In this document: positions 1-62,730 of the stretch, in pieces
Layout of the letters: the number at the start of each line of letters is the position of its first letter
Numbering within the stretch: the first letter of the stretch is position 1
Source: a bacterium
GTDB taxonomy: Bacteria > Patescibacteriota > Minisyncoccia > UBA6257 > GWB1-50-10
Assembly: GCA_021824045.1 (NCBI GenBank)
Contig: JAKALR010000001.1
Coordinates: 1-62,730 of the forward strand
Direction of reading: 5' to 3'
Length of the DNA: 62,730 bases
The notes under the pieces: model-generated
Database searches by the model: none
Seen by the model: only the letters and a program-made list of their open reading frames with translations
What the model was told of the DNA's origin: nothing
Translations under genes and position numbers: made by a program

Positions 1-1666
1 GGAGACCTTCATTTTTCGCCCGGAAGTTCGTGAGTTCCCTCGTGCGGCAGGCGTTCACGAGGACATCCCCCGCCTTGGCGTTGATTCCCACCACCATGCC
101 TTCATACGCCTCCATGCCCGATTCCACGAAGAGCTTTCCCCTCCCCTGGGCCGCCACGAGGCCGTAGTTGTTGGTTGTTCCCGTTTCGGTATTCACAATC
201 GAACCGTGGTCGTCGTTCTGAAGTTCTCCTTTGTATTCTTCGTATCCCAGAAAAATACTGTTCATGATGCCGGTTCCCTTGGTCGAGGTCAGAAACCGAT
301 TCCGTATGCCGATGAGGCCCCTCGTCGGAATGGCGAAGTCCATGAAGGTCGTTCCGTTGTCAACGCGCATATCTTTCATGATGCCCAGCCGCTTTCCCAG
401 CATTTCAATAATTGTGCCAGCATACGCTTCCGGAACCTCTATCGAAACGAGTTCGATCGGTTCCAATTTTTTACTGTTCTCTTCTTTGAAGATGACCTGG
501 GGTTTCGAAACTTCGATCTCATATCCCTCGCGCCTCATTTTCTCGATGAGGATCGAAAGATGCAGTTCTCCGCGTCCGGCGACCACCCACCGGTCGAATG
601 AATCGGTCGGGGTGACGGAAAGCGCCACATCGGTTTCCAATTCATGCTCCAAGCGCTCCTTGATGTTCCGCGACGTTGTATACGTTCCATCCTGGCCGGC
701 GAAGGGCGATGTGTTCACGCTGAACGTCATCTTGATGGTCGGTTCGTCGATTGTGATTGTGGGAAGCGCTACGGGGTTTTCGGCGTCGGCGATCGTCTCG
801 CCGATTGAAATGTCCGGAATGCCGGCAACGGCCACGATGTCACCGGCTTCCGCCGTATCGACGTCGATCCGCGCGAGTCCGTCGAAAAGCATAACCGCGC
901 TCAATTGTTCTTTCTTCACCTCCCCGCTCCTCGTGATGTGGGCGATAGTCGATCCTTTCTTGAGCGTTCCGGAATAGAGTCGGCCGATGGCTACCTTGCC
1001 CTTGTAATTGTCATAAACGAGATTCACCGTGAGCATTTGGGTCGGCTTTGAAGAGTCGATCGCGGGAGCGGAGATATAGGAAATAACGTTGTCGAAAATG
1101 GGCTCCACGTTCTTCATTTCGCCGAGATCCGGTTTGAGCCCCGCTTTACCCTGGACGGCCGAGGCGTAGATGACGGGGAATTCTATTTGCTCATCCGTCG
1201 CGCCGAGTTCGATGAAAAGATCGTAGGTTGCGTTCAAAACCCACGCTGGCCGGGCGTCGGGCTTATCAATTTTGTTAATGACAAGGATCACCTTATGACC
1301 CGCTTGGATCGCCTTCCGGAGGACGAATTTGGTTTGTGGCATGGGACCCTCCTTGGCGTCCACGAGGAGCAAGACGCCGTCCACCATGCGCATGATGCGT
1401 TCCACTTCTCCGCCGAAGTCGGCATGGCCGGGCGTGTCGACGATGTTAATCTTTACTCCTTTGTAGTGTACGGACGCGTTTTTTGAAAAGATGGTGATCC
1501 CCCGCTCCCGTTCGAGTTCGTTGGAATCCATAATGAGATCCTGCGACGCATCGCCCTTCATTTTGAAGTTTTCGGATTGCCTCAAGAGCGCGTCGACCAG
1601 AGTCGTTTTCCCGTGGTCAACGTGAGCAATGATGGCTATATTTCTAATGTCCTCTCTTTTTTTCAT
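1..1666 (-). CDS. typA: TypA/BipA translational GTPase (C-terminal end cut by window edge)
   Basis: Not in the ORF track because it runs off the window. Manual translation from the ATG (complement of 1664-1666) gives [48 protein letters not shown] and stays open to base 1. Confidence 0.9.
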
Positions 1667-1739
1667 ATATTTTTGAATTCGCCCGCGTTTTATTTCTTAT
1701 CGGCGACGTAACGCCTTATTGAACCAAAAAAAGCGGCAA

Positions 1740-1768
1740 TTGTCAAAAGATGTCGCATATTGTATGAT
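1740..1768 (+). promoter_or_regulatory. sigma70-like promoter TTGTCA-17-TATGAT ending 6 nt before ATG 1775
   Basis: TTGTCA at 1740-1745, 17-nt spacer, TATGAT at 1763-1768, ATG at 1775. Confidence 0.45.
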
Positions 1769-1774
1769 AAGGGT

Positions 1775-2134
1775 ATGGAAAATATAGAAAAAGGAGGAAA
1801 TATCGCAAAAGTCCTGCAAGAGGTGCCGCCGAATGTCCACGATTTGGCCGACAGCATCATGGTCGATATTCTGGCGAATGAAACTCTGGAAAAGAATATC
1901 GAAACGGGAGCGAACGAAATTCTCATCGGACAGCTCATGGAGGCGGAAATCACTAAGGTAGTGACGAGGTATGAAAATGCAGAGGGGTATGGCAAGGACT
2001 ATGTCGAGGATGCGCTCCTTCCGGAGCTCCGGAACGCCTTGGAGCATTTTGATTTTAGGAGCAGGAATGTCGACGAGGAAAAGGCAAATCGGATACGGCA
2101 AGCGGTGGCATCTTCTTTTGAGAAAAGGTCTTAG
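1775..2134 (+). CDS. hypothetical protein (119 aa from ATG 1775; track ORF begins at TTG 1760)
   Basis: Only sizeable ORF in the typA-uvrC gap and divergent from typA. No family recognised. Confidence 0.4.
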   Translation: MENIEKGGNIAKVLQEVPPNVHDLADSIMVDILANETLEKNIETGANEILIGQLMEAEITKVVTRYENAEGYGKDYVEDALLPELRNALEHFDFRSRNVDEEKANRIRQAVASSFEKRS

Positions 2135-3420
2135 GGGAGAAAATTATATCCCCTGACCTTTTTGTGGTACGCAATGGCGAAGCGATGAGCTTCGTCTCGT
2201 ACTTTTATGAGCGTCGCGAGATCGGTGAATGGCGGAATTCTTCCTATGATATCATTCCGTTTCCGTTCCGGTCCTTTCACGATGCCGACGACCGGGATGG
2301 TAACTCCCGCCTTGTTGAGGATTCCGCGGACGGCGCTCACTTGTCCTCTGCCGCCGTCAATGAGGAAAAGATCGGGTAAAGGCCATCCGCCGGCCGGCGG
2401 AGTTCTTTTGAGGCGCCGTTCGAGAATTTCCCGGAGCATGCCGAAATCGTCCGGTTGAAGAACGGTCTTGATCTTAAATTTCCGATATTCGTTTTTGTCA
2501 GGCTCGTTGTTGGTGAAGACAACCATGGAACCGACCGCCGAAGTGCCGTTGATGTTTGAAATATCATAGCCTTCGATACGGTAATTTTGCTTGTCCGCCA
2601 TAGCCTCGGCGGAGGTGGAAATCTTGTCATCGGAGATGACCGCCACGTCTTGGATGTGCCGGAGGGCGAATAATTGCCGCTTCAGCTCCCCTGCCCACTC
2701 AAAGTCCAAGGCCTTGCTTGCCGACCTCATGTCGCGCTCTATATTCTTTGTTATTCTTTCTTTTTTGCCTTCGAAGATGAGTTTGACGTTCTGTATGTTC
2801 TTCGCATACTCCTCTTTTGAGATCGCTCCGATGCATGTTCCGGGGCAAAGACCGATTTGATAGTCGAAACAAGGCCGTTGTAGGGGCCTTAGCGGAGTCG
2901 GATGAGTTGCATACGGGAATATCCTCCTGATAATCCTCAGGGCTTCGCGGATGCTTGAGGCGGAGGTGAATGGACCGTACCCCGCACCAAGCCGAACGCT
3001 GCGCTCTTCGCGCTCCCGTGCGGGGCGTTTCGTTGGGCGTTTCGTTGGTGACGGGGCGAGTCTTTTGCCTTCTTTAATATCCTTTCCTCTCACCAATAAA
3101 ACCCTGGGATATTTTTCTTTTGTTATGGCGACATAGAGGAAGCTTTTGTCGTCTTTCTCTTTGATGTTGAACGGCGGCTGGTGTTTCTTGATGAGTTTCG
3201 ATTCGAGTATCAGTGCTTCCACGCCCGTATCGGTCTTCTTAAATTCAATTTTACTTATTCCATCCACTAATCCCTCGATCCTTGCGTCGTGAGGTCTCGT
3301 GAAATAGCTCGAGACCCGTCGCTTCAAGTTGACGGCTTTGCCGATATAGAGAATCTTCCCCGCGCCGTCTTTCATGATGTAGACGCCGGGAGTTTCCGGA
3401 AGTTTTGAGTAGAGATTCAT
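2131..3420 (-). CDS. uvrC: excinuclease ABC subunit C, short form (429 aa)
   Basis: GIY-YIG N-terminus (PGVYIMKDGAGKILYIGKAVNLKRRVSSY) and endonuclease core (FLIDGGRGQV..RDEAHRFAIAYHKK). The protein ends right after this core. Confidence 0.85.
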   Translation of the reverse strand: MNLYSKLPETPGVYIMKDGAGKILYIGKAVNLKRRVSSYFTRPHDARIEGLVDGISKIEFKKTDTGVEALILESKLIKKHQPPFNIKEKDDKSFLYVAITKEKYPRVLLVRGKDIKEGKRLAPSPTKRPTKRPAREREERSVRLGAGYGPFTSASSIREALRIIRRIFPYATHPTPLRPLQRPCFDYQIGLCPGTCIGAISKEEYAKNIQNVKLIFEGKKERITKNIERDMRSASKALDFEWAGELKRQLFALRHIQDVAVISDDKISTSAEAMADKQNYRIEGYDISNINGTSAVGSMVVFTNNEPDKNEYRKFKIKTVLQPDDFGMLREILERRLKRTPPAGGWPLPDLFLIDGGRGQVSAVRGILNKAGVTIPVVGIVKGPERKRNDIIGRIPPFTDLATLIKVRDEAHRFAIAYHKKVRGYNFLP

Positions 3421-3456
3421 TACCTATAATTTCTTCTTTTCTCCAATTAAAATCAA

Positions 3457-3600
3457 GCCTGCGGAAATTTGTTTTGAGGAAGCTCTCGGAGGCAAAAAAG
3501 CTTGGTTCCGCCTTTGGCGGATTTTTCGCCGAGAGAGCAGGATGGCTTTTGCCGCTGGAGCAAAAGAACATCCGGTTCCGAGAAATAAGTTTCCGCAGGC
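3457..3600 (-). promoter_or_regulatory. conserved multi-stem intergenic element, copy 1 (candidate structured leader RNA of uvrC)
   Basis: Closing stem GCCTGCGGAAA/TTTCCGCAGGC. Inner stems are GGCAAAAAA/TTTTTCGCC, TCCGCC-TTT-GGCGGA and CTTTTGC-CGCTGGA-GCAAAAG. Homologous to 9737-9881. Confidence 0.6.
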
Positions 3601-3603
3601 GCC

Positions 3604-4464
3604 TCAGTAGTCGTTTCCCGAGATAAAATCGATAAAGCTCTGGAGCGGTTTTTTCACGGGCTTCGGGTGATGCGTCGCTCCCCTGATCTCGCGTATATTG
3701 TTCGCCGTTTCATTCACTCCCACTGCGATGATTTCTTTCGCCGCGCTGAAGTCGTCCCAATGATAGTTCAAGACCGGCGGATGGAGCATGAGGCTGGCCT
3801 CCTTGATCCTTTCTTTGGCTACCTGGTATTCCAGCGCCGAAAAAGCGTCGACGATAGTCGATTTGATGCCGGAGAGAGAGAAACGTTCGTCTTCGATGTC
3901 GGGCCACTTGCTCGAGACGTCGACGCCGATGATATATTCGGCGCCCATTCCTTTTACAATGTCCACGGGAACCGGATTCACGAAACCGCCGTCCATGAGA
4001 AGTTTTCCGTCGATTTCGACGGGTGAGAAAGCGATAGGAAGGGCCGAGCTCGCCTTCACGGCTTTTACGAGGCTGCCTTTGCTGATAACCACCTCATCGC
4101 CGTTCTTAACGTCGGTCGCGATGGCCTTGAATGGTATCTTGGTGTTTTTGATGTCTAATCCGTCGATTTTCTCCGCGAGCATTTTTTCGACGGCTTCTTC
4201 ATCCGTGAAGAGCAAACTCTTTTTTCTCCTCAAATGCTTTCGATGGAAAGAATATTTCTCGGCTATTTCGAGGAATGCCCGTTCTATGAAATCGATGTCC
4301 TCCGTCGCGGCGTAGAGGCCGCCGACAAGGGAACCCATTGAGGTGCCGGCCAGGTAGTCGATTTTAAATCCGGCCTTGAGGAGCGTTTTGATGACCCCGA
4401 TGTGGGCAAGCCCCTTGGCTCCCCCGCCCCCGAGCGCTAATCCTATGGTTTTCGGTTTATTCAT
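3604..4464 (-). CDS. patatin-like phospholipase
   Basis: GLALGGGGAKG oxyanion motif, GTSMGS (GXSXG) nucleophile elbow, downstream DGG. Confidence 0.85.
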   Translation of the reverse strand: MNKPKTIGLALGGGGAKGLAHIGVIKTLLKAGFKIDYLAGTSMGSLVGGLYAATEDIDFIERAFLEIAEKYSFHRKHLRRKKSLLFTDEEAVEKMLAEKIDGLDIKNTKIPFKAIATDVKNGDEVVISKGSLVKAVKASSALPIAFSPVEIDGKLLMDGGFVNPVPVDIVKGMGAEYIIGVDVSSKWPDIEDERFSLSGIKSTIVDAFSALEYQVAKERIKEASLMLHPPVLNYHWDDFSAAKEIIAVGVNETANNIREIRGATHHPKPVKKPLQSFIDFISGNDY

Positions 4465-4513
4465 CTCCTAAATTATAAAATATTAATTTGAAATTAGAAA
4501 TTGTCGAAAATTG

Positions 4514-4547
4514 ATTAAAAATTAAAAATTGGAAATTAAAAATTCAG
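4514..4547. repeat. AT-rich intergenic motif AAAAATTAAAAATTGGAAATTAAAAATTC, copy 1
   Basis: Near-identical strings at 7155-7181, 20387-20418 and 22341-22372, with a partial copy at 31248-31268. Always upstream of a minus-strand gene start. Confidence 0.8.
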
Positions 4548-4560
4548 AAAGTTCTCAAAA

Positions 4561-7086
4561 TTAATCCTTGAGAACTTTCTTGAGGTACTCGCCGGTGAAA
4601 CTCCCGGCTTTTTTGGCGATGATTTCCGGATTTCCCGCGGCGATCAGCCGGCCGCCTTTTTCCCCTCCCTCGGGGCCGAGATCGATTACCCAGTCGGCGG
4701 TTTTCACGACGTCCAGGTTGTGCTCGATGACGACGATGGTATTCCCCCGTTCGACGAGTTTTTGGAGGACCTCGATGAGTTTCTTGACATCGGCGAAGTG
4801 GAGACCGGTTGTCGGCTCGTCCAAAAGGTAAAGCGTGCGTCTCGTGTCGCGCTTGCCGAGTTCGGCGCCAAGTTTGATCCGCTGTGCTTCTCCGCCGGAA
4901 AGGGTTGTTGCCGACTGTCCGAGTTTCAAGTACCCGAGACCGACCTCATTCAGTATTTTCAATTTGTCCTCAATCCAGGGGATGTCGTCGAAGAACTTCG
5001 TCGCTTCCTCGATGGTCATTTCGAGGACTTCGAAAATGTTCTTTTCCTGGTACTCAACTTCCAGCGTTTCCCGGTCGAATCGCTTTCCTTTGCAGATGTC
5101 GCAGGTTACGTAGACCGTCGGCAGGAAGTGCATTTCGATCGCGATGACGCCGTGACCCTCGCAGTTCTCGCATCGCCCGCCGCGGACGTTGAAGCTGAAC
5201 CGCCCCGGCTTGTATCCCCTCACCCGCGCATCGGGCGTCGAAGCGAAGAGATCGCGGATTGGTCCCCAGGCGCCGACATACGTGGCGGGGTTCGATCTGG
5301 GCGTCCGGCCGATCGGCGATTGGTCGATGTTGATGATACGGTTCAAGTATTCGGTTCCGATGATCTCTTTGCATTGTCCCGTCTTGAAATGCGATCCGTT
5401 GAATTTGTTGGACAAGTTCTTGAAAAGGACGTCGTACACAAGCGTGCTTTTGCCTGATCCGGAAACGCCGGTGACGGCCGTGAACCGGCGGAGCGGGATA
5501 TCGACGTCGAGATTCCTCAGGTTGTTTTCCGTGGCGCCTTTTACTTTCAAGAAGTCGTGGGTTTTCGGGACAGCTCTCCGCGTTTTCGGAATCGCGATGA
5601 ATTCTTCGCCCCGGAGGTAATCCAAGGTCAACGATGTTTGCTTCTTGTCGGAAAAGACCTGGGGAATCGGGCCGTGGGCGACAACTTTCCCGCCGTGGAC
5701 GCCGGCGCCCGGGCCGATGTCGACGAGATAGTCCGACTCGCGGATGGTATCTTCATCATGTTCCACGACGATGATGGTGTTCCCGAGATCGCGGAGGTTT
5801 TTGAGCGTCTGGATGAGTTTCGCGTTGTCTTTCTGGTGGAGACCAATCGTCGGCTCGTCGAGAATGTAGAGGGCTCCCACGAGGCGCGATCCGATCTGGG
5901 AAGCCAGGCGGATCCGCTGCGACTCCCCGCCCGAAAGCGTCCCGGCTTTGCGGTCGAGTGTCAGGTATTCGAGTCCGACGTCAATCATAAATTTCAGACG
6001 ATTCTTAATCTCTTTCATCGGCACTTCGGCGATCATGAGGGAACTCTCGTTTTTCTTGAGTTTCGTTTCGAGTTTTGTGAAAAAATCGAACGAGTTCACG
6101 ATTGAAAAAGCGGTGACCTCGGCGATATTCTTGTCATCGATGAGCACATTTAAGCTTTCCGTCTTGAGCCGTTTCCCGAGGCAGGTCGGACATATTTTTT
6201 CCGACCAGGGATTTTCGACGCCGAGGCCGTGGCAGGTTTCGCAGGCGCCGAAGGGGCTGTTGAACGAAAAGAGCCGCGGTTCGATCTCGGGGAAGGAAAA
6301 GCCGTCCACGGGGCAGGTGTATTTGGCGGAAAGGGATACCTCCTTGTCGGTAATGACGGTCACGACGTCGTTGCCGTATTTCAACCCGTTTTCGATGCTC
6401 TCCGCGAGGCGCAGGCGGTTGTCCTTATTCCGGAAATCGAGGGCCGCGGGGATTCGGTCAATCACGAGATCGATCGAGTGCTGCTTATAACGGCTGAGAT
6501 CGATTCGCTCCCTGAGGCTCGCGTATTTGCCGTCGATCCGGACCTCCGAGAATCCGGCGTTCAGGAAGTCGTAGAGCATTTGGTAGTACTCTCCCTTCCT
6601 GCCGCGGACGACGGGTGCCAAGATCACCATATTCCGTTTTTCCTTCGTTTCTTTGTAAATTTGGATTGCGATGTCGACGATCTCTTCCTGTGTCATCTTC
6701 TTGATCTCGCGGCCGCAGAGCGGGCAGTGCGGGACGCCCACGCGCGCGAAGAGAACGCGGAGGTAGTCGTAGATTTCCGTGATGGTGGCGACCGTCGAGC
6801 GCGGATTCGCGCTGTGGTGTTTCTGATCGATGGAGATGGCCGGCGACAATCCTTCGATTTCATCGACGTCCGGCTTGTCGAGGCTGCCCAAAAACTGCCT
6901 GGCATAGGCCGAAAGGGATTCGATGTATCGCCGCTGTCCTTCGGCGAAGATGGTGTCGAAGGCCAACGACGATTTGCCTGACCCGGAAAGTCCCGTCATG
7001 ACGATCATTTTGTCGCGCGGGATTTCGAGGTTGATATTCTTCAAATTGTGCTCGCGGGCACCTTTGATAATTATTTTATCGGTCAT
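4561..7086 (-). CDS. uvrA: excinuclease ABC subunit A (841 aa, insertion domain absent)
   Basis: Two ABC modules ([18 protein letters not shown]; LSGGE signatures) and zinc CxxC pairs. Confidence 0.95.
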
Positions 7087-7154
7087 GGGTTTGAAATTTT
7101 TAATTTTATAAATAATTTTCTCATGTTTAAAACATTAAGAAATTAAAAGGTTTA

Positions 7155-7181
7155 TTTAAAAATTGGAAATTAAAAATTCAG
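7155..7181. repeat. AT-rich intergenic motif, copy 2
   Basis: TTTAAAAATTGGAAATTAAAAATTCAG. The flanking ~70 nt up to the uvrA start also resembles the rsmI upstream region. Confidence 0.8.
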
Positions 7182-7274
7182 TCATTGCGCATACGCGCCA
7201 ATGCCCCTCGGTTCGCTTTCCGGGAGGGTATAAGGCGAGTCTAATATAAAACCTGCCGAAGGTCAAAGTCAGAA

Positions 7275-7607
7275 CTATTTTTTCTTGCTTTGGTCTACGG
7301 TTTTTTCTTTGAATTTTTGAAGATCATCCTTCACCTTGTTTTTAACCATGTCGATGGCGGTCCGGAGGTTGATGTTCTCATTCTCGGCGAAGAGCTTTTT
7401 CCCGGGCAGCTCCAGGTCTACGGAAGCATGGAACACGTCCCCGTGCTTGTGGTGCTTGGTGGAGCGCCCCACTTCAACGAAAGCGATCACCTCCCCCTTT
7501 GTCTCGAATCGCTTGATAATCCTCCCGAGAGGCGTCAGTTTCATTTCGATATAGGTTTTAATCGACGGCGTCAAATCGAGTCCCGTGCTTTCGATGGTTA
7601 TTTTCAT
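7275..7607 (-). CDS. hpf: ribosome hibernation promoting factor (HPF/RaiA family)
   Basis: MKITIESTGLDLTPSIKTYIEMKL.. has typical short-HPF length and layout. Confidence 0.85.
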   Translation of the reverse strand: MKITIESTGLDLTPSIKTYIEMKLTPLGRIIKRFETKGEVIAFVEVGRSTKHHKHGDVFHASVDLELPGKKLFAENENINLRTAIDMVKNKVKDDLQKFKEKTVDQSKKK

Positions 7608-7610
7608 GAA

Positions 7611-7712
7611 GTAATTATACGGTAATACGGTAGTAATTTGTAGTAATATGATTGTAATACATGGTACTACGAATTACGCGAAGCAAATTACTACGTATTT
7701 CCACTGTATTAC
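7611..7712. repeat. phased GTAAT-box array (5 direct copies, then 3 inverted ATTAC)
   Basis: GTAAT at 7611, 7622, 7633, 7643 and 7654; ATTAC at 7673, 7687 and 7708. A TATAAT at 7614-7619 (minus) lies 6 nt from the hpf ATG. Confidence 0.7.
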
Positions 7713-9712
7713 TTTACTTTTTTCGAAAGTATCCTGATCTCGTCCCGAAGGATCGCCGCAAGCTCGAAATCGAGCCGTTCCGCCGCTTCTTTCATTTCTT
7801 TTTCTTTCTGCTTGAGGAGCTTCTCGAGCACCGTCTTCGATTTCGGAAGCGGCTTCGTTTCGAGGTTCAGGATATCCTCCGCGGGGAGAATGTCCTTGAT
7901 TTCTTTCACGATCGTCTTCGGCGTGATATTGTGTTTTTTATTGTACGCGACCTGGATTTTCCTCCTCCGGTCGGTTTCTTTCACCGCCCGCTCGATGGAG
8001 CCGGTGATATGGTCCGCGTAGAGGAGCACTTCGCCTTCGACGTTCCTCGCCGCCCGGCCGATGGTCTGGATGAGCGATGTTTCGCTTCGCAGGAACCCCT
8101 CCTTGTCGGCGTCCAAAATGGCGACAAGCGACACTTCCGGCAGATCAAGTCCTTCCCGAAGGAGGTTCACGCCGACCAAAACGTCGATCTCCCCTTTCCG
8201 AAGTTTCGTGAGAATCCGGATCCGGTCCAAGGTATCCACGTCGCTGTGCAAATAAGCAACTTGTAGCTTATAACTTGTACCTTGGAGCCCAAGACGTTTT
8301 CCTGAATCTTCGAGGTTGCCGAGGTATTCCGAAAGATCTTCCGCCATGCGTTTGGTAAGAGTGGTTACCAAAACCCGTTCGTTGCGGGCTACACGTTGCA
8401 CGATTCGAGGTACAAGATCTTGTATTTGGCCTTTCACGGGACGGATCGTAATTTTCGGATCGACAAGGCCGGTCGGCCGGATAATCTGCTCGACGACCTG
8501 CGAGCTTTTCTCCTTTTCGTAGGCGCCGGGCGTGGCTGACATGAAGATGGATTGATGGATCTTCTTTTTGAATTCTTCGAATCGCAAGGGTCGGTTGTCC
8601 GCTGCGGAGGGCAGTCGGAAACCGTACTCGATAAGCGTCTTTTTGCGCGAGGCGTCGCCGTGATACATGCCCTCAAGCTGCGGGATTGTCACGTGCGATT
8701 CGTCGATGACGGTCAAAAAATCATCCGGGAAATAATCCAAGAGCGTATCCGGCGGATCCCCCGCTTTCCTCCCGGAGAGCGCCCGGGAATAGTTTTCGAT
8801 GCCGTTGCAGTAGCCGACCTCGCGGATCATGGCCATGTCGGCCTTGGTTCTCCTTTCCAATCTTTCCGCTTCCAGCGGTTTTCGTTCTTTTTCGAATTTC
8901 TTGAGCTGTTTTTTGAGTTCTTCCCCGATCTCTTTCAAGGCCCGCTCCCGGTCCGGCGCTGCGGTGATGAAATGTTTCGCCGGAGCGATGTAGACCTCGT
9001 TCACGGTTTTCGTTTCCCCCGGCCTGAAGCCCTCCACGGGATTGATTTCATATATCTTTTGGATGATGCCGTTCTTGAGTTCGAGGTTGTAAATGTTTTC
9101 GATGCCCGGCGGCATGATTTCCCAGTTATCTCCGCGAACCCGGAACGTGCCCCGCGTAAGATCGGCGGTGGTCCTCGAGAATTGGAGGTTCACCAACTTT
9201 TTGATAAGCTCGTGCCGCTCCAGTTTCGTCCCCGGCTCAAGCTTGATGATATTCTCGGCGTATACCTCGGGAGCGCCGAGGCCGTAAATGCAGGAGACGG
9301 ATGCGACCACGATGACGTCCTTCCGCGTGAGAAGGGCCGCCGTCGCGGCGTGACGGAGCTTGTCGATCTCGTCGTTGATCATTGCTTCCTTGCCGATGTA
9401 GGTGTCCGACGTCGGGATGTACGCTTCGGGCTGGTAGTAGTCGTAGTACGAGACGAAATAATTCACGGAGTTATGCGGGAAAAGATCCCTGAGCTCGTTC
9501 GTGAGCTGGGCCGCCAGCGTCTTGTTGTGGGCGATGACCAAGGTCGGTTTCTGGACGCGCAGGATGACGTTCGCGATGGTGAACGTTTTGCCGCTGCCCG
9601 TAACACCCAAAAGCGTCTGGTTTTCGTAACCCCTTTCAAGGCCCTTTGTGAGTTTATCTATAGCCTGCGGCTGATCCCCGGCAGGTTTGTTTTTCGAAAT
9701 AATCTCGAACAT
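7709..9712 (-). CDS. uvrB: excinuclease ABC subunit B
   Basis: GVTGSGKTF Walker A, VIDESHVT helicase motif II, C-terminal UVR motif (AAERLDFELAAILRDEI). Confidence 0.95.
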   Translation of the reverse strand: MFEIISKNKPAGDQPQAIDKLTKGLERGYENQTLLGVTGSGKTFTIANVILRVQKPTLVIAHNKTLAAQLTNELRDLFPHNSVNYFVSYYDYYQPEAYIPTSDTYIGKEAMINDEIDKLRHAATAALLTRKDVIVVASVSCIYGLGAPEVYAENIIKLEPGTKLERHELIKKLVNLQFSRTTADLTRGTFRVRGDNWEIMPPGIENIYNLELKNGIIQKIYEINPVEGFRPGETKTVNEVYIAPAKHFITAAPDRERALKEIGEELKKQLKKFEKERKPLEAERLERRTKADMAMIREVGYCNGIENYSRALSGRKAGDPPDTLLDYFPDDFLTVIDESHVTIPQLEGMYHGDASRKKTLIEYGFRLPSAADNRPLRFEEFKKKIHQSIFMSATPGAYEKEKSSQVVEQIIRPTGLVDPKITIRPVKGQIQDLVPRIVQRVARNERVLVTTLTKRMAEDLSEYLGNLEDSGKRLGLQGTSYKLQVAYLHSDVDTLDRIRILTKLRKGEIDVLVGVNLLREGLDLPEVSLVAILDADKEGFLRSETSLIQTIGRAARNVEGEVLLYADHITGSIERAVKETDRRRKIQVAYNKKHNITPKTIVKEIKDILPAEDILNLETKPLPKSKTVLEKLLKQKEKEMKEAAERLDFELAAILRDEIRILSKKVK

Positions 9713-9736
9713 ACGTTATTTATATATTAAACGAGG

Positions 9737-9881
9737 AAAATGGGAAATGCCCGTGCGGCAGCTCCCGGAGGCGAAAAAGCTCGGTTCCGCCGAAGACGGA
9801 TTTTTCGCCGAGGGATAGCAGTGGCGGCTCCGCTCGCTGGAAGCGGAGAACGCCCGATGCCGGCAGGGCATTTCCCATTTT
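9737..9881 (-). promoter_or_regulatory. conserved multi-stem intergenic element, copy 2 (candidate structured leader RNA of uvrB)
   Basis: Closing stem AAAATGGGAAATGCCC/GGGCATTTCCCATTTT. Inner stems are GGCGAAAAA/TTTTTCGCC and CTCCGCT-CGCTGGA-AGCGGAG. Homologous to 3457-3600. Confidence 0.6.
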
Positions 9882-9890
9882 TCGAGTTGG

Positions 9891-10445
9891 TTATTCGAAG
9901 ATGAGAACGGCGGCGGCAACGACGGTTGTCCAGATGCCGTCCTTGTGCCCCTCCGCCGATTGCGTGATGTTCGTCGTCTTGAAGATTTTGCCGGATGACT
10001 TATAGACCTGTTCCCGCTCGTCCCAGGCGGCATTCGAATCGAATTCAAGGCCGAGGGTCGATGCGAGCATGGTTGCCGCGAGATCCTCGGCATACTCCCC
10101 CGCCTTTTCTTCCGTTTCGCCGAACGAGTGGTGTTCCGAAAGATAGCCGTATTGATTCGGATCGGAAGGTTGCGCGAGACCGATAGACGACACAGTCAGG
10201 CGGTTCGGTTCATTCGTGGCGTTCCGGGCCATGACGCAAAACACGACTTGGCCGGGATTCAGCAGTTTCTTGCCTTCGTCGCGCGGCACGCGCTTGCAGT
10301 TCGGCGGGAAGATTGAACTCACCATCACGAGATTGTATTCGGCGATCCCGGCGTCCCGGAGCGCCATCTCGAACGACTGCAAATATTCTTTGTGGCGGCC
10401 GACGCCCTTCGTGAAGAACATCCGCTTGGGTACCAAATTATCCAT
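9891..10445 (-). CDS. pdaD: pyruvoyl-dependent arginine decarboxylase
   Basis: Family-typical N-terminus with [11 protein letters not shown], matching the PvlArgDC/AaxB self-cleavage serine region. Confidence 0.8.
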
Positions 10446-10983
10446 GGAAGATAGTATAGAGTTTTTCGTTCTTAAAGGGAATAAGGGCGATCACGACCGC
10501 CTCGGTGTAAGATTTCGTCCGGTCGATGACATTCCCCGTGAGGATCCCGATTGCGCCGTTTTCTTGCTTCGAGTTCGTCCGATGGAAGACGATGTCGTCC
10601 GCTTCGCCGAGTTCCCTCCCTTCCTTGATGAGTTCGGCGATCCGCGGGGGCAGGAAAAAAGTTCCCGTTCTCCCCTTGCCGAAACCGTCCCCTTTCGACT
10701 TCACGACGATCCACGCTAATGCTTCCATTTCGGAATCCTTTTCTTCAACGCCGCCCTCAATGCCGACGAAGAAATCCGCGTCGGGTCGCTCCTTGGATGC
10801 GTTCTCTGCCCGGTTCTTCGCGCCGAGGAAGGTATCCGCATCAGTCATCGGCTGATCCGAAACGCCCGAAGGGACGGAAATACCTTCGATTGTGAACTCC
10901 TCGTTCGGAAACATTTTCCGGAAGCCGTCGAGTGTGGCTTTCATTTTCACCGGATTTTTCGATGCAATGACGATTTTTTTCAT
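10438..10983 (-). CDS. inosine/xanthosine triphosphatase (YjjX family NTPase)
   Basis: [35 protein letters not shown] resembles YjjX end to end. Confidence 0.75.
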
Positions 10984-10989
10984 ATGGTT

Positions 10990-11421
10990 TCAAAGATTTT
11001 CATCTGAATGTTTTATTTTAATCCATTTTAGCCCCGACCAGCGTGTTATTTCATCATGGCAAGGGACTTTTGCTGATGGCATGTTGGAAAGTATAATTTC
11101 AATCTTTTTCTTATAAAGTATTTTTTGTATTACAGCAAACCCTATTTCGGCGAATGTTTCGGGCCCTATATAACCCGCTCTATTATTTTTTCTTTCATTC
11201 GCAACGAACAGTACGTCCGCTTTCAGCAGATCTATGAAAAACTTTTTGTGTACGCTAGGGTAAGTTTTCTTAAAAACCTTTTGGGGGATACTGCGAGGAT
11301 AGTTTAGTACGACGTAGTTCTTTTTTTCCCAGTATCTCATCCACTCCTTTATCTCTTCCTGGAGTTTTGCGCTTCCCGCTATGACAACCATCTTCATTGT
11401 TAAACCGTCTTTAGCAGCCAT
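10990..11421 (-). CDS. hypothetical protein, possibly nucleoside 2-deoxyribosyltransferase-like
   Basis: MKMVVIAGS..ADVLFVAN..GYIGPETFAEIGFA pattern. Visibly AT-richer than its neighbours. Start could be 11421 or 11397. Confidence 0.5.
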   Translation of the reverse strand: MAAKDGLTMKMVVIAGSAKLQEEIKEWMRYWEKKNYVVLNYPRSIPQKVFKKTYPSVHKKFFIDLLKADVLFVANERKNNRAGYIGPETFAEIGFAVIQKILYKKKIEIILSNMPSAKVPCHDEITRWSGLKWIKIKHSDENL

Positions 11422-11488
11422 CGAGGTTATTATGCAACAAAAATGCCTATTCGGGAAAGCAAATACGCGGGGTATTTGCTACTCTCTT

Positions 11489-11512
11489 CGCGCTTCGATT
11501 AATCGAAGCGCG
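11489..11512. repeat. perfect 24-bp palindrome CGCGCTTCGATTAATCGAAGCGCG
   Basis: Centred on the stop codon of the TrpR-like gene. Shares the core GCTTCGATTAATCGAAGC with 11920-11943. Confidence 0.85.
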
Positions 11513-11873
11513 GATTATATGAACAGGAACGGGTAACAGAGAAAATCCGCGAATGACTTTTTTGCTGTTTCTTATTGTTGCTGTATTTTCGGTGAATTCT
11601 CGGTTTTTTCGTAAGGCCGTGCTTCATGAAGCTGATTGTTTCCTGGCTCACGTCGATTCGTCGGCCTATTTCCCGGTAGCTCAATTTTTGTTCGAGGAGT
11701 ATCGGTATTGCGAGACGTTTTTCGAGCATAGTCATTTCACTAGAGGTGAAGAACGCCTGCAGGGTGTTGACGAGTTCCTCGCCGCTCTTGGACTCCTTCA
11801 TGGTATTTCGAAAACGATTCCAGGCTTTCAAGCGCAGATCTTTTGCTAGATATTTTTTACTGACATGTGTCAT
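11499..11873 (-). CDS. TrpR-like YerC/YecD family DNA-binding protein
   Basis: SEMTMLEKRLAIPILLEQKLSYREIGRRIDVSQETIS; paralog of 22406-22696. The track ORF extends into tRNA sequence, so it was trimmed to ATG 11873. Confidence 0.7.
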   Translation of the reverse strand: MTHVSKKYLAKDLRLKAWNRFRNTMKESKSGEELVNTLQAFFTSSEMTMLEKRLAIPILLEQKLSYREIGRRIDVSQETISFMKHGLTKKPRIHRKYSNNKKQQKSHSRIFSVTRSCSYNPRFD

Positions 11874-11900
11874 GGCTCTTGGTAATGCGTCATAGCTCTT

Positions 11901-11917
11901 GGTATTGATAGTATACC
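11901..11917. promoter_or_regulatory. GGTAT..ATACC operator-like inverted repeat overlapping a TATACT -10
   Basis: Minus-sense GGTATACTATCAATACC. Compare GGTATACTATAGTATACC at 22378-22395, upstream of the paralog. Confidence 0.45.
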
Positions 11918-11919
11918 AC

Positions 11920-11943
11920 GCCGCTTCGATTAATCGAAGCGGC
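11920..11943. repeat. perfect 24-bp palindrome GCCGCTTCGATTAATCGAAGCGGC
   Basis: Lies ~50 nt upstream of the TrpR-like start. Same 18-bp core as 11489-11512. Confidence 0.85.
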
Positions 11944-12016
11944 CTCGGATGGATCAAGAAAAAAGAAGAAAGGATTTTCCCGACCCCCCTTTCTATTCCC
12001 GCATCCCCTCCATCAG

Positions 12017-12056
12017 AACGAAAAAGGCCCGACATAAAAGCCGAACCTTTTTCGTT
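12017..12056 (-). terminator. terminator-like hairpin after the tRNA-Gly locus
   Basis: AACGAAAAAGG..CCTTTTTCGTT, an 11-bp stem with T-rich arms. Confidence 0.5.
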
Positions 12057-12059
12057 TTG

Positions 12060-12105
12060 TGCGGAATACGGGAATCGAACCCGTGTCTCAACCTTGCCCC
12101 ACACC
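12060..12105 (-). pseudogene. orphan tRNA 3' half (from anticodon position 36) preceded by GGTGTGGGG
   Basis: Minus-sense GGTGTGGGG-CAAGGTTGAGACACGGGTTCGATTCCCGTATTCCGCA: anticodon-loop 3' side, T-arm and acceptor 3' strand, with no 5' half nearby. Confidence 0.7.
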
Positions 12106-12133
12106 AATCAAGGATTGAAAACTCTTATTCTTG

Positions 12134-12204
12134 TGCGGGTAAGGAGAATCGAACTCCTGTCTCAACCTTGGGAAGGTCGCATTCTACCACTAAACCATAC
12201 CCGC
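12134..12204 (-). tRNA. tRNA-Gly(CCC)
   Basis: Manual fold: GCGGGTA/TACCCGC acceptor, anticodon arm CGACC-TTCCCAA-GGTTG, T-arm AGGAG-TTCGATT-CTCCT. Confidence 0.9.
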
Positions 12205-12212
12205 ATTATTTT

Positions 12213-12512
12213 TTAGGGCGTGCTGGTCGTCGAGGTGACCGTGCCGGTCGTCCCCGGTACCACGATTATAAGCCCTTCTCCCGGATTTTTGTAGTTGGTC
12301 TGGGCTTTCAGCTGCTTGATCAGGTTCGCCGGATCTTGGAAGTATTGGATTTCCGAAGACAAGTTCCGGTTTTCCTGCTGGAGTTGATTATAGTCGACCT
12401 GCAACGCCTGAGCTTGGCTTTCAGCGGCGTTTTTAGAACTATACAGGCTTATGAATCCCCATCCGATGACGGCGACCACCGCCATGAACACGATTGTCTT
12501 CCAGTACTTCAT
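12213..12512 (-). CDS. FtsB/DivIC-like septum formation initiator
   Basis: N-terminal TM helix followed by a coiled coil (QALQVDYNQLQQENRNLSSEIQYF). Confidence 0.6.
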   Translation of the reverse strand: MKYWKTIVFMAVVAVIGWGFISLYSSKNAAESQAQALQVDYNQLQQENRNLSSEIQYFQDPANLIKQLKAQTNYKNPGEGLIIVVPGTTGTVTSTTSTP

Positions 12513-12619
12513 CCCGTTAGAAACAAAACGCCTTTTTCATAAGCGGTTGCCTATGATGCGCGGTTAATTCGACTTGGTAAGTGATCATCTTTTTCATAAG
12601 TTTATGGTTTCTCACGGGA
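12513..12619. mobile_element. MITE-like element family 1, copy 1 (107 nt) inserted at a start codon
   Basis: Ends CCCGTTAGAAAC..GTTTCTCACGGG, internal direct repeat TTTTTCATAAG x2, flanked by TTCAT (12508-12512) and TTCAT (12620-12624). Confidence 0.8.
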
Positions 12620-12696
12620 TTCATTACCTCCTATTCTACACCCTCTCAGCCGCTGGATGAAAGAGTGGAGACGAAGGAGCGGAGGATTCTGCGGTT

Positions 12697-14505
12697 CTAT
12701 TTCTTGATGAGCTCCTTGAAAATCTCCGGCGCGATCCGTACCTTCCCCATCGCTTTCAGTTTCTCCTTCCCCTTCTTCTGTTTCTGCCACAGCTTTATCT
12801 TCCTCGTTCGGTCCCCGCCGTTCTTGCCGAAGTTTCCGAGTTCTTTCCGCATGGCCGGGATGTCCTCCCGCGCGATGACCTTGCCGTTTATCTTTGCCTG
12901 GATCGCCTGGGAGAACTGCTGCCGCGGCAGAGTTTCTTTCAGTTTCTGAACCATTTTTCTGGCTTCCCGTTCGACGGTTTCCCGGGGGAAGAAGCGGGAA
13001 AGTCCCGGGATGATCTCGTTGGCCACGAAACTGTCGACCCGCACGATGTCGGCTTTTTCGTAATCCATGAATTCGTAGCTGAACGAAGCGTAACCGGACG
13101 TCGTCGATTTCAGCTGGTCGTCGAAATCGCTGATAAGTTCGGCGAGCGGCATTTCGGCTTCCACCTCCACAGACGCGCCGGCCGTTTTGGTCGTCATATT
13201 TCTCACGCGGAAAATGTTTTGGAGCGAGATGACGTTCGACAGATATCTCGAGGGGACGAGGATGTGTATGCCGACAATCGGTTCCCAAATCTCCTCGGTC
13301 CCTTCGGGGAGTTCTTCCGGTTTCGTGATGAATCCCCACTTCCCCTTGTTTTTTATTTTATAAATCACCGACGGGAACGTGCTGACCACCCTCACGTTGA
13401 ATTCCCGCTCCAGCCGTTCGGCCGTTATCTCGAAATGCAGTTTCCCGAGGAATCCCACTTTGTATCCCCTGCCCAGGATCTCGTTCTGATCCGGTTCTAT
13501 TTTCAACGACGAGTCGTTCAGGTGAAGTTTCTCCAGCCCCTTTTTCAAATTATCGTAGTCATTGGCATCTTCGGGATAGAACGACACGAAGACGACCGGG
13601 TTCGGTTCCTGGTAGCCGGGGAGAACAAAAGTTTCGGGGTCTCGGGTGTAGGGTCTCGTGATGAGGAGGATGGTGTCGCCGATCTTGACGCGGCTCGTGT
13701 CCTTGATGCCGGTCGCGATGTATCCGGTGTCGCCGGCATGTATCGCGGGGGCTTCTTTGAGCTGCGGCGTGAAATATCCCACTTCTTTCACCCGGGCGGA
13801 AAAGTTCCTTTGGACCAGGTGGATCTCTTCTTCCCGTTTGAAACTCCCCTCGAAGACTCTCACCGACGCGACGACGCCCTTGTGGTCGTCGTAAAAAGAA
13901 TCAAAGATGAGCGCCCGGGGAACGCCCTTGATCTCCAGTTTCGGGGGCGGTATTTTTTTGACCGCGTCTTCCAGAAGCTCCTTCACTCCCTCCCCCGTTT
14001 TGGCGGATATGAGGTGCACTTCTTCCTTGTCGCATCCGATGAGATCGCCGACCTCCTCCCTCAGTTCCGCGAGTACCGGGTCGTTCTTATCCTTGAAGAT
14101 GTCTATCTTGTTGATGGCACCGATTAAGGTGAGGCCGGCGTTCTTGGCCGACCTGAAGTTGGAGAGCGTCTGGGCTTGGATGCCCTGCGTGGCGTCGACG
14201 AGGAGGATGCCTCCTTCGACGGCCTGGAGCGCTCGTGAAACCTCGTACGAGAAATCGGAGTGTCCCGGCGTGTCGATTAAATTGAGGGTATAGGAAATAG
14301 GGCCTAGGGTATAGGACATTCGGACGGGAGCCATTTTGATGGTGATTCCCCGTTCCCGTTCCAGTTCGAGCTGATCAAGGTATTGGGCGTGCATATGCCG
14401 CGAATCGACTGTTCCGGTAACTTCGAGAAAGCGGTCCGCGAGTGTGCTCTTCCCGTGGTCGATGTGTGCAATGATACAAAAGTTGCGGATATTTTCTTGG
14501 TTCAT
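12697..14505 (-). CDS. lepA: elongation factor 4 (LepA)
   Basis: IIAHIDHGKSTLADR, DTPGHSDF, NKID, with a full-length LepA C-terminal domain. Confidence 0.95.
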   Translation of the reverse strand: MNQENIRNFCIIAHIDHGKSTLADRFLEVTGTVDSRHMHAQYLDQLELERERGITIKMAPVRMSYTLGPISYTLNLIDTPGHSDFSYEVSRALQAVEGGILLVDATQGIQAQTLSNFRSAKNAGLTLIGAINKIDIFKDKNDPVLAELREEVGDLIGCDKEEVHLISAKTGEGVKELLEDAVKKIPPPKLEIKGVPRALIFDSFYDDHKGVVASVRVFEGSFKREEEIHLVQRNFSARVKEVGYFTPQLKEAPAIHAGDTGYIATGIKDTSRVKIGDTILLITRPYTRDPETFVLPGYQEPNPVVFVSFYPEDANDYDNLKKGLEKLHLNDSSLKIEPDQNEILGRGYKVGFLGKLHFEITAERLEREFNVRVVSTFPSVIYKIKNKGKWGFITKPEELPEGTEEIWEPIVGIHILVPSRYLSNVISLQNIFRVRNMTTKTAGASVEVEAEMPLAELISDFDDQLKSTTSGYASFSYEFMDYEKADIVRVDSFVANEIIPGLSRFFPRETVEREARKMVQKLKETLPRQQFSQAIQAKINGKVIAREDIPAMRKELGNFGKNGGDRTRKIKLWQKQKKGKEKLKAMGKVRIAPEIFKELIKK

Positions 14506-14507
14506 GG

Positions 14508-16613
14508 TTATGAGCTTTGGTATCCCAGGGTGAGCGTTATGGTGATCCGCTTGTCGGGATCATCGGTGTGGTAGGTGTAGACCGGCGAGTCGGATTCCAG
14601 CCAATAGTATTTGAACGGGGCGTTGATGGTCAAGTCGAGTGAATTTTGAACGCCGGACTGCCGTTCGAAGATGAACGTGTATTTCTGGCCGGGCATCAGG
14701 TTTTTGATGCTGCCGTAGCTCGTTTGGTAGCGCATGGCAAGCGTCGAGGTCGTCCCCGCCTTGGTGAAGAGCCAAGCTCCGAAAACATTCTTGCCGAACT
14801 CGGATCGCTGCCAGGTATCGAAGTTGGTGAGAAATACTTCGTTCGCTTGAATTGCCGCGAGATCGGGATTCACGGCATAGTCGGAATGCGCGTAGTCGAG
14901 CGTGCTGTATTTCTTCCGCGCGCTGTTTCCGGTCATGTCGACGAGGCTGGAGTTCGGCTCGGTGAAGATTTGGATGAAGTCGTTGTTGGTCGCCCGCCAC
15001 CAGGGGTCGGTTTGCGTGTTGCCGGTATGCGCCCGCACGACCGTCACGTTGGTAAAGGTGTTTCCGCTCGTGTCGATATCGACTTTGGCGCTGACTGATT
15101 CCTTGATGAACGCGTCGCTCTTGCCGCCGGCGATGTTCGCGTTCACGACTGCCAGGTAGTTTCCCCAAAATCCTTCGGGGAGTTGGTAGACGCTGCCGTC
15201 CACGTCGCTCGAATTGAGGAACGATGCAATGACCGGATCGGTGGAATAGAACATAATGTCCTTTTTGGCGATGTTGTTTTTGAGCGCGTCCATGAGCGCG
15301 CTTGCCTGCTCAGTCGAGAGGTTGTTCAGCTTTTCCATGAGGATCGGCGCCAAGACCTGGAGGATTTTCTTGGGCTGCCCCGCTTGCTTATTGGTCCCGG
15401 TTTCCGTTTCCCGTTGAACTTCTTCGAGGAAGTTCGAGGAGTCGACGGTCGGATAGCCCGGCGCCGTCACGGGACCCGTGATGGTGAGGAGCGAGTTCAC
15501 CACGTTGATATTGATGGCTATCGCGGCGTCGAACGTAATGCCTTTTTCAGAGTACATCTTGGACGCGTTCAGAAAATTCAAGGTTGTCTTGGCGGATGTC
15601 GGGAAATCGAAGAACCAGTTGGAATCCCGCGCGCCCCAGTTGGGCGTGGTTGCCTGGAGTTCTTCGGGAGGCACGATCTTCACGGCTAATTGGCCGTCGG
15701 GATCATAGATGTCCCGAACGTCCATGTTCTGCATCTGGCCGTTTTGGACACTCACGTCCGCGTAGCTTCCGATGAATCCTCCGCCGGGACGGATCTCGGC
15801 CGGGTTTTCAAAAAGGATTGCGATGTGTTTCGGGGTCGGTGAATTCAGGAAGTTGGTCAATTGGACGAGGACGTTGTCCCATCCATAGAGTTCCGAACTG
15901 TATTTCAGGTATTGGTTCCCGACGCTCTGATCGAGTCCGCCGAAGAACCCGGACATATTCTTGAGATACGAAGTTGTGTTTTTCACGCTCTCCGCCTGGG
16001 CATTCAGGTCCTGCACGAGGGAGTGCAGTTTCCCGAGGTCCGCGATGAGCGCCGGACCGTTGCTCTTGAAATACGTGAAGCCGTTTTTCTGGAGATCGTC
16101 GAGCGTGTTTGTGAGATCGAGAAGTTTCATATTGAGGGTGGATACCTGCCCCACGAGACCGAATGATTCTTTGACGATCGGAATGAAATTACCCAGGGTA
16201 TCGATGATGCTTTGCCCGAGTCCTTTCGTCACCAGATCGTTGATGTTGGCGAGTGACTTGGTGTTGCTCTGGAGGTATGCGGCGGCGGTCCCCGGTTCCA
16301 TGTTTTTCAGGGCTCCGACCGATGAATTGAAATTCTGCATGATCTGGGAGCCGTCCTGCTCGACAATTGATTTCATCTGCTTAATGTTGGCGAACGTGAT
16401 GCCGATGAAGGAAACAAGCCCGATGATCCCCGCCACGAAGACGGCGAGAACGATCCTTTTGATGATCGCGGCGACGCCCTTCTTCTCTTGTTGGGGCATC
16501 TTCATGAGGTTGACGGTCTCGAATTTGCGGAGGCGTTCGTAATCGAAATTCGGCTTCCTGACGTCAACGAGGATCGGCTCGATGTTTTTTTTGGGTACCT
16601 TTTTTTTCGGCAT
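14508..16613 (-). CDS. DUF4012 domain membrane-anchored protein
   Basis: AEIRPGGGFIGSYADV signature and N-terminal TM. Start trimmed to ATG 16613, just after the upstream GT stop. Confidence 0.75.
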   Translation of the reverse strand: MPKKKVPKKNIEPILVDVRKPNFDYERLRKFETVNLMKMPQQEKKGVAAIIKRIVLAVFVAGIIGLVSFIGITFANIKQMKSIVEQDGSQIMQNFNSSVGALKNMEPGTAAAYLQSNTKSLANINDLVTKGLGQSIIDTLGNFIPIVKESFGLVGQVSTLNMKLLDLTNTLDDLQKNGFTYFKSNGPALIADLGKLHSLVQDLNAQAESVKNTTSYLKNMSGFFGGLDQSVGNQYLKYSSELYGWDNVLVQLTNFLNSPTPKHIAILFENPAEIRPGGGFIGSYADVSVQNGQMQNMDVRDIYDPDGQLAVKIVPPEELQATTPNWGARDSNWFFDFPTSAKTTLNFLNASKMYSEKGITFDAAIAININVVNSLLTITGPVTAPGYPTVDSSNFLEEVQRETETGTNKQAGQPKKILQVLAPILMEKLNNLSTEQASALMDALKNNIAKKDIMFYSTDPVIASFLNSSDVDGSVYQLPEGFWGNYLAVVNANIAGGKSDAFIKESVSAKVDIDTSGNTFTNVTVVRAHTGNTQTDPWWRATNNDFIQIFTEPNSSLVDMTGNSARKKYSTLDYAHSDYAVNPDLAAIQANEVFLTNFDTWQRSEFGKNVFGAWLFTKAGTTSTLAMRYQTSYGSIKNLMPGQKYTFIFERQSGVQNSLDLTINAPFKYYWLESDSPVYTYHTDDPDKRITITLTLGYQSS

Positions 16614-16614
16614 G

Positions 16615-17757
16615 TTAGGCGATGGTTTTGAACGTATCGAGGAGCGCCCCGGCTGATTGTTTCCAGTCGAATCGTTTCGCATTTTCCCGGCCGGCGGCGA
16701 TCAATCGTTCCTTGGTCTTATTTTCCAACAAAACGTCTTCTATTGCCAATGCCAGCTGGTATGATTTCCAGGGATTCACGAGGATGGCGCTTTCCCCCAG
16801 CACTTCAGGCATGGGTCCCCGGTCGGAGGCCACGACGGGCGTTCCGCAGATTTGCGCCTCGAGGCACGGAAACGCGAATCCTTCGAAGAAAGACGGATAC
16901 ACGAAGACCGATGCGAGGTTGTAGAGCATGAGCAGATCCTCTTCCGTCGCTCGCCCCCAGATCAGGATGTCGTCGCGGAACGGAGAATGTTCCGCTTCGG
17001 CGAATATCTTCTCGTAGAGCCATCCCCGCGCGCCGACCAAGATCAGTTTCACGTTCTTGAATTGTTCTTTTTGCTTCAGGAGATTGAAGGCTCGGATGGT
17101 CCCGATCGCGTTTTTTCGGGGTTCCAGCGTCCCGACCTGGAGCAGGAACGGGAAATCAATATTTTTCGCCCTGGGGAACTCTCGGAGGCGTTCGTCGCCG
17201 GATTCCAGCTGCCGGTAGGAATTGTTCACGCCGGGATAGATGCGGACGATCTTCTCCGGCTTCACGTGAAACCGGTCGATGATGCTTTGGCGCGTGAACT
17301 CCGATACCGCTACGATGCGTCCCGCTTCCCGGATTTGCTTTTCGTAATTTTGTCTCCAGTGCCAGAAGTTTTTCGTCCACGTGAAGAATTCCGGGTAAAG
17401 AACGAAAGAAAGATCATGGATGGTAAGGATGTGTTTGCCGGGATTTTCAAACGACAGGATGTCCATGTGGGGGCTCCAGTAGACATCCGCCGCGACGAGG
17501 CGGTCTATTTTGGGAAAATTGAAGAAACGGTTGGCGATTCCCCAGACTTTATTGGGTATGCCGTAGTTCAGCCACGTTCCCTTCACCGTGTTTTCGAGGG
17601 GGTATCCGCCGCGGTTTTTTCCGGAGCGATTGGCGAAGAAAAGGAATTCTTCACCGGGCGCTTCGGCCGCGAGGCTCTTCGTCATGAGCCGGGTGTATTC
17701 GGGGACGCCCGAGACGATGGAAGCGTACAGTGAACGCACATCGATGAATATTTTCAT
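16615..17757 (-). CDS. glycosyltransferase family 4
   Basis: EGFAFPCLEAQICGTPVVASDRGPMPEV (EX7E region). Confidence 0.85.
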   Translation of the reverse strand: MKIFIDVRSLYASIVSGVPEYTRLMTKSLAAEAPGEEFLFFANRSGKNRGGYPLENTVKGTWLNYGIPNKVWGIANRFFNFPKIDRLVAADVYWSPHMDILSFENPGKHILTIHDLSFVLYPEFFTWTKNFWHWRQNYEKQIREAGRIVAVSEFTRQSIIDRFHVKPEKIVRIYPGVNNSYRQLESGDERLREFPRAKNIDFPFLLQVGTLEPRKNAIGTIRAFNLLKQKEQFKNVKLILVGARGWLYEKIFAEAEHSPFRDDILIWGRATEEDLLMLYNLASVFVYPSFFEGFAFPCLEAQICGTPVVASDRGPMPEVLGESAILVNPWKSYQLALAIEDVLLENKTKERLIAAGRENAKRFDWKQSAGALLDTFKTIA

Positions 17758-17863
17758 CCCGTTAGAAACAAAGCACTTTCTTCATAGGCGGTTGCCTATA
17801 GTGCGCAGTTGACTCGACTTTGTGAGTGATTTACTTTTTATAAGTTTGCGGTTTCTCACGGGA
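17758..17863. mobile_element. MITE-like element family 1, copy 2 (106 nt) inserted at a start codon
   Basis: Same termini as copy 1, flanked by TTCAT (17753-17757) and TTCAT (17864-17868). Confidence 0.8.
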
Positions 17864-17877
17864 TTCATGAAACGGTT

Positions 17878-18975
17878 TTATAATCGCAGGCCGTATTCCT
17901 GGAGAACGTTCAGAAATTTTTGTATGAAGACCTCTTTTGAAAATCGTTCCGCGGCTTTCGCGATGGCGTTCCTCTGGAAATGCATGTTCTCGAAATCTTT
18001 GACGGCCTCAATGATGGCCGCCGGCGTTTGTTCGTTGAAGAACAGGCCGGTCTTCTTGTTTTCGACAATATCCCGAATCCCCCCCTTCTCGTAGGCGATG
18101 ACCGGTGTGCCGCACGCTTGGGCCTCCGCGGCGACCAATCCGAAATCCTCGATTTGCGGAAAGATGAGCGCCTTGGCGTTGGAGTAGAGTTTCCGGAGTT
18201 CCTTGTCGTCGGCTTTCGTTATGAACTCTATCTTTTGCGACCGGGCCATCGTTCTCAGCTTCTGGAGTTCGGGGCCGCTCCCGACGATTTTCAAAGGTTT
18301 CTGCAACTGATTGAACGCGGCGATGCCGACGTCGAATCCTTTGTAATAGAGCAATCTGCCAACCATGAGGTAGTAATCCTTCTTGCCGCCGATGCTTTCG
18401 GGGAAAAAGGTTTTGAGATTGACCGGCGGATTCACGACCACCGAATCCCTGCCGTAGTACGATTTTATCTTTCCGGCGATGAAGGAAGAATTCGCCATGA
18501 AGAGATTGACCTTCGCCGCCGATTTCTTGTCCCAGTTCCTGAGGCGCTTCGCTATCGGATACGCGATGGCGTTTGAAAGGGCGCGGGGCGAGGCGGACAT
18601 GTTTTTCAGGTAATCAATCTCCCACGCGTACCGCAGGGGCGTGTGGCAGTAGCTCACGTGGTATTGCCCGCGGACGTTGATGCCCTTGCCGTAGCCCGCG
18701 GTGGAAGAAATGACGAGGTCATATTCCTCCGGAGAAGTCAGGAATTTCGCGGCGAGCGGCATGAGCGGGATAAGAGCGCGATGATGGTTTCGCACGAAGG
18801 CGTTGTCGAGGAAGCTGGTCTTCTTGATATTCCGGTCGAAGAGCCCGCCGGTCTTTTGCTTGTCGTACAGAAGCGTGTAGAGGTCTGCGTTGGGAAAAAT
18901 TTCCAGGAGGACTTTCACGACTCGTTCCGCTCCTCCAAATTGGTTCAAGTAATCATGTAGAATTGCCACTCGCAT
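17878..18975 (-). CDS. glycosyltransferase family 4
   Basis: EDFGLVAAEAQACGTPVIAYEKGGIRDIV. Confidence 0.85.
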   Translation of the reverse strand: MRVAILHDYLNQFGGAERVVKVLLEIFPNADLYTLLYDKQKTGGLFDRNIKKTSFLDNAFVRNHHRALIPLMPLAAKFLTSPEEYDLVISSTAGYGKGINVRGQYHVSYCHTPLRYAWEIDYLKNMSASPRALSNAIAYPIAKRLRNWDKKSAAKVNLFMANSSFIAGKIKSYYGRDSVVVNPPVNLKTFFPESIGGKKDYYLMVGRLLYYKGFDVGIAAFNQLQKPLKIVGSGPELQKLRTMARSQKIEFITKADDKELRKLYSNAKALIFPQIEDFGLVAAEAQACGTPVIAYEKGGIRDIVENKKTGLFFNEQTPAAIIEAVKDFENMHFQRNAIAKAAERFSKEVFIQKFLNVLQEYGLRL

Positions 18976-19042
18976 TGGTTCAATTCTACAGCTACTTCAA
19001 GAGAAATGAAAATCACGCCGATAGAGCGGATACTCTCCGTTG

Positions 19043-19642
19043 CTACACTCCGGTCGGGTCCGAGAAAAGTATGGCGATGGTTTTCCCGAGAATCTTCAAG
19101 TCCGCGAGGAACGATTCATGATCTACGTAATAGATGTCCAGCGCTACTTCATCTTTGAACGGCAGCTTCGAAGCGCCCATGACCTGCGAAAGGCCGGTGA
19201 GGCCGGATTTTGCGAGCGCGAGCCGCTTGAACTCCGGCGGGTATTTTGATATCTCTTCGGGTTCGTGCGGCCGCGGACCCACGAGCGATATATCACCCGA
19301 AAGGACGTTCCACGCTTGCGGGAATTCGTCCAGGCGGAATTTGCGGAGCAGTTTCCCGGTTTTTGTCAGTCGCGGGTCGTTCTTGATCTTGAAGAGCGGC
19401 CCGTCCTTGCGTTCGTTCAGTCCATCCAGTTCTTTTTTCATGGCGTGCGCTCCCCGAATCATGGAACGGAATTTCCAAACCCGGATCACCTTGCCGCCGC
19501 TTATCCGGTCAAGCCTCACGAATATTGGGAAACCGTCCTCGATCGCTATCGCGACCCCGATGAACGGCGTGAGGACGACGGTAATGATCGATGCCGGCAA
19601 AGCGACGATGAAGTCCAATATTCTTTTCCCCCGATAAGCCAT
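19043..19642 (-). CDS. undecaprenyl-phosphate sugar phosphotransferase (bacterial sugar transferase family)
   Basis: KFRSM..GPLFKIKNDPRLTKTGKLLRKFRLDEFPQAWNVLSGDISLVGPRP. Start trimmed to the ATG overlapping the rsmI stop (TAATG). Confidence 0.8.
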   Translation of the reverse strand: MAYRGKRILDFIVALPASIITVVLTPFIGVAIAIEDGFPIFVRLDRISGGKVIRVWKFRSMIRGAHAMKKELDGLNERKDGPLFKIKNDPRLTKTGKLLRKFRLDEFPQAWNVLSGDISLVGPRPHEPEEISKYPPEFKRLALAKSGLTGLSQVMGASKLPFKDEVALDIYYVDHESFLADLKILGKTIAILFSDPTGV

Positions 19643-20316
19643 TATGGTGTTATGATCACGAATTCCCCTTTCCCCTTTTCCTTTTCGAAATATTTTTTCG
19701 CTTCCTCGACGGTCCCCCGCCAAATCTCTTCATGGATTTTCGTCAATTCTTTCGCCACGATGAGGGGATGGTTGGGGCCGCAGATATGCTCCATGTCGGC
19801 GAATGTTTTTTGCAGCCGGTGCGGCGATTCATAGATAATGACGGGTCGAATCCCGATTTCTTTCAATGTTTGGAAGAACGTTCGCCTTCCCTTTTTATGG
19901 GGTGGGTATCCGGCGAATGTGAATTTGTCCGCGTTCATGCCCGAAGCGGAGAGAGCGGCGGCGATCGCCGAAGGTCCCGGGATGGGGACGATTTTCACCT
20001 CCGGCGTCCGGTCTCTCACGAACGCGATGAGTTTCGATCCGGGGTCGGCGATATTCGGCGTGCCGGCGTCGGTTACCATGGCAATGGCTTTTCCCGATCC
20101 CAAAAATTCAAGAACCCGTTCGTAGAGGTCGTTTTTCGCGTATTCGTCGTACCGCCACATGGGTTTCTTAATGCCAAGATGGTTCAGGAGCTTTCCCGTC
20201 ACGCGTGTGTCTTCGGCCAATATCAAATCGACGCCTTTCAGCGTCTCAACTCCCCGTTCCGTTATGTCTTTCAGATTTCCTATGGGTGTCGCCACCACGT
20301 ATAATTTACCGTTCAT
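19642..20316 (-). CDS. rsmI: 16S rRNA (cytidine1402-2'-O)-methyltransferase
   Basis: GKLYVVATPIGNLKDIT..ILAEDTR, tetrapyrrole-methylase fold family. Confidence 0.9.
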   Translation of the reverse strand: MNGKLYVVATPIGNLKDITERGVETLKGVDLILAEDTRVTGKLLNHLGIKKPMWRYDEYAKNDLYERVLEFLGSGKAIAMVTDAGTPNIADPGSKLIAFVRDRTPEVKIVPIPGPSAIAAALSASGMNADKFTFAGYPPHKKGRRTFFQTLKEIGIRPVIIYESPHRLQKTFADMEHICGPNHPLIVAKELTKIHEEIWRGTVEEAKKYFEKEKGKGEFVIITP

Positions 20317-20386
20317 GATTTTCTCAATTTTTTAATTTTGTAATTTTATAAATAAATCTCTAATTTTCAAAAGTTTTTAAACATTA

Positions 20387-20418
20387 TTTAAAAATTAAAA
20401 ATTGGAAATTAAAAATTT
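20387..20418. repeat. AT-rich intergenic motif, copy 3
   Basis: TTTAAAAATTAAAAATTGGAAATTAAAAATTT, upstream of rsmI. Confidence 0.8.
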
Positions 20419-20549
20419 ATTTCAAACCTTTACTTTAGATTTTATCCTTGATTGAGCGTTTCTGACTTTGCAATGCTGACGATATCGAAAAAGAGCTGGC
20501 GTCCGGTATGCCGGATTGCCCGGCCTGTTTCCAATTTTAGCACGATTTT

Positions 20550-21323
20550 TCATTTTACCCGAAACAGTTTCTTTACCTTTTTGTCGCGCGACCATCCGGC
20601 AATCCTTTTTTTCATTAGCTCTTCCCCGTTCCGATAGTCTTTTTCTATTACTTTTATGACCTCAACGAAGGCGTCGTCGATTATCCCGCTCTTTTCCGTT
20701 GAATGGCGGTAGACCGCAGAGAGGGCATAGCCGAAACCGTTTGCGATGAGTGGCCCTCCTTTTTTATTTGACGTTTTCCCTATCCACGCCGTAATTGTTT
20801 TTCTGTGGCCGATGATTGCGAGGAGCGTCCTTCTCATGCCGTCGAATACATGGAAGCCATCCGGTCCTTCCCAGAGGAATATCGGATAATCGTCTCGCTC
20901 TTGGTGCTTTGAAAACCCCGTTTTTAAAATGGCACCCCTCGCCTTTTTGTTGGTTTCCCATAATTTCAAGAATTGCATGGGGTCGCTTTTACACTTCGCC
21001 ATTGTGTAACGATCGATTTCCGGAGACATCCCGGTAAGCACTATCTTCTCCAGGGGAATTTCTTTGCGCGTCCAAATAAATCGTGTATCCGATAATATCC
21101 GGAAAACAGCTTTGAGTTTCCAGTCTTCGGCTATGGCCGCGACGAGATTCCAAAATGACGATTCGCCCTGCGTTTTTGGGAAGTTCGCAATTTCCCGGTC
21201 TATTGCCTGCCACGTTTTTTTGTCTTTGATGCTGCCCAGTATCTTTCTAAATTCATGCTGCAAATATTGGATTGCCATCTTTTCGGCGTTTTTCGACGGG
21301 GTCAATTTCAGCTCATTTTTCAT
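20550..21323 (-). CDS. hypothetical protein with weak ParB/sulfiredoxin-like motif
   Basis: FHVFDGMRRTLLAII resembles the DGxxR core of ParB-N/Srx folds. Start overlaps the mltG stop. Visibly AT-rich. Confidence 0.55.
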   Translation of the reverse strand: MKNELKLTPSKNAEKMAIQYLQHEFRKILGSIKDKKTWQAIDREIANFPKTQGESSFWNLVAAIAEDWKLKAVFRILSDTRFIWTRKEIPLEKIVLTGMSPEIDRYTMAKCKSDPMQFLKLWETNKKARGAILKTGFSKHQERDDYPIFLWEGPDGFHVFDGMRRTLLAIIGHRKTITAWIGKTSNKKGGPLIANGFGYALSAVYRHSTEKSGIIDDAFVEVIKVIEKDYRNGEELMKKRIAGWSRDKKVKKLFRVK

Positions 21324-22285
21324 TTGAGGTATTGCTCTATGTTTAATTTTTGCTCAGCGTAGGTATTTGCGCAATGGATGACGCGGTTCGCGTCGTGGAG
21401 ATAGTAAAGACACGTCGTGGTTTGCGGGTTCAATGCGGCGTTCATCGCCGCAAGTCCGGGATTCGAAATGGGTGTCGGCGGGAGGCCTCTGTGGAGATAC
21501 GTATTGTAGGGTGAATTGATTTTCAAATCGGCGACGGCAAGCGGCGCCCAGTAGCCCTGGCCGGTATTACCGCGCGCGTACTCGATGGTTGCGTCGATAT
21601 CGAGGGGCATATTTTTCAAGAGCCGGTTCCAGATAATGCCCGAGATGAGCGCCATGTCACTCGTCCCGGCCGCCTCTCGTTGGATAATCGAAGCGATCTT
21701 CAAGGCCGTTGTCCATTTGATGTTTTGAGCTGCCGCTTCTTTCGCGTATGGCGCGAAGCTCTCGTTGAATTGGGTTATGAATCTTTGCGCGATCTGGGTA
21801 CCCGTTTCGTCGACGGGCAGAAGGTAGGTATCGGGGAAATAAACTCCCTCTTGATAATCGTTGCCGCCCAGCGTTTGATAAGCATTCAAAAATTGGTTTT
21901 TGGTCGCGTCGGTCCATCCGAGATCTTTTTGGAGAAGATCCGCAGTCTCCTCTTTCCGCAGGCCCTCCGGCACGACGACCCACTTCATATACGGCGGTTG
22001 TCGGAGAATCGCGGCAACTTCAAAAGCGTTCATGCCTCCGGAAATCTGGTATCCGCCCGGAGTGATGGTCGGGTTTCCCTCGAGAAGAAGCGCGACCGAG
22101 AAACCGAAACTGCTCCGGATGAACCCCTGACTTGCCAAATTTTGTATCGCTTGGGCGTTGTTTTCGCCGAGGGGCGCCACGAATCGTTCAGGCGTCGGCG
22201 CTCCTCCCGGCGCGCCGAAGAAAAGATAGTATGCCGCTCCCAGAACGAGAATCACCAAGCCCCCGATGATGAGTGTTTTTTTCAT
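21320..22285 (-). CDS. mltG: endolytic murein transglycosylase MltG (YceG-like)
   Basis: N-terminal TM plus YNTYLHRGLPPTPISNPG, typical of the YceG family. Confidence 0.85.
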   Translation of the reverse strand: MKKTLIIGGLVILVLGAAYYLFFGAPGGAPTPERFVAPLGENNAQAIQNLASQGFIRSSFGFSVALLLEGNPTITPGGYQISGGMNAFEVAAILRQPPYMKWVVVPEGLRKEETADLLQKDLGWTDATKNQFLNAYQTLGGNDYQEGVYFPDTYLLPVDETGTQIAQRFITQFNESFAPYAKEAAAQNIKWTTALKIASIIQREAAGTSDMALISGIIWNRLLKNMPLDIDATIEYARGNTGQGYWAPLAVADLKINSPYNTYLHRGLPPTPISNPGLAAMNAALNPQTTTCLYYLHDANRVIHCANTYAEQKLNIEQYLK

Positions 22286-22340
22286 ATTCCTCTTTAGCCA
22301 TTATAACCTCCCCGTCCTTGATAGTATAACCGTATCGGGG

Positions 22341-22372
22341 TTTAAAAATTAAAAATTGGAAATTAAAAATTC
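22341..22372. repeat. AT-rich intergenic motif, copy 4
   Basis: TTTAAAAATTAAAAATTGGAAATTAAAAATTC, between divergent mltG and the TrpR-like gene. Confidence 0.8.
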
Positions 22373-22377
22373 CCAGT

Positions 22378-22395
22378 GGTATACTATAGTATACC
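22378..22395. promoter_or_regulatory. perfect palindrome GGTATACTATAGTATACC overlapping a TATACT -10
   Basis: Directly upstream of the TrpR-like gene. Related to 11901-11917. Confidence 0.5.
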
Positions 22396-22405
22396 ATCCG
22401 GAAAT

Positions 22406-22696
22406 ATGCCGAGAACGAGCAAAAAATATTTTGATAAGAAAACAAAAGAAGAAATCTGGAAATCTCTTTTTGAGGCATTGCAAAAAATAAAAGGAGGTAA
22501 TGACGTTGAGAGGATAATGGACCGACTGCTTTCCGGAGACGAGAAGATGATGCTTGAGAAAAGGTTGGCAATCCTCAGTTTGCTCAAAGAAGGCGTCTCA
22601 ATCAGGGAAATCAGTCGGCGTTTGAGCGTAACGCGGCGAACCATCACGTTTTTAAGATCCGGCTTCAAGCAAAGAAGCAGCGGAAAGGGGCGGTAA
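22406..22696 (+). CDS. TrpR-like YerC/YecD family DNA-binding protein
   Basis: DEKMMLEKRLAILSLLKEGVSIREISRRLSVTRRTIT. Start trimmed to ATG 22406. Confidence 0.7.
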   Translation: MPRTSKKYFDKKTKEEIWKSLFEALQKIKGGNDVERIMDRLLSGDEKMMLEKRLAILSLLKEGVSIREISRRLSVTRRTITFLRSGFKQRSSGKGR

Positions 22697-22698
22697 GC

Positions 22699-22932
22699 TT
22701 ACTCGCCGATGTATTTGAATCGGGGGACTTTTTGGCCGTTGACTTCCACTTTTTCGAGAAACATATTGAGCGGGCGGACCCAGATTTGGCCTTCGTCGTA
22801 GAGTGCTTGGTAGACGACCATCTCTTCCATCGTCTCGCTGTGTTTAGCCACTCCGAGAACCCGGTACCGGTGATGTTCCGGTTTGAAATGTTCGTAGACA
22901 CCCAATTTGAGGTTTTTTGCTTCTTCGGTCAT
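22699..22932 (-). CDS. DUF1653 family protein
   Basis: YEHFKPEHHRYRVLGVAKHSETMEEMVVYQALY..WVRPLNMF. Confidence 0.7.
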   Translation of the reverse strand: MTEEAKNLKLGVYEHFKPEHHRYRVLGVAKHSETMEEMVVYQALYDEGQIWVRPLNMFLEKVEVNGQKVPRFKYIGE

Positions 22933-23510
22933 GATTTTCTTTTAATGAAGCCGTCGAAGGTTATTCTTTCGTAGTCCAATTCATCGATGCCGTTCATTTT
23001 GTAAATTTGGTTAGTGGAAAAGATTTTTTGATCGGCGGAATCGAGACGGAGAAGCTTTTCAGCTTCGCTGACTTTCTCCCATGACGGCGCTTCGATTTCG
23101 AGATACGGATTGAGTTTCGGCCAGGTATCGATGTCGAATTCAATATCCCCTTTTTGCCAGCGGATTCTTTTGTTTTCCTCATAGAACTTATAGATCATGC
23201 CGATGCTCAGGAGGAAATCGACTGTTTTTTGGTAATCGTTCACGATGATTTCCACTTCTTTCATGCTCCGGTCGGAAGTTTTTCCATCATCGCTCGAAAC
23301 TCCCAGCCGCTGCTTGAAGGTAAGGGTAATGCGTTCGCCTTCATCCCGCAGACGAACCCATGCCGCCTGCTTATCTAAGGGAAATCCCGGGAAATCGAAA
23401 ACCTGCCGGCGATAGAAGTATTCACCGACTTTATGCGCCCCAATCGCCTTCAACTTTTCTTCGATTGCCGCCGGATCGATATCAAGGAACTTCACTTCTT
23501 TTTCTTCCAT
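22929..23510 (-). CDS. CYTH domain protein (class IV adenylyl cyclase / triphosphate tunnel metalloenzyme)
   Basis: EVKFLDID..WVRLRDEGERITLTFK..EVEI..FDIDTWP..LEIE. Confidence 0.75.
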   Translation of the reverse strand: MEEKEVKFLDIDPAAIEEKLKAIGAHKVGEYFYRRQVFDFPGFPLDKQAAWVRLRDEGERITLTFKQRLGVSSDDGKTSDRSMKEVEIIVNDYQKTVDFLLSIGMIYKFYEENKRIRWQKGDIEFDIDTWPKLNPYLEIEAPSWEKVSEAEKLLRLDSADQKIFSTNQIYKMNGIDELDYERITFDGFIKRKS

Positions 23511-23617
23511 CCCGTTAGAAACAAAACACCTTTTTTATAAGCAGCTACCTATGATGTGCTGCTGACTCGACTTTATGCGCGGACATATTTTTCATAAGTT
23601 TGTGGTTTCTCACGGGA
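23511..23617. mobile_element. MITE-like element family 1, copy 3 (107 nt) inserted at a start codon
   Basis: Same termini, flanked by TCCAT (23506-23510) and TCCAT (23618-23622). The flank differs from copies 1 and 2 but is duplicated on both sides. Confidence 0.8.
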
Positions 23618-23641
23618 TCCATGGCTTTTATGGTAACCTCT

Positions 23642-24112
23642 TCACTTAAGATTTTCAATTTCCGAAAGTTTATTCGCGAGAATCACGTCGTTCTCTCCGA
23701 AGAGAAATCTTCCTCTGAACTTCTTCCCTTCTAAAAAGAGCGGGAGCCAGAATTTGTCATCCGGCCACATTGTATCGTAGGGAATATCGGCTATGTCAAA
23801 CCATTGCGGTTTCATTTCCTCACTTTCTTTCGGTGTCCCGGTAAAACCTTTTATCTGAAAAACGTGTACCTCGAAGATCCCCCCATTTATTTGGAACTCG
23901 AATTCCAAAATGCCCTGCTTTTCCATTTCGGTTGCCGTAATACCGGCCTCTTCGTGGAGTTCGCGTTTTGCCCCCTCTTCCAAGCTTTCGTCCTTGTTCA
24001 ATTTTCCCCCGAAGCCGTTCCACCGTCCGGCGCCGAATCCCCGTTTCTTCATGCCGAGAAGGATTTTCGGATGCTCGTAGATTAAACAGAGCGTGAGCGG
24101 CGTCTTATTCAT
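23642..24112 (-). CDS. Nudix hydrolase (MutT-like)
   Basis: GGKLNKDESLEEGAKRELHEEAGI Nudix box. Start taken at MNKTPL. Confidence 0.8.
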   Translation of the reverse strand: MNKTPLTLCLIYEHPKILLGMKKRGFGAGRWNGFGGKLNKDESLEEGAKRELHEEAGITATEMEKQGILEFEFQINGGIFEVHVFQIKGFTGTPKESEEMKPQWFDIADIPYDTMWPDDKFWLPLFLEGKKFRGRFLFGENDVILANKLSEIENLK

Positions 24113-25130
24113 CGAGTATTTCCCCCTTCGCATAATTGGCCAGGACTTTTTTGCTCGGGAAGAAAATCGGCTGCGGCAGCTTGCTGAGAGAGAACCACCG
24201 CCACTCCGTTATTTCGTCCGGTTCTTTCGCCCGCACTCTTCCCTTGAAGTCGGTGGCGAGAAGTCCGACCGTGACGAAGTGCGAATCTTTCGTCATGTCG
24301 CTCGAAATGCTTATTAGTTTCAGCTTATTCTTGTCGATCTTGATCCCGGTTTCTTCAAGGGTTTCCCGGTATGCTCCATCCTTGAAACGTTCATGAAATT
24401 CCAGTTTCCCGCCCGGCATGGTCCACGTTCCCCCGCCGTGGAGTTCTGAGTCGGCTTTTCGGGGATCACCGTTTCTCTTGCCGAGAAGAATTTTCCCGTT
24501 TTTGAGGATCATGACGCCGACGCCGTCGCCGATCCTTTGTTTCATAACGCCTATGACGAAGCTGTTCAAGAGCCATGAGCTCGATTGGATTTTTCCGCCG
24601 CGGCCGATGTTAAAAATCATCTTCGTCCCCATTTTTTTGCAGAGTGCTACTTCGGGAATATTCTTTCTTGTCCGGTCTCCGCCATTCACGAAAATATCCG
24701 GTTTCAGTTCTTTCAGTTCGGCCGAGACGCTCATATCTTTCGGGTTTGGGGGGTGCGAGGTTAGAATCACCCGATCGACTTCTCCTAAGGCTTCAATGAT
24801 CTCCTTTCGCTCTTTTTGCGGCATGAAGGCAAATCCTTTTTTCTTTTTGAGCCAGTTGTCGTTGTTTAGAATGACGATGAGTTTGTCGCCCAGCCTTTTC
24901 GCTTCCCGGAACATCCGGATATGGCCGATATGTACGGGGTCGAATCCCCCGCTCACGGCGACGATGACGGGTTTCTTTTTACCATAGGCGTTTTCCGTCC
25001 CGCACCATGGACAGAACCACTTCTTTTTCGATCGCGGCGCGTCGCCGATTGTCCACCACTTCTTGCACCTGCTGCAGCTCATGTGGTGAAGTTTCTCAAC
25101 GCTCCGCTTGCTTTTGATTGTTTCTCTCAT
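24105..25130 (-). CDS. zinc-ribbon / cytidylyltransferase-like / Nudix fusion protein
   Basis: CSRCKKWW..CPWCG, then AVSGGFDPVHIGHIRMF (HxGH nucleotidyltransferase), then GGKLEFHERFKDGAYRETLEETGI. Confidence 0.75.
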   Translation of the reverse strand: MRETIKSKRSVEKLHHMSCSRCKKWWTIGDAPRSKKKWFCPWCGTENAYGKKKPVIVAVSGGFDPVHIGHIRMFREAKRLGDKLIVILNNDNWLKKKKGFAFMPQKERKEIIEALGEVDRVILTSHPPNPKDMSVSAELKELKPDIFVNGGDRTRKNIPEVALCKKMGTKMIFNIGRGGKIQSSSWLLNSFVIGVMKQRIGDGVGVMILKNGKILLGKRNGDPRKADSELHGGGTWTMPGGKLEFHERFKDGAYRETLEETGIKIDKNKLKLISISSDMTKDSHFVTVGLLATDFKGRVRAKEPDEITEWRWFSLSKLPQPIFFPSKKVLANYAKGEILDE

Positions 25131-25341
25131 ACTCTTTCTTGACTTCTCTTATAAACATGTCTTTTAGAGTTTCGTTTTCGTTATTGTCAGCGGGATAATT
25201 TTTCGCGATTCTTTTGTATCTGCTTGTTCAACTGTTGCTGTTCGTAATTCATGTCATTTTCCATGACACTTCTTGTACTTCAAACCGCTGCCGTCCTCCG
25301 CCGCTAAAGCTTCGGCGGACTCCGCTTGCTCTGAAGTTGTC

Positions 25342-27876
25342 TTAAGCGTTTCGGCCATGACAATGCTTGTACTTGACGGGAGTGCCGTCAGGTTTTTTTG
25401 CTCCGCACCAGCAGGGATCATTCCTGCCGATGTCCTTGTATTCCGGCGGCGGAGCCACAGCCGGTTTCGCCGGAGCGGCGGTCGCTGCGGTATTCGCGAA
25501 GTCCATCGCAAGAATCTGAAAAATGACGCTGTAAACGAGCGATTCCACGGCGCCCGTCAGTTGCTGGTAGAGCAAGTGCGCTTCCCGCCGGTATTCGACG
25601 AGCGGATCATGCTGGCCGTATGCCCTGATGTTCACCGATTCGCGGAGGCTCTCGAGCTGTTCCAGGTGGTCGACCCAGAGCGTGTCCATGATGCGCACGA
25701 TTTGCTGGGCGATGACGGTCGATTTCATCTGGTCGATGGTTTCCGGCATCGTTGAGGGTTTTGATTCGATGCTTTCGATTTGTTTCTGAATCTCGTCCCG
25801 TTTTTCCGGAGTTTGGTCGATCTGGTTTTTCAGCGATTCGATGGTATTCGCCGTAAAGTTCTCCACCATCTCTTTCGCGATGGGCATGATTTCGTTTTTC
25901 TCGCCGGCCTCGAGGATTCTTGCTCTCCTCGTGTATACGGCGATTCGCTGTTTGTTCAAAACGTCGTCGAAATCCAGGAGGTGCTTTCGGATGTCGAAGT
26001 TCGCTCCCTCGACTTTGACTTGTGCCTGGTTAATCGCTTTCACGACGGTCTTCGATTGAATGGGCATATCCTCGGGGTAGTTCAGGGTTTCCATAAGCCG
26101 CTTGATCCGATCGCCGCCGAAGATGCGCATGAGATCGTCTTCGAGAGAAAGGAAAAACTCCGTCGAGCCGGGATCGCCTTGCCTGCCGGTGCGGCCGCGG
26201 AGCTGGTTATCCACCCGGCGCGCTTCGTGGCGTTCCGTGCCGATGACGAAAAGACCGCCGGCTGATTTTATTCTTTCCGATTCCTCTTTGTCCGGCGGAT
26301 TGCCGCCGAGGACGATATCGACGCCGCGGCCGGCCATGTTAGTCGCGACCGTCACGGTCCCCGCGCGTCCCGCCTGGGCGATGATTTCACCTTCGCGCTC
26401 GTGGTTTTTGGCGTTCAGGACTTCATGCGGGATTCCGGCTTTCGCGAGGTGTGATGAGATGATTTCGTTGTTCTCGATGGACGTGGTGCCGACGAGGACC
26501 GGCCTTCCTTTTTCCCGTTCCTCCTTGATGGCTTTGATCGCGGCGTCGTATTTTGCTTTCTTCGTTTTATAAATGGCGTCCGGAAAATCCTTGCGGATCA
26601 TCGGACGGTTGGTCGGGATGGTCACGACGTCGAGCTCGTATACCTTGTGGAACTCCTCGGCGCTCGTTTGGGCGGTGCCGGTCATGCCGCCGATCTTTTG
26701 GTAGAGACGGAAATAGTTTTGAATGGTGATTTGGGCGTACGTCCGGTCTTCCTGCCGCACGTTTACGCCTTCTTTCGCTTCGATTGCCTGATGGAGACCG
26801 CCGGAATACCGCCGTCCGAGGAGCATACGGCCGGTGAATTCATCGACGATGATAACTTCACCGTTCTTCACGATATAGTCCTTGTCGCGTTTGAAGAGCG
26901 CTTTCGCCTTGAGGCTTTCCTGGAGAAAATGAACCAGCCGGAGATTTTCTGGCGCGTAAATGTTCTCCACGTTCGCGAGTTTTTCCACCTTCCCGATCCC
27001 CGATTCGTTGATGGAGACGGTTCGAAGCTTTTCGTCGACGAGGTAGTCCTCTTCTTCGTTCAGGTTTTCGACGATGCGGGCGAACACCTTGTAGTATTCA
27101 CTCGACTCCTGGTCGGGACCGGCGATGATGAGGGGAGTTCGCGCTTCGTCGATCAGGATGCTGTCGATCTCGTCGATGATCGCGTACGGAAAGCCCCGCT
27201 GGACTTTGTCTTCCAGGCGGAGCGAGAGGTTGTCCCTGAGGTAATCGAATCCGAATTCGTGGTTTGTGCCGTAGGTGATGTCCGCCGCGTAGGCTTCTTT
27301 CCGGGAAATCGGTCGCAGAAATTTTTCGACGACGCGGAATCCGCCGACGACATCCCGTTCCTCGTCGAGTTTTTCTTCGCCGACGAATGACGGGTCGTAG
27401 CGGTACGCCGCATCATGGACGACGCAGGCGGTCGTGAGCCCCAGGGAATCGTAAATCTGTCCCATCCATACGGCATCCCGTTTCGCGAGGTAGTCGTTCA
27501 CGGTAATGACATGGACGCCGTTTCCCGTGAGGGCCCGGAGCGCCGTCGGGAGCGTCGCGGCGAGCGTTTTTCCCTCGCCGGTTCGCATTTCGGCGATTTT
27601 CCCCTCATAGAGGGCCGCGCCACCCATAAGTTGAACGTCGAAATGGCGCTGGTGGAGCGTCCGTTTTGCCGTTTCCCGCGTAAGGGCAAACGATCGCGGC
27701 AGCGCTTCGTCCAGGCTCTTGCCGTCTTTGATCTCGTCCTTCAGCTTCGCTATTTCCCCTTTGATTTCCTCGGAGTTCAGTTTTTCAATCTCCGATTCCA
27801 GGGCATTGACGTCTTTCGCAATTGATTCATAGCGCTTGAGGTTGTTGTCTTTGAATATTTTAGTTAAGAGTGACAT
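25342..27876 (-). CDS. secA: preprotein translocase ATPase SecA
   Basis: MRTGEGKT motor domain, full-length layout, C-terminal SEC-C motif CWCGAKK..KHCHG. Start trimmed to MSLLTKIF (ATG 27876). Confidence 0.95.
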   Translation of the reverse strand: MSLLTKIFKDNNLKRYESIAKDVNALESEIEKLNSEEIKGEIAKLKDEIKDGKSLDEALPRSFALTRETAKRTLHQRHFDVQLMGGAALYEGKIAEMRTGEGKTLAATLPTALRALTGNGVHVITVNDYLAKRDAVWMGQIYDSLGLTTACVVHDAAYRYDPSFVGEEKLDEERDVVGGFRVVEKFLRPISRKEAYAADITYGTNHEFGFDYLRDNLSLRLEDKVQRGFPYAIIDEIDSILIDEARTPLIIAGPDQESSEYYKVFARIVENLNEEEDYLVDEKLRTVSINESGIGKVEKLANVENIYAPENLRLVHFLQESLKAKALFKRDKDYIVKNGEVIIVDEFTGRMLLGRRYSGGLHQAIEAKEGVNVRQEDRTYAQITIQNYFRLYQKIGGMTGTAQTSAEEFHKVYELDVVTIPTNRPMIRKDFPDAIYKTKKAKYDAAIKAIKEEREKGRPVLVGTTSIENNEIISSHLAKAGIPHEVLNAKNHEREGEIIAQAGRAGTVTVATNMAGRGVDIVLGGNPPDKEESERIKSAGGLFVIGTERHEARRVDNQLRGRTGRQGDPGSTEFFLSLEDDLMRIFGGDRIKRLMETLNYPEDMPIQSKTVVKAINQAQVKVEGANFDIRKHLLDFDDVLNKQRIAVYTRRARILEAGEKNEIMPIAKEMVENFTANTIESLKNQIDQTPEKRDEIQKQIESIESKPSTMPETIDQMKSTVIAQQIVRIMDTLWVDHLEQLESLRESVNIRAYGQHDPLVEYRREAHLLYQQLTGAVESLVYSVIFQILAMDFANTAATAAPAKPAVAPPPEYKDIGRNDPCWCGAKKPDGTPVKYKHCHGRNA

Positions 27877-27949
27877 GGGGTGAAATACGTCGGGCCGCCG
27901 GTGCGGCCGTGGACAGTTGCGGGACAATATCAAGCGTATGAGCGGTCAT
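27860..27949 (-). other. candidate 29-codon leader ORF overlapping the secA start
   Basis: GGAGG-8 nt-ATG. Encodes MTAHTLDIVPQLSTAAPAARRISPHVTLN. Its first codons lie in a 20-bp stem, and its stop TAA is 12-14 nt inside secA. Confidence 0.3.
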
Positions 27950-28050
27950 GGTGGTGACCTCCAATATTTTTATTGTTGTGTGAGTGCGCATCCATGACCG
28001 CTCATACGCTTCAATTGTAAAGGTGAGTGCGCAACCGTGGCCGCACCGGC
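27897..28050. repeat. nested long inverted repeats in the secA upstream region
   Basis: Inner perfect 20-bp IR at 27932-27951 / 27992-28011. Outer 12-bp IR at 27897-27908 / 28039-28050. Direct repeat GTGAGTGCGCA x2. Confidence 0.85.
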
Positions 28051-28096
28051 AGTCCGAACCGTCTGATGCTTATCCTTAAGCATAAGGGCTATTCCA

Positions 28097-28198
28097 TAAA
28101 AAAACCAGAGCCCCTTGCGGGGCTCTGGAATTTTGAAGGTTTTTCCTTGAATTTTCTCGCGAGTTTCCTCTTGAGGACAAGGAAAACTTCACTCACAC
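28097..28198 (-). ncRNA. candidate ~100-nt small RNA (own promoter and intrinsic terminator)
   Basis: TTGCAT-16-TATAAT at 28205-28232 (minus). Terminator CCAGAGCCCC-GCAA-GGGGCTCTGG plus T8 at 28097-28128. Internal imperfect stem GAAGTTTTCCTTG/CAAGGAAAAACCTTC. Confidence 0.5.
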
Positions 28199-28341
28199 AA
28201 CGGTATTATACCACGCCTTGGAGAAAATGCAAGGGGCTCTCGCGGCTCCGTGCTCCTCATCGGCGAATTTCTCTTTTGAGTAAATCCTCCAACCGTCTCG
28301 TCGGAATCAAGCCGCACAAAATATATCGAACTCGATCTCGT

Positions 28342-28377
28342 GTCCTCACTTTTTCCCATATGGGAAAAAGTGAGGAC
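28342..28377. repeat. perfect 36-bp palindrome GTCCTCACTTTTTCCCATATGGGAAAAAGTGAGGAC
   Basis: Related palindrome TCACTTTTTCCCCTAGGGGAAAAAGTGA at 37056-37083. Confidence 0.85.
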
Positions 28378-28489
28378 AGCTCGGGATTCAGACAGCAATA
28401 TTGTGGTCATTCCCTCCTCGTCATTTGGGGATTTCTGCGTCTCAAAAAAGCCTTCTTCGGGGTACGGGGCTGTGCGGACCAGGTAAGTC

Positions 28490-28536
28490 AAAAAAGTGTG
28501 CGCTCCGGGCCGCTTGGCCAAGTCTTGCCCACTTTT
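28490..28536. terminator. repeated palindromic terminator-like element, copy 1
   Basis: AAAAAAGTGTGCGCTCCGGGCCGCTTGGCCAAGTCTTGCCCACTTTTTT, directly after the DedA stop. Inverted copy at 61659-61708, partial at 55828-55870. Confidence 0.6.
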
Positions 28537-29163
28537 TTATTTTTCCTGGTCCTTGTGCATGATTCGCTGTTTTTTCCGGCGGACGATGAGCCAGTACAGG
28601 AAAGCGGCGGCGATAACGATGGCGATTACGTAGTCCATCTGCTTGAAGTAATCCTGAATAATCGTCCAGTTATTTCCCAGGAAAAACCCTATGTAGGTCA
28701 GGAACGCTGCCCACAGAAACGATCCGAAGAAGGTGAGATAGGTGAATTTCGCGATGTTCATCTTCCCGATGCCGGCCGGGAGCGATATGAACGTGCGGAT
28801 CATCGGAACAATTCTTCCGAAGAATATGGAATAGGAACCGTATTTCCTGAACCACTCGTCGGTTTTTTGGAGATGCCGCTCGGAAAGGATGATGCGGAGG
28901 AACTTGTACTTTCCCCTGATTTCCAATATCCATTCGGCGAGGAAGTAGGAAAGGAACGCGCCAGCCATGTTCCCGAGGGTTCCCATCAAGGCGACAAGCC
29001 AGAAATTCAAATTGCCCTGGAGTGCCAGAAATCCGGAGAACGGCATGATGACTTCAGATGGAATCGGAATGTTCACGCTTTCCAAAGTCATCAAGATGAA
29101 AATCCCCGGATAGCCGAGGTATCTGATGGTTTCGATGACGAGATTGGAGAGCAGCGCGAACAT
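28537..29163 (-). CDS. DedA family membrane protein
   Basis: Multi-TM protein with IPIPSEVIMPFSGFLA, typical of DedA/SNARE-associated proteins. Confidence 0.85.
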   Translation of the reverse strand: MFALLSNLVIETIRYLGYPGIFILMTLESVNIPIPSEVIMPFSGFLALQGNLNFWLVALMGTLGNMAGAFLSYFLAEWILEIRGKYKFLRIILSERHLQKTDEWFRKYGSYSIFFGRIVPMIRTFISLPAGIGKMNIAKFTYLTFFGSFLWAAFLTYIGFFLGNNWTIIQDYFKQMDYVIAIVIAAAFLYWLIVRRKKQRIMHKDQEK

Positions 29164-29829
29164 TTATTTCGTTTGGAGTTTCGGGCTGGAGTGAAACTCG
29201 AGCTCCTGGTCGCTCAAGACGAATCGGCCGGTTCCCTGCTTCGCGGCAAGATATCTCCGGAGTCTCCGTTTCGCTATGGCGCCGGCGACGTTTTTTTCCA
29301 GAAAATCCCCCGCTGTGCCGCCGAGCATATTTTCCAACACCTTCGCTCCGGGACTTTTCTTTTTGCCGTTGAATCGCAGATCGGAAAGATGCATCGCCAT
29401 ATTCGGATCGTAATCGGAATTCAAGACGAAGAACTTTTCGATTTTCGCTTTGTCTCCCCAGAGTGGAACCCAATTCCGGTAGATGGTCGCGCTGTACGGG
29501 TTGATGGACGTTATCTTCCAGGTCGCTTCAGTCACGAAATGGTTGAGGCAGAGTTTATCCCTTTTCGTTTCTTCGAAGTCGTCCGGCCTCCTTTTTCCGA
29601 GGAGCGAGAAGATGACATTGACCGCGTATCGCGCGGTGAACATCCTCCCCTCCTGCACTGCAATGAGAAGGTCGAAATCGGAGCTTTCTTTGACGTTTCC
29701 CACGGCCATCGAGCCGGTCACGATGACGAAATCGACGAAGGGTGCGAATCGGAAAGAGCCGGCCAACTTGACGAGCTTTTTCCATTTTTGATCGAGGAGG
29801 AGTTTTTGGTCCATGGTCGTATTATTCAT
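29164..29829 (-). CDS. nucleotidyltransferase-domain protein (Pol-beta superfamily)
   Basis: VTGSMAVGNVKESSDFDLLI (GS..D.D motif). Confidence 0.6.
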   Translation of the reverse strand: MNNTTMDQKLLLDQKWKKLVKLAGSFRFAPFVDFVIVTGSMAVGNVKESSDFDLLIAVQEGRMFTARYAVNVIFSLLGKRRPDDFEETKRDKLCLNHFVTEATWKITSINPYSATIYRNWVPLWGDKAKIEKFFVLNSDYDPNMAMHLSDLRFNGKKKSPGAKVLENMLGGTAGDFLEKNVAGAIAKRRLRRYLAAKQGTGRFVLSDQELEFHSSPKLQTK

Positions 29830-30877
29830 CCTGATCCGGAGATTCTACCGCAAGCGGTTCTATGCCGGCGCCTTCGCCGGTGATGCGGAGCACGTCTTTG
29901 TCGATTTTCCCCAGTTCTTTGGAAGCGCTGTTATACATATTGACGGTGGTGCCGAGATGCACGCCGATTTTCTTGAAATACGCGTCGTAGCTTCCGAGGT
30001 GTTTTCCGAGCTCGTCCACCCGCTTCCGTATTTCTTTGGCCGATTCCTCGATCTTCATCGCCCGGAGTCCCTGGAGGACGGTCTGAAGATAGGCCAAGAA
30101 GGATGTCGGAGAAACGATGATGACTTTGTACTTTCCGGCCGCCCGCTGAATGAGGTTCTCCGTGTCCTCGGTTACGGCGCCGACTTTGTTGATGAGCAAA
30201 TCGTAGTAGATCGCTTCATGGGGAATGAACATGAACGCGAAGTCGGTCGTCCCCTCCTCCGGCCGTATGTATTTTGACGTTTCCACGATCCGCTGCTTCA
30301 AGTCGCCGACGAAAAGTTTTTCCAGGCGGTCTTTTTCGGTCGGATCCTTGGTTTCAATGAGGCGGTTGTAGTTCTCGAGCGAGAATTTGGAATCAATCGG
30401 GATGATCTTCTCATCCGGCTTTCTGCCGACGAAAACGACCGCGTCGACGATCTCGCCGTTCTTGAACGGGTATTGCATCTGATAGACCTCGGGCGGCAGG
30501 ACGTTTTTGAGGAGCGTCTCGAGGTAATATTCACCCAAGACTCCCCGCTGCTTCGGATTCTTCAGAATGTCCTGGAGCGACTGGAGCTGGTCGGCGAAGT
30601 TCACAACCTGCTTGTTGGTTTCATCGAGCTTCGTCAGACGTTCCGTTACGTCCCGGATGATTTTCGCGCTTTGGCCGAATTGGTTTTGCATCGCCCGCGT
30701 CGATTCGGCAAGCTTGCTGTCCAAGGTTCGCGTTACCTCATTCATTTGATTTTGGAGCAGGGTGAATCCTTCGCTGTTGTTCTCTTTCGGCTTCTTGAGA
30801 TTTCGCATCAAAGAGAACACTGCGACCAGAAGTCCAACTACGAGGACAATGAGGATAACTAACAATGTGATCGTCAT
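29822..30877 (-). CDS. rmuC: DNA recombination protein RmuC
   Basis: N-terminal TM, coiled coil, C-terminal RmuC core (FAFMFIPHEAIYYDL). Confidence 0.85.
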   Translation of the reverse strand: MTITLLVILIVLVVGLLVAVFSLMRNLKKPKENNSEGFTLLQNQMNEVTRTLDSKLAESTRAMQNQFGQSAKIIRDVTERLTKLDETNKQVVNFADQLQSLQDILKNPKQRGVLGEYYLETLLKNVLPPEVYQMQYPFKNGEIVDAVVFVGRKPDEKIIPIDSKFSLENYNRLIETKDPTEKDRLEKLFVGDLKQRIVETSKYIRPEEGTTDFAFMFIPHEAIYYDLLINKVGAVTEDTENLIQRAAGKYKVIIVSPTSFLAYLQTVLQGLRAMKIEESAKEIRKRVDELGKHLGSYDAYFKKIGVHLGTTVNMYNSASKELGKIDKDVLRITGEGAGIEPLAVESPDQDE

Positions 30878-30902
30878 GTTTTTGGTTACTAGTTATTTGT
30901 TA

Positions 30903-31232
30903 CTAATTATTCCCTATCACGGTTGCCGAGAATATCAAAAGGAGTATCGCAATCAGGATGTTCGCCGTCAGGAAGAAATATGCCGTGAAGCGCTCCTTCT
31001 CAAACAAGCGCCATGCCAAAATGACATTCATGACGATGAAGGCGAATCCGGCCAAAAGGACTCCCAGGAAATCCGCCCGGTTGCCCAAGAAATCTACGCC
31101 ATTCCATTTGTCGAAATGGATGATGGAGGGGTAAGTCAATCCTCCCAGTTTAGGAATGACGAGGCCGAGGGTGATCAACACGAACAGGGCGTTGAATCCG
31201 ACGAGCAAAAGGACTGGTTTCTTCCTGATCAT
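30903..31232 (-). CDS. hypothetical membrane protein
   Basis: Three to four predicted hydrophobic helices. No family recognised. Confidence 0.5.
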   Translation of the reverse strand: MIRKKPVLLLVGFNALFVLITLGLVIPKLGGLTYPSIIHFDKWNGVDFLGNRADFLGVLLAGFAFIVMNVILAWRLFEKERFTAYFFLTANILIAILLLIFSATVIGNN

Positions 31233-31271
31233 ACTGATATTATAAGCTTTTAAAAATTAAAAATTCTCATT

Positions 31272-31346
31272 TGGTAGCCCCAAGGGGAGTCGAACCCCTG
31301 TTTACGCCGTGAGAGGGCGCTGTCCTAGCCACTAGACGATAGGGCC
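31272..31346 (-). tRNA. tRNA-Glu(CUC), CCA encoded
   Basis: Anticodon arm GCGCC-CTCTCAC-GGCGT, T-arm AGGGG-TTCGACT-CCCCT. Promoter-like TTGCGA-18-TAGAAT at 31355-31384 ends 8 nt from the tRNA 5' end. Confidence 0.9.
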
Positions 31347-31471
31347 TTCATTAGATTCTAACCAATTCCCGAGCCTCATCGCAAGGACTTGAAGGAATCC
31401 TCCTATTCATGGGGTTTAAAAACCCCCCGAGCGGCCGGAGTTTATCCCCGGCATGGGGAGTGCTCGGGAAG

Positions 31472-32779
31472 TCAGTCATACATCCCCGGCTTGGCAAGCC
31501 AGACCGGCGATTGCCGCACGAGGAGTTTTTCCGCTTCCATCGGATCGCGCATGATGTCTTTCGTGATCTTTTCCGTCCGCACCGATTGGGATCCTTTGAC
31601 GAGGATCACGTCTCCCTTTTTGACCATGGTTTTCAGCACCTGCGCCGCGTCGCCGAGATTCTCGAACGAGAAAACATTCCGTTTCGGCATGCCGGCCTTC
31701 ACGGCCTCTTCGGCCATGAATTTCGCCCTTGATCCGACGGCGATGAGGATACCCGCTGATTGGGAAGCGATTTTTCCTATTTTTTGGTGGGCTTCCATGG
31801 TGTAGCGCCCGAGTTCCAGCATGTCCCCGAGGACGGCTATCTTTCTTTTCGCTGTGATATCCTTGAGCGTCAGGAGCGCCTCCTCGGTCGCCTGGGGAGA
31901 TGCGTTATAGGAGTCGTCGATGATGAGGGAATCTCGTATCCCCGGGATGACAGTTTCCCGTCCGGGCGGGTTTTGATATCCTCTGAGACTCTCGGCGATT
32001 TTCAAGAGATTCATGCCGAAGATGAGGCCGGTCGCCGCTCCCGCCGCGCCGGCGTACGCCGCCGATTTTCCGAGAACTCCTTCGATTTTAACCGGCACCA
32101 TGCTGCCGCCGTAGTTTATCTTGAAAGAAACGAAGCCGTTCTCGCCATTTCTGTCTATGGTATTGGCGAAGGAAGTGATGCGGACGTCGGCGCCTTTTGC
32201 GAAGCCGTACGTTATCACGTGCCCCCTCGTTTGCTCTTTGAAGAATTCGACGTGTTTGTCATCGGCGTTCAAGATGGCGAACCCGGTCGACGGCAGCTGG
32301 GCGATCAATTTCGATTTTTCCCTGGCGATACCTTCCGGTCCGTCGAAGAATTCGACGTGGACAGGCGTTTCGCCGATGGCCGTGATGACCCCGATCTCGG
32401 GCCGTGCGACTTCGAGGAGATAATTCATATCATTGGGCCGGTCCACGCCGTATTCGAGGACCAGCATTTCGGGATACCGGCTGTTCTTCACGATGAGCTG
32501 TCCGATGCCCTTGCCGATGACTTTGAGCCAAAAAAAAGCACCGTCCGTGTTTTTGAAATCGCCGATGATGGTCGTCGGAAGTCCGAGTTCGTTGTTGAAA
32601 TTTTTGGAAGCCGTTCGCACCCGCCGTTCGGCGCCGAGAATTCTCGCGACAGCTGTTTTCGTGGATGTCTTGCCGACATTACCGGTTACCCCCACGATGC
32701 TCGGCCGGTATTTCGCTATCGTCCAGCGGGCCAGTCGCTTGAGAATGGATGAAAGTATTTTGAGGGTGAAGTTTTTCAT
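31472..32779 (-). CDS. murF: UDP-N-acetylmuramoyl-tripeptide--D-alanyl-D-alanine ligase
   Basis: GVTGNVGKTSTK P-loop and Mur ligase layout. Confidence 0.9.
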   Translation of the reverse strand: MKNFTLKILSSILKRLARWTIAKYRPSIVGVTGNVGKTSTKTAVARILGAERRVRTASKNFNNELGLPTTIIGDFKNTDGAFFWLKVIGKGIGQLIVKNSRYPEMLVLEYGVDRPNDMNYLLEVARPEIGVITAIGETPVHVEFFDGPEGIAREKSKLIAQLPSTGFAILNADDKHVEFFKEQTRGHVITYGFAKGADVRITSFANTIDRNGENGFVSFKINYGGSMVPVKIEGVLGKSAAYAGAAGAATGLIFGMNLLKIAESLRGYQNPPGRETVIPGIRDSLIIDDSYNASPQATEEALLTLKDITAKRKIAVLGDMLELGRYTMEAHQKIGKIASQSAGILIAVGSRAKFMAEEAVKAGMPKRNVFSFENLGDAAQVLKTMVKKGDVILVKGSQSVRTEKITKDIMRDPMEAEKLLVRQSPVWLAKPGMYD

Positions 32780-32788
32780 AAAGTGGGT

Positions 32789-34414
32789 TTAAGGGTTGGC
32801 GAAGAAATATGCGTCCAGGCTATTGCCCGGGTTGTCCGGCGTAACATTTTCGTAGTTCAAGACGAACGAGGCCAATTGCTGAAATGCGGGAACGACCGAG
32901 ACGGCCGCGAGTTCTGATTTTGGTCTGACCAGTTTAATGAGAATGAGGTATTGCGGCCGGGTTGCCGGAACCATGCCGATGAACGTGTGGATGTATTGAT
33001 TGGGATAATAACCGCCGGTTTGAAGATCCGGGATTTGCGCGGTGCCGGTCTTGCCGGCGACGGTGAATTGCGGAATGGTAGCAACGACAGCCTTATTCAC
33101 GGCGTCGATCATCATGCCCCTGACTTCTTCGGCGGTCGTGGTCGAAATGACGCGGCGCATCACCTCGGGCGTATCACTCGCGTCCAGGTAGGGACGCATG
33201 AGGAGGCCGCCGTTCGCGATGACGGCGAACGAATTGATCATCTGGATGGGGGTGACCGAGACGCCCTGCCCGAAGGCTGCCGTGCCGTAATCGACGGCCT
33301 TCGCGTCCTTTTTTTCGAGATTCGCGAGGCTTCCGGAAGCCTCGTTCGGCAGGTCGATGCCGGTGGGATCTCCAAAGCCGAATTTTTTCACTCCCGCGTA
33401 GAACAGTTTGTTGCCGATTTGCTGTTCCGCCCAAACGGCGCCGGTATTCAATGATTCTTCAATGACCTTGGTCATGGTCGTATTGGGGCCGTACGCTTTC
33501 AAGTTCCAGTTCCTGATGACGCTTCCGTTCAGGACGGCGACGCCCTTGTCGTTGTACGTCGAGGTCGGCGTAAAAATAGCATTGTCGATGCCGATCGACA
33601 TGGTGACCGGCTTGAAGACCGATCCCGGTTCATAGTTGTCCTGGATGCTTTGGTTGCCGTACAAGCCGATCGACGAACTTGCGTAGGCGTTCGGATCGAA
33701 GGTCGGATAGGAAGCCATCGTGAGAATCGCGCCGGTCACCGGATTTTCGATGATAACCGAGCCGCTCTCGGCGGTTTGAACGCCAACGAGGTTCTTGATG
33801 AGTTCCTCGGCTTGGGCCTGGAGGACGCGGTCGATGGTGAGGTGGACGTCAGTGCCCGCCGCGAGAACGTTATTGAATTCCTTTTCGACGCCGTAGAGGC
33901 CGGTCGGCTGGGGATTCTGGCCGTTCACGCCGACGAAGCCGATGACGTTCGCGGCAAGACTGCCGAAAGGATAGTAGCGATACTGCTTGGTGTCGCTGTA
34001 GATCCCCTGGAGATCCAGGGCGTTCACCGCGTTCACCTGGTCTCCGGTCGCTTTCTCGATCAGCACCCGGAACAAGCTCTGCGGGTTATCGAGCATTTTG
34101 TAGACCGCGGTCGAACTCGCACCCATGATCGGCGCCAAAGCATCCGCTTCCCCGCGCGGATCTTTGATTTCCTTGGGGACTGCGTAGATGACCGGGTAGC
34201 CCCTATTGATGGCGACGGGTATCGCATTGCCATACCGGTCGGTTATAAATATTTCTCCGCGTTGGAGCTCCAGTTCGGCGACGTTCGCCATCCTGGCCTG
34301 GACCTTGTCCAGGTAATACGCCCCTTTGCTTATTTGAACCCGATATAAATTGAACCCTAAAATTCCGAAGATTAGTCCGAAAAGTGTTGTTAGAAGGATG
34401 AATCTGACACCCAT
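32789..34414 (-). CDS. ftsI: penicillin-binding protein (FtsI/PBP2-type transpeptidase)
   Basis: SVFK (SxxK), SLN (SxN), KTGTA (KTG). dcw context. Confidence 0.9.
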   Translation of the reverse strand: MGVRFILLTTLFGLIFGILGFNLYRVQISKGAYYLDKVQARMANVAELELQRGEIFITDRYGNAIPVAINRGYPVIYAVPKEIKDPRGEADALAPIMGASSTAVYKMLDNPQSLFRVLIEKATGDQVNAVNALDLQGIYSDTKQYRYYPFGSLAANVIGFVGVNGQNPQPTGLYGVEKEFNNVLAAGTDVHLTIDRVLQAQAEELIKNLVGVQTAESGSVIIENPVTGAILTMASYPTFDPNAYASSSIGLYGNQSIQDNYEPGSVFKPVTMSIGIDNAIFTPTSTYNDKGVAVLNGSVIRNWNLKAYGPNTTMTKVIEESLNTGAVWAEQQIGNKLFYAGVKKFGFGDPTGIDLPNEASGSLANLEKKDAKAVDYGTAAFGQGVSVTPIQMINSFAVIANGGLLMRPYLDASDTPEVMRRVISTTTAEEVRGMMIDAVNKAVVATIPQFTVAGKTGTAQIPDLQTGGYYPNQYIHTFIGMVPATRPQYLILIKLVRPKSELAAVSVVPAFQQLASFVLNYENVTPDNPGNSLDAYFFANP

Positions 34415-34701
34415 TGATGTGCGGTAAGATATCCCGGCTTGGTATCCAAAACCAAATCGTATTTCGTCGCGAGCGAATCAAGATTTTGCGGCGCCGTCAC
34501 GTTGAAGAGCTGACTTTTCAGTTCGTTCTGGGCGTTCGTTACTTGCGCGATTTGGTTTTTCAAGTTCGAAGCTTGGTACCGGGCGTTTACGAGCGCGTTG
34601 TACATGAAGATGTACGAGATACCTGCAATAAGTATAAAGGAAAGCAAAAATATTATGAAGCGCGCGTTCTGGGTATAAATCGATGGTCGTATGATGGTCA
34701 T
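34390..34701 (-). CDS. FtsL-like cell division protein
   Basis: Single TM plus short coiled coil, positioned between rsmH and ftsI. Confidence 0.55.
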   Translation of the reverse strand: MTIIRPSIYTQNARFIIFLLSFILIAGISYIFMYNALVNARYQASNLKNQIAQVTNAQNELKSQLFNVTAPQNLDSLATKYDLVLDTKPGYLTAHQWVSDSSF

Positions 34702-34727
34702 GGTAATTACTTTTTAATTTGAGATTT

Positions 34728-35612
34728 TTAATTTTTAAGACAGATAGCTCTGAGTTTCGCCGAGCGACTTTTGGGATTTCGGGCGATCTCTTCCCGTTCC
34801 GGTTTGATCACTTTCTTGTTTAAAAATGCTATGGTGTTCTCTTGGTGAAGCAATTTGAAGTTTTCTTTTACAATCTTGTCTTCGATTGAATGAAAGGTGA
34901 TGACGCCGAGGCGTCCTCCCGGTTTCAGGATGCCGGTCAGTTCCGCGAGGAGCTTTCTGATGTTTTCGAGTTCGCTGTTCACGTAGATTCTGATTGCCTG
35001 GAATGTTCTCGTGGCGGGGCTGATTCTCGGATCTTTGAAATGGAACGCGGAATTCACGATTTCGGAAAGTTCGTGGGCAGTCTCGATTTTCTTTTTTCGC
35101 CGCTCCTCCACGATTCGTTTCGCGATCCTCCGGGAATTCCGTTCATCGCCGTAGTGGTAGATAATGTCCGCCAGTTCGTTCTCTCGGAGGGTGTTCACCG
35201 TTTCATAGGCCGTGCGGTCGTTCCCGTCGGGGTCGTATCGCATATCGAGCAGCTCGTCTTTCATGAAACTGAATCCCCGCTTCGATTCGTCGATGTGCCA
35301 GAACGAGAACCCGAGATCCACAATCATACCGTCGGCTTTCGGGAGATTGTGCTTCGCGAGGATTGCCGGGGTGTCGGCGTAGTTCCCGTGTTTGAGGATG
35401 ATCGTATCGTTCGGCCACTTGTCCGGCAGATCGGAGTTGTGTTCGAGAATTTCCCGATCCCAGTCGATTCCCAGAAGCGTTCCTCCCGGGGTGATCCGTT
35501 TCAGGATCTCTTTCGAATGTCCCCCTTCGCCGAAGGTTCCGTCGATGAAGAATTCCCCTTCTAACGGATTCAAAATTGCTATTGCTTCTTTTAAAAGAAC
35601 CGGAGTATGCAT
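34728..35612 (-). CDS. rsmH: 16S rRNA (cytosine1402-N4)-methyltransferase
   Basis: HTPVLLKEAI..DGTFGEGGHS, full-length RsmH/MraW. Confidence 0.95.
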   Translation of the reverse strand: MHTPVLLKEAIAILNPLEGEFFIDGTFGEGGHSKEILKRITPGGTLLGIDWDREILEHNSDLPDKWPNDTIILKHGNYADTPAILAKHNLPKADGMIVDLGFSFWHIDESKRGFSFMKDELLDMRYDPDGNDRTAYETVNTLRENELADIIYHYGDERNSRRIAKRIVEERRKKKIETAHELSEIVNSAFHFKDPRISPATRTFQAIRIYVNSELENIRKLLAELTGILKPGGRLGVITFHSIEDKIVKENFKLLHQENTIAFLNKKVIKPEREEIARNPKSRSAKLRAICLKN

Positions 35613-35614
35613 TG

Positions 35615-35706
35615 CGGATATTAACGGATATTACCGGATATGCCTGATATGAACGGCGAACTATTCTCCCTATCCGTTAGTATCCGTGAGTATCCGTTCA
35701 TATCCC
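35615..35706. promoter_or_regulatory. phased GGATA-box array between mraZ and rsmH (4 direct + 4 inverted, 10-bp period)
   Basis: GGATAT at 35616, 35626 and 35636, plus TGATAT at 35645. TATCC at 35671, 35681, 35691 and 35701. Confidence 0.7.
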
Positions 35707-36129
35707 TAATTCTCCGAGTTTTTCGGCTATTTCGTCCGACGAAGATTCGGTTTTGGTTTTGTATGTCTCCCAATTCTCCGAATCCCAGATTTCTATCCTG
35801 TTGAAGAGGCCGGTCAGAACGACCTGTTTTTTGAATCCGGCGTATTTTCGGAGATATTCGGGGATTAAAATTCTCCCCTGATTATCAAAAGTTACATCCG
35901 ATGCTCCCGCGAGCATCAACCGTACGAACGCTCTTGAGTTCGATTGAGCCAATGGCAGCGACATCAATTTTTGCACGAGCGTCTCCCATTCCTTTGCGCC
36001 GAACATGAACAAGCATTTGTCCAAGCCTCTGGTGATTATGGCTCCGGCCTCTATCTTTTCCCTGAATTTGGCCGGTACCGCCACGCGACCTTTGATATCT
36101 AAGCTATGGTTGTATTCTCCCAGTATCAT
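35698..36129 (-). CDS. mraZ: transcriptional regulator MraZ
   Basis: Two SpoVT/AbrB-like halves (LDIKGRVAVPAKFR, FDNQGRILIPEYLR). Start trimmed to MILGEYNH. Confidence 0.9.
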   Translation of the reverse strand: MILGEYNHSLDIKGRVAVPAKFREKIEAGAIITRGLDKCLFMFGAKEWETLVQKLMSLPLAQSNSRAFVRLMLAGASDVTFDNQGRILIPEYLRKYAGFKKQVVLTGLFNRIEIWDSENWETYKTKTESSSDEIAEKLGELGI

Positions 36130-36142
36130 AATGAAACCTTCG

Positions 36143-36208
36143 TTATCCCCAGATTGGCGTCTTATCCACAGATTTATCCACTTCTCACCACTCTTATGTA
36201 CCATTATA
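36143..36208 (-). promoter_or_regulatory. mraZ promoter (extended -10 TGGTATAAT) with downstream GTGGATAA-type boxes
   Basis: TATAAT at 36203-36208 (minus). Minus-sense boxes are GGTGAGAA, GTGGATAA, GTGGATAA and GGGGATAA, between the -10 and the ATG. Confidence 0.55.
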
Positions 36209-36223
36209 CCACCACTCCCGACA

Positions 36224-36442
36224 TTAAAAAACCGCCCCCGGGGCGGATTGCGTAGGTTCTATCTATTGTTTGAAGCGAAAGTTATCAACAGGTTGACTTT
36301 TGCTGGTTCCCCACTTTCAATTCTTTGTTTATGCTCGCCGGGTACTTCCCGCTCAGGCTGTCTCCGGGGCGACGCCCAAGTCTTAGCCTTCGCGAAAAGT
36401 ACCCGGTTCGCCTTTATTGGTTCATCCCCTCAAGTGGGTTTG
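36224..36442 (-). ncRNA. structured ~200-nt 3' region after the hydrolase gene, ending in an intrinsic terminator
   Basis: Long irregular helix (CCGGGTACTT/AAGTACCCGG, AGGCT/AGCCT, CGC/GCG). Terminator CCGCC..GGCGG plus T6 at 36224-36246. Confidence 0.4.
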
Positions 36443-37021
36443 TTATTTTTTTTGGAGATCGAGAAACGCTTCGAGGGTCGACGGGAGCTCAAGCGTCCCC
36501 TTGCTGAAATGGTCCTTGGCGTGCTCGATAACAATCCTTGAACCGAGTTTGTCCCGGAAGTCGTCTTGGTTGTCGAGCGGCACAAAAGGATCGTTGTCCG
36601 AGAATATGGCGACACTTTTCAGCAAATGCGATTTTACTCTGTTCAAATCCAGAGGCGCTTCGAGCCAATGTTTTCTTGTTTCTGTTTCGCCCGCGTCATT
36701 GTCGGCGTTTGTGATGCGCTTGAAGAATCCGGCGACGAATACCGCTCCGCCGACTTTCACGCTTTCCGGAAGCGACTCGAGATATCGCGCGATCGCTTGA
36801 TTGCCCATGCTGTGGCCGACGAAATAGGTATTTTCGTCCGGTGTGCCGACGGCTTCGGCGAGTTTCGGGACCCACTTTTCGATGCGGGGCGTTTCCGTGT
36901 CCGGAAGCTGCGGAATGATGACTTCGAATCCCCTTGCTTCCAATTCTTTCTTGAGCCACGGGAACCAGGCGTTTCCGGGATGCCCTTCCCATCCGTGGAC
37001 AATAATTACTCTCTTTTGCAT
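36443..37021 (-). CDS. alpha/beta serine hydrolase (YdeN/RBBP9-like)
   Basis: VIIVHGWEGHPGNAWFPWL..GHSMG. TATAAT at 37028-37033 lies 6 nt upstream of the ATG. Confidence 0.75.
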   Translation of the reverse strand: MQKRVIIVHGWEGHPGNAWFPWLKKELEARGFEVIIPQLPDTETPRIEKWVPKLAEAVGTPDENTYFVGHSMGNQAIARYLESLPESVKVGGAVFVAGFFKRITNADNDAGETETRKHWLEAPLDLNRVKSHLLKSVAIFSDNDPFVPLDNQDDFRDKLGSRIVIEHAKDHFSKGTLELPSTLEAFLDLQKK

Positions 37022-37055
37022 AACTTTATTATAGTAGTAATCTTTATTTTTCTCC

Positions 37056-37083
37056 TCACTTTTTCCCCTAGGGGAAAAAGTGA
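37056..37083. repeat. palindrome TCACTTTTTCCCCTAGGGGAAAAAGTGA
   Basis: Overlaps the expected -35 region of the hydrolase promoter. Related to 28342-28377. Confidence 0.8.
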
Positions 37084-37164
37084 AGCACTTCAATTAATTG
37101 AAGCGCCTGAGGCAAAAAGATGCCCTGGATTCCGCGAGGCGCGAAAATCCAGGGTTGAAAATCT

Positions 37165-37542
37165 TCAGTACACGCGGAGCTGGCCGCGTTCCACCCGCTC
37201 AAATGAGTCGGCGGTTCGCTTAAGAACGGCTGGTCTCACTACGTGGAAGCATTGGCCTTGGGTGAGGTGATGAATATCGACAAAGAAGGCCGTCTCCTGC
37301 TCAACCACAGTCACGTGATTGGCGGTCAGCGCGGGATTGGGAAAGACAAAGATCCCCCCGTTCTTTTCGATGGCGAGGAATTGTCCATTCTCCATCTCTC
37401 CGAATTTTGGTATCGCGAGCGGATCGATTAACGCCTGTTCGTTCGCAATGCCAATCCGTTTTGCTTCGAATTCCTCCATGAAGAGTTTCATCATGGCGGA
37501 GTTCTTCACCCCGGCCTCATATTTGTTGATAACATCGACCAT
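37165..37542 (-). CDS. hypothetical protein
   Basis: Clean 125-aa ORF followed by the hairpin CCCTGGATT..AATCCAGGG. No family recognised. Confidence 0.5.
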   Translation of the reverse strand: MVDVINKYEAGVKNSAMMKLFMEEFEAKRIGIANEQALIDPLAIPKFGEMENGQFLAIEKNGGIFVFPNPALTANHVTVVEQETAFFVDIHHLTQGQCFHVVRPAVLKRTADSFERVERGQLRVY

Positions 37543-37643
37543 AACGATGCCTCCCTTTTGTTTTGTAAACGTTCTTCGGAAATCTCTTTAAGGTACCCCC
37601 TGAGATTATGATAAGTTATAGAACCGCGCCGCCATCCTGTCAA

Positions 37644-37677
37644 ACAAAAAACAGCCGTATTTTTAATACGACTGTTT
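37644..37677 (-). terminator. intrinsic terminator after the ATP-cone gene
   Basis: Minus-sense AACAGTCGTAT-TAAAA-ATACGGCTGTT followed by TTTTTTG. Confidence 0.6.
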
Positions 37678-37687
37678 TGAGGAAATA

Positions 37688-37966
37688 CTATTTCCCCTTG
37701 GCGGCGTCGAAACGGCGCCATGCGGCCGAGACGGCAGGTTCCCGCTTGTCCAAATCGCCCATGATCTTGTATTTCAATGTCGACGTCGGTATAGCTTCTT
37801 TCGTATCGGCGAATTGAATTGCTGCTCCTCCCACCTCTTTGACGAGTGCTTGAACCTTCCCTTCGTCGAGGCCGGCTTCGCGTGCCGAAAGTTCGATCGA
37901 TTTCATGATCTTCGAGGGATCGAAAGGCTCCCGCGAGCCATCCTTCTTGATGACCTCTTTTATCAT
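37688..37966 (-). CDS. ATP-cone domain protein
   Basis: VIKKDGSREPFDPSKIMKSIE, the typical ATP-cone opening. 92 aa stand-alone protein. Confidence 0.7.
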   Translation of the reverse strand: MIKEVIKKDGSREPFDPSKIMKSIELSAREAGLDEGKVQALVKEVGGAAIQFADTKEAIPTSTLKYKIMGDLDKREPAVSAAWRRFDAAKGK

Positions 37967-37990
37967 ATGTTTCCCCTTTTAACGACCTTT

Positions 37991-38049
37991 CCAGGTAGGA
38001 GAAACTCAATTTCACTTCATGCATAGCTAATTGAGTTTTCACTACCTGG
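37991..38049. mobile_element. 59-nt hairpin element, short member of family 2
   Basis: CCAGGTAGGAGAAACTCAAT..ATTGAGTTTTCACTACCTGG. The arms match those of the 143-nt element at 42327-42469. Confidence 0.65.
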
Positions 38050-38056
38050 TTTTCCC

Positions 38057-38341
38057 CTACTCTTTTTCCCTATTGTCCTCTATCTTTCTCAAGCGATTGG
38101 GTGAAACTCTATACGCAGGACTTCGCACTTCTTTCTCATCTAAGTTCATGACGACATATAAGCCTTTGTCCTTTAGGTAATTGAGGATCATTACTTTTTG
38201 TCCTTCTACCGTTTCCATAACGCTCCGGTTCTCGTATTCCGGATCTTTTCCGGCATATTCCGCTGCGGCGAATTCCTCCCTCGTTATATTGCCGATGATC
38301 TGCTTTTGCAAATTTTCGTCAGGTAGTTCAAATTTTGGCAT
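38057..38341 (-). CDS. hypothetical protein
   Basis: ORF trimmed to MPKFELPDEN. No family recognised. Confidence 0.45.
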   Translation of the reverse strand: MPKFELPDENLQKQIIGNITREEFAAAEYAGKDPEYENRSVMETVEGQKVMILNYLKDKGLYVVMNLDEKEVRSPAYRVSPNRLRKIEDNREKE

Positions 38342-38345
38342 ATCT

Positions 38346-38978
38346 TTAGTATACCACTTCGGGAGTCTTGATGCCGTCCGTCCCAAGAACTTTGAATTCC
38401 ACGCCGTCAGTCGAGATTTTCACGAAGGCGGTGTTCGTGATGTCCATCGTTTTGAAGGTTTCGTAGGTGCCGAAACCGACATGGATCAGAAATGCTCTTA
38501 TGATTCCTCCGTGACTCACGACAAGGACGGTTTTCCCGGGATACGCCGCGGCGATTTCTCTCAAGAATGTTATCATGCGGCTGGCCATAGTTTCGTTGTT
38601 TTCCATACCTTCGGGGTAAACGGCGTTGAGTTTGGTTTTGTCTAACAATTTTTCCAATCCAGCCCTGGCTTCTCTGATCTTCTCGTCAAGTTTTTCGATG
38701 TTACTGCCGTCTAACTTGCCATAATCCCTTTCTTTTATAATGTCGCGCGTTTCAATCGCCAATTCTTTCTCGGCGGCTATTATTTCAGCTGTTTGTCTGG
38801 CCCTTATGAGGTTCGAAGAGAAAACGGCATCGAAAGGGATGTCTTTTAATTTTTTTGCCGTTTCGGTCGCTTGCAATTTGCCGTTCTCGGTTAAGGGTGG
38901 ATTTCCTCCCACTGTCCTGCCGACGTTACCTTCCGATTCGCCGTGCCGAACCAGGTAGATGGTGCAAAAATTATCCAT
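38346..38978 (-). CDS. histidine phosphatase family protein (phosphoglycerate mutase-like)
   Basis: IYLVRHGESEGN catalytic motif. The track N-terminus is tRNA sequence, so it was trimmed to ATG 38978. Confidence 0.85.
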   Translation of the reverse strand: MDNFCTIYLVRHGESEGNVGRTVGGNPPLTENGKLQATETAKKLKDIPFDAVFSSNLIRARQTAEIIAAEKELAIETRDIIKERDYGKLDGSNIEKLDEKIREARAGLEKLLDKTKLNAVYPEGMENNETMASRMITFLREIAAAYPGKTVLVVSHGGIIRAFLIHVGFGTYETFKTMDITNTAFVKISTDGVEFKVLGTDGIKTPEVVY

Positions 38979-39052
38979 GGTGGGCAATACAGGGATCGAA
39001 CCTGTGACCTCTTCGATGTGAACGAAGCGCTCTACCACTAAGCTAATTGCCC
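38978..39052 (-). tRNA. tRNA-Val(CAC), CCA encoded
   Basis: GGGCAAT/ATTGCCC acceptor, anticodon arm CTTCG-TTCACAT-CGAAG, T-arm ACAGG-TTCGATC-CCTGT. Confidence 0.9.
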
Positions 39053-39089
39053 TATCTGATATTCTTAAGTTAAATCAAAATCCCCTTAA

Positions 39090-39130
39090 ATTCAAACCTC
39101 CCGGTTCCCCATGGGAGCCGGGAGGTTTTT
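39090..39130. terminator. bidirectional terminator-like hairpin after rplL
   Basis: CCTCCCGG..CCGGGAGG with T-runs on both strands. Confidence 0.6.
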
Positions 39131-39141
39131 GAACGGAAATC

Positions 39142-39510
39142 TTATTGCAATTCCGCGGTGGCGCCGACTTCCTCGAGTTTCTTCTTAAGTTCCTCGGCTT
39201 CCTCCTTCTTGAATCCTTCTTTGACCAATTTCGGAGCCGCGTCGGCCAAATCCTTGGCCTCCTTGAGTCCCAAGCCGGTCACTTCCCGGATAATCTTGAT
39301 GACGTTGATCTTCTGGTCGCCGGCGGCCTTGAGCATCACGCCCCAGGACGTCTTTTCCTCGGCTGCCGCTCCCCCGCCGTTGCCCGGTCCGGCGACGGCC
39401 ATGGCCGCTGCCGATACGCCGAATTTTTCTTCGAGCGCTTTCACGAGTTCGGAGAGTTCGATGACCGAAAGTTTTTCTATTTTTTCTATGATATCGTTGA
39501 ATTTTTCCAT
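39142..39510 (-). CDS. rplL: 50S ribosomal protein L7/L12
   Basis: Ala/Gly hinge and the C-terminal domain [25 protein letters not shown]. Confidence 0.95.
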
Positions 39511-39566
39511 GATGGTTTTTAACTTATGACTGATAACCCATAACGTCGACTGTTATTTGTTATACG

Positions 39567-40076
39567 TTACGAGTTGGTAGTTGATTGTTTGACCTTTTCG
39601 TTCAAGACGAACAAAACTTTCTTGATGGGAACGGTGAGCATGAACGCCAGCTCTCCCAAGAGGACCTCCCGCGAGGGCAATTGTCCGAGGGTTTCGACTT
39701 CCGCTTTTTCCATGAACCTCTTGTCCTTCAGATCGAAGCCGCCGAGAATATTGAAAATATTCTTGACTCTAAACGGCTTTCCGAATTGGTAGACGACGCT
39801 CGCGGTTTCCAGAGAATCCTTCGGCGAAAATACGACGCCGACCTGCCCTCCGAGCTTCTTGGCGTCGAAGTCGATGCCCCTCTCTTTCAGCGCGAGCGTG
39901 AGGAGCCGTTTTTTCATCACCACCATCACGCCACCAATCCCCCGCACGAGTTTTCTGAACCCCGAGAGATCGTTGGCCGAGAGGCCGGTGAAGTCGGTGA
40001 AAACGACGGTCTCGCTCTTGCTGAGCTGCTCTTTTCCCGTCTCAATTTGTTCCTTTTTTTGCGCTTTTGTTTTCAT
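39567..40076 (-). CDS. rplJ: 50S ribosomal protein L10
   Basis: Directly upstream of rplL. L10-like sequence and length. Confidence 0.9.
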   Translation of the reverse strand: MKTKAQKKEQIETGKEQLSKSETVVFTDFTGLSANDLSGFRKLVRGIGGVMVVMKKRLLTLALKERGIDFDAKKLGGQVGVVFSPKDSLETASVVYQFGKPFRVKNIFNILGGFDLKDKRFMEKAEVETLGQLPSREVLLGELAFMLTVPIKKVLFVLNEKVKQSTTNS

Positions 40077-40213
40077 ACAACAAAAAATCTGCGTTGCCGC
40101 AGAGGTTAAGAAGAATCGACCTGGCTTCAGTGAAGTTTCTTCCTCGGCAGGGCTTATTTCCGTCTCTCCACCGGTTGGCGGAGGCGGATGCCTGCTATCT
40201 ACGGAACAGCTTC

Positions 40214-40241
40214 ATATTAGCACGCTTTCAGAAATATGCAA
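40214..40241 (-). promoter_or_regulatory. rplJ promoter TTGCAT-16-TAATAT with ~135-nt leader
   Basis: TTGCAT at 40236-40241 and TAATAT at 40214-40219 (minus). The long GC-rich leader is a possible L10-leader-type autoregulatory region. Confidence 0.5.
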
Positions 40242-40252
40242 ATGAAGCTAAC

Positions 40253-40319
40253 GAGATAGATAGAAATAGGCTTCGCGATATTTACCGGAATCCTATATCC
40301 GTTTATTTCTATGTATCTC
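40253..40319. repeat. 16-bp inverted repeat built from GATAGA/ATAGA units after gyrB
   Basis: GAGATAGATAGAAATA at 40253-40268 pairs with TATTTCTATGTATCTC at 40304-40319 (one mismatch). Confidence 0.75.
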
Positions 40320-40332
40320 TATGTATTTCCGC

Positions 40333-42324
40333 CTAAATATCGATGTTCTTGGCGTAAACGGCGTTTGCCTGGATGAAGTTCTTGCGCGGTTCCACGAGCT
40401 CTCCCATCAGGACGTCAAACATCCGGTTGGCTTCAATCGCGTCATCAACGGTTATTTTCTTCATGAGGCGCGTCGCGGGATCCATGGTTGTTTCCCAAAG
40501 CTGCGAGGGGTTCATTTCGCCCAAGCCCTTGTAGCGCTGGATGTTCACGCCGTCGCCACCCATCTTTTTTATCAATTTGTCGCGTTCGTCGTCGCTGTAG
40601 GCGTACTGAAATTCTTTCCCTTTTTGAACCCGGAAAAGCGGCGGCTGGGCGATGTAGATGTAGCCGTCCTCCATGATTTTCGGAAAATACCGGTAGAAGA
40701 GCGTGAGGAGGAGCGTCCTGATGTGCGCACCATCGACGTCGGCATCGGTCATGATGACGATCTTATGGTAGCGGAGCTTCGTGATGTCAAAGTTCTCCGA
40801 TATGGCGGTTCCGAGCGCGATGACAAGCGAGCGGATTTCCTTGTTCGCGAGCATCTTATCGATTCTCGATTTTTCCACGTTCAAGATCTTTCCGCGGAGC
40901 GGGAGGATTGCCTGGAATCTCCGATCGCGCCCCTGTTTGGCGGATCCGCCTGCGGAGTCTCCCTCGACGATGAACAGTTCCGATTCCTCGGCCTTGCGGG
41001 ACGAGCAGTCGGCGAGCTTGCCGGGAAGCGTCAATCCTTCGAGCGCGCCCTTCCGGAGAACCGTGTCTTTCGCGGCCTTGGCGGCTTTCCGGGCTTTCGC
41101 GGCAATCAGGTTCTTTTCGATAATTTTCTTCGCGTCTTGGGGATGCTTCTCCAGAAATTCCTTCAGGGCTTCGTTCACGACGTATTCGACGGCGGTCCTG
41201 GCTTCCGGATTTCCCAGCCGGGCCTTGGTTTGTCCTTCGAATTGAGGTTCGTGTATTTTTATTGAAATAATCGAAACGACGCCTTCCCGGATGTCATCAC
41301 CCGTCAGATTCTCGTCCGCCTCTTTGAGGTATTCTTCTTTCCTAGCGTAATCATTCAATGTTCGCGTCATGGCGCTTCGGAGACCGGTCAAATGCATGCC
41401 GCCGTCCGACGTGTAGATGTTGTTCGCGAAGCTCAGTTCTTTGGCTTCCTGGTCGTTGATGTAGGTGATCGCGGTTTCGATCTCGATGTCCTGATACGTT
41501 TTGTGGACGTAGAAGGACTCGTCCTGTATCGACGTTTCTCCGTCGATCAGATAACTCAGGAAGGATTTCAGTCCGCCGTCGAAGTAAAAACCGTATCGAT
41601 ACGGCTCGTCTCCCCGTTCGTCCACGATCATTATCCGTACGCCCTTCGTGAGATAGGCCTGCTGCCGCAAGTGGTCGATGATCCTCTTCCGGTCATATTC
41701 TATTTTTTGGAAAATTTCGGGGTCGGCGTCGAAAATGACTTTCGTCCCGGTATGCGTCGATTTACCGTTTTTCCTGACGGCGAATTCCGGCTTGCCGCGT
41801 TTATATTCCTGGAAATAGACGGTGTTATCGCGGGAAACCTCGACGCGGAGCCATGTTGAGAGCGCGTTCACGACGCTGACGCCCACGCCGTGGAGCCCGC
41901 CGGAGACTTTGTAGGATTCGCCGCCGAATTTTCCTCCGGCATGAAGCGTGGTCAGAACCGTTTCCAGAGCCGACTTCTTGGTTTGCTGGTGGATGTCGAC
42001 CGGGATGCCGCGGCCGTCGTCGGTTACCGCGATCCGGTTGTCCTTCAGGAGTTCGATGGTTATATTCTTGGCATACCCGCCCATCGCTTCGTCGATGGAG
42101 TTGTCGACAACCTCCCAGACCAAATGGTGGAGGCCGTCGACTCCCGTGGAGCCGATATACATGCCGGGGCGTTTCCTGACCGGCTCAAGGCCCTCCAGGA
42201 CGTAAATGTCCTTGGCGCCGTAGGATGGCTCGGATTTTGCCTGCGATTTGACCTCTTTTTTGGGTTCTTGCTTCGGTTCCTTTTTGGGTTCCTGGGTTTT
42301 CTGGTTTATTGGTATTTTTACCAT
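40333..42324 (-). CDS. gyrB: DNA gyrase subunit B
   Basis: GLHHLVWEVVDNSIDE, EGDSAGGSAKQGRDR, PLRGKILNVEK. Carries a K/E/P-rich N-terminal extension. Confidence 0.95.
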   Translation of the reverse strand: MVKIPINQKTQEPKKEPKQEPKKEVKSQAKSEPSYGAKDIYVLEGLEPVRKRPGMYIGSTGVDGLHHLVWEVVDNSIDEAMGGYAKNITIELLKDNRIAVTDDGRGIPVDIHQQTKKSALETVLTTLHAGGKFGGESYKVSGGLHGVGVSVVNALSTWLRVEVSRDNTVYFQEYKRGKPEFAVRKNGKSTHTGTKVIFDADPEIFQKIEYDRKRIIDHLRQQAYLTKGVRIMIVDERGDEPYRYGFYFDGGLKSFLSYLIDGETSIQDESFYVHKTYQDIEIETAITYINDQEAKELSFANNIYTSDGGMHLTGLRSAMTRTLNDYARKEEYLKEADENLTGDDIREGVVSIISIKIHEPQFEGQTKARLGNPEARTAVEYVVNEALKEFLEKHPQDAKKIIEKNLIAAKARKAAKAAKDTVLRKGALEGLTLPGKLADCSSRKAEESELFIVEGDSAGGSAKQGRDRRFQAILPLRGKILNVEKSRIDKMLANKEIRSLVIALGTAISENFDITKLRYHKIVIMTDADVDGAHIRTLLLTLFYRYFPKIMEDGYIYIAQPPLFRVQKGKEFQYAYSDDERDKLIKKMGGDGVNIQRYKGLGEMNPSQLWETTMDPATRLMKKITVDDAIEANRMFDVLMGELVEPRKNFIQANAVYAKNIDI

Positions 42325-42326
42325 AT

Positions 42327-42469
42327 CCGGTTAGTAGAAACTCGATTGCGGGTCAATATGATTCACTGAATCGAGTCTGTTGCATATGACCTTTTTATGA
42401 ACTTTATCATCACTACTTATTCCTTTGCATTGACCCGACGGTGAATCTCATCGAGTTTTCACTACCGGG
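42327..42469. mobile_element. 143-nt hairpin element family 2 inserted at the gyrB start codon
   Basis: Ends CCGGTTAGTAGAAACTCGAT..ATCGAGTTTTCACTACCGGG, flanked by CATAT (42322-42326, containing the gyrB ATG) and CATAT (42470-42474). Confidence 0.75.
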
Positions 42470-42530
42470 CATATCAAGTCAACAAAAAATAAGCTTGTGG
42501 CCTCTTTATAGCTTTATTTTACCATACTCT

Positions 42531-43175
42531 CTATGCCTTTACCAGTTCATCGCCGATGAAATTCGCGTTGGCCTGCTCCCAATTCACCACGTTCCACCAG
42601 GCAGTAATGTAGTCAGGCCGGCGATTTTGATATTTCAGGTAGTGGGCGTGTTCCCAAACGTCGAGGCAGAGGACGGGCTTGAACCCGTTCGAAATCGGGT
42701 TTTCCTGATTCGATGTTTGGATGATTTTTAACCCCTCGCTGTTGCTCATGCCAAGCCAAGCCCAGCCGCTCCCGAAGACGCCGGCGGCGGCCTTGGAAAA
42801 TTCTTCCTGGAATTTTTCGAAACTGCCGAAGGTCGCGGTTATTGCGCTCGAAAGTTCTTCCGCGGGTTTTCCCCCGCCCTTGGGTTTCATGAGCTCCCAA
42901 AAAAGCGAATGGTTGAAATGACCTCCGCCGTTATTGCGGACTGCGGTGCGAATGCTTTCCGGCACCCCGTTTAAATTTTTTAACAGATTGGCGAGTGATT
43001 GAAGTTCCGGCTTGCCCGCCGAAGCTTGAGCGAGGGCGGGAAAACCGGCGAGCGCGTCATTCAGTTTCGCCACGTACCCCGCATGATGCTTGGTATAGTG
43101 GATCTCCATCGTTTTCGCGTCGATGTACGGCTCGAGCGCGTCGTAAGCGTAGGGCAATGGGGGTAATTCAAACAT
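42531..43175 (-). CDS. Fe/Mn superoxide dismutase
   Basis: [29 protein letters not shown]. Start trimmed to MFELPPLPY. Confidence 0.9.
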
Positions 43176-43216
43176 ATATAAAGTATACCAAATAACCGGC
43201 ACTTTAGTTACCCGAA

Positions 43217-44995
43217 TTACAGCTGTTGGAGTTCGTAGAATCTCTTGTACAATCCGTTCGGCTTCTTGATGAGTTCTTCGTGTGTCCCCTCCTCCGCGAT
43301 TTTTCCCCGGTGCAGGAAGAATATCCGGTTCGCTTTTTTCACCGTGCTCAGGCGGTGCGCGATGATGAATGTCGTTCTGCCCGTCATCAGTTTTCCGAGG
43401 GCTTCCATGACGAATTTCTCCGATTGGGCGTCGAGGCTGGACGTCGGTTCATCGAGGATGAGTATTTTCGGATTTTTGAGTATGGCGCGGGCGATGGCGA
43501 TCCGCTGTTTCTGACCGGTCGAAAGCTTGATGCCCCGCTCCCCGACCATCTGGTCGTATTTCTTTTGGAATTTTTCTATGAAGTCGTTGGCGTGGGCTTT
43601 GGTCGCCGCCTCGGTCACTTTTTTGTCGGATGCCGAAAAATTGCCGTAGCGGATGTTGTTCTTCACCGTATCGTTGAAGAGCATGATCTCCTGCGGCACC
43701 GCGGCGATCTGGCTTCTCAGGAATTTCAGATCGAAGTTTTTGACGTTATGCCCGTCCACCAAAACCTCGCCTTTCGTGGGTTTCAAATAGTGCGAGATGA
43801 GATCGACGAGCGTGGTTTTGCCGACGCCCGATTCCCCCACCAGGGCTATGATTTCTCCCGGATGGACCGTGAAACTCAAGCCGTTCAGCGTCGGAGCCTT
43901 GTTGTTCTTGTACGAGAAGCTGACGTTCTTGAATTCCACGCTGCCCCGTATCGCGGGGAGTATCACGGCGGACTTGGGGACGTAGGTTTCCGTCGGCTGG
44001 GTCAGTATCTTTTCCGCGCGTTCCAGGGCCACGAGGCCGTTGTTGAACGTCTGCCAATTTTGGGCGAGGACGACGAACGGTCCGAAGAACATCGCGGCGT
44101 AGCCGTTGAACATCACGAGTTCGCCGATGGTCATCCTTCCCTGCCAAATCGAGTAGATGGCGTAGACGTATATTATTGTTTGGGAAACGATGATGATGAC
44201 GCGCTGGGAAAAACTGATGTTTTGCCAGATGCCGATGAATTCCTGCCAAAACTTGGCGGCTTTCAAGTTGAAGTTCCGGTATGATTTTTTCTTCTCGTAT
44301 TCCTCGGCCGTGGCCTGTTTGACGGCTTGGGCGTTCATCACGGCGTCGTATGCGTCGCCGTACGCCAAGTTGTACGAATGGTGCATTTTCCGTTGTATTG
44401 TGGAAAGTTTCGGGGCAACTCTGAAAAGGATGAAGACGTATATGATGACGGCGACGAGTATCAGGGACGTCAGCACCGGCTTGATGGAAAAAGTTATGAT
44501 GAGCGCGCCCACGACGCTCAAGATCTGCGGAGCGATGCCGACGACGACGTTGCCCAATATGTTCTGGAGCCAGTTGGAGGCGCGGGTTATCCTGTCCCAG
44601 GTATCGCCCATCTTGTGTTCTTTGTGGAAGGAAAGCGGCAGCTCCAGAAGGTAGCTGAAGCCGTTCACCGCATAATCGGCTTCGACGAGCGAAAGGAGTT
44701 TCTCCCGTTTCAGGTCTATCTGCCAGTCGAACGTGTCAGCGCCGATTTTCATGACGAGCCATATTCCCAGGAACAGAAAGACCAACGGGAGTATTTTCCC
44801 GAAAATCTCGAACGTCCCGTGCTCGTTAATGATGCTGTCGATTACTTTTCCGGAAAGATACGGAACGGCGACGTTCGTTATGGCCGAGAGGACGCTCAAA
44901 ATCGAAATAACGAGAACGACCTTCCGGTAAGGCCTCAGGTATTTCAGAATTATTTTAAATCCCCTGGTTGCTTTCTTTTTCTTATCCTCGATCAT
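43217..44995 (-). CDS. ABC exporter, fused permease/ATPase (MsbA-like)
   Basis: Six-TM domain plus [23 protein letters not shown] and ILILDEPTS. Start trimmed to MIEDKKKK. Confidence 0.85.
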
Positions 44996-45054
44996 AAAAA
45001 TCAACATTATTATACAATAAAAACGCCCATTCGGGAAGATGGGCATTCCGAATT

Positions 45055-45492
45055 TTAGTTGTTCTTTTTTTCTTTTAAGGCGCAGGATTTGCAGACGCCG
45101 TAGAATTCCAGGGCGTGCTGTCTGATTTCCGCGAAATGCTTCGATGACCGGAGAATACGGGCTTGCGTTTCTTCCATCCCGCAATGGTGCACGATTTCTA
45201 TCTTCCCGCAGGCGAGGCATATGAGGTGATGGTGTTCGGCGAGGTCGGCGAGCTCATAGTGGGCGTGATTATGCCGCAGGTCGATCTGCTTCAACACTCC
45301 TTTCCCGTTCAGCGATTTGAGTGTCCGATAAACCGTCGCCTGATCGGCGCTTCGCGGCAAGGCATCGATGACTTCCTGGGCGCTCAGGGGTTTCCTCGCT
45401 TTTTTGAAAATCCCGAGGATCGCGAGCCGGGACGGCGTCGCCTTATAACCGCTTTTTCTGAGCAGCTGCCGGTCCGCGTCGTTTTTCGTCAT
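45055..45492 (-). CDS. Fur family metalloregulator (Zur-like)
   Basis: HHHLICLACGKIEIV..CKSC. Divergent from a metal ABC importer. Confidence 0.85.
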   Translation of the reverse strand: MTKNDADRQLLRKSGYKATPSRLAILGIFKKARKPLSAQEVIDALPRSADQATVYRTLKSLNGKGVLKQIDLRHNHAHYELADLAEHHHLICLACGKIEIVHHCGMEETQARILRSSKHFAEIRQHALEFYGVCKSCALKEKKNN

Positions 45493-45514
45493 ATCCCATG
45501 CTATTTTAAATGCG

Positions 45515-45532
45515 AATTATTTGCAAATAATT
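45515..45532. promoter_or_regulatory. perfect 18-bp palindrome AATTATTTGCAAATAATT (Fur/Zur-box-like operator)
   Basis: Located in the 76-nt divergent intergenic region between zur-like and znuC-like genes. Confidence 0.65.
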
Positions 45533-45568
45533 TGACAGTTTAGAATATCGCCGATAGGATGATAAACA

Positions 45569-46288
45569 ATGGCAGGCCGAAAAATCATTGAAGTGAAAAA
45601 CCTCAGCGTTACTCTGGATGGTCGGAAGATCGTCGGCGAAGTTTCTTTCACCTTGCAATCCCAGGAAGTTTTAGCCATTGTCGGCCCGAACGGTGCCGGC
45701 AAATCGATACTCCTCAAAACCCTCGTTGGCATCAATAAGCACTATTCCGGCGAGATTTATTTTGCGCCCGGGACGAAAATCGGCTACCTCCCCCAACGTT
45801 TCCATGTTGATTCTTATCTTCCCATAACCGTGAGGGAATTTTTGAATCTGAAGCCGGAGCATAAATATACTCTCGAAGAAGTTTTGCGGCTGGTGGATAT
45901 CCCGGAGACCTGGCTCACGCAGAATCTCGGGACGTTCTCGAGCGGCCAGCTTCAAAAAATTCTCCTCGCTTGGGCCGTCATTGACCAGCCGCACGTGCTC
46001 CTCTTTGATGAACCGACGGAAAACGTCGACGTTGTTTCACAGGAATCGATCTACGACCTTCTCCACGAACTCCAGGATCGCCTCGCCATCTCCATCATTA
46101 TCGTCTCGCATGATCTGGATGTCGTTTATAAATATGCCAACACCGTTCTTTGTCTCAATGAACGGATGCTGTGCTACGGCGAACCTGTTGCGACATTGAC
46201 GAACGAGGCGCTCTCGGAGCTTTACGGCGATCATGCCTTCTTCCACCATCATCACTTCGGAAATCATCATCACGATGACGTCCAATAA
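45569..46288 (+). CDS. znuC: metal (zinc/manganese) ABC importer ATPase
   Basis: GPNGAGKS, FSSGQLQKILLA, LLFDEPTENVD, His-rich tail HHHHFGNHHHDD. Confidence 0.85.
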   Translation: MAGRKIIEVKNLSVTLDGRKIVGEVSFTLQSQEVLAIVGPNGAGKSILLKTLVGINKHYSGEIYFAPGTKIGYLPQRFHVDSYLPITVREFLNLKPEHKYTLEEVLRLVDIPETWLTQNLGTFSSGQLQKILLAWAVIDQPHVLLFDEPTENVDVVSQESIYDLLHELQDRLAISIIIVSHDLDVVYKYANTVLCLNERMLCYGEPVATLTNEALSELYGDHAFFHHHHFGNHHHDDVQ

Positions 46289-46291
46289 TTT

Positions 46292-47083
46292 ATGGATATT
46301 TTCATTCTTACGCTAATTTCCGGAATCTTCGTCGCTGCTGCGAGCGGACTCGTGGGATCATTCTTGATCTTGCGACGGATGGCGCTTCTCTCCGACGCCC
46401 TTTCGCACGTTGCGCTTCCCGGCATCGCGCTCGGCATATTGTTTCACGTTGTGCCGATTTGGGGAGGCCTCATCTTCCTCTTCCTGGGAGTAACGCTGAT
46501 CTGGATCGTGGAGAATAAAACGAAGCTGGCGACGGAATCGGTAACCGGCGTTATGTTCGTGACCGCCCTCGCGATTGGCACCCTTATCATACCGGAACAG
46601 GATCTCCTTGAAGCTTTCTTCGGCAATGTCGCTAAGCTCACCATTCTCCAGATCGGCCTCCAGACATTCGTCGCTCTCGCGATTATCACGTTCATCCTGA
46701 TCTATCTCAAGCGCCTGACGCTCTTTTCAATTGCGCCGGACTTGAGCGCCTCGCTTAAGGTTTCATCGCTGAAAATGCAATTGGTTCTCCTTATTCTCAT
46801 CGCTCTTACCATCACCATCGGCATCAGTTTTGTCGGCGTACTTCTGATGAGCGCTCTCATCATCATTCCTGCCGCTGCGGCGAGGAACATCGCAAAGAGC
46901 TTCAACGGTTTTTTGGCGGTCTCGGTCGCTATGGCCATCCTCGCCCTCGTCTCGGGACTTCTGATCGGCGAAATTTATAACTTGAATCCGGGCGTGATGA
47001 CGGTTATGGCGAGCGCCAGTCTGTTTGTTGTCAGCCTTTTTGGGAGAATTGATCCATTCAAAAAGCGGCCAAACTCAAGCTAA
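46292..47083 (+). CDS. znuB: metal ABC importer permease (ABC-3 family)
   Basis: Multi-TM ABC-3 layout directly after the ATPase gene. Confidence 0.85.
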   Translation: MDIFILTLISGIFVAAASGLVGSFLILRRMALLSDALSHVALPGIALGILFHVVPIWGGLIFLFLGVTLIWIVENKTKLATESVTGVMFVTALAIGTLIIPEQDLLEAFFGNVAKLTILQIGLQTFVALAIITFILIYLKRLTLFSIAPDLSASLKVSSLKMQLVLLILIALTITIGISFVGVLLMSALIIIPAAAARNIAKSFNGFLAVSVAMAILALVSGLLIGEIYNLNPGVMTVMASASLFVVSLFGRIDPFKKRPNSS

Positions 47084-47122
47084 CGTAAAAATCTCGCTGA
47101 CAAAGGTTTTTCCATCTCGGGC

Positions 47123-47317
47123 TCAGGGGCGCCTCTTGCGGAGCCATTTTATGAAAATGATGAAGACGATGGCAATGATAAGGACCGCGACCAGATACGG
47201 GATCGCTTTCGCCGGATCGACGAAGAAATACCAGACGAGAATCCCAATAGCCAAGATTAAGAATCCCGCCAGGAATCGTTCCAGTTTATTACTTTTGGAA
47301 GAAGAATTAACTGACAT
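47123..47317 (-). CDS. small hypothetical membrane protein
   Basis: 64 aa with two hydrophobic helices, followed by a basic tail. Confidence 0.4.
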   Translation of the reverse strand: MSVNSSSKSNKLERFLAGFLILAIGILVWYFFVDPAKAIPYLVAVLIIAIVFIIFIKWLRKRRP

Positions 47318-47345
47318 CGTTATAGGGTTTCACGTCTCGGGTGTC

Positions 47346-49103
47346 CTAATGCGAGAGCGTCAGGGTGAAGAGTATTTCGCGGGCGATCGATTCGTCTTCG
47401 CCCATGAATGCTTGATTTACGATCACTGCGTCGTGGTACCAGCCGGTTGAAGTCACGGATGTCGCCTGAGACGGCATGGCCTTCATTATGTCGTAATAGC
47501 TGCTGAGGGTGTTTTTCAAAACAAATCCCAATTGATATTCCAAGAGGTCCAGGCGAATTCCCTTTCCCGTATCGTTGTTCATTTCTTGGTATGTTATGTC
47601 GAACGCGTCGTTGAAGGCCGGTCCCATTTGATATTTCCCCGTCAAGGCGCCGCCGTAGGTATCCCTTATTTGGTTTATGTAAGAGATCATATTCGTGCTT
47701 GTCCGGCAAAACTCGCGGTTACCGATCATGATGGTCTCTCCGTCGGAACATGACGTCAGATCGTTGTTTTGTTCCAGGATGTTGATGGTTGTCGGATTAG
47801 AATTGGGATCGTATGGAGAAAGCGATGTGAATGCGATTCCCGGTCCGATAAAATCGGATGACTGGCACGGACCCAGTCCCTTGAGTTCGTGGATACTATC
47901 CATGCAAGCGACCCCGTAGTTCTCGGCCTTCCAATCGTTCGCCGGATAGATAATCTGAATTCCGTATTTGTCGTTGGTAAAAGCGCTCCAGTCGGATGTA
48001 TTGATATCCGAGGTGTAGGTTGACGCCGCGAGCGGAAGAACCTGGACGGTTTCTTGCCACGGTGTTCCGCTGCCGTCTCCGTCGATGAAATATTGACCTA
48101 TGTTGAAGAACATGAACCGGTCGGGGTGGTTTTTGTCCATCGCGAAATATCTGATGCCGTTGGTTGCCGAATAATCGGCCGGACACTTGCTTGAGTTGTA
48201 CCAAAATGGTTCATTTGAATCCGGCGGCGGCGGATAATTGATGATGGCGATGACGAAGTTATCCGGCATCGGAGGGAACCCGGGTTGATATTGCAGTGGC
48301 GATACGAAGCAATCGTTGGATGGGTAACCGGCTAAGAATTGCTTAGCGATGGCTTCAGTGAGCGAATAGCTTGGGTCCTTGGAAAAGACCTCAACGCTTT
48401 GATTATTCACCGATATTTTGTCGCCTTTTTCGCTTACTCGCACTTCGGGCATCCCCGGCGTTTCGTAGTAATTGAACGTGATACCTAGTTTCGAAGAAAT
48501 ATACATCCGGACATTCGGATCGGTTTCGGTTATGGCGTTATCCACAAATCCGAAGTATTTCGTGATGGGCATCGTGGCACTCGCCATGCCGTCACTCGGC
48601 CCGTGGTCGAGCATGGCGACCGCCACCTGGCTGTTCTCTATCTTTACGGAGTTCACGACGATGCGGTCCCCCAGAAGCTTTGTCCCGACTTCCTTGGGCT
48701 TCCCGTTGTCGTCCAGAAAAATGACGATATAGTAAAAACTTCCGCTTCCGCCGAGTTGTTCAACAACCGGCACAGCGGCATCGTTCTTTCCGTCGCTATT
48801 CAAATCGCCGAAGGCGATTTGATTGCTCATAAGCGCGGCGGTCTCGGTTATCGTTGGCGTAACGGCGCCTTTTCCTTGCGATACCGATGTAGCGTACTCG
48901 CCGTTATCATTGAAAGTAAAAGAACCGCCGATGTCAGGCAGCGTGTAATTTGCTGTTTTTATCTGGCCAGCCGTCAATCCCGCCGGAATTGTTTTCGTTT
49001 GCGTGGATTTCGCGAAAATGAGATATAACGCCCCAACCGCCACCACGATGCCCAAAACCATCAACTCCGTTGATATTTTTGAGACCCCTCCTTTCTGTTT
49101 CAT
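47346..49103 (-). CDS. hypothetical secreted/membrane-anchored protein with FG-GAP/VCBS-like motif
   Basis: N-terminal TM and FGDLNSDGKNDAAV. No further family recognised. Confidence 0.65.
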   Translation of the reverse strand: MKQKGGVSKISTELMVLGIVVAVGALYLIFAKSTQTKTIPAGLTAGQIKTANYTLPDIGGSFTFNDNGEYATSVSQGKGAVTPTITETAALMSNQIAFGDLNSDGKNDAAVPVVEQLGGSGSFYYIVIFLDDNGKPKEVGTKLLGDRIVVNSVKIENSQVAVAMLDHGPSDGMASATMPITKYFGFVDNAITETDPNVRMYISSKLGITFNYYETPGMPEVRVSEKGDKISVNNQSVEVFSKDPSYSLTEAIAKQFLAGYPSNDCFVSPLQYQPGFPPMPDNFVIAIINYPPPPDSNEPFWYNSSKCPADYSATNGIRYFAMDKNHPDRFMFFNIGQYFIDGDGSGTPWQETVQVLPLAASTYTSDINTSDWSAFTNDKYGIQIIYPANDWKAENYGVACMDSIHELKGLGPCQSSDFIGPGIAFTSLSPYDPNSNPTTINILEQNNDLTSCSDGETIMIGNREFCRTSTNMISYINQIRDTYGGALTGKYQMGPAFNDAFDITYQEMNNDTGKGIRLDLLEYQLGFVLKNTLSSYYDIMKAMPSQATSVTSTGWYHDAVIVNQAFMGEDESIAREILFTLTLSH

Positions 49104-49164
49104 GGATTGATTATAGCAAAGCCGATGATTAAAAAAAGTAACGGAAATCGCTGAGGTTTTAATT

Positions 49165-51282
49165 TTATAATTTCCTTCGCCGCAAGAGCATGGCGTTTCC
49201 CGCGACGATGACCGTGCTGAGGGACATGAGGACCGCTCCGAATGCGGGGGAAAGAAGAACTCCTTCCCCTGCCAATACTCCGGCAGCCAAAGGTATTGCG
49301 ATGATATTGTATCCGGCCGCCCACCAGAGGTTCTGTATCATCTTCGCGTAGGTGAGACGCGAAAGCGTGATGATTTTCGGAATGTCCCGCGGATCGTTCT
49401 TCACGAGGATGATGCCGGCGGATTCTATCGCCACGTTGGTCCCCGCGCCGATCGCAATGCCGAGATCCGCCTGCGTCAGGGCAGGCGCGTCGTTCACGCC
49501 GTCGCCAACCATGGCGACGCGCTTGCCTTTTGACTGCAATAGTTTCACCTTTTCTGATTTTTCGCTTGGCATGACTTTCGCGAAGTATTCTTTGATTCCC
49601 AATTCTTCAGCCACCCATTTTGCCACGTCATTCGCGTCGCCGGTCACCATGGCGACCTCCACGTTCATGTCCTTGAGCGTTTTGATCGCCTCGCGCGATT
49701 CTTCGCGGATGACATCGGCGAGCGTGATGGCGCCGACGATCGATTCGCCGTTCGCCACGTAAATCACGGTTTCGTTTCCTTTGCCGGTCACCTGGAGGGT
49801 ATTCCCGGGAAAATCAGCGAGCATATTTTCACCTCCAATGAAAATTCTTTTTGCGGCCTCATTTGAATTTTTTGCACTTGCGCCCTTGCCCGGCGAGCGC
49901 CGGAAATCATCGACGGTCTCCAGTCGCAATCCCCTTTTCTTTGCTTCAGCGACGATCGCTTTCGCGATGGGATGTTCCGAATTGGCATCCACCGAGGCCG
50001 CCAGTTTCAGTATCTCGTCTTTTGAAATTGGTTCGCCGACCGACGGATGGTCATGTGAAATTATTTCGGTGACTCCGTATTCTCCCTTGGTGAGCGTCCC
50101 GGTTTTGTCGAAAAGGACGATGTCGATATTCCGGGCCGCCTCGAGCGCGATTCGTTGTTTTACAATGAAACCGTTCTTTGCCGCCTTGGTTGTCGAGATC
50201 GATGCGACGAGAGGCACCGCGAGTCCCAACGCATGAGGGCAGGCGATCACGAGAACCGCGACGAGCCGCTCGATGGCGAACGCCGTGCCCGCGCCGGAGG
50301 CGATCCAAAGAACGACGGTTACGGCGCCCGCGCCGACGGCGACAAACGTGAGGTAGAACGCGGCGCGATCGGAAAGGATCTGGAGATGCGATTTCGACGC
50401 CTGAGCTTCCTTTACGAGACGTGCGACGCCGGCGAGGAACGTATGCTCGCCGATTTCCGTCACCTTGATTTTCAATACTCCGTCGCCATTCACGGTGCCG
50501 GCAATAACGCCGTCCCCCTTACCTTTTGAAACCGGTTTCGATTCGCCTGTTGCAATCGATTCATCGACGGATGACTCCCCTTCAATGACCTCGCCGTCGG
50601 CCGCGACCTTGCCGCCCGGCTTCACGAGGATGACATCCCCCTCTTTCAATTCCGCCAAAGGAATTGTTTTTGTTACCTGTTGCTGATTACTTGTTACTAC
50701 TATTTCCGCCGTATCCGGCAAAAGCTTTGACAGTTCCCCTAAAGCGCCTTGGGCATTCTTCACGGCTCGCATTTCGAGCCAGTGCCCGAGAAGCATGATG
50801 GTGATGAGGGTCGAAAGTTCCCAAAAGAGCATGTCATTCCTACCCGTAACGACCCCGTAGGCGCTCCAAGCGTATGCCGTCGTGATCGCGATCGAAATCA
50901 AGGTCATCATGCCCGGCAATTTTCCCCTTATCTCGCGCCAAGCGCTTGCGAGGAAAACCCAGCCGCCGTAGAAGAAAACGACGGAAGCGAGAACAAATTC
51001 CAAAAGGACGAGATCCGGAAAAACCGGCGGATTCCAATGAAAAAACGCCGTCACCGCGTCTGAATACAAAATAAGGGGGATGCTCAAAACCAAGCTCACC
51101 CAAAATTTCGTTCGGAAAATGTTTTCATGATGCCCCCTATGCCTATCCCTATTTATCCGTTCTTTATCCGCATCTATTCGCACTTCAACCAGACTCATCC
51201 CGCACTCGGGACACATGCCCGGAGCGTCCTTCCGGACGTCCGGGTGCATCGGACAGGTATAGATTATTTTGTTATTTTCCAT
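49165..51282 (-). CDS. copper-translocating P1B-type ATPase (CPH motif, CopB-like)
   Basis: N-terminal TCPMHPDV..CPECGM metal finger, ACPHALGLAVP, DKTGTLT, GDGVNDAPAL. Start trimmed to MENNKIIY. Confidence 0.9.
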   Translation of the reverse strand: MENNKIIYTCPMHPDVRKDAPGMCPECGMSLVEVRIDADKERINRDRHRGHHENIFRTKFWVSLVLSIPLILYSDAVTAFFHWNPPVFPDLVLLEFVLASVVFFYGGWVFLASAWREIRGKLPGMMTLISIAITTAYAWSAYGVVTGRNDMLFWELSTLITIMLLGHWLEMRAVKNAQGALGELSKLLPDTAEIVVTSNQQQVTKTIPLAELKEGDVILVKPGGKVAADGEVIEGESSVDESIATGESKPVSKGKGDGVIAGTVNGDGVLKIKVTEIGEHTFLAGVARLVKEAQASKSHLQILSDRAAFYLTFVAVGAGAVTVVLWIASGAGTAFAIERLVAVLVIACPHALGLAVPLVASISTTKAAKNGFIVKQRIALEAARNIDIVLFDKTGTLTKGEYGVTEIISHDHPSVGEPISKDEILKLAASVDANSEHPIAKAIVAEAKKRGLRLETVDDFRRSPGKGASAKNSNEAAKRIFIGGENMLADFPGNTLQVTGKGNETVIYVANGESIVGAITLADVIREESREAIKTLKDMNVEVAMVTGDANDVAKWVAEELGIKEYFAKVMPSEKSEKVKLLQSKGKRVAMVGDGVNDAPALTQADLGIAIGAGTNVAIESAGIILVKNDPRDIPKIITLSRLTYAKMIQNLWWAAGYNIIAIPLAAGVLAGEGVLLSPAFGAVLMSLSTVIVAGNAMLLRRRKL

Positions 51283-51311
51283 TAATTTGAATGTCTCATT
51301 AAACTTAACCT

Positions 51312-52190
51312 TTAAGAACCGACACTGCAACTTCCGCTTGTGGGATTGTTCGTCGGCTTGATTTGGGACAGGACGAAATTATACCCGGAAACGCTGGAAT
51401 ATGTCTTACCCAGGATCACTTTTGGATCGATATCGGCGTAACGCTCTCCTATTCCCTGAAAGTACTTCGCTATGTTCGCAGAGGTATCGGGAAACCAGTA
51501 TTGATTCAAAGTGAGTGCCGCTTTGTACATCTCTGTTTCGCTCGCTCCCTGTGAGGCCATGAGTTCAAGAAATCCAAGCATCGCCATTCCGTGATTGCAA
51601 TCCGGAAAATACGTCGAGTTATCGCAACAGGGCCGGTAGATGTTCCGGGCGACTTTTTCCACAAGAGCTTCTTCGTTCGGGGTTAACTCGACGAACTCGT
51701 GGGTGCTGAAATGATCCATCGCGTTCCCGACGGCGATTGTCCAACCGCCCGTCGAGGCGAAATTGCCGGCGCCGCCGTATCGTGGATCGGATATCGGTCC
51801 CGTTTCCAATATCGGACTTTTATTGCTCAGACCGAAAGCCCACAGTAAATTCAGAATAACTCCGGCATTTTTTTCGTTCACGACCAGATTTCCGTTCCCC
51901 TCGCCGTAAAGCAGATTGTGCTCGTATGCACTTAACCCCCCGTTTTCCGTGTATATCGCTTCAAACTTTTTCGGATCAATGACTCCGCTTGTCACCATCT
52001 GAGCGCCCAAACTCCCCCACTCCACGGGCAGAGCCGTTCCATCGGTATCCGTGGCTTCTGTCGGTTGCCGAAGCGCTGTTTGCGGCGTGCTGTTTTCCCC
52101 GGCACGATATATCCAGGCGACAAGGACGACCATGATGGCAATTATGATTGAGGCTCTGAATATCCAATCTTTTTGTTTTTTGTTTCCCAT
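51312..52190 (-). CDS. hypothetical membrane-anchored Cys/His-rich protein
   Basis: N-terminal TM and RPCCDNSTYFPDCNHGMAMLG. Located between the copper ATPase and a CcdA-like gene. Confidence 0.65.
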   Translation of the reverse strand: MGNKKQKDWIFRASIIIAIMVVLVAWIYRAGENSTPQTALRQPTEATDTDGTALPVEWGSLGAQMVTSGVIDPKKFEAIYTENGGLSAYEHNLLYGEGNGNLVVNEKNAGVILNLLWAFGLSNKSPILETGPISDPRYGGAGNFASTGGWTIAVGNAMDHFSTHEFVELTPNEEALVEKVARNIYRPCCDNSTYFPDCNHGMAMLGFLELMASQGASETEMYKAALTLNQYWFPDTSANIAKYFQGIGERYADIDPKVILGKTYSSVSGYNFVLSQIKPTNNPTSGSCSVGS

Positions 52191-52194
52191 GGTT

Positions 52195-52959
52195 TTAGCG
52201 TACGAGATGCAAGACCTTATCCATGAGGAGGTTCACGTCTGTCTGATATGTACCGCCCCCCATTGCGAGTTGATGGGTAGCCGTGAGATACAATATCACG
52301 ATGCCCATTGTGAGATATGCTGCGCTGGCGATAAGATCGGCCACGGCGATGCTTATTTCATGCCCGGCCAGGCGGTATGTCATTCTCTTCTGGAAGAACC
52401 CCAGTTTTTCGGTTACGCCGGATTTGTCCGTGATGTAAGCCAGGGCGAAGAGCGGTACGACCATCCCGAGGACGTAGAAGACGGCGTACGCCGTTCCCCA
52501 GAAAAGCGATCCGGGAAGTACCGAGAGCGCGAGGACGCCGGCTAAGACGGGCGCGCAGCACAGAGTCGCGAATCCGGAGAAGATTCCGAGAATGAATACA
52601 GAACCGGCACCGGTCACTTTCCCGCCGCCCCTCTGCTTGATGTGGAAGGGTAAAGAGAAATGTTTCCCGAGGAGAAGTGAAATGCCCAAGAGCACGAGAA
52701 AGAGAGAGCCGGCGTAGTACAGCGGATCGTGGATGCCGCTCACGAAAGTTCCGAACGCGGCGATCCCGAGGCCCAAGGGCAGGAAAACAACGAGGAGTCC
52801 GAGAAAAAACACCGCCGTCATGGCAATGACTGTTTTCCGCTGTCTGAAGATGGATGCGAGATAAGTCGGAAGGAGCACCGTGATGCAGCACGGTGCAAAA
52901 AGCGCGGCGATGCCGGCGACGAACGCGGCGATGAGTGAGGTAATGATGAGTGTAACCAT
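52195..52959 (-). CDS. cytochrome c biogenesis CcdA/DsbD-like thiol-disulfide transporter
   Basis: Multi-TM protein with APCC in the first helix and ATLCCAP in a later helix. Confidence 0.8.
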   Translation of the reverse strand: MVTLIITSLIAAFVAGIAALFAPCCITVLLPTYLASIFRQRKTVIAMTAVFFLGLLVVFLPLGLGIAAFGTFVSGIHDPLYYAGSLFLVLLGISLLLGKHFSLPFHIKQRGGGKVTGAGSVFILGIFSGFATLCCAPVLAGVLALSVLPGSLFWGTAYAVFYVLGMVVPLFALAYITDKSGVTEKLGFFQKRMTYRLAGHEISIAVADLIASAAYLTMGIVILYLTATHQLAMGGGTYQTDVNLLMDKVLHLVR

Positions 52960-52960
52960 G

Positions 52961-53566
52961 TCAGTTAATGTTTTGCATTGCGTTCCAGATCGCGTTATTC
53001 CTGATGCCCATCATCGGATCGTCCAGGGCGTACCGTATGACGCCTGTTTTATCAACGACGAAGTACGTATGGCCGGGGAAGGAGCCGGGATGCATGGACG
53101 AAGGCAAGTTCAGAACGCCGTATTTTTGGGAAACGGCGCGCGACGTGTCAAAGAGAATGTCCGCCCCTTTCATATTTGATGTCTGATTGATTATTTGTTG
53201 CCACTCCTCTCGCGTATCGACGACGATGGAGATTGCTTGCGTGGTTGATGAGTTAAAACGGCTGTCGCTTGCAAAAGCAGCCATTTGGTTCCAGCAGGCC
53301 GGATAGCACATCGCCCCTTCGGTGAAGAAAAGGACGACATCCTTCTTCCCCAGGTAGTCATTCAAGTTGACGGTATTGCCGTCCAGGTCTTTAAGGGTGA
53401 AGTCCGGAGCTTGTTTGCCGATATAGCCGTTCAATGACTGACTCCCCGATGCCGTGCTGTTTTGAACTTGGCTGGTATTCGTCGATGGTTTGGAGAGGGC
53501 GAACGTCAGGAGAATTCCCGCGACCGCCACTAGTGTTACTAAGAGATAACTGTTTTTCTTTTTCAT
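52961..53566 (-). CDS. redoxin / AhpC-TSA family thiol-disulfide oxidoreductase
   Basis: GKQAPDFTLKDLDGNTV..VLFFTEGAMCYPAC. N-terminal signal/anchor. Confidence 0.8.
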   Translation of the reverse strand: MKKKNSYLLVTLVAVAGILLTFALSKPSTNTSQVQNSTASGSQSLNGYIGKQAPDFTLKDLDGNTVNLNDYLGKKDVVLFFTEGAMCYPACWNQMAAFASDSRFNSSTTQAISIVVDTREEWQQIINQTSNMKGADILFDTSRAVSQKYGVLNLPSSMHPGSFPGHTYFVVDKTGVIRYALDDPMMGIRNNAIWNAMQNIN

Positions 53567-53575
53567 GTTTAACTA

Positions 53576-53603
53576 AAATAAAAGGAACCTCTTGTGAGGT
53601 TTT
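53576..53603 (-). terminator. intrinsic terminator
   Basis: Minus-sense AACCTC-ACAA-GAGGTT followed by CCTTTTATTTT. Confidence 0.55.
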
Positions 53604-53652
53604 AATAGACTCCAACGCGCGAGTTTTCGACAAAAACTCTTACGTCGGAGTT

Positions 53653-54048
53653 TTAAGCGAAAGACGGGCTGTTTTCGTGAAAGGCAAGATAGGCCAGTAG
53701 ATTTAATTGAGCCGAATTTGACGATATTTCTTCTTCGCGTCCAGGTTTGATGAATCCTCTCTTCCTGTTGTTCCACTGGGAAGATCCAAGGAATGACCCG
53801 ATAGCCGCGAAAAGAAGCAGGAAAAACGAAATAACCGAAATACCGATCACGAATCCGGGCATAATATTACTTTGAATACACGAGCCGCTGCCGGTCACGT
53901 CAGCCGTAAGACATGCGGAATGACCTCCGGTCATCGCATGATTCATCAGAAACGAGCCGAAGATAATGGCTGCGAATATCATTAAAGCCAACGCTATTCC
54001 CAAGGTGAATTTCATGAGTATGAAAAATGATATCACAAAAAAGCCCAT
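53653..54048 (-). CDS. hypothetical membrane protein
   Basis: Four hydrophobic segments with conserved-looking Cys (HSACL, GSCIQ). Confidence 0.5.
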   Translation of the reverse strand: MGFFVISFFILMKFTLGIALALMIFAAIIFGSFLMNHAMTGGHSACLTADVTGSGSCIQSNIMPGFVIGISVISFFLLLFAAIGSFLGSSQWNNRKRGFIKPGREEEISSNSAQLNLLAYLAFHENSPSFA

Positions 54049-54109
54049 CTGGAAAGACGGGTTTCTCCGAACTTTTCTCCTGGACAGGTCGAGAGAAGAA
54101 GAGAAGGTC

Positions 54110-54298
54110 TTACTCGCCGATTGAGGGTAATTTGTCGTCAGACGCCTTAAGATCGGCGTCGATGTACTCCATCAAATCGGTTTTTAATGCTTCAGTGAAA
54201 CCATCTTCCGCAAGCATGGCGAAAAGGCGTTCTTTTTCCGCGTTCGGAATGTTTAACTTCCCGATCGTGTCATAGCAGGTTTTTATGATGTCGGTCAT
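54110..54298 (-). CDS. small hypothetical protein
   Basis: 62-aa acidic ORF, 4 nt upstream of which the 488-aa ORF ends. AT-rich region. Confidence 0.4.
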   Translation of the reverse strand: MTDIIKTCYDTIGKLNIPNAEKERLFAMLAEDGFTEALKTDLMEYIDADLKASDDKLPSIGE

Positions 54299-54302
54299 AG
54301 AT

Positions 54303-55769
54303 TTATAAACCTAATGTTTTAAGATCGAGTGGCTTGCCAACGATCTCAGCGTATTTATCGGCGACATTCTGTTTAAAAAACTCCTTGATCTCTTCTTCAT
54401 CCTTGAAGTACTTACCGATATTCTGTTTCATGCTGTCCATATAATATTTCCACGCCTCGTTAGGTACTGATTCTAGCATTATTTTGCGATCTTCCGGTGA
54501 GACCATATACAGCTCCTTGTCATAGCCATCGGACAGGACATATTGATCTATGAAATTCGTCACAGCGCTCTTCATCTCGTCGAGGCTGTGCTTGGTATCG
54601 GACGTGTTAATGGTCTCGTTCGTCTCGTTGAAAACGTCAAAAACCTTTTTGAGCATCTCTTGCTTTAATTCTTTCGGCATTTTAGCGGTCTCCTCTTTAT
54701 TTTCGATATTAAAATCTCTCTCAGCTTGCCTGAGTGCGTGAATATACCACTTATCACTCGCGTAGATTTCACTAGATTCCAGTATTTCTGACCAAGATCC
54801 ATTGTGAGCATGAGATGTCATCCCATTTCCCTCGGCGAACTTACTAATATCCTCGTTGATGTTAGAATCGCTGGATCTCGTGCCGCCGCCAGATATCCGG
54901 CTATAGCCCATCTTCTCGGTCGCGATATTGACTAGTTCGCTGTCATTCGTGCTCTGATCCCGTTCTATTAAGACGATTTTATTTTTGTCTATCGTTTCTT
55001 CCGGGATATTTGGTTTATAACCTTTTTCGTATATTATCACTGTTCCCGTAGGTAGGGTCACAGATTTAGCATAAAAAGTATCGACCGCCATGAGATTCTC
55101 TGGCCGACCATTGGTCGCGAACATCCCATTACCCGGCATTATTATCTGATATTCTTTATTATCCCATTGACCACCGCTGTTAGCGGAAACTCTGTGGTTG
55201 AGTGCAAAATGAGTAGTAATCCGTGGCACTTTCCCGTCCGTAGCTTCTCGGTCATTCAGTATCCCTAAAGAGCCGTCGGCCTCCACTTCTGGAGCAAAGC
55301 TGGTGGCATGCACGAACACAAGCTTGTCGGCCGTTATTTCCTGGGTCACTATTCCGCCTCTCTCGTCGACATCTAATTTGGCTCCGATTGTCGACACTAA
55401 ATCAAGTTGTGCACGATAACGTTCTACCAATTGATCATGGCGCTCTTTTATCTTCTCGGGTGACAGGTTGCTCAGGTCTATGTCGCTCGGTGCATGATCG
55501 GGTGTGACCGCCTCTGATTTCGGCGGCTCAGCTTCCATAATCTCCTTCTTAGCAGCTTCTAAAGATTCGATGCGTTCTCCCTCCAAACTGCTTTCTATCA
55601 ACTCCTCGTTTTTCGAAAAGATATCTAGTTTTTCATTCACATTCTCGGTCTGCTCGTGGTCTCGTTGGACAACCTCCGTTTTGGTTTTCTCTATTTCCGC
55701 TACCTCAGCGCCATTTTGTTCGCCAGTTTCTTCGGCTGGCACCCCGGGAAATTGTTCAAAAGGATTCAT
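54303..55769 (-). CDS. hypothetical protein (488 aa, acidic N-terminus)
   Basis: Long clean ORF in a visibly AT-richer block. No family recognised. Confidence 0.65.
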   Translation of the reverse strand: MNPFEQFPGVPAEETGEQNGAEVAEIEKTKTEVVQRDHEQTENVNEKLDIFSKNEELIESSLEGERIESLEAAKKEIMEAEPPKSEAVTPDHAPSDIDLSNLSPEKIKERHDQLVERYRAQLDLVSTIGAKLDVDERGGIVTQEITADKLVFVHATSFAPEVEADGSLGILNDREATDGKVPRITTHFALNHRVSANSGGQWDNKEYQIIMPGNGMFATNGRPENLMAVDTFYAKSVTLPTGTVIIYEKGYKPNIPEETIDKNKIVLIERDQSTNDSELVNIATEKMGYSRISGGGTRSSDSNINEDISKFAEGNGMTSHAHNGSWSEILESSEIYASDKWYIHALRQAERDFNIENKEETAKMPKELKQEMLKKVFDVFNETNETINTSDTKHSLDEMKSAVTNFIDQYVLSDGYDKELYMVSPEDRKIMLESVPNEAWKYYMDSMKQNIGKYFKDEEEIKEFFKQNVADKYAEIVGKPLDLKTLGL

Positions 55770-55990
55770 TGGTTAAACTATGATACTCCCTATATCCTTC
55801 GTCAAGGATGGGTAATTTGTGCCGTTTCCGGCAAGTCGGTGCGCTCCGGTGCAGGACGTCGAACTTTTTTCAGGGACAAGGTGCGGGAGATAGATTAGCT
55901 CAATACCTCTTCTAAAAGTTCAGGAAGTTCATCGGGTCCCATCTCGTTTTGGGTATAATGTCCCCTGCCCTTGAGTTCGACTATTATAGT

Positions 55991-56296
55991 TTACCTGATT
56001 TTTACAATTCTTTTTGTAACGGCATCCACAAATAAACGGAATGCGGTTCGCTTCTCCTTATCGTACATTATCCTTACTCCCAATAGGTGCCCTTTGCGGC
56101 AGATTAAACTTTTTCCATTCATGGGAACAGCTGAATCAAGAATACGATCGATGTACATTCTCCTCAAATTACCCGGACCGTCTTTTTGATAAAAACAAAT
56201 ATGACTTCCGCATTTTTCGCAGGAAATGTTCAATAAGCGAGAGTAGCCCCCTCTTGTTTTCTTATACCTGTCATTTTTAAAAACGAATTTCGCCAT
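55991..56296 (-). CDS. hypothetical zinc-ribbon-like protein
   Basis: SCEKCGSHICF..ICRKGHLLG. Start trimmed to MAKFVFKN. TATACT at 56303-56308 lies 6 nt upstream. Confidence 0.5.
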   Translation of the reverse strand: MAKFVFKNDRYKKTRGGYSRLLNISCEKCGSHICFYQKDGPGNLRRMYIDRILDSAVPMNGKSLICRKGHLLGVRIMYDKEKRTAFRLFVDAVTKRIVKIR

Positions 56297-56403
56297 GCGT
56301 TTAGTATAGCAAGAAGAAAAACCGTCCGGGATTGTCACGGAGTAATCTTATGAAAAAGATTTGTGCAACGTAAGGCGGGAGAAAATGACGGAAGAGAAAG
56401 ATT

Positions 56404-56931
56404 TTATCCTCGACCGTTGATATAGGTCTCTTTATCTACCAAGGATTTAGTGGAGACCTGATCGATAAAGACGATGCCGTTTAAATGATCCATCTCATGC
56501 TGAATAGCTCTGGCGAGGAGGCCGGTGGCCCTGACGGTGAACGGTTCCCCGTTCTTATCCAAAGCTCTACAGATCACACTTGCTGGCCGTTTTACCAACC
56601 CAAATAACGCAGATGAGGCGACGCTGCCGCAGCCCTCATATCCTATTGCTTTCCGTTTGGAGCGCCAGACAATTCTGGGGTTTATGAAAACTCTTAATGG
56701 GTCTGGTTTAGAAATATTCTTTCTGTAGGTCGTCTGGCGGATTTCGGTTACGAATATTCTTAGACCCCTGCCTATTTGCGGTGCTGCCATGCCTACAAGG
56801 TTATCGTGGCGCATAGAATCTACGAGGTCCTTTATGATCTGTTGCGCCTTCTTATCCAATGCGTTTTTAACCAACGCCGCCTTTTGCCGGATAACGCCCT
56901 CCCCAATTTGAGTGGCTCTTTTAATGCTCAT
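56404..56931 (-). CDS. def: peptide deformylase
   Basis: GMAAPQIG, EGCGS, HEMDHL. ATGA overlap with the upstream ORF stop supports the start at 56931. Confidence 0.85.
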   Translation of the reverse strand: MSIKRATQIGEGVIRQKAALVKNALDKKAQQIIKDLVDSMRHDNLVGMAAPQIGRGLRIFVTEIRQTTYRKNISKPDPLRVFINPRIVWRSKRKAIGYEGCGSVASSALFGLVKRPASVICRALDKNGEPFTVRATGLLARAIQHEMDHLNGIVFIDQVSTKSLVDKETYINGRG

Positions 56932-57383
56932 GATAGAGATTCGAGTTTGACATCCCATTTTCCCATTAGGTCCAATAGATGGTTATAGGTCGTTGGCTCA
57001 GCATTTCTCTTATTTTGAATAAAATCCCTAAAACCACTGAATTCTCCGATTAAATAATCTTTCATCAGTTCGTCTACAAGACTGCAATTAATTTCTTTCC
57101 TCAAATACAACGTAGCTATAACTTCGTAGTGATTAATAAGTTGTTCCCTAGCACTCACGTTAAGAGGGCTTAGTGCATATGCTTTTTGTAATCCAATAAG
57201 ATTGTTGTAAAGAGCGAGGAAATTATCAGTTATTCTTGCCTGAGCCCCTTCGCTTATCGTTTTATATGCGAAAACCGCGGCTGCCGCAGCCGCCATTGCA
57301 GCTACCGCAGTGGCTACGGCAGAAACAATGACCCAAATATCAGGTCTGCTTGATAGATAGACTATCGTTGAGGTTGGTGTCAC
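56928..57383 (-). CDS. hypothetical membrane protein
   Basis: GTG start, Ala-rich TM helix. No family recognised. Confidence 0.45.
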   Translation of the reverse strand: MTPTSTIVYLSSRPDIWVIVSAVATAVAAMAAAAAAVFAYKTISEGAQARITDNFLALYNNLIGLQKAYALSPLNVSAREQLINHYEVIATLYLRKEINCSLVDELMKDYLIGEFSGFRDFIQNKRNAEPTTYNHLLDLMGKWDVKLESLS

Positions 57384-57532
57384 CTTTGTGGATTAGGATC
57401 TTCCTTTGGCGGCGATATCCTTTGTGGTTCTTTTGGAGGTTCTGGCGGTTGCTTGGGATCCTTATCTGGTGTTATACGTCCTATTCCTTTACGGAACTCC
57501 TCGGTGTTGTTGTGCGTGAAACTCGCCTTCAT
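57380..57532 (-). CDS. possible small Pro/Lys/Glu-rich protein (50 aa)
   Basis: Below the track cutoff. Encodes MKASFTHNNTEEFRKGIGRITPDKDPKQPPEPPKEPQRISPPKEDPNPQR. Its TGA overlaps the GTG of the next ORF, and a TATAGT lies upstream. Confidence 0.25.
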   Translation of the reverse strand: MKASFTHNNTEEFRKGIGRITPDKDPKQPPEPPKEPQRISPPKEDPNPQR

Positions 57533-57553
57533 GGTTATGATAACTATACCACG

Positions 57554-57583
57554 AAAAAGCCCACCTCGTAAGGTGGGCTTTTT
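57554..57583. terminator. bidirectional intrinsic terminator after tRNA-Leu
   Basis: AAAAAGCCCACC-TCGTAA-GGTGGGCTTTTT. Confidence 0.8.
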
Positions 57584-57605
57584 CTACCATCCCGGCAATT
57601 TAGGG

Positions 57606-57689
57606 TGCCCAGGAGAGGATTCGAACCTCCACGTCCTTAACGGACAGCAGCACCTCAAGCTGTAGCGTCTGCCATTTCGCCACCTGGGC
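57606..57689 (-). tRNA. tRNA-Leu(GAG), class II
   Basis: GCCCAGG/CCTGGGC acceptor, anticodon loop TTGAGGT, long variable arm GTCC-GTTA-GGAC, T-arm GGAGG-TTCGAAT-CCTCT. Confidence 0.9.
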
Positions 57690-57691
57690 AT

Positions 57692-58399
57692 TTATAGTTC
57701 CCTTCCGATAATCCTGAGGGCTTTTCCTATCTTTTCCCTCTTTCTTGAAAGACAAACTACGCCTTTATTGTAATATAATTTTGATAATAACTTCAAGGAA
57801 TCGGTCTTGGCGTATTTTAGCTGGTACACTGAATCATTGATGCTCTTGGTGATGTGGCCACGTGCGCCGAACAACTCTTCTATCTTGACTCGTAGCCACT
57901 CAATGTGTACTTTACTAGCCGAAACAAAAGCTGTGTAAAACATAAAACTGGAACGCCATCTCGGATCCCAATAAGAATAAAATGTCCCATCACCGTCGAG
58001 ATGACCTCGGATAAAGTCAGAAAAATATTTTTTGGGGATTTTAATTGCTCCGATTGTCTTTGATTTCGCCGGCGTAAGGCCAATTGTTATAAGAAATTTA
58101 TAAAAATTAACGTCGCCAAATTGGACGTGTGGCGACTGTTTATGAGTAAAGCCGGATGTTTTATAACTGATTTTCACTTGAATGCCAAGGCATTTCATAA
58201 AGTTATCAAGTTGTTCCATATCATTGGATGTGAAATCGATGTGCCGACCATCCGGAGACAAATTTCCATCGGTTGCAAGAAGTCCCATGGCGTAAGCAAA
58301 ATGAGGTGACCACCGAATGGCCACTTTCCCCTGCGGTTTCGTTCCCCTCTTCCCCATCTCACTTTCATTATACCTCAAATAAAAACCCCGCTCGTCCAT
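57692..58399 (-). CDS. LAGLIDADG-family homing endonuclease-like protein, free-standing
   Basis: Two LAGLIDADG motifs (GLLATDGNLS, GHLDGDGTF). The stop codon ends 2 nt before the tRNA-Leu 5' end. Alternative start at 58357. Confidence 0.8.
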   Translation of the reverse strand: MDERGFYLRYNESEMGKRGTKPQGKVAIRWSPHFAYAMGLLATDGNLSPDGRHIDFTSNDMEQLDNFMKCLGIQVKISYKTSGFTHKQSPHVQFGDVNFYKFLITIGLTPAKSKTIGAIKIPKKYFSDFIRGHLDGDGTFYSYWDPRWRSSFMFYTAFVSASKVHIEWLRVKIEELFGARGHITKSINDSVYQLKYAKTDSLKLLSKLYYNKGVVCLSRKREKIGKALRIIGREL

Positions 58400-58430
58400 C
58401 GCGGGCGGGCGGGATTCCCGATACTTTCCC

Positions 58431-58751
58431 CTATGCCTTGAGTCTTTCCTTCATCTGCTTGCTGGAAAGTTCGCGAACGTAGTAAAGCTTCGAGCGATGG
58501 ACTTTCTTGGGCGAAGACAGGATTTCTATTTTCGATATGACCGGCGAATTGATCGGATAAATTTTTTCGACGGAAACCTCGTGGAGAGTCGTCCGAACCG
58601 TGAAGGTGCTGCCGGCTTCCTTGCCGTGTTTCCGCGCGATGACGAGCCCCTCGAAGGAGGATTGGCGCTCTTTGTCGCCTTCCTTGATCCGCTCCCAAAC
58701 CTTTACCCGGGCGCCGGATTTGATTTTCTTTAAAACCTCCTCGTTAATCAT
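58431..58751 (-). CDS. rplS: 50S ribosomal protein L19
   Basis: Full-length L19-like sequence. Promoter-like TTGACT-17-TACTAT at 58760-58788 ends 8 nt from the ATG. Confidence 0.95.
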   Translation of the reverse strand: MINEEVLKKIKSGARVKVWERIKEGDKERQSSFEGLVIARKHGKEAGSTFTVRTTLHEVSVEKIYPINSPVISKIEILSSPKKVHRSKLYYVRELSSKQMKERLKA

Positions 58752-58799
58752 TGGATTTCATAGTAACAATTACCTATCTAAAAGTCAAAATTTTAACAA

Positions 58800-58942
58800 G
58801 AAACCGTCTTATTTCGAGCGAATCATTCGGAGACCGAGCGGGCACGGCTTCCGCCCTTGAGGCGGAAGAGCGAGGTCGAGGATAAGCGCGGGCCGCCGGC
58901 TGGGGCGGGCCGACGCGGGTTCGCTCGAAATAAGACGGTTTC
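58800..58942. repeat. perfect 23-bp inverted repeat enclosing a 97-nt GC-rich spacer
   Basis: GAAACCGTCTTATTTCGAGCGAA at 58800-58822 pairs with TTCGCTCGAAATAAGACGGTTTC at 58920-58942. Inner hairpin CTTCCGCC..GGCGGAAG. Confidence 0.85.
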
Positions 58943-58948
58943 TCATCC

Positions 58949-59701
58949 TCAATCATACTCCACGGAGTCGATTCGGGCCTCCTCGCTCATGGCGAGGCTT
59001 TGGAGTATTTCTTCCAGGTCATATGGCAGGTCGGCTTCTATTTTCATCCTGCCGCCGTCCTTGAGGGGAAACTCGATTCCCTCAGCGTGGAGGAACTGCC
59101 TTTTGATGTTCACATCCTCACCCTTCTTGCCGTAAAGCTGATCCCCCACGACGGGGTGCCCGATCGAAGCCAGGTGCACCCGTATCTGGTGGGTCTTCCC
59201 CGTCAGAGGGTGAACCTCGAGGAGGGTGTATTTGCCTTTCTGGAGAACCTTGAGAACCCGGTATTCGGTCACGGCATCCTTCACCATCTTCATGTCCCTG
59301 GCATTGGTGCTTCTCTTGACGCTTCCGGACCGGAGGCCGATGGGCTTATCGATCTTTCCCCTCCCGAGAAGTTTCCCGTGGACGAGAGCAAGGTAGGTCT
59401 TGGTGACTTGGCCGGTTTGGAACAAGCCCTTCAGATATTCGAATGTCGGCTGGTTTTTCGCTATGAGGAGCATGCCGGAAGTGTCCTTGTCCAGCCGGTG
59501 GACGATTCCCGGCCTTAAAACCGGGTCATCCCCGACGGTTTTTACTTCCGGGTAGCGCTTCAAGAGCCAGTCGGTTATGAAAAGCCCCCCGACGTTCTCC
59601 ACTCCGGCTATTTTTGGCCTATGGACGGTCCACCCGGCAGGCTTATTGATAGCCAAGAAGTCCTTGTTTTCGTAGATTATATCTATGTTTTCCAGGGTCA
59701 T
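58949..59701 (-). CDS. RluA-family pseudouridine synthase (RluD-like)
   Basis: HRLDKDTSG catalytic motif. Confidence 0.9.
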   Translation of the reverse strand: MTLENIDIIYENKDFLAINKPAGWTVHRPKIAGVENVGGLFITDWLLKRYPEVKTVGDDPVLRPGIVHRLDKDTSGMLLIAKNQPTFEYLKGLFQTGQVTKTYLALVHGKLLGRGKIDKPIGLRSGSVKRSTNARDMKMVKDAVTEYRVLKVLQKGKYTLLEVHPLTGKTHQIRVHLASIGHPVVGDQLYGKKGEDVNIKRQFLHAEGIEFPLKDGGRMKIEADLPYDLEEILQSLAMSEEARIDSVEYD

Positions 59702-59810
59702 TGCTTAGTATTATACTCCGGTTTATTAGTCCTGAGCAGTGCCAAAGGATTGACTTTTTTCTATTTTGTGATAGTATATGTCCTATAACCCCCAAACAGG
59801 GCGTTTTTTT

Positions 59811-60299
59811 ATGGAAACAAGAAAAACAAAAGTGTTATTGGTCCTGGCCCTTACCCTCCTCCCCTTGAGGATGCTCAATATGGGTGAGGTGCCCGTTTAC
59901 CCTTCTATGGCGGAAAAAGCCAGCGCTGCCGTGATGAGCGGAGTCACAAGCACCATTTCCCAGGCCGTCTATACGGTACAGAACACCGCGGACGTCTGGG
60001 TGACGGCGTACGCAAGTGTACCCCAGGAGACCGACAGTTCGCCTTTTATAACCGCTTCGAACAAGCATGTACAAGACGGTTTCATAGCCGCCAACTTCCT
60101 GCCTTTCGGCACGAAGGTTAAAATACCCTCTCTTTTCGGGGATAAGGTGTTTACCGTCGAGGACCGGATGAGTCCCCGGAAAGTCGGTTTCGTGGATATT
60201 TGGATGCCTTCCGTCACCGCCGCCAAGGATTTCGGCATTCACAATACCCAGATTGTCATCTTGAGTGACGCACTCGCCGGACGTCTCGCGGAGCGGTAG
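59811..60299 (+). CDS. 3D-domain protein (MltA/RlpA-like barrel)
   Basis: TAYASVPQETDSSPFITASN..FTVEDRM. TTGACT-16-TAGTAT at 59750-59777 places the TSS after track start 59778, so ATG 59811 is used. Confidence 0.7.
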   Translation: METRKTKVLLVLALTLLPLRMLNMGEVPVYPSMAEKASAAVMSGVTSTISQAVYTVQNTADVWVTAYASVPQETDSSPFITASNKHVQDGFIAANFLPFGTKVKIPSLFGDKVFTVEDRMSPRKVGFVDIWMPSVTAAKDFGIHNTQIVILSDALAGRLAER

Positions 60300-60306
60300 A
60301 CCTTTT

Positions 60307-60585
60307 TTAATTCTCCTCCTCCTCTTCCAGAAAGTCGTCCATTTCTTTCTTGATGCTCTTCAGCTGTTCGCTTTCAACCTTCCGCAGTTCGCGGAGGGCT
60401 TCTTTTGTTTTTTCCTTCGCCCGTTCGATGAGCGGAAGATATTTCTCGCTGATGATCCGTTCCGCCTCTTTTTTATCGGGCGTCGTTTCCAGGACCTCCT
60501 CTATTTTTTTCATGATCTCGTCCTCGCCATCCATTGCTTGGCGGAGCACGTTGTATTCGTCACTTTTGAGCGTCCGATCATCCAT
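60307..60585 (-). CDS. hypothetical acidic coiled-coil protein
   Basis: 92-aa E/K-rich ORF. Confidence 0.4.
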   Translation of the reverse strand: MDDRTLKSDEYNVLRQAMDGEDEIMKKIEEVLETTPDKKEAERIISEKYLPLIERAKEKTKEALRELRKVESEQLKSIKKEMDDFLEEEEEN

Positions 60586-60597
60586 GGCTTAATGCTA

Positions 60598-60879
60598 TTA
60601 TATTCTCGACCGGTGGAGCCAATTCCACAAGGCGGCGAAGACCCAACCGAGGACATATCCGATGGCGGTTGTCACGATAACGAGCAGAATGGCCGTTCCC
60701 CAGGCAAAATTCCCTATGGTATAGGGAGGATGTATGAAGTGCAACCCGAAAATCCAATCCATGATTGGCTGAGCTAATCCTATCAAAACTAAAAACGCCC
60801 AGAATGCATGGCATAATCCAAGAAAAACTCCGAATACCACCCCCGACTTATTCTTGTCTAATGAGTTCATATTTTTCAT
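60598..60879 (-). CDS. hypothetical membrane protein
   Basis: Three hydrophobic helices. The track N-terminus overlaps tRNA-like sequence, so it was trimmed to MKNMNS. Confidence 0.5.
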   Translation of the reverse strand: MKNMNSLDKNKSGVVFGVFLGLCHAFWAFLVLIGLAQPIMDWIFGLHFIHPPYTIGNFAWGTAILLVIVTTAIGYVLGWVFAALWNWLHRSRI

Positions 60880-60910
60880 AAATATGCGACCTTTTGAAGT
60901 ATTGATTTTG

Positions 60911-61259
60911 TGGACCTGGGGAGAATCGAACTCCCGGCTCCTCATTGTTCCCGCACTTTCCCGAGCAGGGGCGAGGTTTTAAGTGTGCAATCCCGTACAA
61001 TGTGGACCGTAGCGGATTCGAACCGCTGACCTCCTCATTGCAAATGAGGTGCTCTACCAACTAAGCTAACGGCCCCTTTCTTGAATTTAAGTATAAAAAA
61101 AGCACAGAATTCTCGCAAACCGCCTAGAAATGAGCCGCCACATCGTACGGGACAAAAGCGGTATTCTTCCGGGGCAAAATTACTTATATATAAATCACCG
61201 TAGGTACTTATCCGTTGAAAGCAAAATCGTTTGTTTTCAACCCACTGAACTATAGGCCC
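60911..61259 (-). pseudogene. degenerate tRNA-like shell Y enclosing tRNA-Ala
   Basis: 5' part: GGGCCTATAGTTCAGTGGG, a 74-nt insert, then GAATACCGCTTTTG. Helix TCCCGTAC (61145-61152) pairs with GTACGGGA (60991-60998). 3' part has T-arm GGGAG-TTCGATT-CTCCC and acceptor CAGGTCCA (G3:U70 possible). Confidence 0.55.
61003..61075 (-). tRNA. tRNA-Ala(UGC)
   Basis: GGGCCGT/ACGGTCC with G3:U70, anticodon loop TTTGCAA, T-arm AGCGG-TTCGAAT-CCGCT. Own promoter-like TTGCGA-17-TATACT at 61090-61118. Confidence 0.9.
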
Positions 61260-61271
61260 TCCGTCACATCA

Positions 61272-61550
61272 TGGTGGGCATGGAAGGAATCGAACCTTCG
61301 ACCTCTGTCTTACTTGCCCCGCACCAAAATTGCGCTTTTCATGTCTGTGCGCGTGAATGGAATCGAACCATTGACCTCTGTCTTATCAGGACAGCGTTCT
61401 ACCACTGAACTACACGCGCAATTTTCGGTGCGGGGTCAGGCAGCGTTCTTCCGGGGTGAAAATGCCATATATAACTTAGCATAAGTATTCACCCGTTGAA
61501 AGCAAAGTTTCTTGCTTTCAACCCACTGAACTACATGCCCATTATTTTTC
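61272..61550 (-). pseudogene. interrupted tRNA-Ile(GAU)-like shell X enclosing an intact tRNA-Ile
   Basis: GGGCATG..CATGCCCACCA acceptor pair. 83-nt insert in the D-loop (61449-61531). Insert after anticodon nt 35 is bounded by CCCCGCACCGAAAATTG / CAATTTTGGTGCGGGG. One base is missing in the anticodon stem. Confidence 0.65.
61348..61419 (-). tRNA. tRNA-Ile(GAU)
   Basis: GCGCGTG/CACGCGC acceptor, anticodon arm CTGTC-CTGATAA-GACAG, T-arm AATGG-TTCGATT-CCATT. Confidence 0.9.
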
Positions 61551-61727
61551 ATTTCGAACGAACGAACCAGTCATATCGAAGATATCAGGACAGCATTCTT
61601 CCGGGGCGAAAGCGCTACTCTACTGCATGACTCCTTTTAAGGGGAGTTCGGTGAGACGAAAAAGTGGGTAAAAGACTTGGCCTAAGCGGCCCGGAGCGCA
61701 CACTTTTTCGGCTTGCCGAGCTCCCCC
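61551..61727 (-). other. partial third copy of the tRNA-linked module plus a stem enclosing a terminator-like palindrome
   Basis: Contains ..CGCCCCGGAAGAATGCTGTCCTGATA (Ile-like D-stem/anticodon fragment). Stem GGGGAGCTCGG (61716-61726) pairs with CCGAACTCCCC (61641-61651). Palindrome at 61659-61708. Confidence 0.5.
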
Positions 61728-61728
61728 A

Positions 61729-61941
61729 TTACTGGGTTAAGTTTAATTTTTCGAAGCCCTGGATGTCAAATTGCACGTTTTGGGGCTGCGTCGGCGGCAG
61801 CTTCAGGGTCGCGTTGATGCTGTCGGCGAGCGAGGTCACAAAATAGAAGACAAGAATCAGGGTCGCCGCGAACATCACGAGCGCGAGAAGGATAAAAAGG
61901 TTCTGTCGGGAATTTTTGAGACTCTTGAGCTTGCCGATCAT
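61729..61941 (-). CDS. small hypothetical membrane protein
   Basis: 70 aa with one TM helix. Confidence 0.4.
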   Translation of the reverse strand: MIGKLKSLKNSRQNLFILLALVMFAATLILVFYFVTSLADSINATLKLPPTQPQNVQFDIQGFEKLNLTQ

Positions 61942-61942
61942 G

Positions 61943-62467
61943 TTATTGGTAAAATACTTTTCCCCGTACGGCCATGTTGATGGACCCGTCCCCCTGCGGG
62001 GTGAAAGTTACTCCGTCGATGGAGTCCAGATATTTGAAATGCTCGAGAGAATCGAGGAATGTCAGGAGATCGCTGAGTTTCGAAGAGCCGACCGAAAGAT
62101 TGAAATTGATGGATCCGAAGCCGCTCGAGGTTTTCGGGTTTTCGCCGGCGAAGGAGAAGGAATAGCTGAGATTCTGTCCCGCAGCAATGGATTGGATGTC
62201 CTTGTTCAGATTGATGAGGTCGTAGTAGGACGGGACGATGTTGTTGAGGACGTTTTCGTAGCCGGCGATTTGGTTGTACTGCGACTGGAGCTTCGAGTAT
62301 TCAAGTATTCCGTTCGACATGGTAATCAGTTTGGACCGCGCGAGCGTGATGTTTGCGGCATACGTATCGATATTCCCCTTGAAAAACAAGATTCCTCCGA
62401 TGAGCGCTGCTATAATGATAAGAGATACGGCCAGTTCGTTCGTGAGACGTTTGTTGAAATGATTCAT
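61943..62467 (-). CDS. hypothetical membrane-anchored protein (PilO-like architecture, weak)
   Basis: N-terminal TM, then coiled coil, then a beta-rich C-terminus. Confidence 0.45.
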   Translation of the reverse strand: MNHFNKRLTNELAVSLIIIAALIGGILFFKGNIDTYAANITLARSKLITMSNGILEYSKLQSQYNQIAGYENVLNNIVPSYYDLINLNKDIQSIAAGQNLSYSFSFAGENPKTSSGFGSINFNLSVGSSKLSDLLTFLDSLEHFKYLDSIDGVTFTPQGDGSINMAVRGKVFYQ

Positions 62468-62510
62468 CGCTTGCTTGGCTTCATTATACCACTGAACGGC
62501 GGCTCAAAGA

Positions 62511-62730
62511 AATGGCGGATTTTGAGATCCATACCATTTCCTGGAAGGATGCGTCTTATCCCCGTCTTTTGCGGGAAACGAAAAACGCTCCCCGGAACCT
62601 TTTCTATCGGGGCGTTTTGCCGCGCGCCGATGAATTGATGGTCGCCATCGTCGGCACGAGGAAAGCGACCGAGGAGGGAAAAATCATCGCTCGGCAGATG
62701 GCCTCCGAGCTTTCGAAGAACGGCATCGCG
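62511..62730 (+). CDS. dprA: DNA processing protein DprA (N-terminal part, runs off window)
   Basis: Manual translation MADFEIHTISWKDASYPRLLRETKNAPRNLFYRGVLP..VAIVGTRKATEEG matches the DprA/Smf N-terminal region. Confidence 0.8.

Follow-up and report, generated by a model that had tools for sequence, protein, structure and literature searches.

In proteobacteria, extragenic palindromes of the REP/BIME type lie past stop codons, where they may make the upstream mRNA more stable or bring transcription to an end. The REPs are simple hairpins of 20-40 nt, numbering in the hundreds and associated with RAYT transposases. Another kind of behaviour is represented by the Rickettsia palindromic elements (RPEs), found between genes and as in-frame insertions that do not destroy the housekeeping genes of reduced genomes (PMC10969869). 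The pneumococcal BOX, RUP and SPRITE elements cluster and insert into one another, and SPRITE carries a terminator-like hairpin (PMC10969869). We found no small palindromic insertion elements described in the literature on Patescibacteria/CPR.

The window analyzed in this study (the whole stretch of 62,730 nt) comes from a Patescibacteria (Paceibacteria-like) genome. It encodes a UvrB protein that recurs unchanged in two NCBI MAGs and one ENA assembly, and whose nearest relatives are annotated as Patescibacteria, Jorgensenbacteria, Liptonbacteria or Paceibacterota. The 178-nt spacer between pdaD and uvrB is filled by a self-complementary sequence, designated element A copy 2. The initial annotation had presented it as the second copy of a multi-stem element preceding two nucleotide excision repair (NER) genes, its position being either regulatory or a coincidence. 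To our knowledge, LexA is often absent in this phylum, and the notion that a structured RNA controls uvrB and uvrC was a tempting one; the analyses described here replace it with a scattered insertion element. We consider it probable (roughly 0.7) that copy 2 is a member of a family of insertion modules in Patescibacteria, each non-coding, self-complementary, ~150 nt long and similar to MITEs and RPEs, and that it is not an NER sensor. The position of copy 2 beside repair genes looks like an accident of insertion. Coincidence is the favored half of the original alternative, in view of the unrelated genetic contexts of the family, the occurrence of its members in both orientations, the turnover of spacer contents, a sister-family copy located within lepA, and counts of wobble pairs that lend no support to an RNA of the uvrB strand.

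The genes and modules of the locus are listed in Table 1. The gene cluster uvrB-HPF-uvrA-patatin-uvrC (window 2131-9712) is conserved in L004, L006, L008, L059-L061 and L036 (loci of other genomes are designated by L numbers). The NER genes of this cluster enclose a ribosome hibernation gene and a gene for a patatin-like lipase. The encoded UvrC is short (395-429 aa vs. about 600 aa), and UvrA has 840 aa.

Table 1. Coordinates of genes, modules and module parts (positions in the window, unless another locus is named).
Feature	Position	Strand	Remarks
uvrC	2131-3420	minus	
Element A copy 1	3457..3600	minus	between patatin-like gene and uvrC; inverted repeat I8
Patatin-like gene	3604-4464	minus	
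uvrA	4561-7086	minus	
HPF/S30AE gene	7275-7607	minus	
uvrB	7709-9712	minus	downstream neighbor of copy 2; NCBIfam UvrB, 978 bits
TATAAA	9719..9724	minus	candidate -10 box of uvrB, 6 nt before ATG
Element A copy 2	9737..9882	minus	entire three-way-junction module (9737-9881, 145 nt, in the initial annotation); model R1 match 9751-9868
P1 3' arm, TGCCGCACGGGCATTTCCCATTTT	9737..9760	minus	
P3, sequence-conserved core	9761..9819	minus	lower stem, GGCGAAAAA/TTTTTCGCC stem, apical hairpin, bulge ACCGAGC
P2 hairpin	9823..9855	minus	stem GGGCG/CGCC + CTCCGCT/AGCGGAG; conserved loop TCCAGCG
P1 5' arm, AAAAATGGGAAATGCCCTGCCGGCA	9858..9882	minus	outer part locus-specific; inner GGCA pairs with TGCC
pdaD	9891-10445	minus	upstream neighbor of copy 2; NCBIfam PdaD, 215 bits
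NTPase gene	10438-10983	minus	
D copy	36330-36412		
A-prime	58797..58944	minus	between RluD-like gene and rplS; inverted repeat I3; R2 120 bits
D copies, L004	7880-7960, 9975-10050		
D copy, L059	6860-6930		
D copy, L063	11460-11545		
D copy, L067	8100-8185		

Copy 2 is situated as had been claimed, 9 nt past the pdaD stop codon and 24 nt ahead of the uvrB ATG on the minus strand. Its homology to copy 1 was borne out by three observations: a 44-nt core pattern has exactly two matches in the window, namely copies 1 and 2 (0.00 expected); both are recognized by covariance model R1, copy 2 with 113.5 bits and copy 1 with 124.8 bits; and the sequences of the closing stem and of P2 are unlike in the two copies, yet their pairing is kept. 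The closing stem of copy 2 is formed by inverted repeat I1 (arms 9730-9760 and 9858-9888). The multi-stem fold was confirmed as a predicted three-way junction, with energies of -80 kcal/mol (z = -6.75) on the minus strand and -86 kcal/mol (z = -5.96) on the plus strand, a stability matched by none of 200 shuffled sequences. The C.A mismatch reported in the apical hairpin of P3 on the plus strand is indeed a U.G pair on the minus strand (TCCGTC-TTC-GGCGGA), and no copy precedes uvrA. Only the count of two copies had to be revised, since a third, divergent family member (A-prime in Table 1) was found elsewhere in the window.

In total, 17 distinct A copies were aligned to one architecture, with a hand-drawn structure. 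The long closing stem, P1, shows conservation only in the ~4 bp nearest the junction. The P2 stem, including that of copy 2, covaries across the family beneath a conserved loop (UCCAGCG or UCCGGCG), and P3 is composed of a lower stem, the conserved stem GGCGAAAAA/UUUUUCGCC, a covarying apical hairpin, and the bulge AACCRAGC. Pairing is maintained in 91% of cells, compared to 79% in shuffles, and falls to 44-51% in controls with slid partners. Double changes were observed in 23 of the 39 pairs, a level reached by none of 500 shuffles. A search of Rfam 15, conducted at the gathering score over the entire window and at E <= 10 over the element region, identified no family for element A: the only matches at the gathering score were tRNAs, plus one group I intron at 5013-5220 of L021, a related locus, and the relaxed search produced only noise.

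Element A was identified in about 15 other MAGs or contigs, in 1-3 copies per genome. With a 21-base degenerate core pattern, 13 loci were detected in ~9 Patescibacteria MAGs (one genome per species scanned). A second core pattern applied to JGI metagenomes retrieved 37 loci, among which were 8 true members (5 distinct sequences), the other matches being due to chance in unrelated DNA. Viral contigs contained no match for either core. The genes flanking A are unrelated to repair and include rpsJ and rplC (S10 operon), ftsZ and RNR (ribonucleotide reductase), hisS and NRAMP, and ftsX and dus; A was also found upstream of hrcA-grpE-dnaK and adjoining a gene for a Xer-type recombinase. Of the sites between co-directional genes, 5 have A in the sense orientation and 8 in antisense. 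An unrelated lineage (L034/L036) carries A just downstream of uvrC, in antisense orientation, at the end of a uvrB-uvrA-x-uvrC cluster. By our own rough estimate, the probability of such adjacency arising by chance is ~3-9%; there may therefore be a weak association of A with uvr clusters, of which L034/L036 is the only residual hint.

A sister family, A-prime, was recognized through weaker R1 matches. It shares the three-way junction and orientation of A, and has a different P3 sequence. In the consensus fold of 12 A-prime copies, 32 of the 40 pairs covary. Model R2, built for A-prime, also recognizes A copies in the same orientation, with scores of 40-57 bits. The A-prime copy of the window has a perfect closing stem of 24 bp and begins a few nucleotides past the stop codon of the RluD-like gene. 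The two families are also physically combined: in several MAGs, A is flanked by 'extra motifs' which turned out to be an A-prime read backwards and split in two, A being nested, in inverted orientation, inside the A-prime apical hairpin. One MAG carries an identical 243-nt unit of this kind at L015 and L017, flanked by unrelated inverted repeats (49 nt at 98% and 14 nt at 100% complementarity), and a 170-nt version at a third locus. In L016 (2745-2790), a 35-nt hairpin (CTTCGC...GCGAAG) interrupts an A-prime flank between two copies of GCGGGC, which looks like a very small hairpin insertion with target duplication.

An A-prime copy was also identified within a coding sequence. The lepA gene of L006 (2312-4240) contains this module at 2885-3031 (R1 38 bits, R2 108 bits), inserted in frame together with its own 22-bp stem and adding 41 aa (TRHLFERSVSEAERARLPGGQSEAESQAGERDAGERNPVFSKT) to a variable linker between LepA domains; the rest of the protein is 73% identical to LepA of the window. 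Model searches of about 0.5 Mb revealed no further intragenic copy, and a protein search with the insert peptide, limited by its word index, returned no other candidates for in-frame insertion. A 28-aa insert in lepA of L004 (1620-1710) was rejected as an element, being a low-complexity simple tandem repeat, (GAATTTC)n + (AAAATT)n. The same gene contains a second repeat tract (2050-2110), located in the linker that carries A-prime in L006, and this linker seems tolerant of insertions.

The turnover of the modules was followed in a set of eight genomes, including that of the window, with UvrB of the relatives being 76-88% identical to UvrB of the window. In the pdaD-uvrB spacer, A is seen in the window, A-prime occupies L009 and L060, the core of another palindromic family (D, described below) occupies L004 and L059, and no module is present in L061, L006 and L008. 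Even among close relatives with 82-88% identity in UvrB, this spacer is occupied by A-prime, by another palindromic element, or by none. The uvrB-upstream A copy is missing from all seven relatives examined; copy 2 has thus landed, or been retained, between pdaD and uvrB in this species alone, which is unlike the behavior of a conserved regulator. In the patatin-uvrC spacer, A is found in the window, L004 and L009, and A-prime in L006, L059, L060 and L061, while in L008 the genes overlap and there is no module. The uvrB-HPF spacer carries A in L006 only, D in L004, another palindrome in the window, and nothing in L059, L060 and L061. Presence/absence polymorphism was therefore seen at four orthologous sites, i.e., these three spacers and lepA. 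Modules have come and gone in the intergenic spacers, or replaced one another there, in either orientation and usually just past a stop codon, at a distance of 3-17 nt.

Copies that have been inherited vertically change in a characteristic manner. Between copy 1 of the window and its counterpart in L004 there are 4 double changes in P1, 3 in P2, and ~3 changes in the ~60-nt core. Similarly, the D element upstream of mraZ in the window and L067 differs by 4 double changes in its 11-bp stem and 1 change in its 39-nt core. Unless the copies homogenize one another, such near-invariant cores with compensatory stem changes look like the outcome of purifying selection on a function and not like decaying selfish DNA, and in this respect they speak against the insertion reading. 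Possible readings of the core-and-stem pattern are a core function under selection, homogenization, insertion into hairpin tips, or template-switch repair of palindromes. In the patatin-uvrC spacer, the outer stem and the T-run (up to TTTTTT) were judged by eye to be orthologous between A-bearing and A-prime-bearing genomes, which gives the impression of a core exchange within a stem that stayed in place. At pdaD-uvrB the stems of A and A-prime are unrelated. At a further site, x-mraZ, one arm resembles the terminator arm of a neighboring genome at 16 of 20 positions; this hint of an inverted duplication of the flank upon insertion is weak, because L067 shows that D is old and orthologous there. 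The combination of a frozen core with a free-running stem might reflect a novel mode of spread or of maintenance.

When compared with the systems described above, the modules resemble RPEs in their behavior: they are self-complementary, ~100-150 bp long, divided into several related families, located between genes and also in frame, and without a known transposase. The parallel is provided by A-prime in lepA of L006, where the host protein remains intact. We propose an analogy of behavior only, and it concerns another phylum; moreover, there is a single in-frame case, which comes from A-prime and not from A, the core is branched and enclosed in locus-specific outer stems, and the elements show no significant enrichment of open reading frames. 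In copies 1 and 2, 5 of the 6 frames lack a stop codon, but across the family the mean number of open frames is 3.1 for A and 2.4 for A-prime vs. 2.2 in dinucleotide shuffles, so selection for translatability was not convincing.

With MITEs and the BOX, RUP and SPRITE elements the modules have in common a small size, the lack of coding capacity, scattered positions, stable predicted folds of the transcripts, and nesting (in this case A in A-prime), and with SPRITE also a terminator-like hairpin, here followed by T5 on one strand. Several scattered copies per genome, as expected of MITEs, are present in the window (two A and one A-prime) and in the MAG with three near-identical copies. Copy numbers per genome are nevertheless low, and no parent insertion sequence was seen. 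The only IS in the loci examined belongs to the IS3 family and is unrelated to the elements; its transposase gene lies just upstream of uvrB in L006 (6388-7451). A search for conserved terminal inverted repeats gave a negative result, as the outer P1 arms of copies 1 and 2 differ fully, and only inner pairs of the GGAA/TTCC type are shared between the P1 arms of the copies. Possible 2-nt 'TC' repeats were noticed at some copies only, with uncertain element boundaries, and neither a transposase nor a target-site duplication was identified for the modules in the loci examined. As the terminal repeats are not conserved and no target duplication or parent IS was found, we group the modules with RPEs, MITEs and BOX/RUP/SPRITE by behavior and not as members of a named family. 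The modules resemble REP/BIME sequences in being palindromes past stop codons and in forming mosaic combinations, but each is a ~110-nt three-way junction present in few copies. Finally, they share with riboswitch-like leaders a multi-stem fold, compensatory changes, conserved loops and junctions, and intergenic sites upstream of genes. They differ from such leaders in having no conserved gene association or orientation and no Rfam family, in their variable presence between sister genomes, and in a likely position upstream of the promoter.

The last point concerns the start of uvrB. The only -10-like box (TATAAA), noted by the initial annotation, is present downstream of the closing stem, and a scan for consensus sigma-70 sequences revealed no two-hexamer promoter at uvrB, upstream of the element or on either strand at copy 2. 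The uvrB start has no Shine-Dalgarno sequence, and this, together with the location of TATAAA 6 nt from the ATG, suggests that the mRNA is probably leaderless and transcribed from its own promoter. Should TATAAA be the -10 box, transcription would begin downstream of the element, which would then be outside any uvrB leader. At rplS, a promoter (TTGACT-17-TACTAT) is situated 8 nt before the ATG, downstream of the A-prime copy. Altogether, promoter-like -10 boxes occur 5-8 nt before starts devoid of Shine-Dalgarno sequences at these two genes (window 58760-58788 and 9713-9724) and upstream of HPF in L004, L060 and L006, which suggests that leaderless mRNAs are common in this organism.

Pairing mismatches were counted to assign the modules to a strand. 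On the uvr-sense strand, the fixed pairs of family A include 19 A.C and 13 G.U, and A-prime has ~20 A.C vs. 8 G.U on the gene strand; single mismatches in A folds computed without GU pairs are 18 A.C vs. 1 G.U, and relative to the direction of flanking transcription the count is split 12 vs. 8. Since the three ways of counting were inconsistent and weak, the strand assignment was abandoned. Selection for an RNA of the uvrB strand finds no support in these counts, and the slight opposite bias (p ~0.03 when pooled, by our own estimate and with non-independent copies) is too weak to be used. In copy 2, AUUUUCCUCGUUU comes after P1 on the gene strand; the canonical arrangement, a hairpin with a run of T5 behind it, is formed by the apical hairpin of P3 on the plus strand and was called terminator-like. 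As a general terminator signature, the T-run after P1 gave a mixed result: U-richness at this position varies among the copies and the run is missing in several of them, e.g., L006 and L024.

These data bear on three other explanations of copy 2. Two copies in gene orientation directly before uvrB and uvrC, with strong covariation, are what would be expected of a cis-regulatory leader RNA (a riboswitch or attenuator, possibly damage-responsive) that is transcribed with both genes and controls NER; the uvrC-upstream copy is, moreover, kept in three related genomes, and A adjoins uvrC in another lineage. However, in that lineage the element follows uvrC and is antisense, most members of the family neighbor unrelated genes, 8 of 13 in antisense, and the copy preceding uvrB is absent from every relative. 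The -10-like box downstream of the element and the excess of A.C over G.U on the gene strand argue in the same direction, and given its distribution, orientation and turnover we regard an NER leader as very improbable and reject it. A free-standing small ncRNA gene, or an RNA derived from a 3'-UTR, acting in trans or binding a protein and perhaps encoded on the strand opposite uvrB, would account for P3 and loops that are near-invariant across distant MAGs while the stems covary, and for cores conserved in vertically inherited copies; the mild excess of would-be G.U positions on the opposite strand, and the conserved hairpin followed there by U5, resembling a terminator, also agree with it. 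Yet the strand asymmetry is weak, and the sigma-70 scan was negative on both strands. We judge this explanation unlikely as well, for close relatives differ in how many copies they carry and where, the copy inside lepA is translated, and copies are nested in each other in opposite orientation.

The remaining alternative is that the host selects the module as an elaborated intrinsic terminator or 3'-end protector, with the locus-specific P1 terminating the upstream gene and the loop insert, the A core, being merely tolerated or helpful. The start of the copies so close behind stop codons speaks for it, as do the seemingly orthologous outer stem and T-run at patatin-uvrC with their apparently swapped core, and the plain terminator hairpins at equivalent sites in L008 and L063; such a role would be independent of orientation and is compatible with the mixed orientations. 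It is more difficult to reconcile with the copies that have no T-run after P1, with the lepA insertion, which brought its own 22-bp stem into coding DNA, with the unrelated stems of A and A-prime at pdaD-uvrB, and with the A copy inside the S10 operon, between rpsJ and rplC. As an explanation of copy 2 it appears doubtful, though less so than an ncRNA gene.

Under the preferred reading of copy 2 as an insertion module, copy 2 would belong, if anything, to the 3' end of the NTPase-pdaD transcript. The module consists of a long, locus-variable P1, a covarying P2 beneath a conserved loop, and a P3 conserved in sequence. Read-through from the NTPase-pdaD transcript would form the -80 kcal/mol fold as a 3'-terminal hairpin, with an A-run before it and a U-rich tail after it, and such a hairpin would end or shield the pdaD transcript, keeping it apart from uvrB. 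The latter would be transcribed as a leaderless mRNA from a promoter of its own immediately before the ATG. This terminator/insulator role of copy 2, proposed from the sequence and its predicted fold, would be effective in either orientation, in accordance with the mixed orientations, although the U-rich tail is inconsistent among copies; an element that insulates a uvrB gene equipped with its own promoter at the ATG would not be an NER-specific sensor. The copies would presumably spread through a folded single-stranded intermediate or by recombination between copies. Whatever their mode of spread, elements of this kind inflate predictions of intergenic 'structured RNA' in tiny CPR genomes, and the family should be masked before riboswitch mining. 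As the lepA case shows, such elements can change a protein without shifting its frame, and they may supply terminators or 3'-end protectors.

The second palindromic family, D, has a nearly invariant core of 39 nt (GAAGGCTAAGACTTGGGCGTCGCCCCGGAGACAGCCTGA). Each copy (Table 1) is enclosed in a different stem of 11-14 bp and flanked by GCGAR ... CGAGC, and in L004 D is found on both sides of uvrB, in opposite orientations. The 'E' elements of the window (28470-28558 and 61635-61732) have a core, GCGCTCCGGGCCGCTTRGGCCAAGTCTT, related to that of D and placed inside AAAAAGTG/CACTTTTT stems; at 28.5 kb, one arm of the copy extends over the final codons, including the stop, of a gene for a VTT-domain protein. 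It is possible, although by our estimate well short of an even chance, that A, A-prime, D and E form a single 'Russian-doll' class of hairpins, with a core kept near-invariant through long vertical descent in a long, nearly perfect, locus-specific stem, in which new copies enter hairpin tips (those of terminators and the apical loops of other elements included) or duplicate the flank in inverted form, and cores are swapped within a stem that is kept. Such a class would imply a mechanism of mobility or maintenance unlike that of classical MITEs, and its cores might be tips recognized by proteins or RNAs at the 3' ends of transcripts.

The genome is unusually rich in long hairpins. Further long intergenic inverted repeats were recorded in the window at 7615-7715, 27885-28062, 28341-28378, 35605-35715, 37985-38055 and 42320-42475; they include a perfect 20-bp stem nested in a 19-bp stem and a perfect 38-nt palindrome, and two of them have similar arms (CCRGTWAGKAGAAACTC...). 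Other potentially mobile sequences were noticed in the course of the analysis. In L067, a gyrB gene (657-3953) contains an intein (Intein_splicing Pfam match). An ORF of 235 aa in the window (57692-58399, minus strand), free-standing between rplS and a tRNA gene (57606-57689), has a weak match to the LAGLIDADG_3 domain (23 bits vs. a cut-off of 22.5) and may encode a homing endonuclease.

Follow-up and report, generated by a model that had tools for sequence, protein, structure and literature searches.

In the split tRNAs of Nanoarchaeum equitans and Caldivirga, the separately encoded halves are the sole source of the tRNA and are joined by the splicing endonuclease at a bulge-helix-bulge motif. 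Group I introns in bacterial tRNA anticodon loops are mobile, and the interrupted gene is restored by self-splicing. Bacterial MITEs, for example the Correia elements, are short elements without coding capacity that end in imperfect terminal inverted repeats. Partial tRNA copies (attL/attR) arising from mobile-element integration are well known (Williams 2002 and Reiter 1989, in PMC9897764), and for Caldiarchaeum subterraneum a mobile-element model of tRNA-gene disruption has been presented (Sugahara et al. 2012, PMC3293823). In the full-text literature searched, we found no description of nested cognate tRNA genes in bacterial anticodon loops without a protein gene. Here we report that such a tRNA-inside-tRNA pattern recurs in Patescibacteria.

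The starting point is a 62.7-kb stretch of DNA, referred to in its entirety as the window (Table 1). An initial annotation had noticed an orphan Gly-type tRNA 3' half 37 nt past an intact tRNA-Gly(CCC) gene and had let it begin at anticodon position 36. Both the coordinates and the alignment to the intact gene bear this out, as the first nucleotide of the orphan aligns with position 36 of the intact tRNA-Gly. The T stem of the orphan is perfect (ACGGG/CCCGT) and its T loop, TTCGATT, equals the consensus. Its acceptor strand, ATTCCGC, would require GCGGAAT as a partner; the 5' strand of the intact gene is GCGGGTA, which confirms that the two are incompatible. Compared with the 3' half of the intact gene, the orphan matches at 32/38 positions in a gapped alignment and at 30/37 when aligned by eye without gaps (81-84% identity). 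Rfam in permissive mode detects only the T arm in the orphan, and ARAGORN with introns allowed wrongly fuses the 5' half of the intact gene and the orphan into a tRNA with a 74-nt intron. The orphan region is 100% identical in five contigs that were assembled independently from other samples, and the arrangement is thus not an assembly artefact. Contigs of the same species belong to assemblies that include GCA_027423745.1 and GCA_027347265.1, and samples of the ERZ272375xx series contain the species. The terminator located 3' of the orphan places it inside the tRNA-Gly transcription unit; the fold of the arm plus orphan displays no unusual stability (z = 0.27). The surrounding genes encode UvrB, a pyruvoyl arginine decarboxylase, an NTPase, a TrpR/YerC-like protein, DivIC, LepA and a DUF4012 protein. 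These neighbours are bacterial housekeeping proteins with best matches in Patescibacteria, and the named relatives of LepA (60-78% identity) belong to Minisyncoccia, Paceibacteria and Jorgensenbacteria.

Directly upstream of the orphan, the sequence GGTG[T/C]GGGGCAAG forms a 13-mer that occurs in exactly two copies in the 62.7 kb, at 12105..12093 and 61325..61313, each of them directly 5' of a tRNA 3' half. According to our own arithmetic, about 0.004 exact 13-mer matches are expected by chance; since there are only two exact copies and both are situated at junctions, the similarity is not fortuitous. The proposed homology of the leader to the 3' junction of an interrupted Ile shell at 61.3 kb is hence substantiated, and with it the link between the Gly orphan and a nested tRNA cluster at about 61 kb.

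In this cluster, intact tRNA-Ile and tRNA-Ala genes are nested in older Ile and Ala shells, each consisting of the two outer halves of an interrupted gene, up to three levels deep. Ile shell 1 carries a 71-nt insert in its D loop (61520..61450) and breaks after anticodon-loop position 35; the 3' strand of its acceptor is complementary to 61540..61534, with GGGCATG as the 5' start. The arms flanking the inner tRNA-Ile engage in 16 Watson-Crick pairs with one bulge, and the left arm is identical in the related locus L258. The CAAG tetranucleotide at the right junction is foreign to tRNA-Ile, and the orthologous L258 sequence reads CAATTTTGGTGTAGGG CAGG. Ala shell 2 breaks after TTTG (loop position 35), and its 5' region, insert and arm included, is 74% identical to that of Ile shell 1. 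The Ala arms form 11 Watson-Crick pairs and one G.T pair; the right arm begins on the last base of the inner tRNA-Ala, and the left arm is followed by a promoter-like site of the inner gene (61118..61090; TTGCGA-17-TATACT in the promoter scan). Further downstream, a remnant contains a second arm-like sequence, GAAAGTGCGGGAAC, resembling the right arms of L135 and of the window Ile cassette; judged by its sequence, it is probably debris of an earlier nesting round. With the inserts removed, identity amounts to 93% between Ile shell 1 and the uninterrupted L257 tRNA-Ile, and to 89% between Ala shell 2 and the uninterrupted L258 tRNA-Ala. The inner tRNA-Ala of the window matches the stand-alone tRNA-Ala of L257 at 73/73 positions.

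Table 1. Features of the Gly locus and of the Ile-Ala cluster in the window
Feature	Position	Strand	Basis or remark
Intact tRNA-Gly(CCC), acceptor GCGGGTA/TACCCGC	12204..12133 (ARAGORN); 12204..12134 (Rfam, 67 bits)	minus	
Spacer AAGAATAAGAGTTTTCAATCCTTGATT, about 28 nt, from inner tRNA-Gly to right arm	12106..12132	minus	sequence
GGTGTGGGG, putative outer end of the right inverted-repeat arm of the Gly cassette	12105..12097	minus	
Orphan CAAGGTTGAGACACGGGTTCGATTCCCGTATTCCGCA, 37-nt tRNA-Gly 3' half, positions 36-76	12096..12060	minus	
Native tRNA-Gly terminator, hairpin followed by T run	12016..12055; stem 12042..12026	minus	terminator scan
Outermost Ile shell remnant (D-loop insert end AGAATGCTGTCCTGATA) and left arm (61582..61541)	61541..61612	minus	homologous to L256 nest (shell, left arm)
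Ile shell 1, 5' half (GGGCATGTAGTTCAGTGGGT ... AGAACGCTGCCTGA)	61436..61540	minus	sequence
Ile cassette left arm CCCCGCACCGAAAATT	61420..61435	minus	pairs with 61332..61317
Inner intact tRNA-Ile(GAT)	61347..61419	minus	ARAGORN and Rfam, 76 bits
Ile cassette right arm CAATTTTGGTGCGGGG and CAAG	61313..61332	minus	
Ile shell 1, 3' half (TAAGACAG ... CATGCCCA CCA)	61272..61312	minus	Rfam tRNA, 28.9 bits, just under threshold
Ala shell 2, 5' half, with paralogous D-loop insert 61239..61168	61153..61259	minus	
Ala cassette left arm TCCCGTACGATG	61141..61152	minus	pairs with 61002..60991
Inner intact tRNA-Ala(TGC)	61002..61075	minus	ARAGORN and Rfam, 73 bits
Ala cassette right arm CATTGTACGGGA	61002..60991	minus	
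Remnant TTGCA ... with second arm-like sequence	60948..60990	minus	sequence
Ala shell 2, 3' half CAATGAGGAGCCGGGAGTTCGATTCTCCCCAGGTCCA	60911..60947	minus	T-arm scan; matches L258 tRNA-Ala 3' half

Relatives of the Ile-Ala cluster were located via the nearby RluA gene. In L259 (RluA 86%), where the contig begins within the tRNA-Ile gene, and in L257 (77%), both tRNA-Ile and tRNA-Ala are clean. L258 (76%) harbours the Ile nest of the window, together with an uninterrupted tRNA-Ala that corresponds to the Ala shell of the window. L256 (79%) combines a clean tRNA-Ala with the converse Ile nest: the other allele is the shell, a GGGCATA-type gene lies inside, and the arm matches the outermost remnant of the window. 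This converse nest accounts for the third, outermost remnant of the window.

The Gly site, too, is found in different states. The order DUF4012-lepA-divIC-tRNA-Gly is conserved in relatives, and at the orthologous position we observe empty and full sites in addition to the orphan state of the window. L008/L009 (LepA 73%) and L010 (78%) have a single uninterrupted tRNA-Gly(CCC), and in L008 and L010 the terminator and the downstream sequence are homologous to those past the window orphan. L006 (LepA 75%) displays the full nest with both outer halves kept, in the order outer 5' half, CCGGGTAGTGAAAATGCGAT, inner tRNA-Gly, ATCGCACTTCTACTACCCGG, CAAG and outer 3' half. Here GCGGAATTGGTTTAGTGGCAGAACGCGACC of the outer 5' half is followed by an 18-nt hairpin, TTCCCAAG, a left arm of 20 nt and the complete inner tRNA-Gly(CCC); the right arm is complementary to the left one and adjoins the CAAG and the outer 3' half. 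The intact tRNA-Gly of the window shares 89% identity with the native L008 gene, and the orphan matches the native 3' half of L008 at 34/37 positions (92%). Moreover, a tRNA rebuilt from the L006 outer 5' half and the window orphan agrees with the L008 gene at 67/71 positions (94%), and the differences fall in compensated pairs. The orthologous states, the identity to L008 and the abutting native terminator together identify the orphan as the 3' half of the native gene in its native place.

On the basis of these results, we consider it very probable that the orphan represents positions 36-76 of the original tRNA-Gly(CCC), which was split by a tRNA-Gly cassette in its anticodon loop and whose outer 5' half was later deleted along with the left arm. 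We found no intermediate of this species that had kept the 5' half, and the nearest relatives share only 73-78% identity in LepA, so that we can only infer the deletion of the 5' half. In the proposed course of events, the native tRNA-Gly(CCC) would first have been located between divIC and its terminator. A cassette composed of a complete tRNA-Gly(CCC) and two imperfect inverted-repeat arms would have entered the native anticodon loop, leaving one half of the old gene on either side, and the inner gene would have taken over the function by supplying the tRNA. GGTGTGGGG would then be the outer end of the right arm, and CAAG the junction tetranucleotide corresponding to loop positions 36-39. 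Subsequent loss of the outer 5' half and the left arm would have left the intact tRNA, the spacer, the right arm and the orphan. As it precedes the native terminator, the orphan is probably transcribed in the 3' trailer of tRNA-Gly; it would be trimmed at maturation and never be joined.

The GC-rich leader situated exactly at the anticodon-loop break had implied a different role for the orphan, that of a split-tRNA half as in Nanoarchaeum equitans, with GGTGTGGGG pairing to a CCCCACACC trailer on a separate, distant 5' half for trans-splicing. The undamaged T arm and acceptor strand of the orphan are compatible with this role, and the equivalent leader of the Ile nest pairs with an upstream CCCCGCACC. 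However, CCCCACACC is absent from both strands of the 62.7-kb window, in agreement with the initial observation that no 5' partner is nearby, and the orthologous loci reveal the partner to be a deleted local piece rather than a distant gene. With a working tRNA-Gly(CCC) 37 nt upstream, the halves are not the sole source of the tRNA; the host is a bacterium, as evident from UvrB, LepA and DivIC with their best matches in Patescibacteria; the trailer fold is unremarkable; and in many shells the anticodon stem or the D arm is broken. Hand-pairing of the L018, L006, L134 and L040 junctions did not reveal any bulge-helix-bulge (two 3-nt bulges, 4 bp apart); instead, their arms form a long helix beside an asymmetric 7 x 3 nt loop or a single 3-nt bulge. 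Inspection of the junctions for hammerhead-like motifs was negative as well. We regard a split-tRNA half as barely credible at this locus. Two further candidates were rejected. A permuted tRNA with GCGGGAATAG, past the terminator, as its 5' half is contradicted by the nature of this sequence, a decayed inverted tRNA-like relic that also exists in relatives with an intact gene. For a group I intron, no Rfam family was detected at the gathering threshold in the window or at E <= 1 at either locus.

The homology between the window and L006 ends within the 3' end of divIC (..ACCAGCACG), where the last codons differ, and the usual distance of 8-10 nt between the divIC stop codon and the tRNA 5' end is kept in the window. 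Both features would also suit a one-step replacement by homology-facilitated illegitimate recombination. Imported nested DNA, comprising the divIC 3' end, tRNA-Gly and the right arm, would have recombined in divIC and been joined in the native anticodon loop; the native 5' half would have been replaced in the same event, and a full nest would never have existed here. The patchy Ile-Ala states in close relatives and the mosaic tRNAs suggest that alleles are frequently exchanged, which adds to the appeal of such an event. Nevertheless, no donor was identified, the donor would still have to be nested, so that only the last step is altered, and the present data fit a simple deletion equally well. 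We consider the one-step route unlikely.

The arrangement is not confined to the window. A scan of species-representative genomes for a tRNA-Gly 3' half of the orphan type yielded at least 120 loci, and a metagenome scan for the junction added 5 further loci; among the matches listed, about 9 of the 120 genome loci are affected. In all, about a dozen loci besides those of the window (Gly, Thr, Pro and Val) have the same design, with independent nests in L018, L019, L026, L067, L040, L066/L132, L102, L134 and L135. In L018, both outer halves are still perfect; L134 is a tRNA-Thr nest that is also listed for Gly. A lone orphan occurs in L129, and in L034, L075 and L081 an intact tRNA-Pro is preceded by an orphan tRNA-Pro 5' half, which mirrors the Gly locus in the window. 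By our own reading, L091 has an orphan after tRNA-Val, a gene that is cut at the contig end and not called by ARAGORN. Hence, a complete tRNA gene with inverted-repeat arms has inserted into the anticodon loop of a cognate tRNA gene, this has happened in repeated rounds of up to three levels, and either shell half can be lost. Copies of the arms outside tRNA loci were not encountered in about 1 Mb of retrieved sequence, nor were arm copies beside a transposase in the loci retrieved. Four scans of viral contigs for a phage origin gave nothing or chance 15-mer matches, and a tRNA-Leu orphan was not found around a free-standing LAGLIDADG gene that neighbours tRNA-Leu.

These loci also bear on the possibility that the orphan is the remnant of an att site, left when an integrase-bearing prophage or island with a tRNA 3' copy displaced the native end and later shrank to 37 nt. 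Fragments of tRNA genes at element borders are common in prokaryotes (PMC9897764), and the mechanism does yield an intact tRNA followed by an orphan 3' part. The intact gene, however, is not a hybrid, given that its own acceptor strands match each other (GCGGGTA/TACCCGC) and the orphan needs GCGGAAT, and the 81-84% identity of the repeat lies below the typical near-identity. In addition, a complete inner tRNA together with the outer 5' half is retained in L006, L018 and other loci, a combination that integration of this kind does not create; no integrase is encoded among the neighbouring genes, and just 37 nt separate gene and fragment. An att-site origin is therefore very improbable, and we retain the cassette insertion as the preferred reading.

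Comparison of the nests defines the anatomy of the cassette. The inserted unit spans about 110-170 bp and encodes neither an integrase nor any gene besides the tRNA, and the amino acid of the inner gene is always that of the shell. The arms are imperfect inverted repeats of 9-36 nt; 16 arm pairs comprise 225 Watson-Crick positions versus 41 mismatches and 11 gaps. Leader and trailer of nested tRNAs are more complementary than those of 243 other tRNAs from the same loci (median -16.6 versus -9.8 kcal/mol, Mann-Whitney p = 7e-5). This control consists of real tRNA flanks, RNAduplex with shuffled controls on long flanks being uninformative. Among the arm mismatches, 12 are of the G.T type and 8 of the A.C type, and there is no clear RNA-helix bias. 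Some of the arms are clearly homologous between genomes and between cargoes: the Ile and Ala cassettes of the window and the Gly cassettes of L018, L102, L066 and L135 have in common the left motif [C/T]CCCG[C/T]AC and the right motif GT[A/G]CGGG[A/G]. The Gly cassette of the window has a right arm only, GTGTGGGG, which is related to the common motif; related right arms exist in L018, L135, L066, L102 and L258. CCCCGCACC arms occur in the window, L258 and L018. As a side observation, the CCCCGCACC arm resembles the 3' end of tRNA-Gly plus CCA. The arms of L134 and L040 are nearly identical, although the flanking DNA is unrelated. In two cases, L134 versus L040 and L256 versus the window and L258, the same arms are found with shell and cargo swapped. 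Additional hairpins are frequent in the shells, either close to the break or within the D or T loop.

At the junctions, the left break is mostly located after loop position 35 or 39, and the right flank restarts at 35 or 36. Between 0 and 5 nt are repeated (CAAG, CCAAG, TTG or ATA), with CAAG/CCAAG in L006, L018 and L135, TTG in the window Ala nest and ATA in L256; L134, L040 and the window Ile nest lack an overlap. We also note that CAAG, which is native to tRNA-Gly, occurs at Ile and Pro junctions. The spacer between the inner tRNA-Gly and the right arm in the window is equivalent in position to the spacers of 7-22 nt in L006, L018 and the window Ile cassettes. A transposase with a fixed stagger is hard to reconcile with the variable overlap, and overlaps of 0-5 nt together with differing arms imply that no single insertion chemistry fits. 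None of the mechanisms considered, namely a circular intermediate, Xer/dif-like sites, integron-like hairpins, IS200/IS605-type insertion or reverse transcription, fits all junctions. The right arm was also evaluated as a substitute 5' acceptor strand; this idea was discarded, since the arm pairs only in part and not in a consistent manner from locus to locus.

Within orthologous pairs, conservation of the shell halves is similar to that of the working inner tRNA, and the flanks are at the random level. Between L026 and L067, the outer 5' halves match at 23/24 and the outer 3' halves at 34/38 positions, including a compensated T-stem pair, with flanks at 43-48%; between the window and L258, differences affect 11% of the shell positions and 17% of those in the inner tRNA. 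The acceptor strands of the shells remain complementary and co-vary between lineages, and the window orphan carries no damaging change. An orphan without decay is a poor fit to a purely inert relic, as is the conservation of the shells. Selection might thus have retained the orphan and the shell halves, either as a structured trailer or scaffold for processing of the inner tRNA or as homology arms for spread. Yet the search patterns demanded exact matches, which explains part of the 3'-half conservation. In the window the 5' strand is lost, so that an acceptor stem is impossible, and the stability of the trailer is ordinary. Clearly broken shells exist in L006 (acceptor), L134 (D arm) and L040 (T arm). 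Furthermore, recombination with intact alleles would refresh the shells equally, without any RNA function. Retention by selection appears to us rather unlikely, though somewhat less so than the one-step replacement.

For the cassette model, we favour spread of the nests between lineages by homologous recombination via the shell halves. Such a transfer would explain the patchy states, the mosaic tRNAs, the pristine and co-varying acceptor strands and the decay near the break, and a single cassette family behind the Gly nest and the Ile/Ala nests at 61 kb would account for the shared junction. A broader possibility, which we put forward tentatively and lean slightly against, is that Patescibacteria may carry a selfish or quasi-selfish cassette without protein genes, in which a complete tRNA gene between inverted-repeat arms enters the anticodon loop of the same tRNA and offsets the damage with its own copy, as an 'intron that does not need to splice'. 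Such cassettes might stack at least three deep, with alleles replacing each other both ways and the old halves kept as recombination arms for natural transformation or as an RNA scaffold; they might provide a living bacterial example of a proposed route to split and intron-bearing tRNA genes. If the cassettes are actively mobile, they would constitute a new minimal mobile element whose sole cargo is the gene it destroys.

Taken together, the empty, full and decayed states illustrate how a tRNA gene breaks in its anticodon loop and is replaced without loss of function. Models for the origin of split and intron-containing tRNAs assume this break-and-replace step, which is rarely observed; here it is encountered in bacteria, not in archaea. 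In the tiny genomes of Patescibacteria, single-copy tRNA genes are supposed to be static, yet replacement of alleles appears to cause their turnover. For annotation, the nests cause false 'intron-containing' tRNAs, missed tRNAs and over-extended protein calls.

Comparison with known systems reveals partial likenesses. Like group I introns, the cassettes would be mobile, would insert into the anticodon loop of a bacterial tRNA gene and would leave the cell supplied with the tRNA; function is, however, restored by a second gene within the insert, and no intron core was detected with Rfam. With MITEs they share terminal inverted repeats, of which the window Gly cassette has the right arm only, related copies at different sites within a genome and across genomes, and short duplications at some junctions. 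In contrast to MITEs, the cassettes have a functional gene as cargo and are confined to tRNA genes of the matching amino acid. Their junction duplication has no fixed length (0 to 5 nt), and the arms of different copies are widely divergent; we know of no partner transposase. Split tRNAs resemble the nests in the anticodon-loop break, the GC-rich complementary flanks and halves with intact acceptor and T arms. In the nests, however, the halves flank or adjoin a complete gene for the same tRNA, the bulge-helix-bulge motif is missing and many halves are damaged.

The att fragments (PMC9897764) likewise have a tRNA gene as target, one of their classical crossover sites is the anticodon loop, where the nests are broken as well, and the partial copy misleads annotation tools. 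The nests differ from the att fragments by their size of about 110-170 bp without an integrase or other gene, by the presence of a whole tRNA rather than a 3' part alone, by the retention of both old halves, by inverted instead of direct repeats and by a partial copy that is not identical to the intact gene. The Caldiarchaeum case is archaeal, the intervening 1.8 kb encodes a recombinase and the intact genes contain spliceable introns (PMC3293823), whereas the nests are bacterial, with an insert that has no protein gene and nothing suggesting splicing. Both systems nonetheless have in common that a single locus varies by population or lineage, that a fragment resides beside a second intact gene for the same amino acid, and that insertion of a mobile element and recombination are invoked as a proposed route to split and intron-bearing tRNA genes (PMC3293823).

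Two nested tRNA-Gly cassettes from unrelated genomic contexts, in loci L134 and L040, carry nearly identical arms and junctions and have shell and cargo swapped: a type-A shell encloses a type-B inner gene in L134, and a type-B shell encloses a type-A inner gene in L040. In L134, a tRNA-Thr(CGT) also lies within a Thr(TGT)-like shell whose break separates the D arm from the anticodon arm instead of falling in the anticodon loop, and that bears a hairpin insert in its T loop. At L006, a relative's tRNA-Gly locus, homology to the other relatives ends within the outer 3′ half, in its T arm, between TTCGATTCT and GGTAGTGCG, and the genes downstream differ; this suggests that there is a second rearrangement breakpoint in the T loop or stem.

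Orphan halves are also seen on the 5′ side. Three related genomes, labelled Saccharibacteria (L034, L075) and Paceibacterota (L081), conserve a 5′ half of tRNA-Pro(TGG), with an intact tRNA-Pro following some 65 nt downstream. The orphan is preceded by promoter-like sequence, is broken after loop position 35 and continues into CAAG or CAAA and a hairpin.

Coordinates of the features discussed, by locus
Feature	Locus	Position	Strand	Remark
tRNA-Gly cassette	L134	~4064-4220	-	near-identical arms in both loci
tRNA-Gly cassette	L040	~1583-1745	+	
tRNA-Thr(CGT) in Thr(TGT)-like shell	L134	~3700-3960	-	
End of homology	L006	~6575-6640		
Locus with orphan tRNA-Pro(TGG) 5′ half	L034	5706-5882		
Locus with orphan tRNA-Pro(TGG) 5′ half	L075	1473-1648		
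Locus with orphan tRNA-Pro(TGG) 5′ half	L081	195-370		
Decayed tRNA-like 3′ end, CCCGACCCCCCTTTCTATTCCCGCA	window	~11978-12005	+	beyond terminator, oriented towards orphan
TrpR/YerC-like gene	window	11499-12107	-	raw ORF 202 aa; public records 178 aa
~71-nt D-loop insert, Ile shell	window	61450-61520	-	
~71-nt D-loop insert, Ala shell	window	61168-61239	-	
~71-nt D-loop insert, outermost remnant	window	ends 61601	-	truncated
GC-rich hairpin	window	~61641-61727	-	after 70-aa ORF, upstream of Ile nest
LAGLIDADG-type homing-endonuclease-like ORF	window	57692-58399	-	Pfam LAGLIDADG_3, 23.1 bits, slightly over cut-off
tRNA-Leu(GAG)	window	57603-57690		neighbour of LAGLIDADG-type ORF
False intron-bearing tRNA calls	window	12059-12204, 61272-61419, 60910-61076		ARAGORN, introns allowed

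The tRNA-Gly orphan of the window faces the convergent relic CCCGACCCCCCTTTCTATTCCCGCA. Homologous relics lie downstream of the intact tRNA-Gly in the relatives' loci L008 and L010, and a less decayed convergent T arm occupies the same position in L102 and L132. The TrpR/YerC-like gene overlaps the terminator in both its 178-aa and its 202-aa versions, the latter also spanning the orphan and the right arm. Since the Pfam Trp_repressor match is confined to the 124-aa version, which starts at ATG 11873, both longer starts are probably over-extensions.

At the Ile-Ala locus, the ~71-nt insert, composed of a hairpin (TTGAAAGCAAG..CTTTGCTTTCAA), an AT-rich stretch and CCCCGGA, occupies the identical D-loop position in the Ile shell, the Ala shell and the outermost remnant. 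The version in the relative L258 shows about 80 % conservation with the window's, and L256 has a copy too. Possible readings of the insert are a further small mobile sequence, a promoter module, or gene conversion between adjacent shells. The long GC-rich hairpin upstream (GGGGGAGCTCGGCAAGCCGAAAAAGTG ... CACTTTTTCGTCTCACCGAACTCCCC) is kept in L256 and missing in L257 and L258.

The LAGLIDADG-type ORF is inserted in L256 as well and is missing in L257. It has the rplS terminator on one side and tRNA-Leu(GAG) on the other, ending 2 nt short of the tRNA; no tRNA-Leu fragment accompanies it.

With introns allowed, ARAGORN fuses the 5′ half of each of the three working tRNAs to the orphan half that follows it, across 'introns' of 73-93 nt. 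Such false joins are likely to cause misannotation in genomes with nests of this kind.

Follow-up and report, generated by a model that had tools for sequence, protein, structure and literature searches.

Miniature inverted-repeat elements that occupy and duplicate start codons in CPR bacteria and a few other phyla

The genomes of CPR bacteria (Patescibacteria) are tiny and approximately 90% coding, and the persistence of selfish DNA in them is a puzzle. The element described here resembles several known classes of small mobile DNA. Like Correia (CREE/NEMIS), ERIC, RUP and BOX elements, it is non-autonomous, of the 100- to 150-nt size class and present in many copies, with terminal repeats and a target duplication, and it is predicted to be co-transcribed with neighboring genes as an mRNA hairpin. 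In Correia elements, the duplicated target is TA and the repeats are 26 bp long, and insertions are found at varied intergenic positions in both orientations. With REPINs and their RAYT transposases it shares a short conserved palindromic arm whose paired copies form a hairpin, many copies and, in some genomes, tandem short units. REPINs generate no target duplication and typically lie after genes. IS200/IS605-derived elements have different subterminal hairpins at each end and insert 3′ of a fixed tetra- or pentanucleotide with no duplication. The persistence of IStrons and class C group II introns also depends on sparing expression at a specific type of site; in those systems the message is restored by RNA splicing, or the insertion lies after terminators. 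The Rickettsia palindromic elements (RPE), summarized in PMC10969869, offer a further parallel, being small palindromic mobile repeats of a reduced genome that carry an open frame and survive in genes through compatibility with translation. A 2024 review of prokaryotic MITEs never mentions insertion at start codons. In the searchable literature, we found no paper with the arm sequence of our element, none that joins miniature inverted elements to the CPR, and no prior description.

The window, i.e., the whole stretch of 62,730 nucleotides that was analyzed, holds three copies of an element of 105 to 107 nt, each in the same orientation relative to its gene. Their common pattern on the gene strand is ATGRA-T-CCCGTGAGAAAC...GTTTCTAACGGG-ATGRA-gene. 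We consider that they probably belong to a non-autonomous MITE family specialized for start codons and tolerated by virtue of start-codon regeneration and translational coupling.

Copy 1 was read base by base. On the plus strand, it consists of TTCAT (12508-12512), CCCGTTAGAAAC (12513-12524), the interior, GTTTCTCACGGG (12607-12618), A (12619), and TTCAT (12620-12624), which on the gene (minus) strand gives TAGAAT-AGGAGG-TA-ATGAA-T-CCCGTGAGAAAC-[82 nt]-GTTTCTAACGGG-ATGAA-GTACTGG. The element is 107 nt long, and its arms pair at 11 of 12 positions. All features that follow are on the minus strand. The distal, upstream ATGAA (12620-12624) is the original start codon with its upstream signals still attached, as indicated by the single ATGAA at the empty sites of relatives, and it opens an upstream ORF of 35 codons (12517-12624; MNPVRNHKLMKKMITYQVELTAHHRQPLMKKAFCF, then a stop). 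The extra T beside the upstream arm (12619) has its partner in the A that begins the proximal ATG, which gives the inverted repeat a 13th base pair. The upstream arm CCCGTGAGAAAC (12607-12618) reads P-V-R-N in the upstream ORF. In the interior (12525-12606), there are two in-frame CTTATGAAAAAG repeats and, by folding, a small hairpin (CAUAGGCAACCGCUUAUG); the internal 11-nt repeat TTTTTCATAAG is located at 12533-12543 and 12590-12600. The downstream arm GTTTCTAACGGG (12513-12524) contains TAA, the stop codon of the upstream ORF, 4 nt ahead of the real ATG. The proximal ATGAA (12508-12512) is the regenerated start codon of a DivIC/FtsB-like gene of 99 aa (12213-12512, ATG at 12510-12512), in which the match to the Pfam DivIC profile begins at residue 9. 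Upstream of the element (12627-12638), a -10-like TAGAAT (12633-12638) is followed by AGGAGG (12627-12632), 2 nt from the distal ATG. TAGAAT ends 8 nt ahead of that ATG and is conserved in both filled and empty relatives as part of a GGTGTA[G/A]AAT block, whereas AGGAGG is not conserved. From their position, these motifs are possibly the original expression signal of the gene, and its transcript may be leaderless or near-leaderless.

Copy 2 (17753-17868, minus strand) is delimited by its arm matches and flanks, with the proximal ATGAA at 17753-17757, the downstream arm at 17758-17769, the upstream arm at 17851-17862, the extra T at 17863, and the distal ATGAA at 17864-17868. It precedes a gene identified by domain match as a GT4 glycosyltransferase of 380 aa (16615-17757, minus strand). 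In copy 3 (23506-23622, minus strand), the corresponding features are a proximal ATGGA (23506-23510), the arms (23511-23522 downstream and 23605-23616 upstream), the extra T (23617), and a distal ATGGA (23618-23622), and the gene downstream codes for a CYTH-domain protein of 193 aa (22929-23510, minus strand) whose residue 1 falls on position 1 of the Pfam profile and whose homologues are 191 to 197 aa long. As copy 3 is flanked by ATGGA and the other two by ATGAA, the duplicated base covaries. The full 35-codon upstream ORF is found in copy 1 only: in copy 2, a 1-nt deletion brings a stop 24 nt ahead of the ATG, and in copy 3, a TAG closes the frame 34 nt ahead of it. A sequence-only reading of this DNA had described a 107-nt element between two TTCAT motifs, with an internal direct repeat, a proximal ATG opening the 99-codon ftsB-like ORF, and a distal ATG that retains the upstream signals and opens a 35-codon ORF ending 4 nt short of the real start, and it had ascribed the same geometry to copies 2 and 3. 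Base for base, the coordinates agreed with that description, with the one qualification on the upstream ORFs of copies 2 and 3.

The arm pattern occurs seven times in the window, against 0.79 expected, a count reached in none of 100 shuffles, and six of these seven matches make up the three elements. Of the 362 ATGRA pentamers in the window, approximately 17 coincide with the start of a gene, and each of the three insertions occupies such a start. The copies thus occupy about 5% of the window genes (3 of some 60) and about 18% of those beginning with ATGRA. Gene callers, start prediction and analyses of 5′ untranslated regions are therefore systematically affected in these phyla.

Four related lepA-divIC loci (L116, L117, L119, and L120) were reached through homologues of the DivIC-like protein. 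At the position of copy 1, L116, L117, and L120 have a single ATGAA and no element (...TAGAATAGGAGGTA-ATGAAGTACTGG), and the aligned empty sites of these three of the four relatives read ...GGTGTA[G/A]AAT[A/G]G[A/G][G/A][G/A][T/C]A-ATGAAGTACTGGAAG. Their DivIC proteins are 87% (L116, the closest relative) and about 70% (L117 and L120) identical to that of the window. For copy 3, L122 and L124 have empty sites with a single ATGGA (...AGAGAACC-ATGGAAGAAAAAG), and relatives whose CYTH proteins are 93 to 94% identical have a NUDIX-CYTH spacer of 20 nt compared with 131 nt in the window. Thus, the comparison with related strains, proposed together with the initial reading, yielded one ATGAA or ATGGA and no conserved leader, showing that copies 1 and 3 are insertions rather than ancestral leaders.

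The fourth relative, L119, carries an element at the same divIC start as copy 1. By LepA and DivIC identity, L119 groups with the empty L117 and L120 (92 to 94% mutual identity, 77% to the window). The L119 element belongs to another variant: it carries a 3-nt deletion and shows only two differences from L112, a copy found in a different MAG, ahead of a different gene. Along the DivIC lineage, an element is hence present in the window and in L119 and missing from the nearest relatives of each, which, as far as these alignments go, implies two independent gains at this start codon or several precise losses. L041 and L112 were considered as orthologous sites targeted twice and set aside, their proteins being merely 29% identical.

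We searched for further copies with one genome per species, requiring exact arms 70 to 100 nt apart, and obtained at least 112 loci; as the search demanded exact arms, arm conservation is itself no evidence. With the window copies included, the family comprises 116 listed copies of 95 to 124 nt with shared 12-nt arms, which pair at 12 of 12 positions in most other copies compared with 11 of 12 in the window. Among the matches listed, CPR hosts are Saccharibacteria, Doudna-, Berkel- and Moranbacteria, and lineages of Paceibacterota/Parcubacteria (Nomura-, Vogel-, Zambryski-, Jorgensen-, Lipton-, Kaiser-, Taylor- and Sungbacteria, among others). Non-CPR carriers among them are a few Omnitrophota, Pirellulales, WOR-3, and Edwardsbacteria MAGs. 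A second set was drawn from metagenomes by scanning for one arm plus 7 nt, the flanks and the other arm being unconstrained; of its 97 loci, 88 are short elements and the remainder are truncated or degenerate. The interiors are highly divergent, with a median pairwise identity of 54% among the listed copies, and the genes downstream are mostly unrelated (55 of 74 are singletons).

The bases just outside the two arms are complementary in 113 of the 116 listed copies, as T..A in 83 and C..G in 30, so that the inverted repeat is effectively 13 bp long and the element is bounded by (T/C)CCCGTTAGAAAC...GTTTCTAACGGG(A/G). In 75 of the 116 copies, the 5-mer before the extra base is identical to the 5-mer after the other arm, and the variable bases of the two 5-mers covary (AA, AG, GA, CA, CG, TA, and GG). 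Seven copies have only 4-bp identity, as in ATGAA-C[..]G-TGAA and GTGAA-T[..]A-TGAA, and in these the first proximal base still pairs with the extra base. A 4-bp duplication with a 13-bp repeat fits those seven copies but probably does not account in full for the extra base, since identity at the fifth base is retained in 17 of 20 C..G copies; to judge from the junctions, a 5-bp duplication plus a one-sided complementary base appears the better description. The extra base is always at the CGCG-box end of the element. Being one-sided and complementary to the first duplicated base, it is not accounted for by a simple staggered cut. The L025 locus has a tandem double insertion, indicating that a regenerated ATGAA can be a target again, and Omnitrophota loci contain tandem 50-nt hairpin units with the same arms.

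A sister subfamily of the C..G type has 96-nt elements, which with the duplication and extra base add 102 nt, or 34 codons, and make in-frame open insertions within genes (L018, L046, L102, and L028). L107 has three copies. For two of them the reading frame was translated in silico; both lie in pilin-like genes, where they insert exactly in GGG-TTT-AC and duplicate the G|FT prepilin cleavage motif (MLKKIKKQTGFT-[31 aa]-GFTLVELLVV); cleavage at the second G|FT site would yield a normal pilin. The third, at a GTAAA site, lengthens its ORF in frame from 181 to 215 codons. As read from these loci, the sister subfamilies lend support to the idea that members persist at translation-neutral sites.

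ATG, GTG or TTG immediately follows ...CGGG in 85 of the 116 listed copies, and 67 of the 116 have a start codon on both sides. The 85 start-flanked copies open at least 60 codons in 74 cases and no long ORF in 11. In the metagenome set, in which flanks and right arm were free, a start codon comes next in 56 of 76 copies. When the empty sites were reconstructed, the in-frame open stretch upstream had a median of 5 codons, and such short stretches indicate that the sites are starts of ORFs and not internal methionine codons. We classified 68% of insertion sites as start-like, compared with 7.6% of the 7,202 ATGRR sites in the same DNA (58 start-like, 18 within long ORFs, and 9 other, against a background of 546, 5,739, and 917). 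Even relative to noncoding ATGRR sites, a background that includes small genes and regulatory DNA, start-like sites were enriched approximately 11-fold (58:9 against 546:917). The target logo is informative in the 5-mer alone (A 69, T 71, G 69, A 59, and A 66 of 85), with nothing upstream. The target consensus on the gene strand is RTNAA, or ATGRR for the T..A type. Position 3 is G in 78 of the 83 T..A copies; the C..G copies have T at position 2 and A at positions 4 and 5 like the T..A type and show no preference at position 3. Tabulation of insertion sites in other genomes thus bore out the expected flanking duplication and a strong preference for start codons. The sequence-only reading had offered two options, that the element targets YCAT or start-codon contexts, or that only insertions duplicating the ATG survive selection; as the target motif, YCAT as such gives way to RTNAA/ATGRR.

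The 11-fold enrichment and the G at position 3 seem more than a passive survival filter easily predicts, judging by these site counts. A possible, if not favored, explanation is active targeting, in which the machinery picks real translation or transcription starts, either because it acts on the open-complex DNA of leaderless genes or because the transposase is specific for ATGRR, selection being secondary. The enrichment argues for it, although small genes and regulatory DNA, which insertions may likewise damage, form part of the noncoding background. The constraint on position 3 in T-type copies and its absence in C-type copies with the same 12-nt arms is consistent with targeting as well; the lack of information in the logo outside the 5-mer speaks against it. 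A -10-like TAnnnT box lies 4 to 10 nt 5′ of the distal ATG at 27 of 67 insertion sites (40%), compared with 12 in shuffles and with 23 to 26% of other gene starts, which also favors targeting. The divIC start codon occupied by different variants in two lineages and the tandem re-insertion in L025 point in the same direction, but with about 18% of the ATGRA starts of the window occupied, a second insertion at one site is not improbable. The 11 of 85 ATG-flanked copies that open no long ORF fit recognition of a sequence rather than of a start codon, and we know of no enzyme that targets start codons.

We tentatively entertain a broader form of this idea, in which miniature transposons across phyla home to real start codons, perhaps to the melted +1 region of leaderless genes devoid of Shine-Dalgarno motifs, with a repeat built so that all frames stop at the regenerated start or enter the gene, and with sisters using other translation-neutral sites. 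If true, it would represent an unrecognized strategy for mobile DNA in genomes almost without noncoding space, and a natural source of genes controlled by upstream ORFs in CPR bacteria.

The reading that we prefer, a start-codon MITE tolerated by its hosts, draws on the orientation and coding properties of the element. The CGCG-box end is upstream in 53 copies and downstream in 1. The frame of the distal ATG is open through to the downstream arm in 32 of 67 copies, compared with 5 and 1 of 67 for the other two sense frames and 0, 5, and 8 of 67 for the reverse-strand frames. This frame terminates at the TAA in the arm in 23 copies, terminates at a TGA overlapping ATGA in 7, continues in frame into the gene in 2, and has an early stop in 35. 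The three frames of GTTTCTAACGGGATGA by themselves give exactly these three non-early outcomes. Open upstream frames occur in 23 of 44 clusters defined at 75% identity, and the length classes of the element favor the TAA frame (33:21:13). Only about half of the copies, and one of the three in the window, retain an intact upstream ORF, so coupling cannot be needed by every copy.

The peptides of the window subfamily are similar (MNPVRN[HR]KLMKKMI..VE.TAH.RQ.LMKKAFCF), and when the 35-aa peptide was compared by phmmer with 1.84 billion protein representatives, six related peptides were obtained, all of 35 aa. In the upstream ORF, we found no codon-position signature of selection on the peptide, substitutions being distributed 27/25/32 over the three positions, and the one indel is of 3 nt. 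Selection at the peptide level was accordingly discarded for want of a third-position excess, and from these patterns selection seems to act on the openness of the frame and not on the peptide. The substitution of G for T seen in the window arms does not alter the residue encoded by the upstream ORF (GTT to GTG).

The 13-bp stem is present in the minimum-free-energy fold of 110 of the 116 listed copies. The arm duplex has an energy of -19.7 kcal/mol, or -15.6 kcal/mol with the G.A mismatch of the window. Folding z-scores are -2.3, -4.1, and -1.9 for the three window copies, and the family value is modest (-1.2). Rfam gave no match, whether at the gathering threshold or at E ≤ 10, and among the listed copies the interiors showed no conserved structure beyond the arms. 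No promoter-like site was found inside the element, nor any -10-like signal in its sequence 5′ of the proximal ATG. Shine-Dalgarno-like motifs precede 7 of 67 distal starts (6.1 expected) and 6 of 67 proximal ones, compared with 10 to 12% of ordinary starts in these loci. An internal promoter or Shine-Dalgarno motif driving the proximal ATG was thus dismissed, as neither is enriched within the element.

These features might also suggest that the element has been domesticated as a regulator, its upstream ORF and hairpin tuning translation or mRNA stability by attenuation, RNase III processing or growth-rate coupling to the benefit of the host. We find this doubtful. Frame-specific openness across diverged clusters is compatible with it, and yet one upstream ORF in two is broken. 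Among Pirellulales orthologues, conservation is 88 to 97% in the element compared with 69 to 77% in the adjacent coding DNA, and the element may have been retained for a long time at the recO start, where L043 and L106 share an ATGTA duplication at 63% protein identity; on the other hand, interiors across the family are as divergent as noted above, the target genes are unrelated, and close relatives thrive with empty sites. The lack of an Rfam family or conserved interior structure past the arms also argues against a regulator.

The start-codon MITE that we favor over a regulator calls for a transposase. The sequence-only reading had reported none in the window, and this was confirmed: a domain search of its approximately 55 ORFs detected no transposase or integrase domain, six of the ORFs having no family at all. 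There was no long or autonomous element bounded by the arms in 113 loci of 8 kb, and no autonomous copy among the 97 single-arm metagenome loci. Lone arms in the fetched DNA, considered as ends of long elements, turned out to be degenerate MITEs or chance matches inside genes. Viral contigs scanned for the arms gave 0 matches, and the recurrent proteins in the at least 112 loci were all housekeeping proteins, with no transposase. A parent element that is autonomous and uses the start codon of the host to express its transposase was also sought and rejected, the peptide search having returned only the six 35-aa peptides.

That no DDE transposase was found in the searches of the window and family loci, that the element is a long hairpin, and that the tandem 50-nt units of Omnitrophota resemble REP/BIME arrays would all suit a REP/REPIN-like or IS200/IS605-derived palindrome that a tyrosine HUH transposase (RAYT/TnpA) mobilizes in single-stranded form. 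This is very improbable, however: HUH transposition makes no target duplication, and a variable 5-bp duplication is found in 75 of the 116 listed copies, in agreement with the empty sites; the arms are true terminal inverted repeats and not two different subterminal hairpins; and no Y1 transposase was present next to any array examined or in the window. The last alternative, a vertically inherited structured 5′ leader of ftsB/divIC (riboswitch, attenuator or leader peptide), would fit the location directly 5′ of the start codon, the short ORF and the stable stem, but we give it practically no credence, since the closest relative and two others precisely lack the element with one ATGAA left, unrelated genes are preceded by the same element, and nothing in Rfam matches even at E = 10.

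We therefore return to the MITE. The initial proposal of a MITE whose flanking duplication regenerates the ATG is supported by the empty sites and the family copies. The element is far below 300 bp and has no capacity to code for a transposase (105 to 107 nt, with a 35-codon ORF as its sole ORF). It has terminal inverted repeats in the form of the 12-nt arms, its target-site duplication is confirmed by empty sites, and its copies are dispersed beside unrelated genes (3 in the window, 116 listed from genome loci, and the 97 metagenome loci). Of the five features that define a MITE, it thus has four, the fifth being an autonomous partner with the same termini. At the level of DNA sequence, the comparisons establish mobility, duplication, association with start codons, fixed orientation and frame-specific openness. 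From these, we infer translation of the upstream ORF, coupling, and a transposase acting in trans.

We propose the following mechanism. The non-autonomous element would be mobilized in trans, and its insertion would duplicate 5 bp of the target. Where insertion takes place at the initial five bases of a gene, the downstream duplicate would rebuild the start codon flush with the arm, and the upstream duplicate would stay joined to the promoter and initiation signals of the gene. Ribosomes starting at the upstream copy could then traverse the element, as the arm reads Pro-Val-Arg-Asn with no stop, and would terminate at the TAA of the arm, 4 nt short of the real start. Elements in the other frames would bring them to a TGA that overlaps ATGA or lead them in frame into the gene. 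By translating through the element, ribosomes may keep the 13-bp stem melted, so that it does not sequester the start region, and reach the real start by termination-reinitiation, which would make the insertion nearly neutral. Initiation during transcription, before the 3′ arm exists, could make the distal ATG usable in spite of the adjacent stem. Near-neutral copies would persist in very compact genomes that mostly lack Shine-Dalgarno motifs, and copies with a different orientation, frame or site would in most cases prevent expression of the gene and disappear, a loss that could explain the fixed orientation and position.

Such a family represents one way in which selfish DNA persists in the CPR, the duplication rebuilding the start codon and the ribosome probably reading through the insert. 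The rebuilding of start codons probably lets the element spread through very compact genomes without killing genes. The copies also allow termination-reinitiation and leaderless initiation to be studied, as a natural experiment, in organisms largely devoid of Shine-Dalgarno motifs, and filled and empty sites provide a marker for population genetics at the strain level. The transposase, if found, might serve as a tool for start-codon-directed insertion.

How does the element compare with the known systems? The 96-nt members of the C..G-type sister subfamily, adding 96 + 6 = 102 nt, behave exactly like RPE. The window copies differ: they add 111 to 112 nt, which is no multiple of 3, and their upstream ORF is a cistron of its own, closed by a stop in the arm, instead of a frame fused to the host ORF. 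Moreover, unlike RPE, the element sits on the start codon and regenerates it, its hosts are CPR bacteria and a few other phyla, and its sequence is unrelated. Compared with Correia elements, it has a 5-bp ATGRR duplication, unrelated arms of 12 to 13 bp, and a near-invariant position and orientation at the start codon. It departs from the REPIN/RAYT system by its verified duplication and its location at gene starts, and no Y1 HUH gene flanked by the repeats was found; in contrast to IS200/IS605-derived elements, its termini are truly inverted and its duplicated flanks are variable and covary. No ribozyme was detected by Rfam matching, and the coding start is restored at the DNA level, unlike in IStrons or group II introns. 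The TAA 4 nt before the ATG, or the ATGA overlap, is a classical operon junction (TAAnnnnATG or ATGA) as in termination-reinitiation coupling, except that here the upstream cistron is made by a transposon and the stop codon lies within its inverted repeat; coupling would be the function predicted from this arrangement. The near-exclusive, oriented residence on start codons, with the stop for the captured start placed in the inverted repeat, appears to be new, and it appears to have a wide phylogenetic reach.

The putative start signal at divIC was examined by aligning the window with relatives carrying the element (L119) or lacking it (L116, L117 and L120). The sequence GGTGTA[G/A]AAT, whose last six bases are at 12633-12638 in the window and at the aligned positions in the four relatives, is kept in filled and empty loci, and its end lies 8 nt from the divIC ATG. 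Unlike this sequence, the AGGAGG ahead of divIC is not conserved among filled and empty relatives. Across the 113 fetched loci, a Shine-Dalgarno-like motif was found at just 10-12% of gene starts, and a -10-like box at leaderless distance at 23-26%.

Some copies precede orthologous genes. In three Pirellulales MAGs (L024, L083 and L096), orthologous copies lie ahead of the same gene, and the element is 88-97% conserved, compared with 69-77% for the neighbouring coding DNA. These copies carry GGGAGG just within the downstream arm, and the upstream ORF, which begins at the distal ATG and extends through the element, has 35 codons and terminates in an ATGA overlap. Elements were also found at the same recO-like gene in L043 (5061-5173) and L106 (6653-6767), both with an ATGTA duplication. 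The two recO-like proteins are 63% identical and their MAGs are labelled as different classes; either a very old insertion has been kept, or the gene has been hit more than once.

Three 96-nt copies of the C..G type, named for the base pair just outside the arms, were found in a Paceibacterota MAG (L107:1238-1333, 1742-1837 and 4790-4885). Conceptual translation of two of them places both in frame within pilin-like genes, precisely on the G|FT prepilin cleavage motif; each insertion duplicates GFT and adds 34 residues to the leader peptide. The remaining copy, at a GTAAA site, extends its ORF in frame from 181 to 215 codons.

The window holds other repeats. A second palindromic family, with inverted arms of 25-31 nt spaced by 94-97 nt and a common 62-nt core (84% identity), occupies the patatin-uvrC and uvrB-arginine decarboxylase gene spacers (3457-3600 and 9730-9888). 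A perfect 24-nt inverted repeat at 58799-58943 is distinct from it. At least five intergenic regions share the AT-rich motif TTAAAAATTAAAAATTGGAAATTAAAAATT (4498-4544, 7132-7178, 20371-20417 and 22325-22371; inverted at 34711-34738), a possible promoter or UP-like element or else a further small repeat. Near the intact tRNA-Gly(CCC), a 40-nt copy of its 3' half lies 34 nt beyond the gene (12057-12096 versus 12131-12170, 83% identical). Two perfect 20-nt palindromes, CGCTTCGATTAATCGAAGCG, start 431 nt apart (11491-11510 and 11922-11941), one at the 3' end of a Trp-repressor-like ORF (11499-12107) and the other inside it. No Pfam or NCBIfam family was found for three large ORFs of 618 aa (28027-29883, +), 585 aa (47346-49103, -) and 488 aa (54303-55769, -), the first being on the strand opposite to most other listed window ORFs.

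Elements with the 12-nt arms also occur in tandem. At L025:3880-4112, two precede a single gene with three copies of ATGAA, in the order ATGAAT-element-ATGAAT-element-ATGAAG; the regenerated target was struck a second time. In Omnitrophota, 50-nt hairpin units built from the same 12-nt arms, each an arm, a 26-nt loop and an arm, are arranged in tandem (L013:6125-6230 and L070:3439-3567). The L013 units have a radical-SAM gene on one side and a NuoE-like gene on the other. No transposase adjoins the units, and their tandem arrangement resembles a REP/BIME array.
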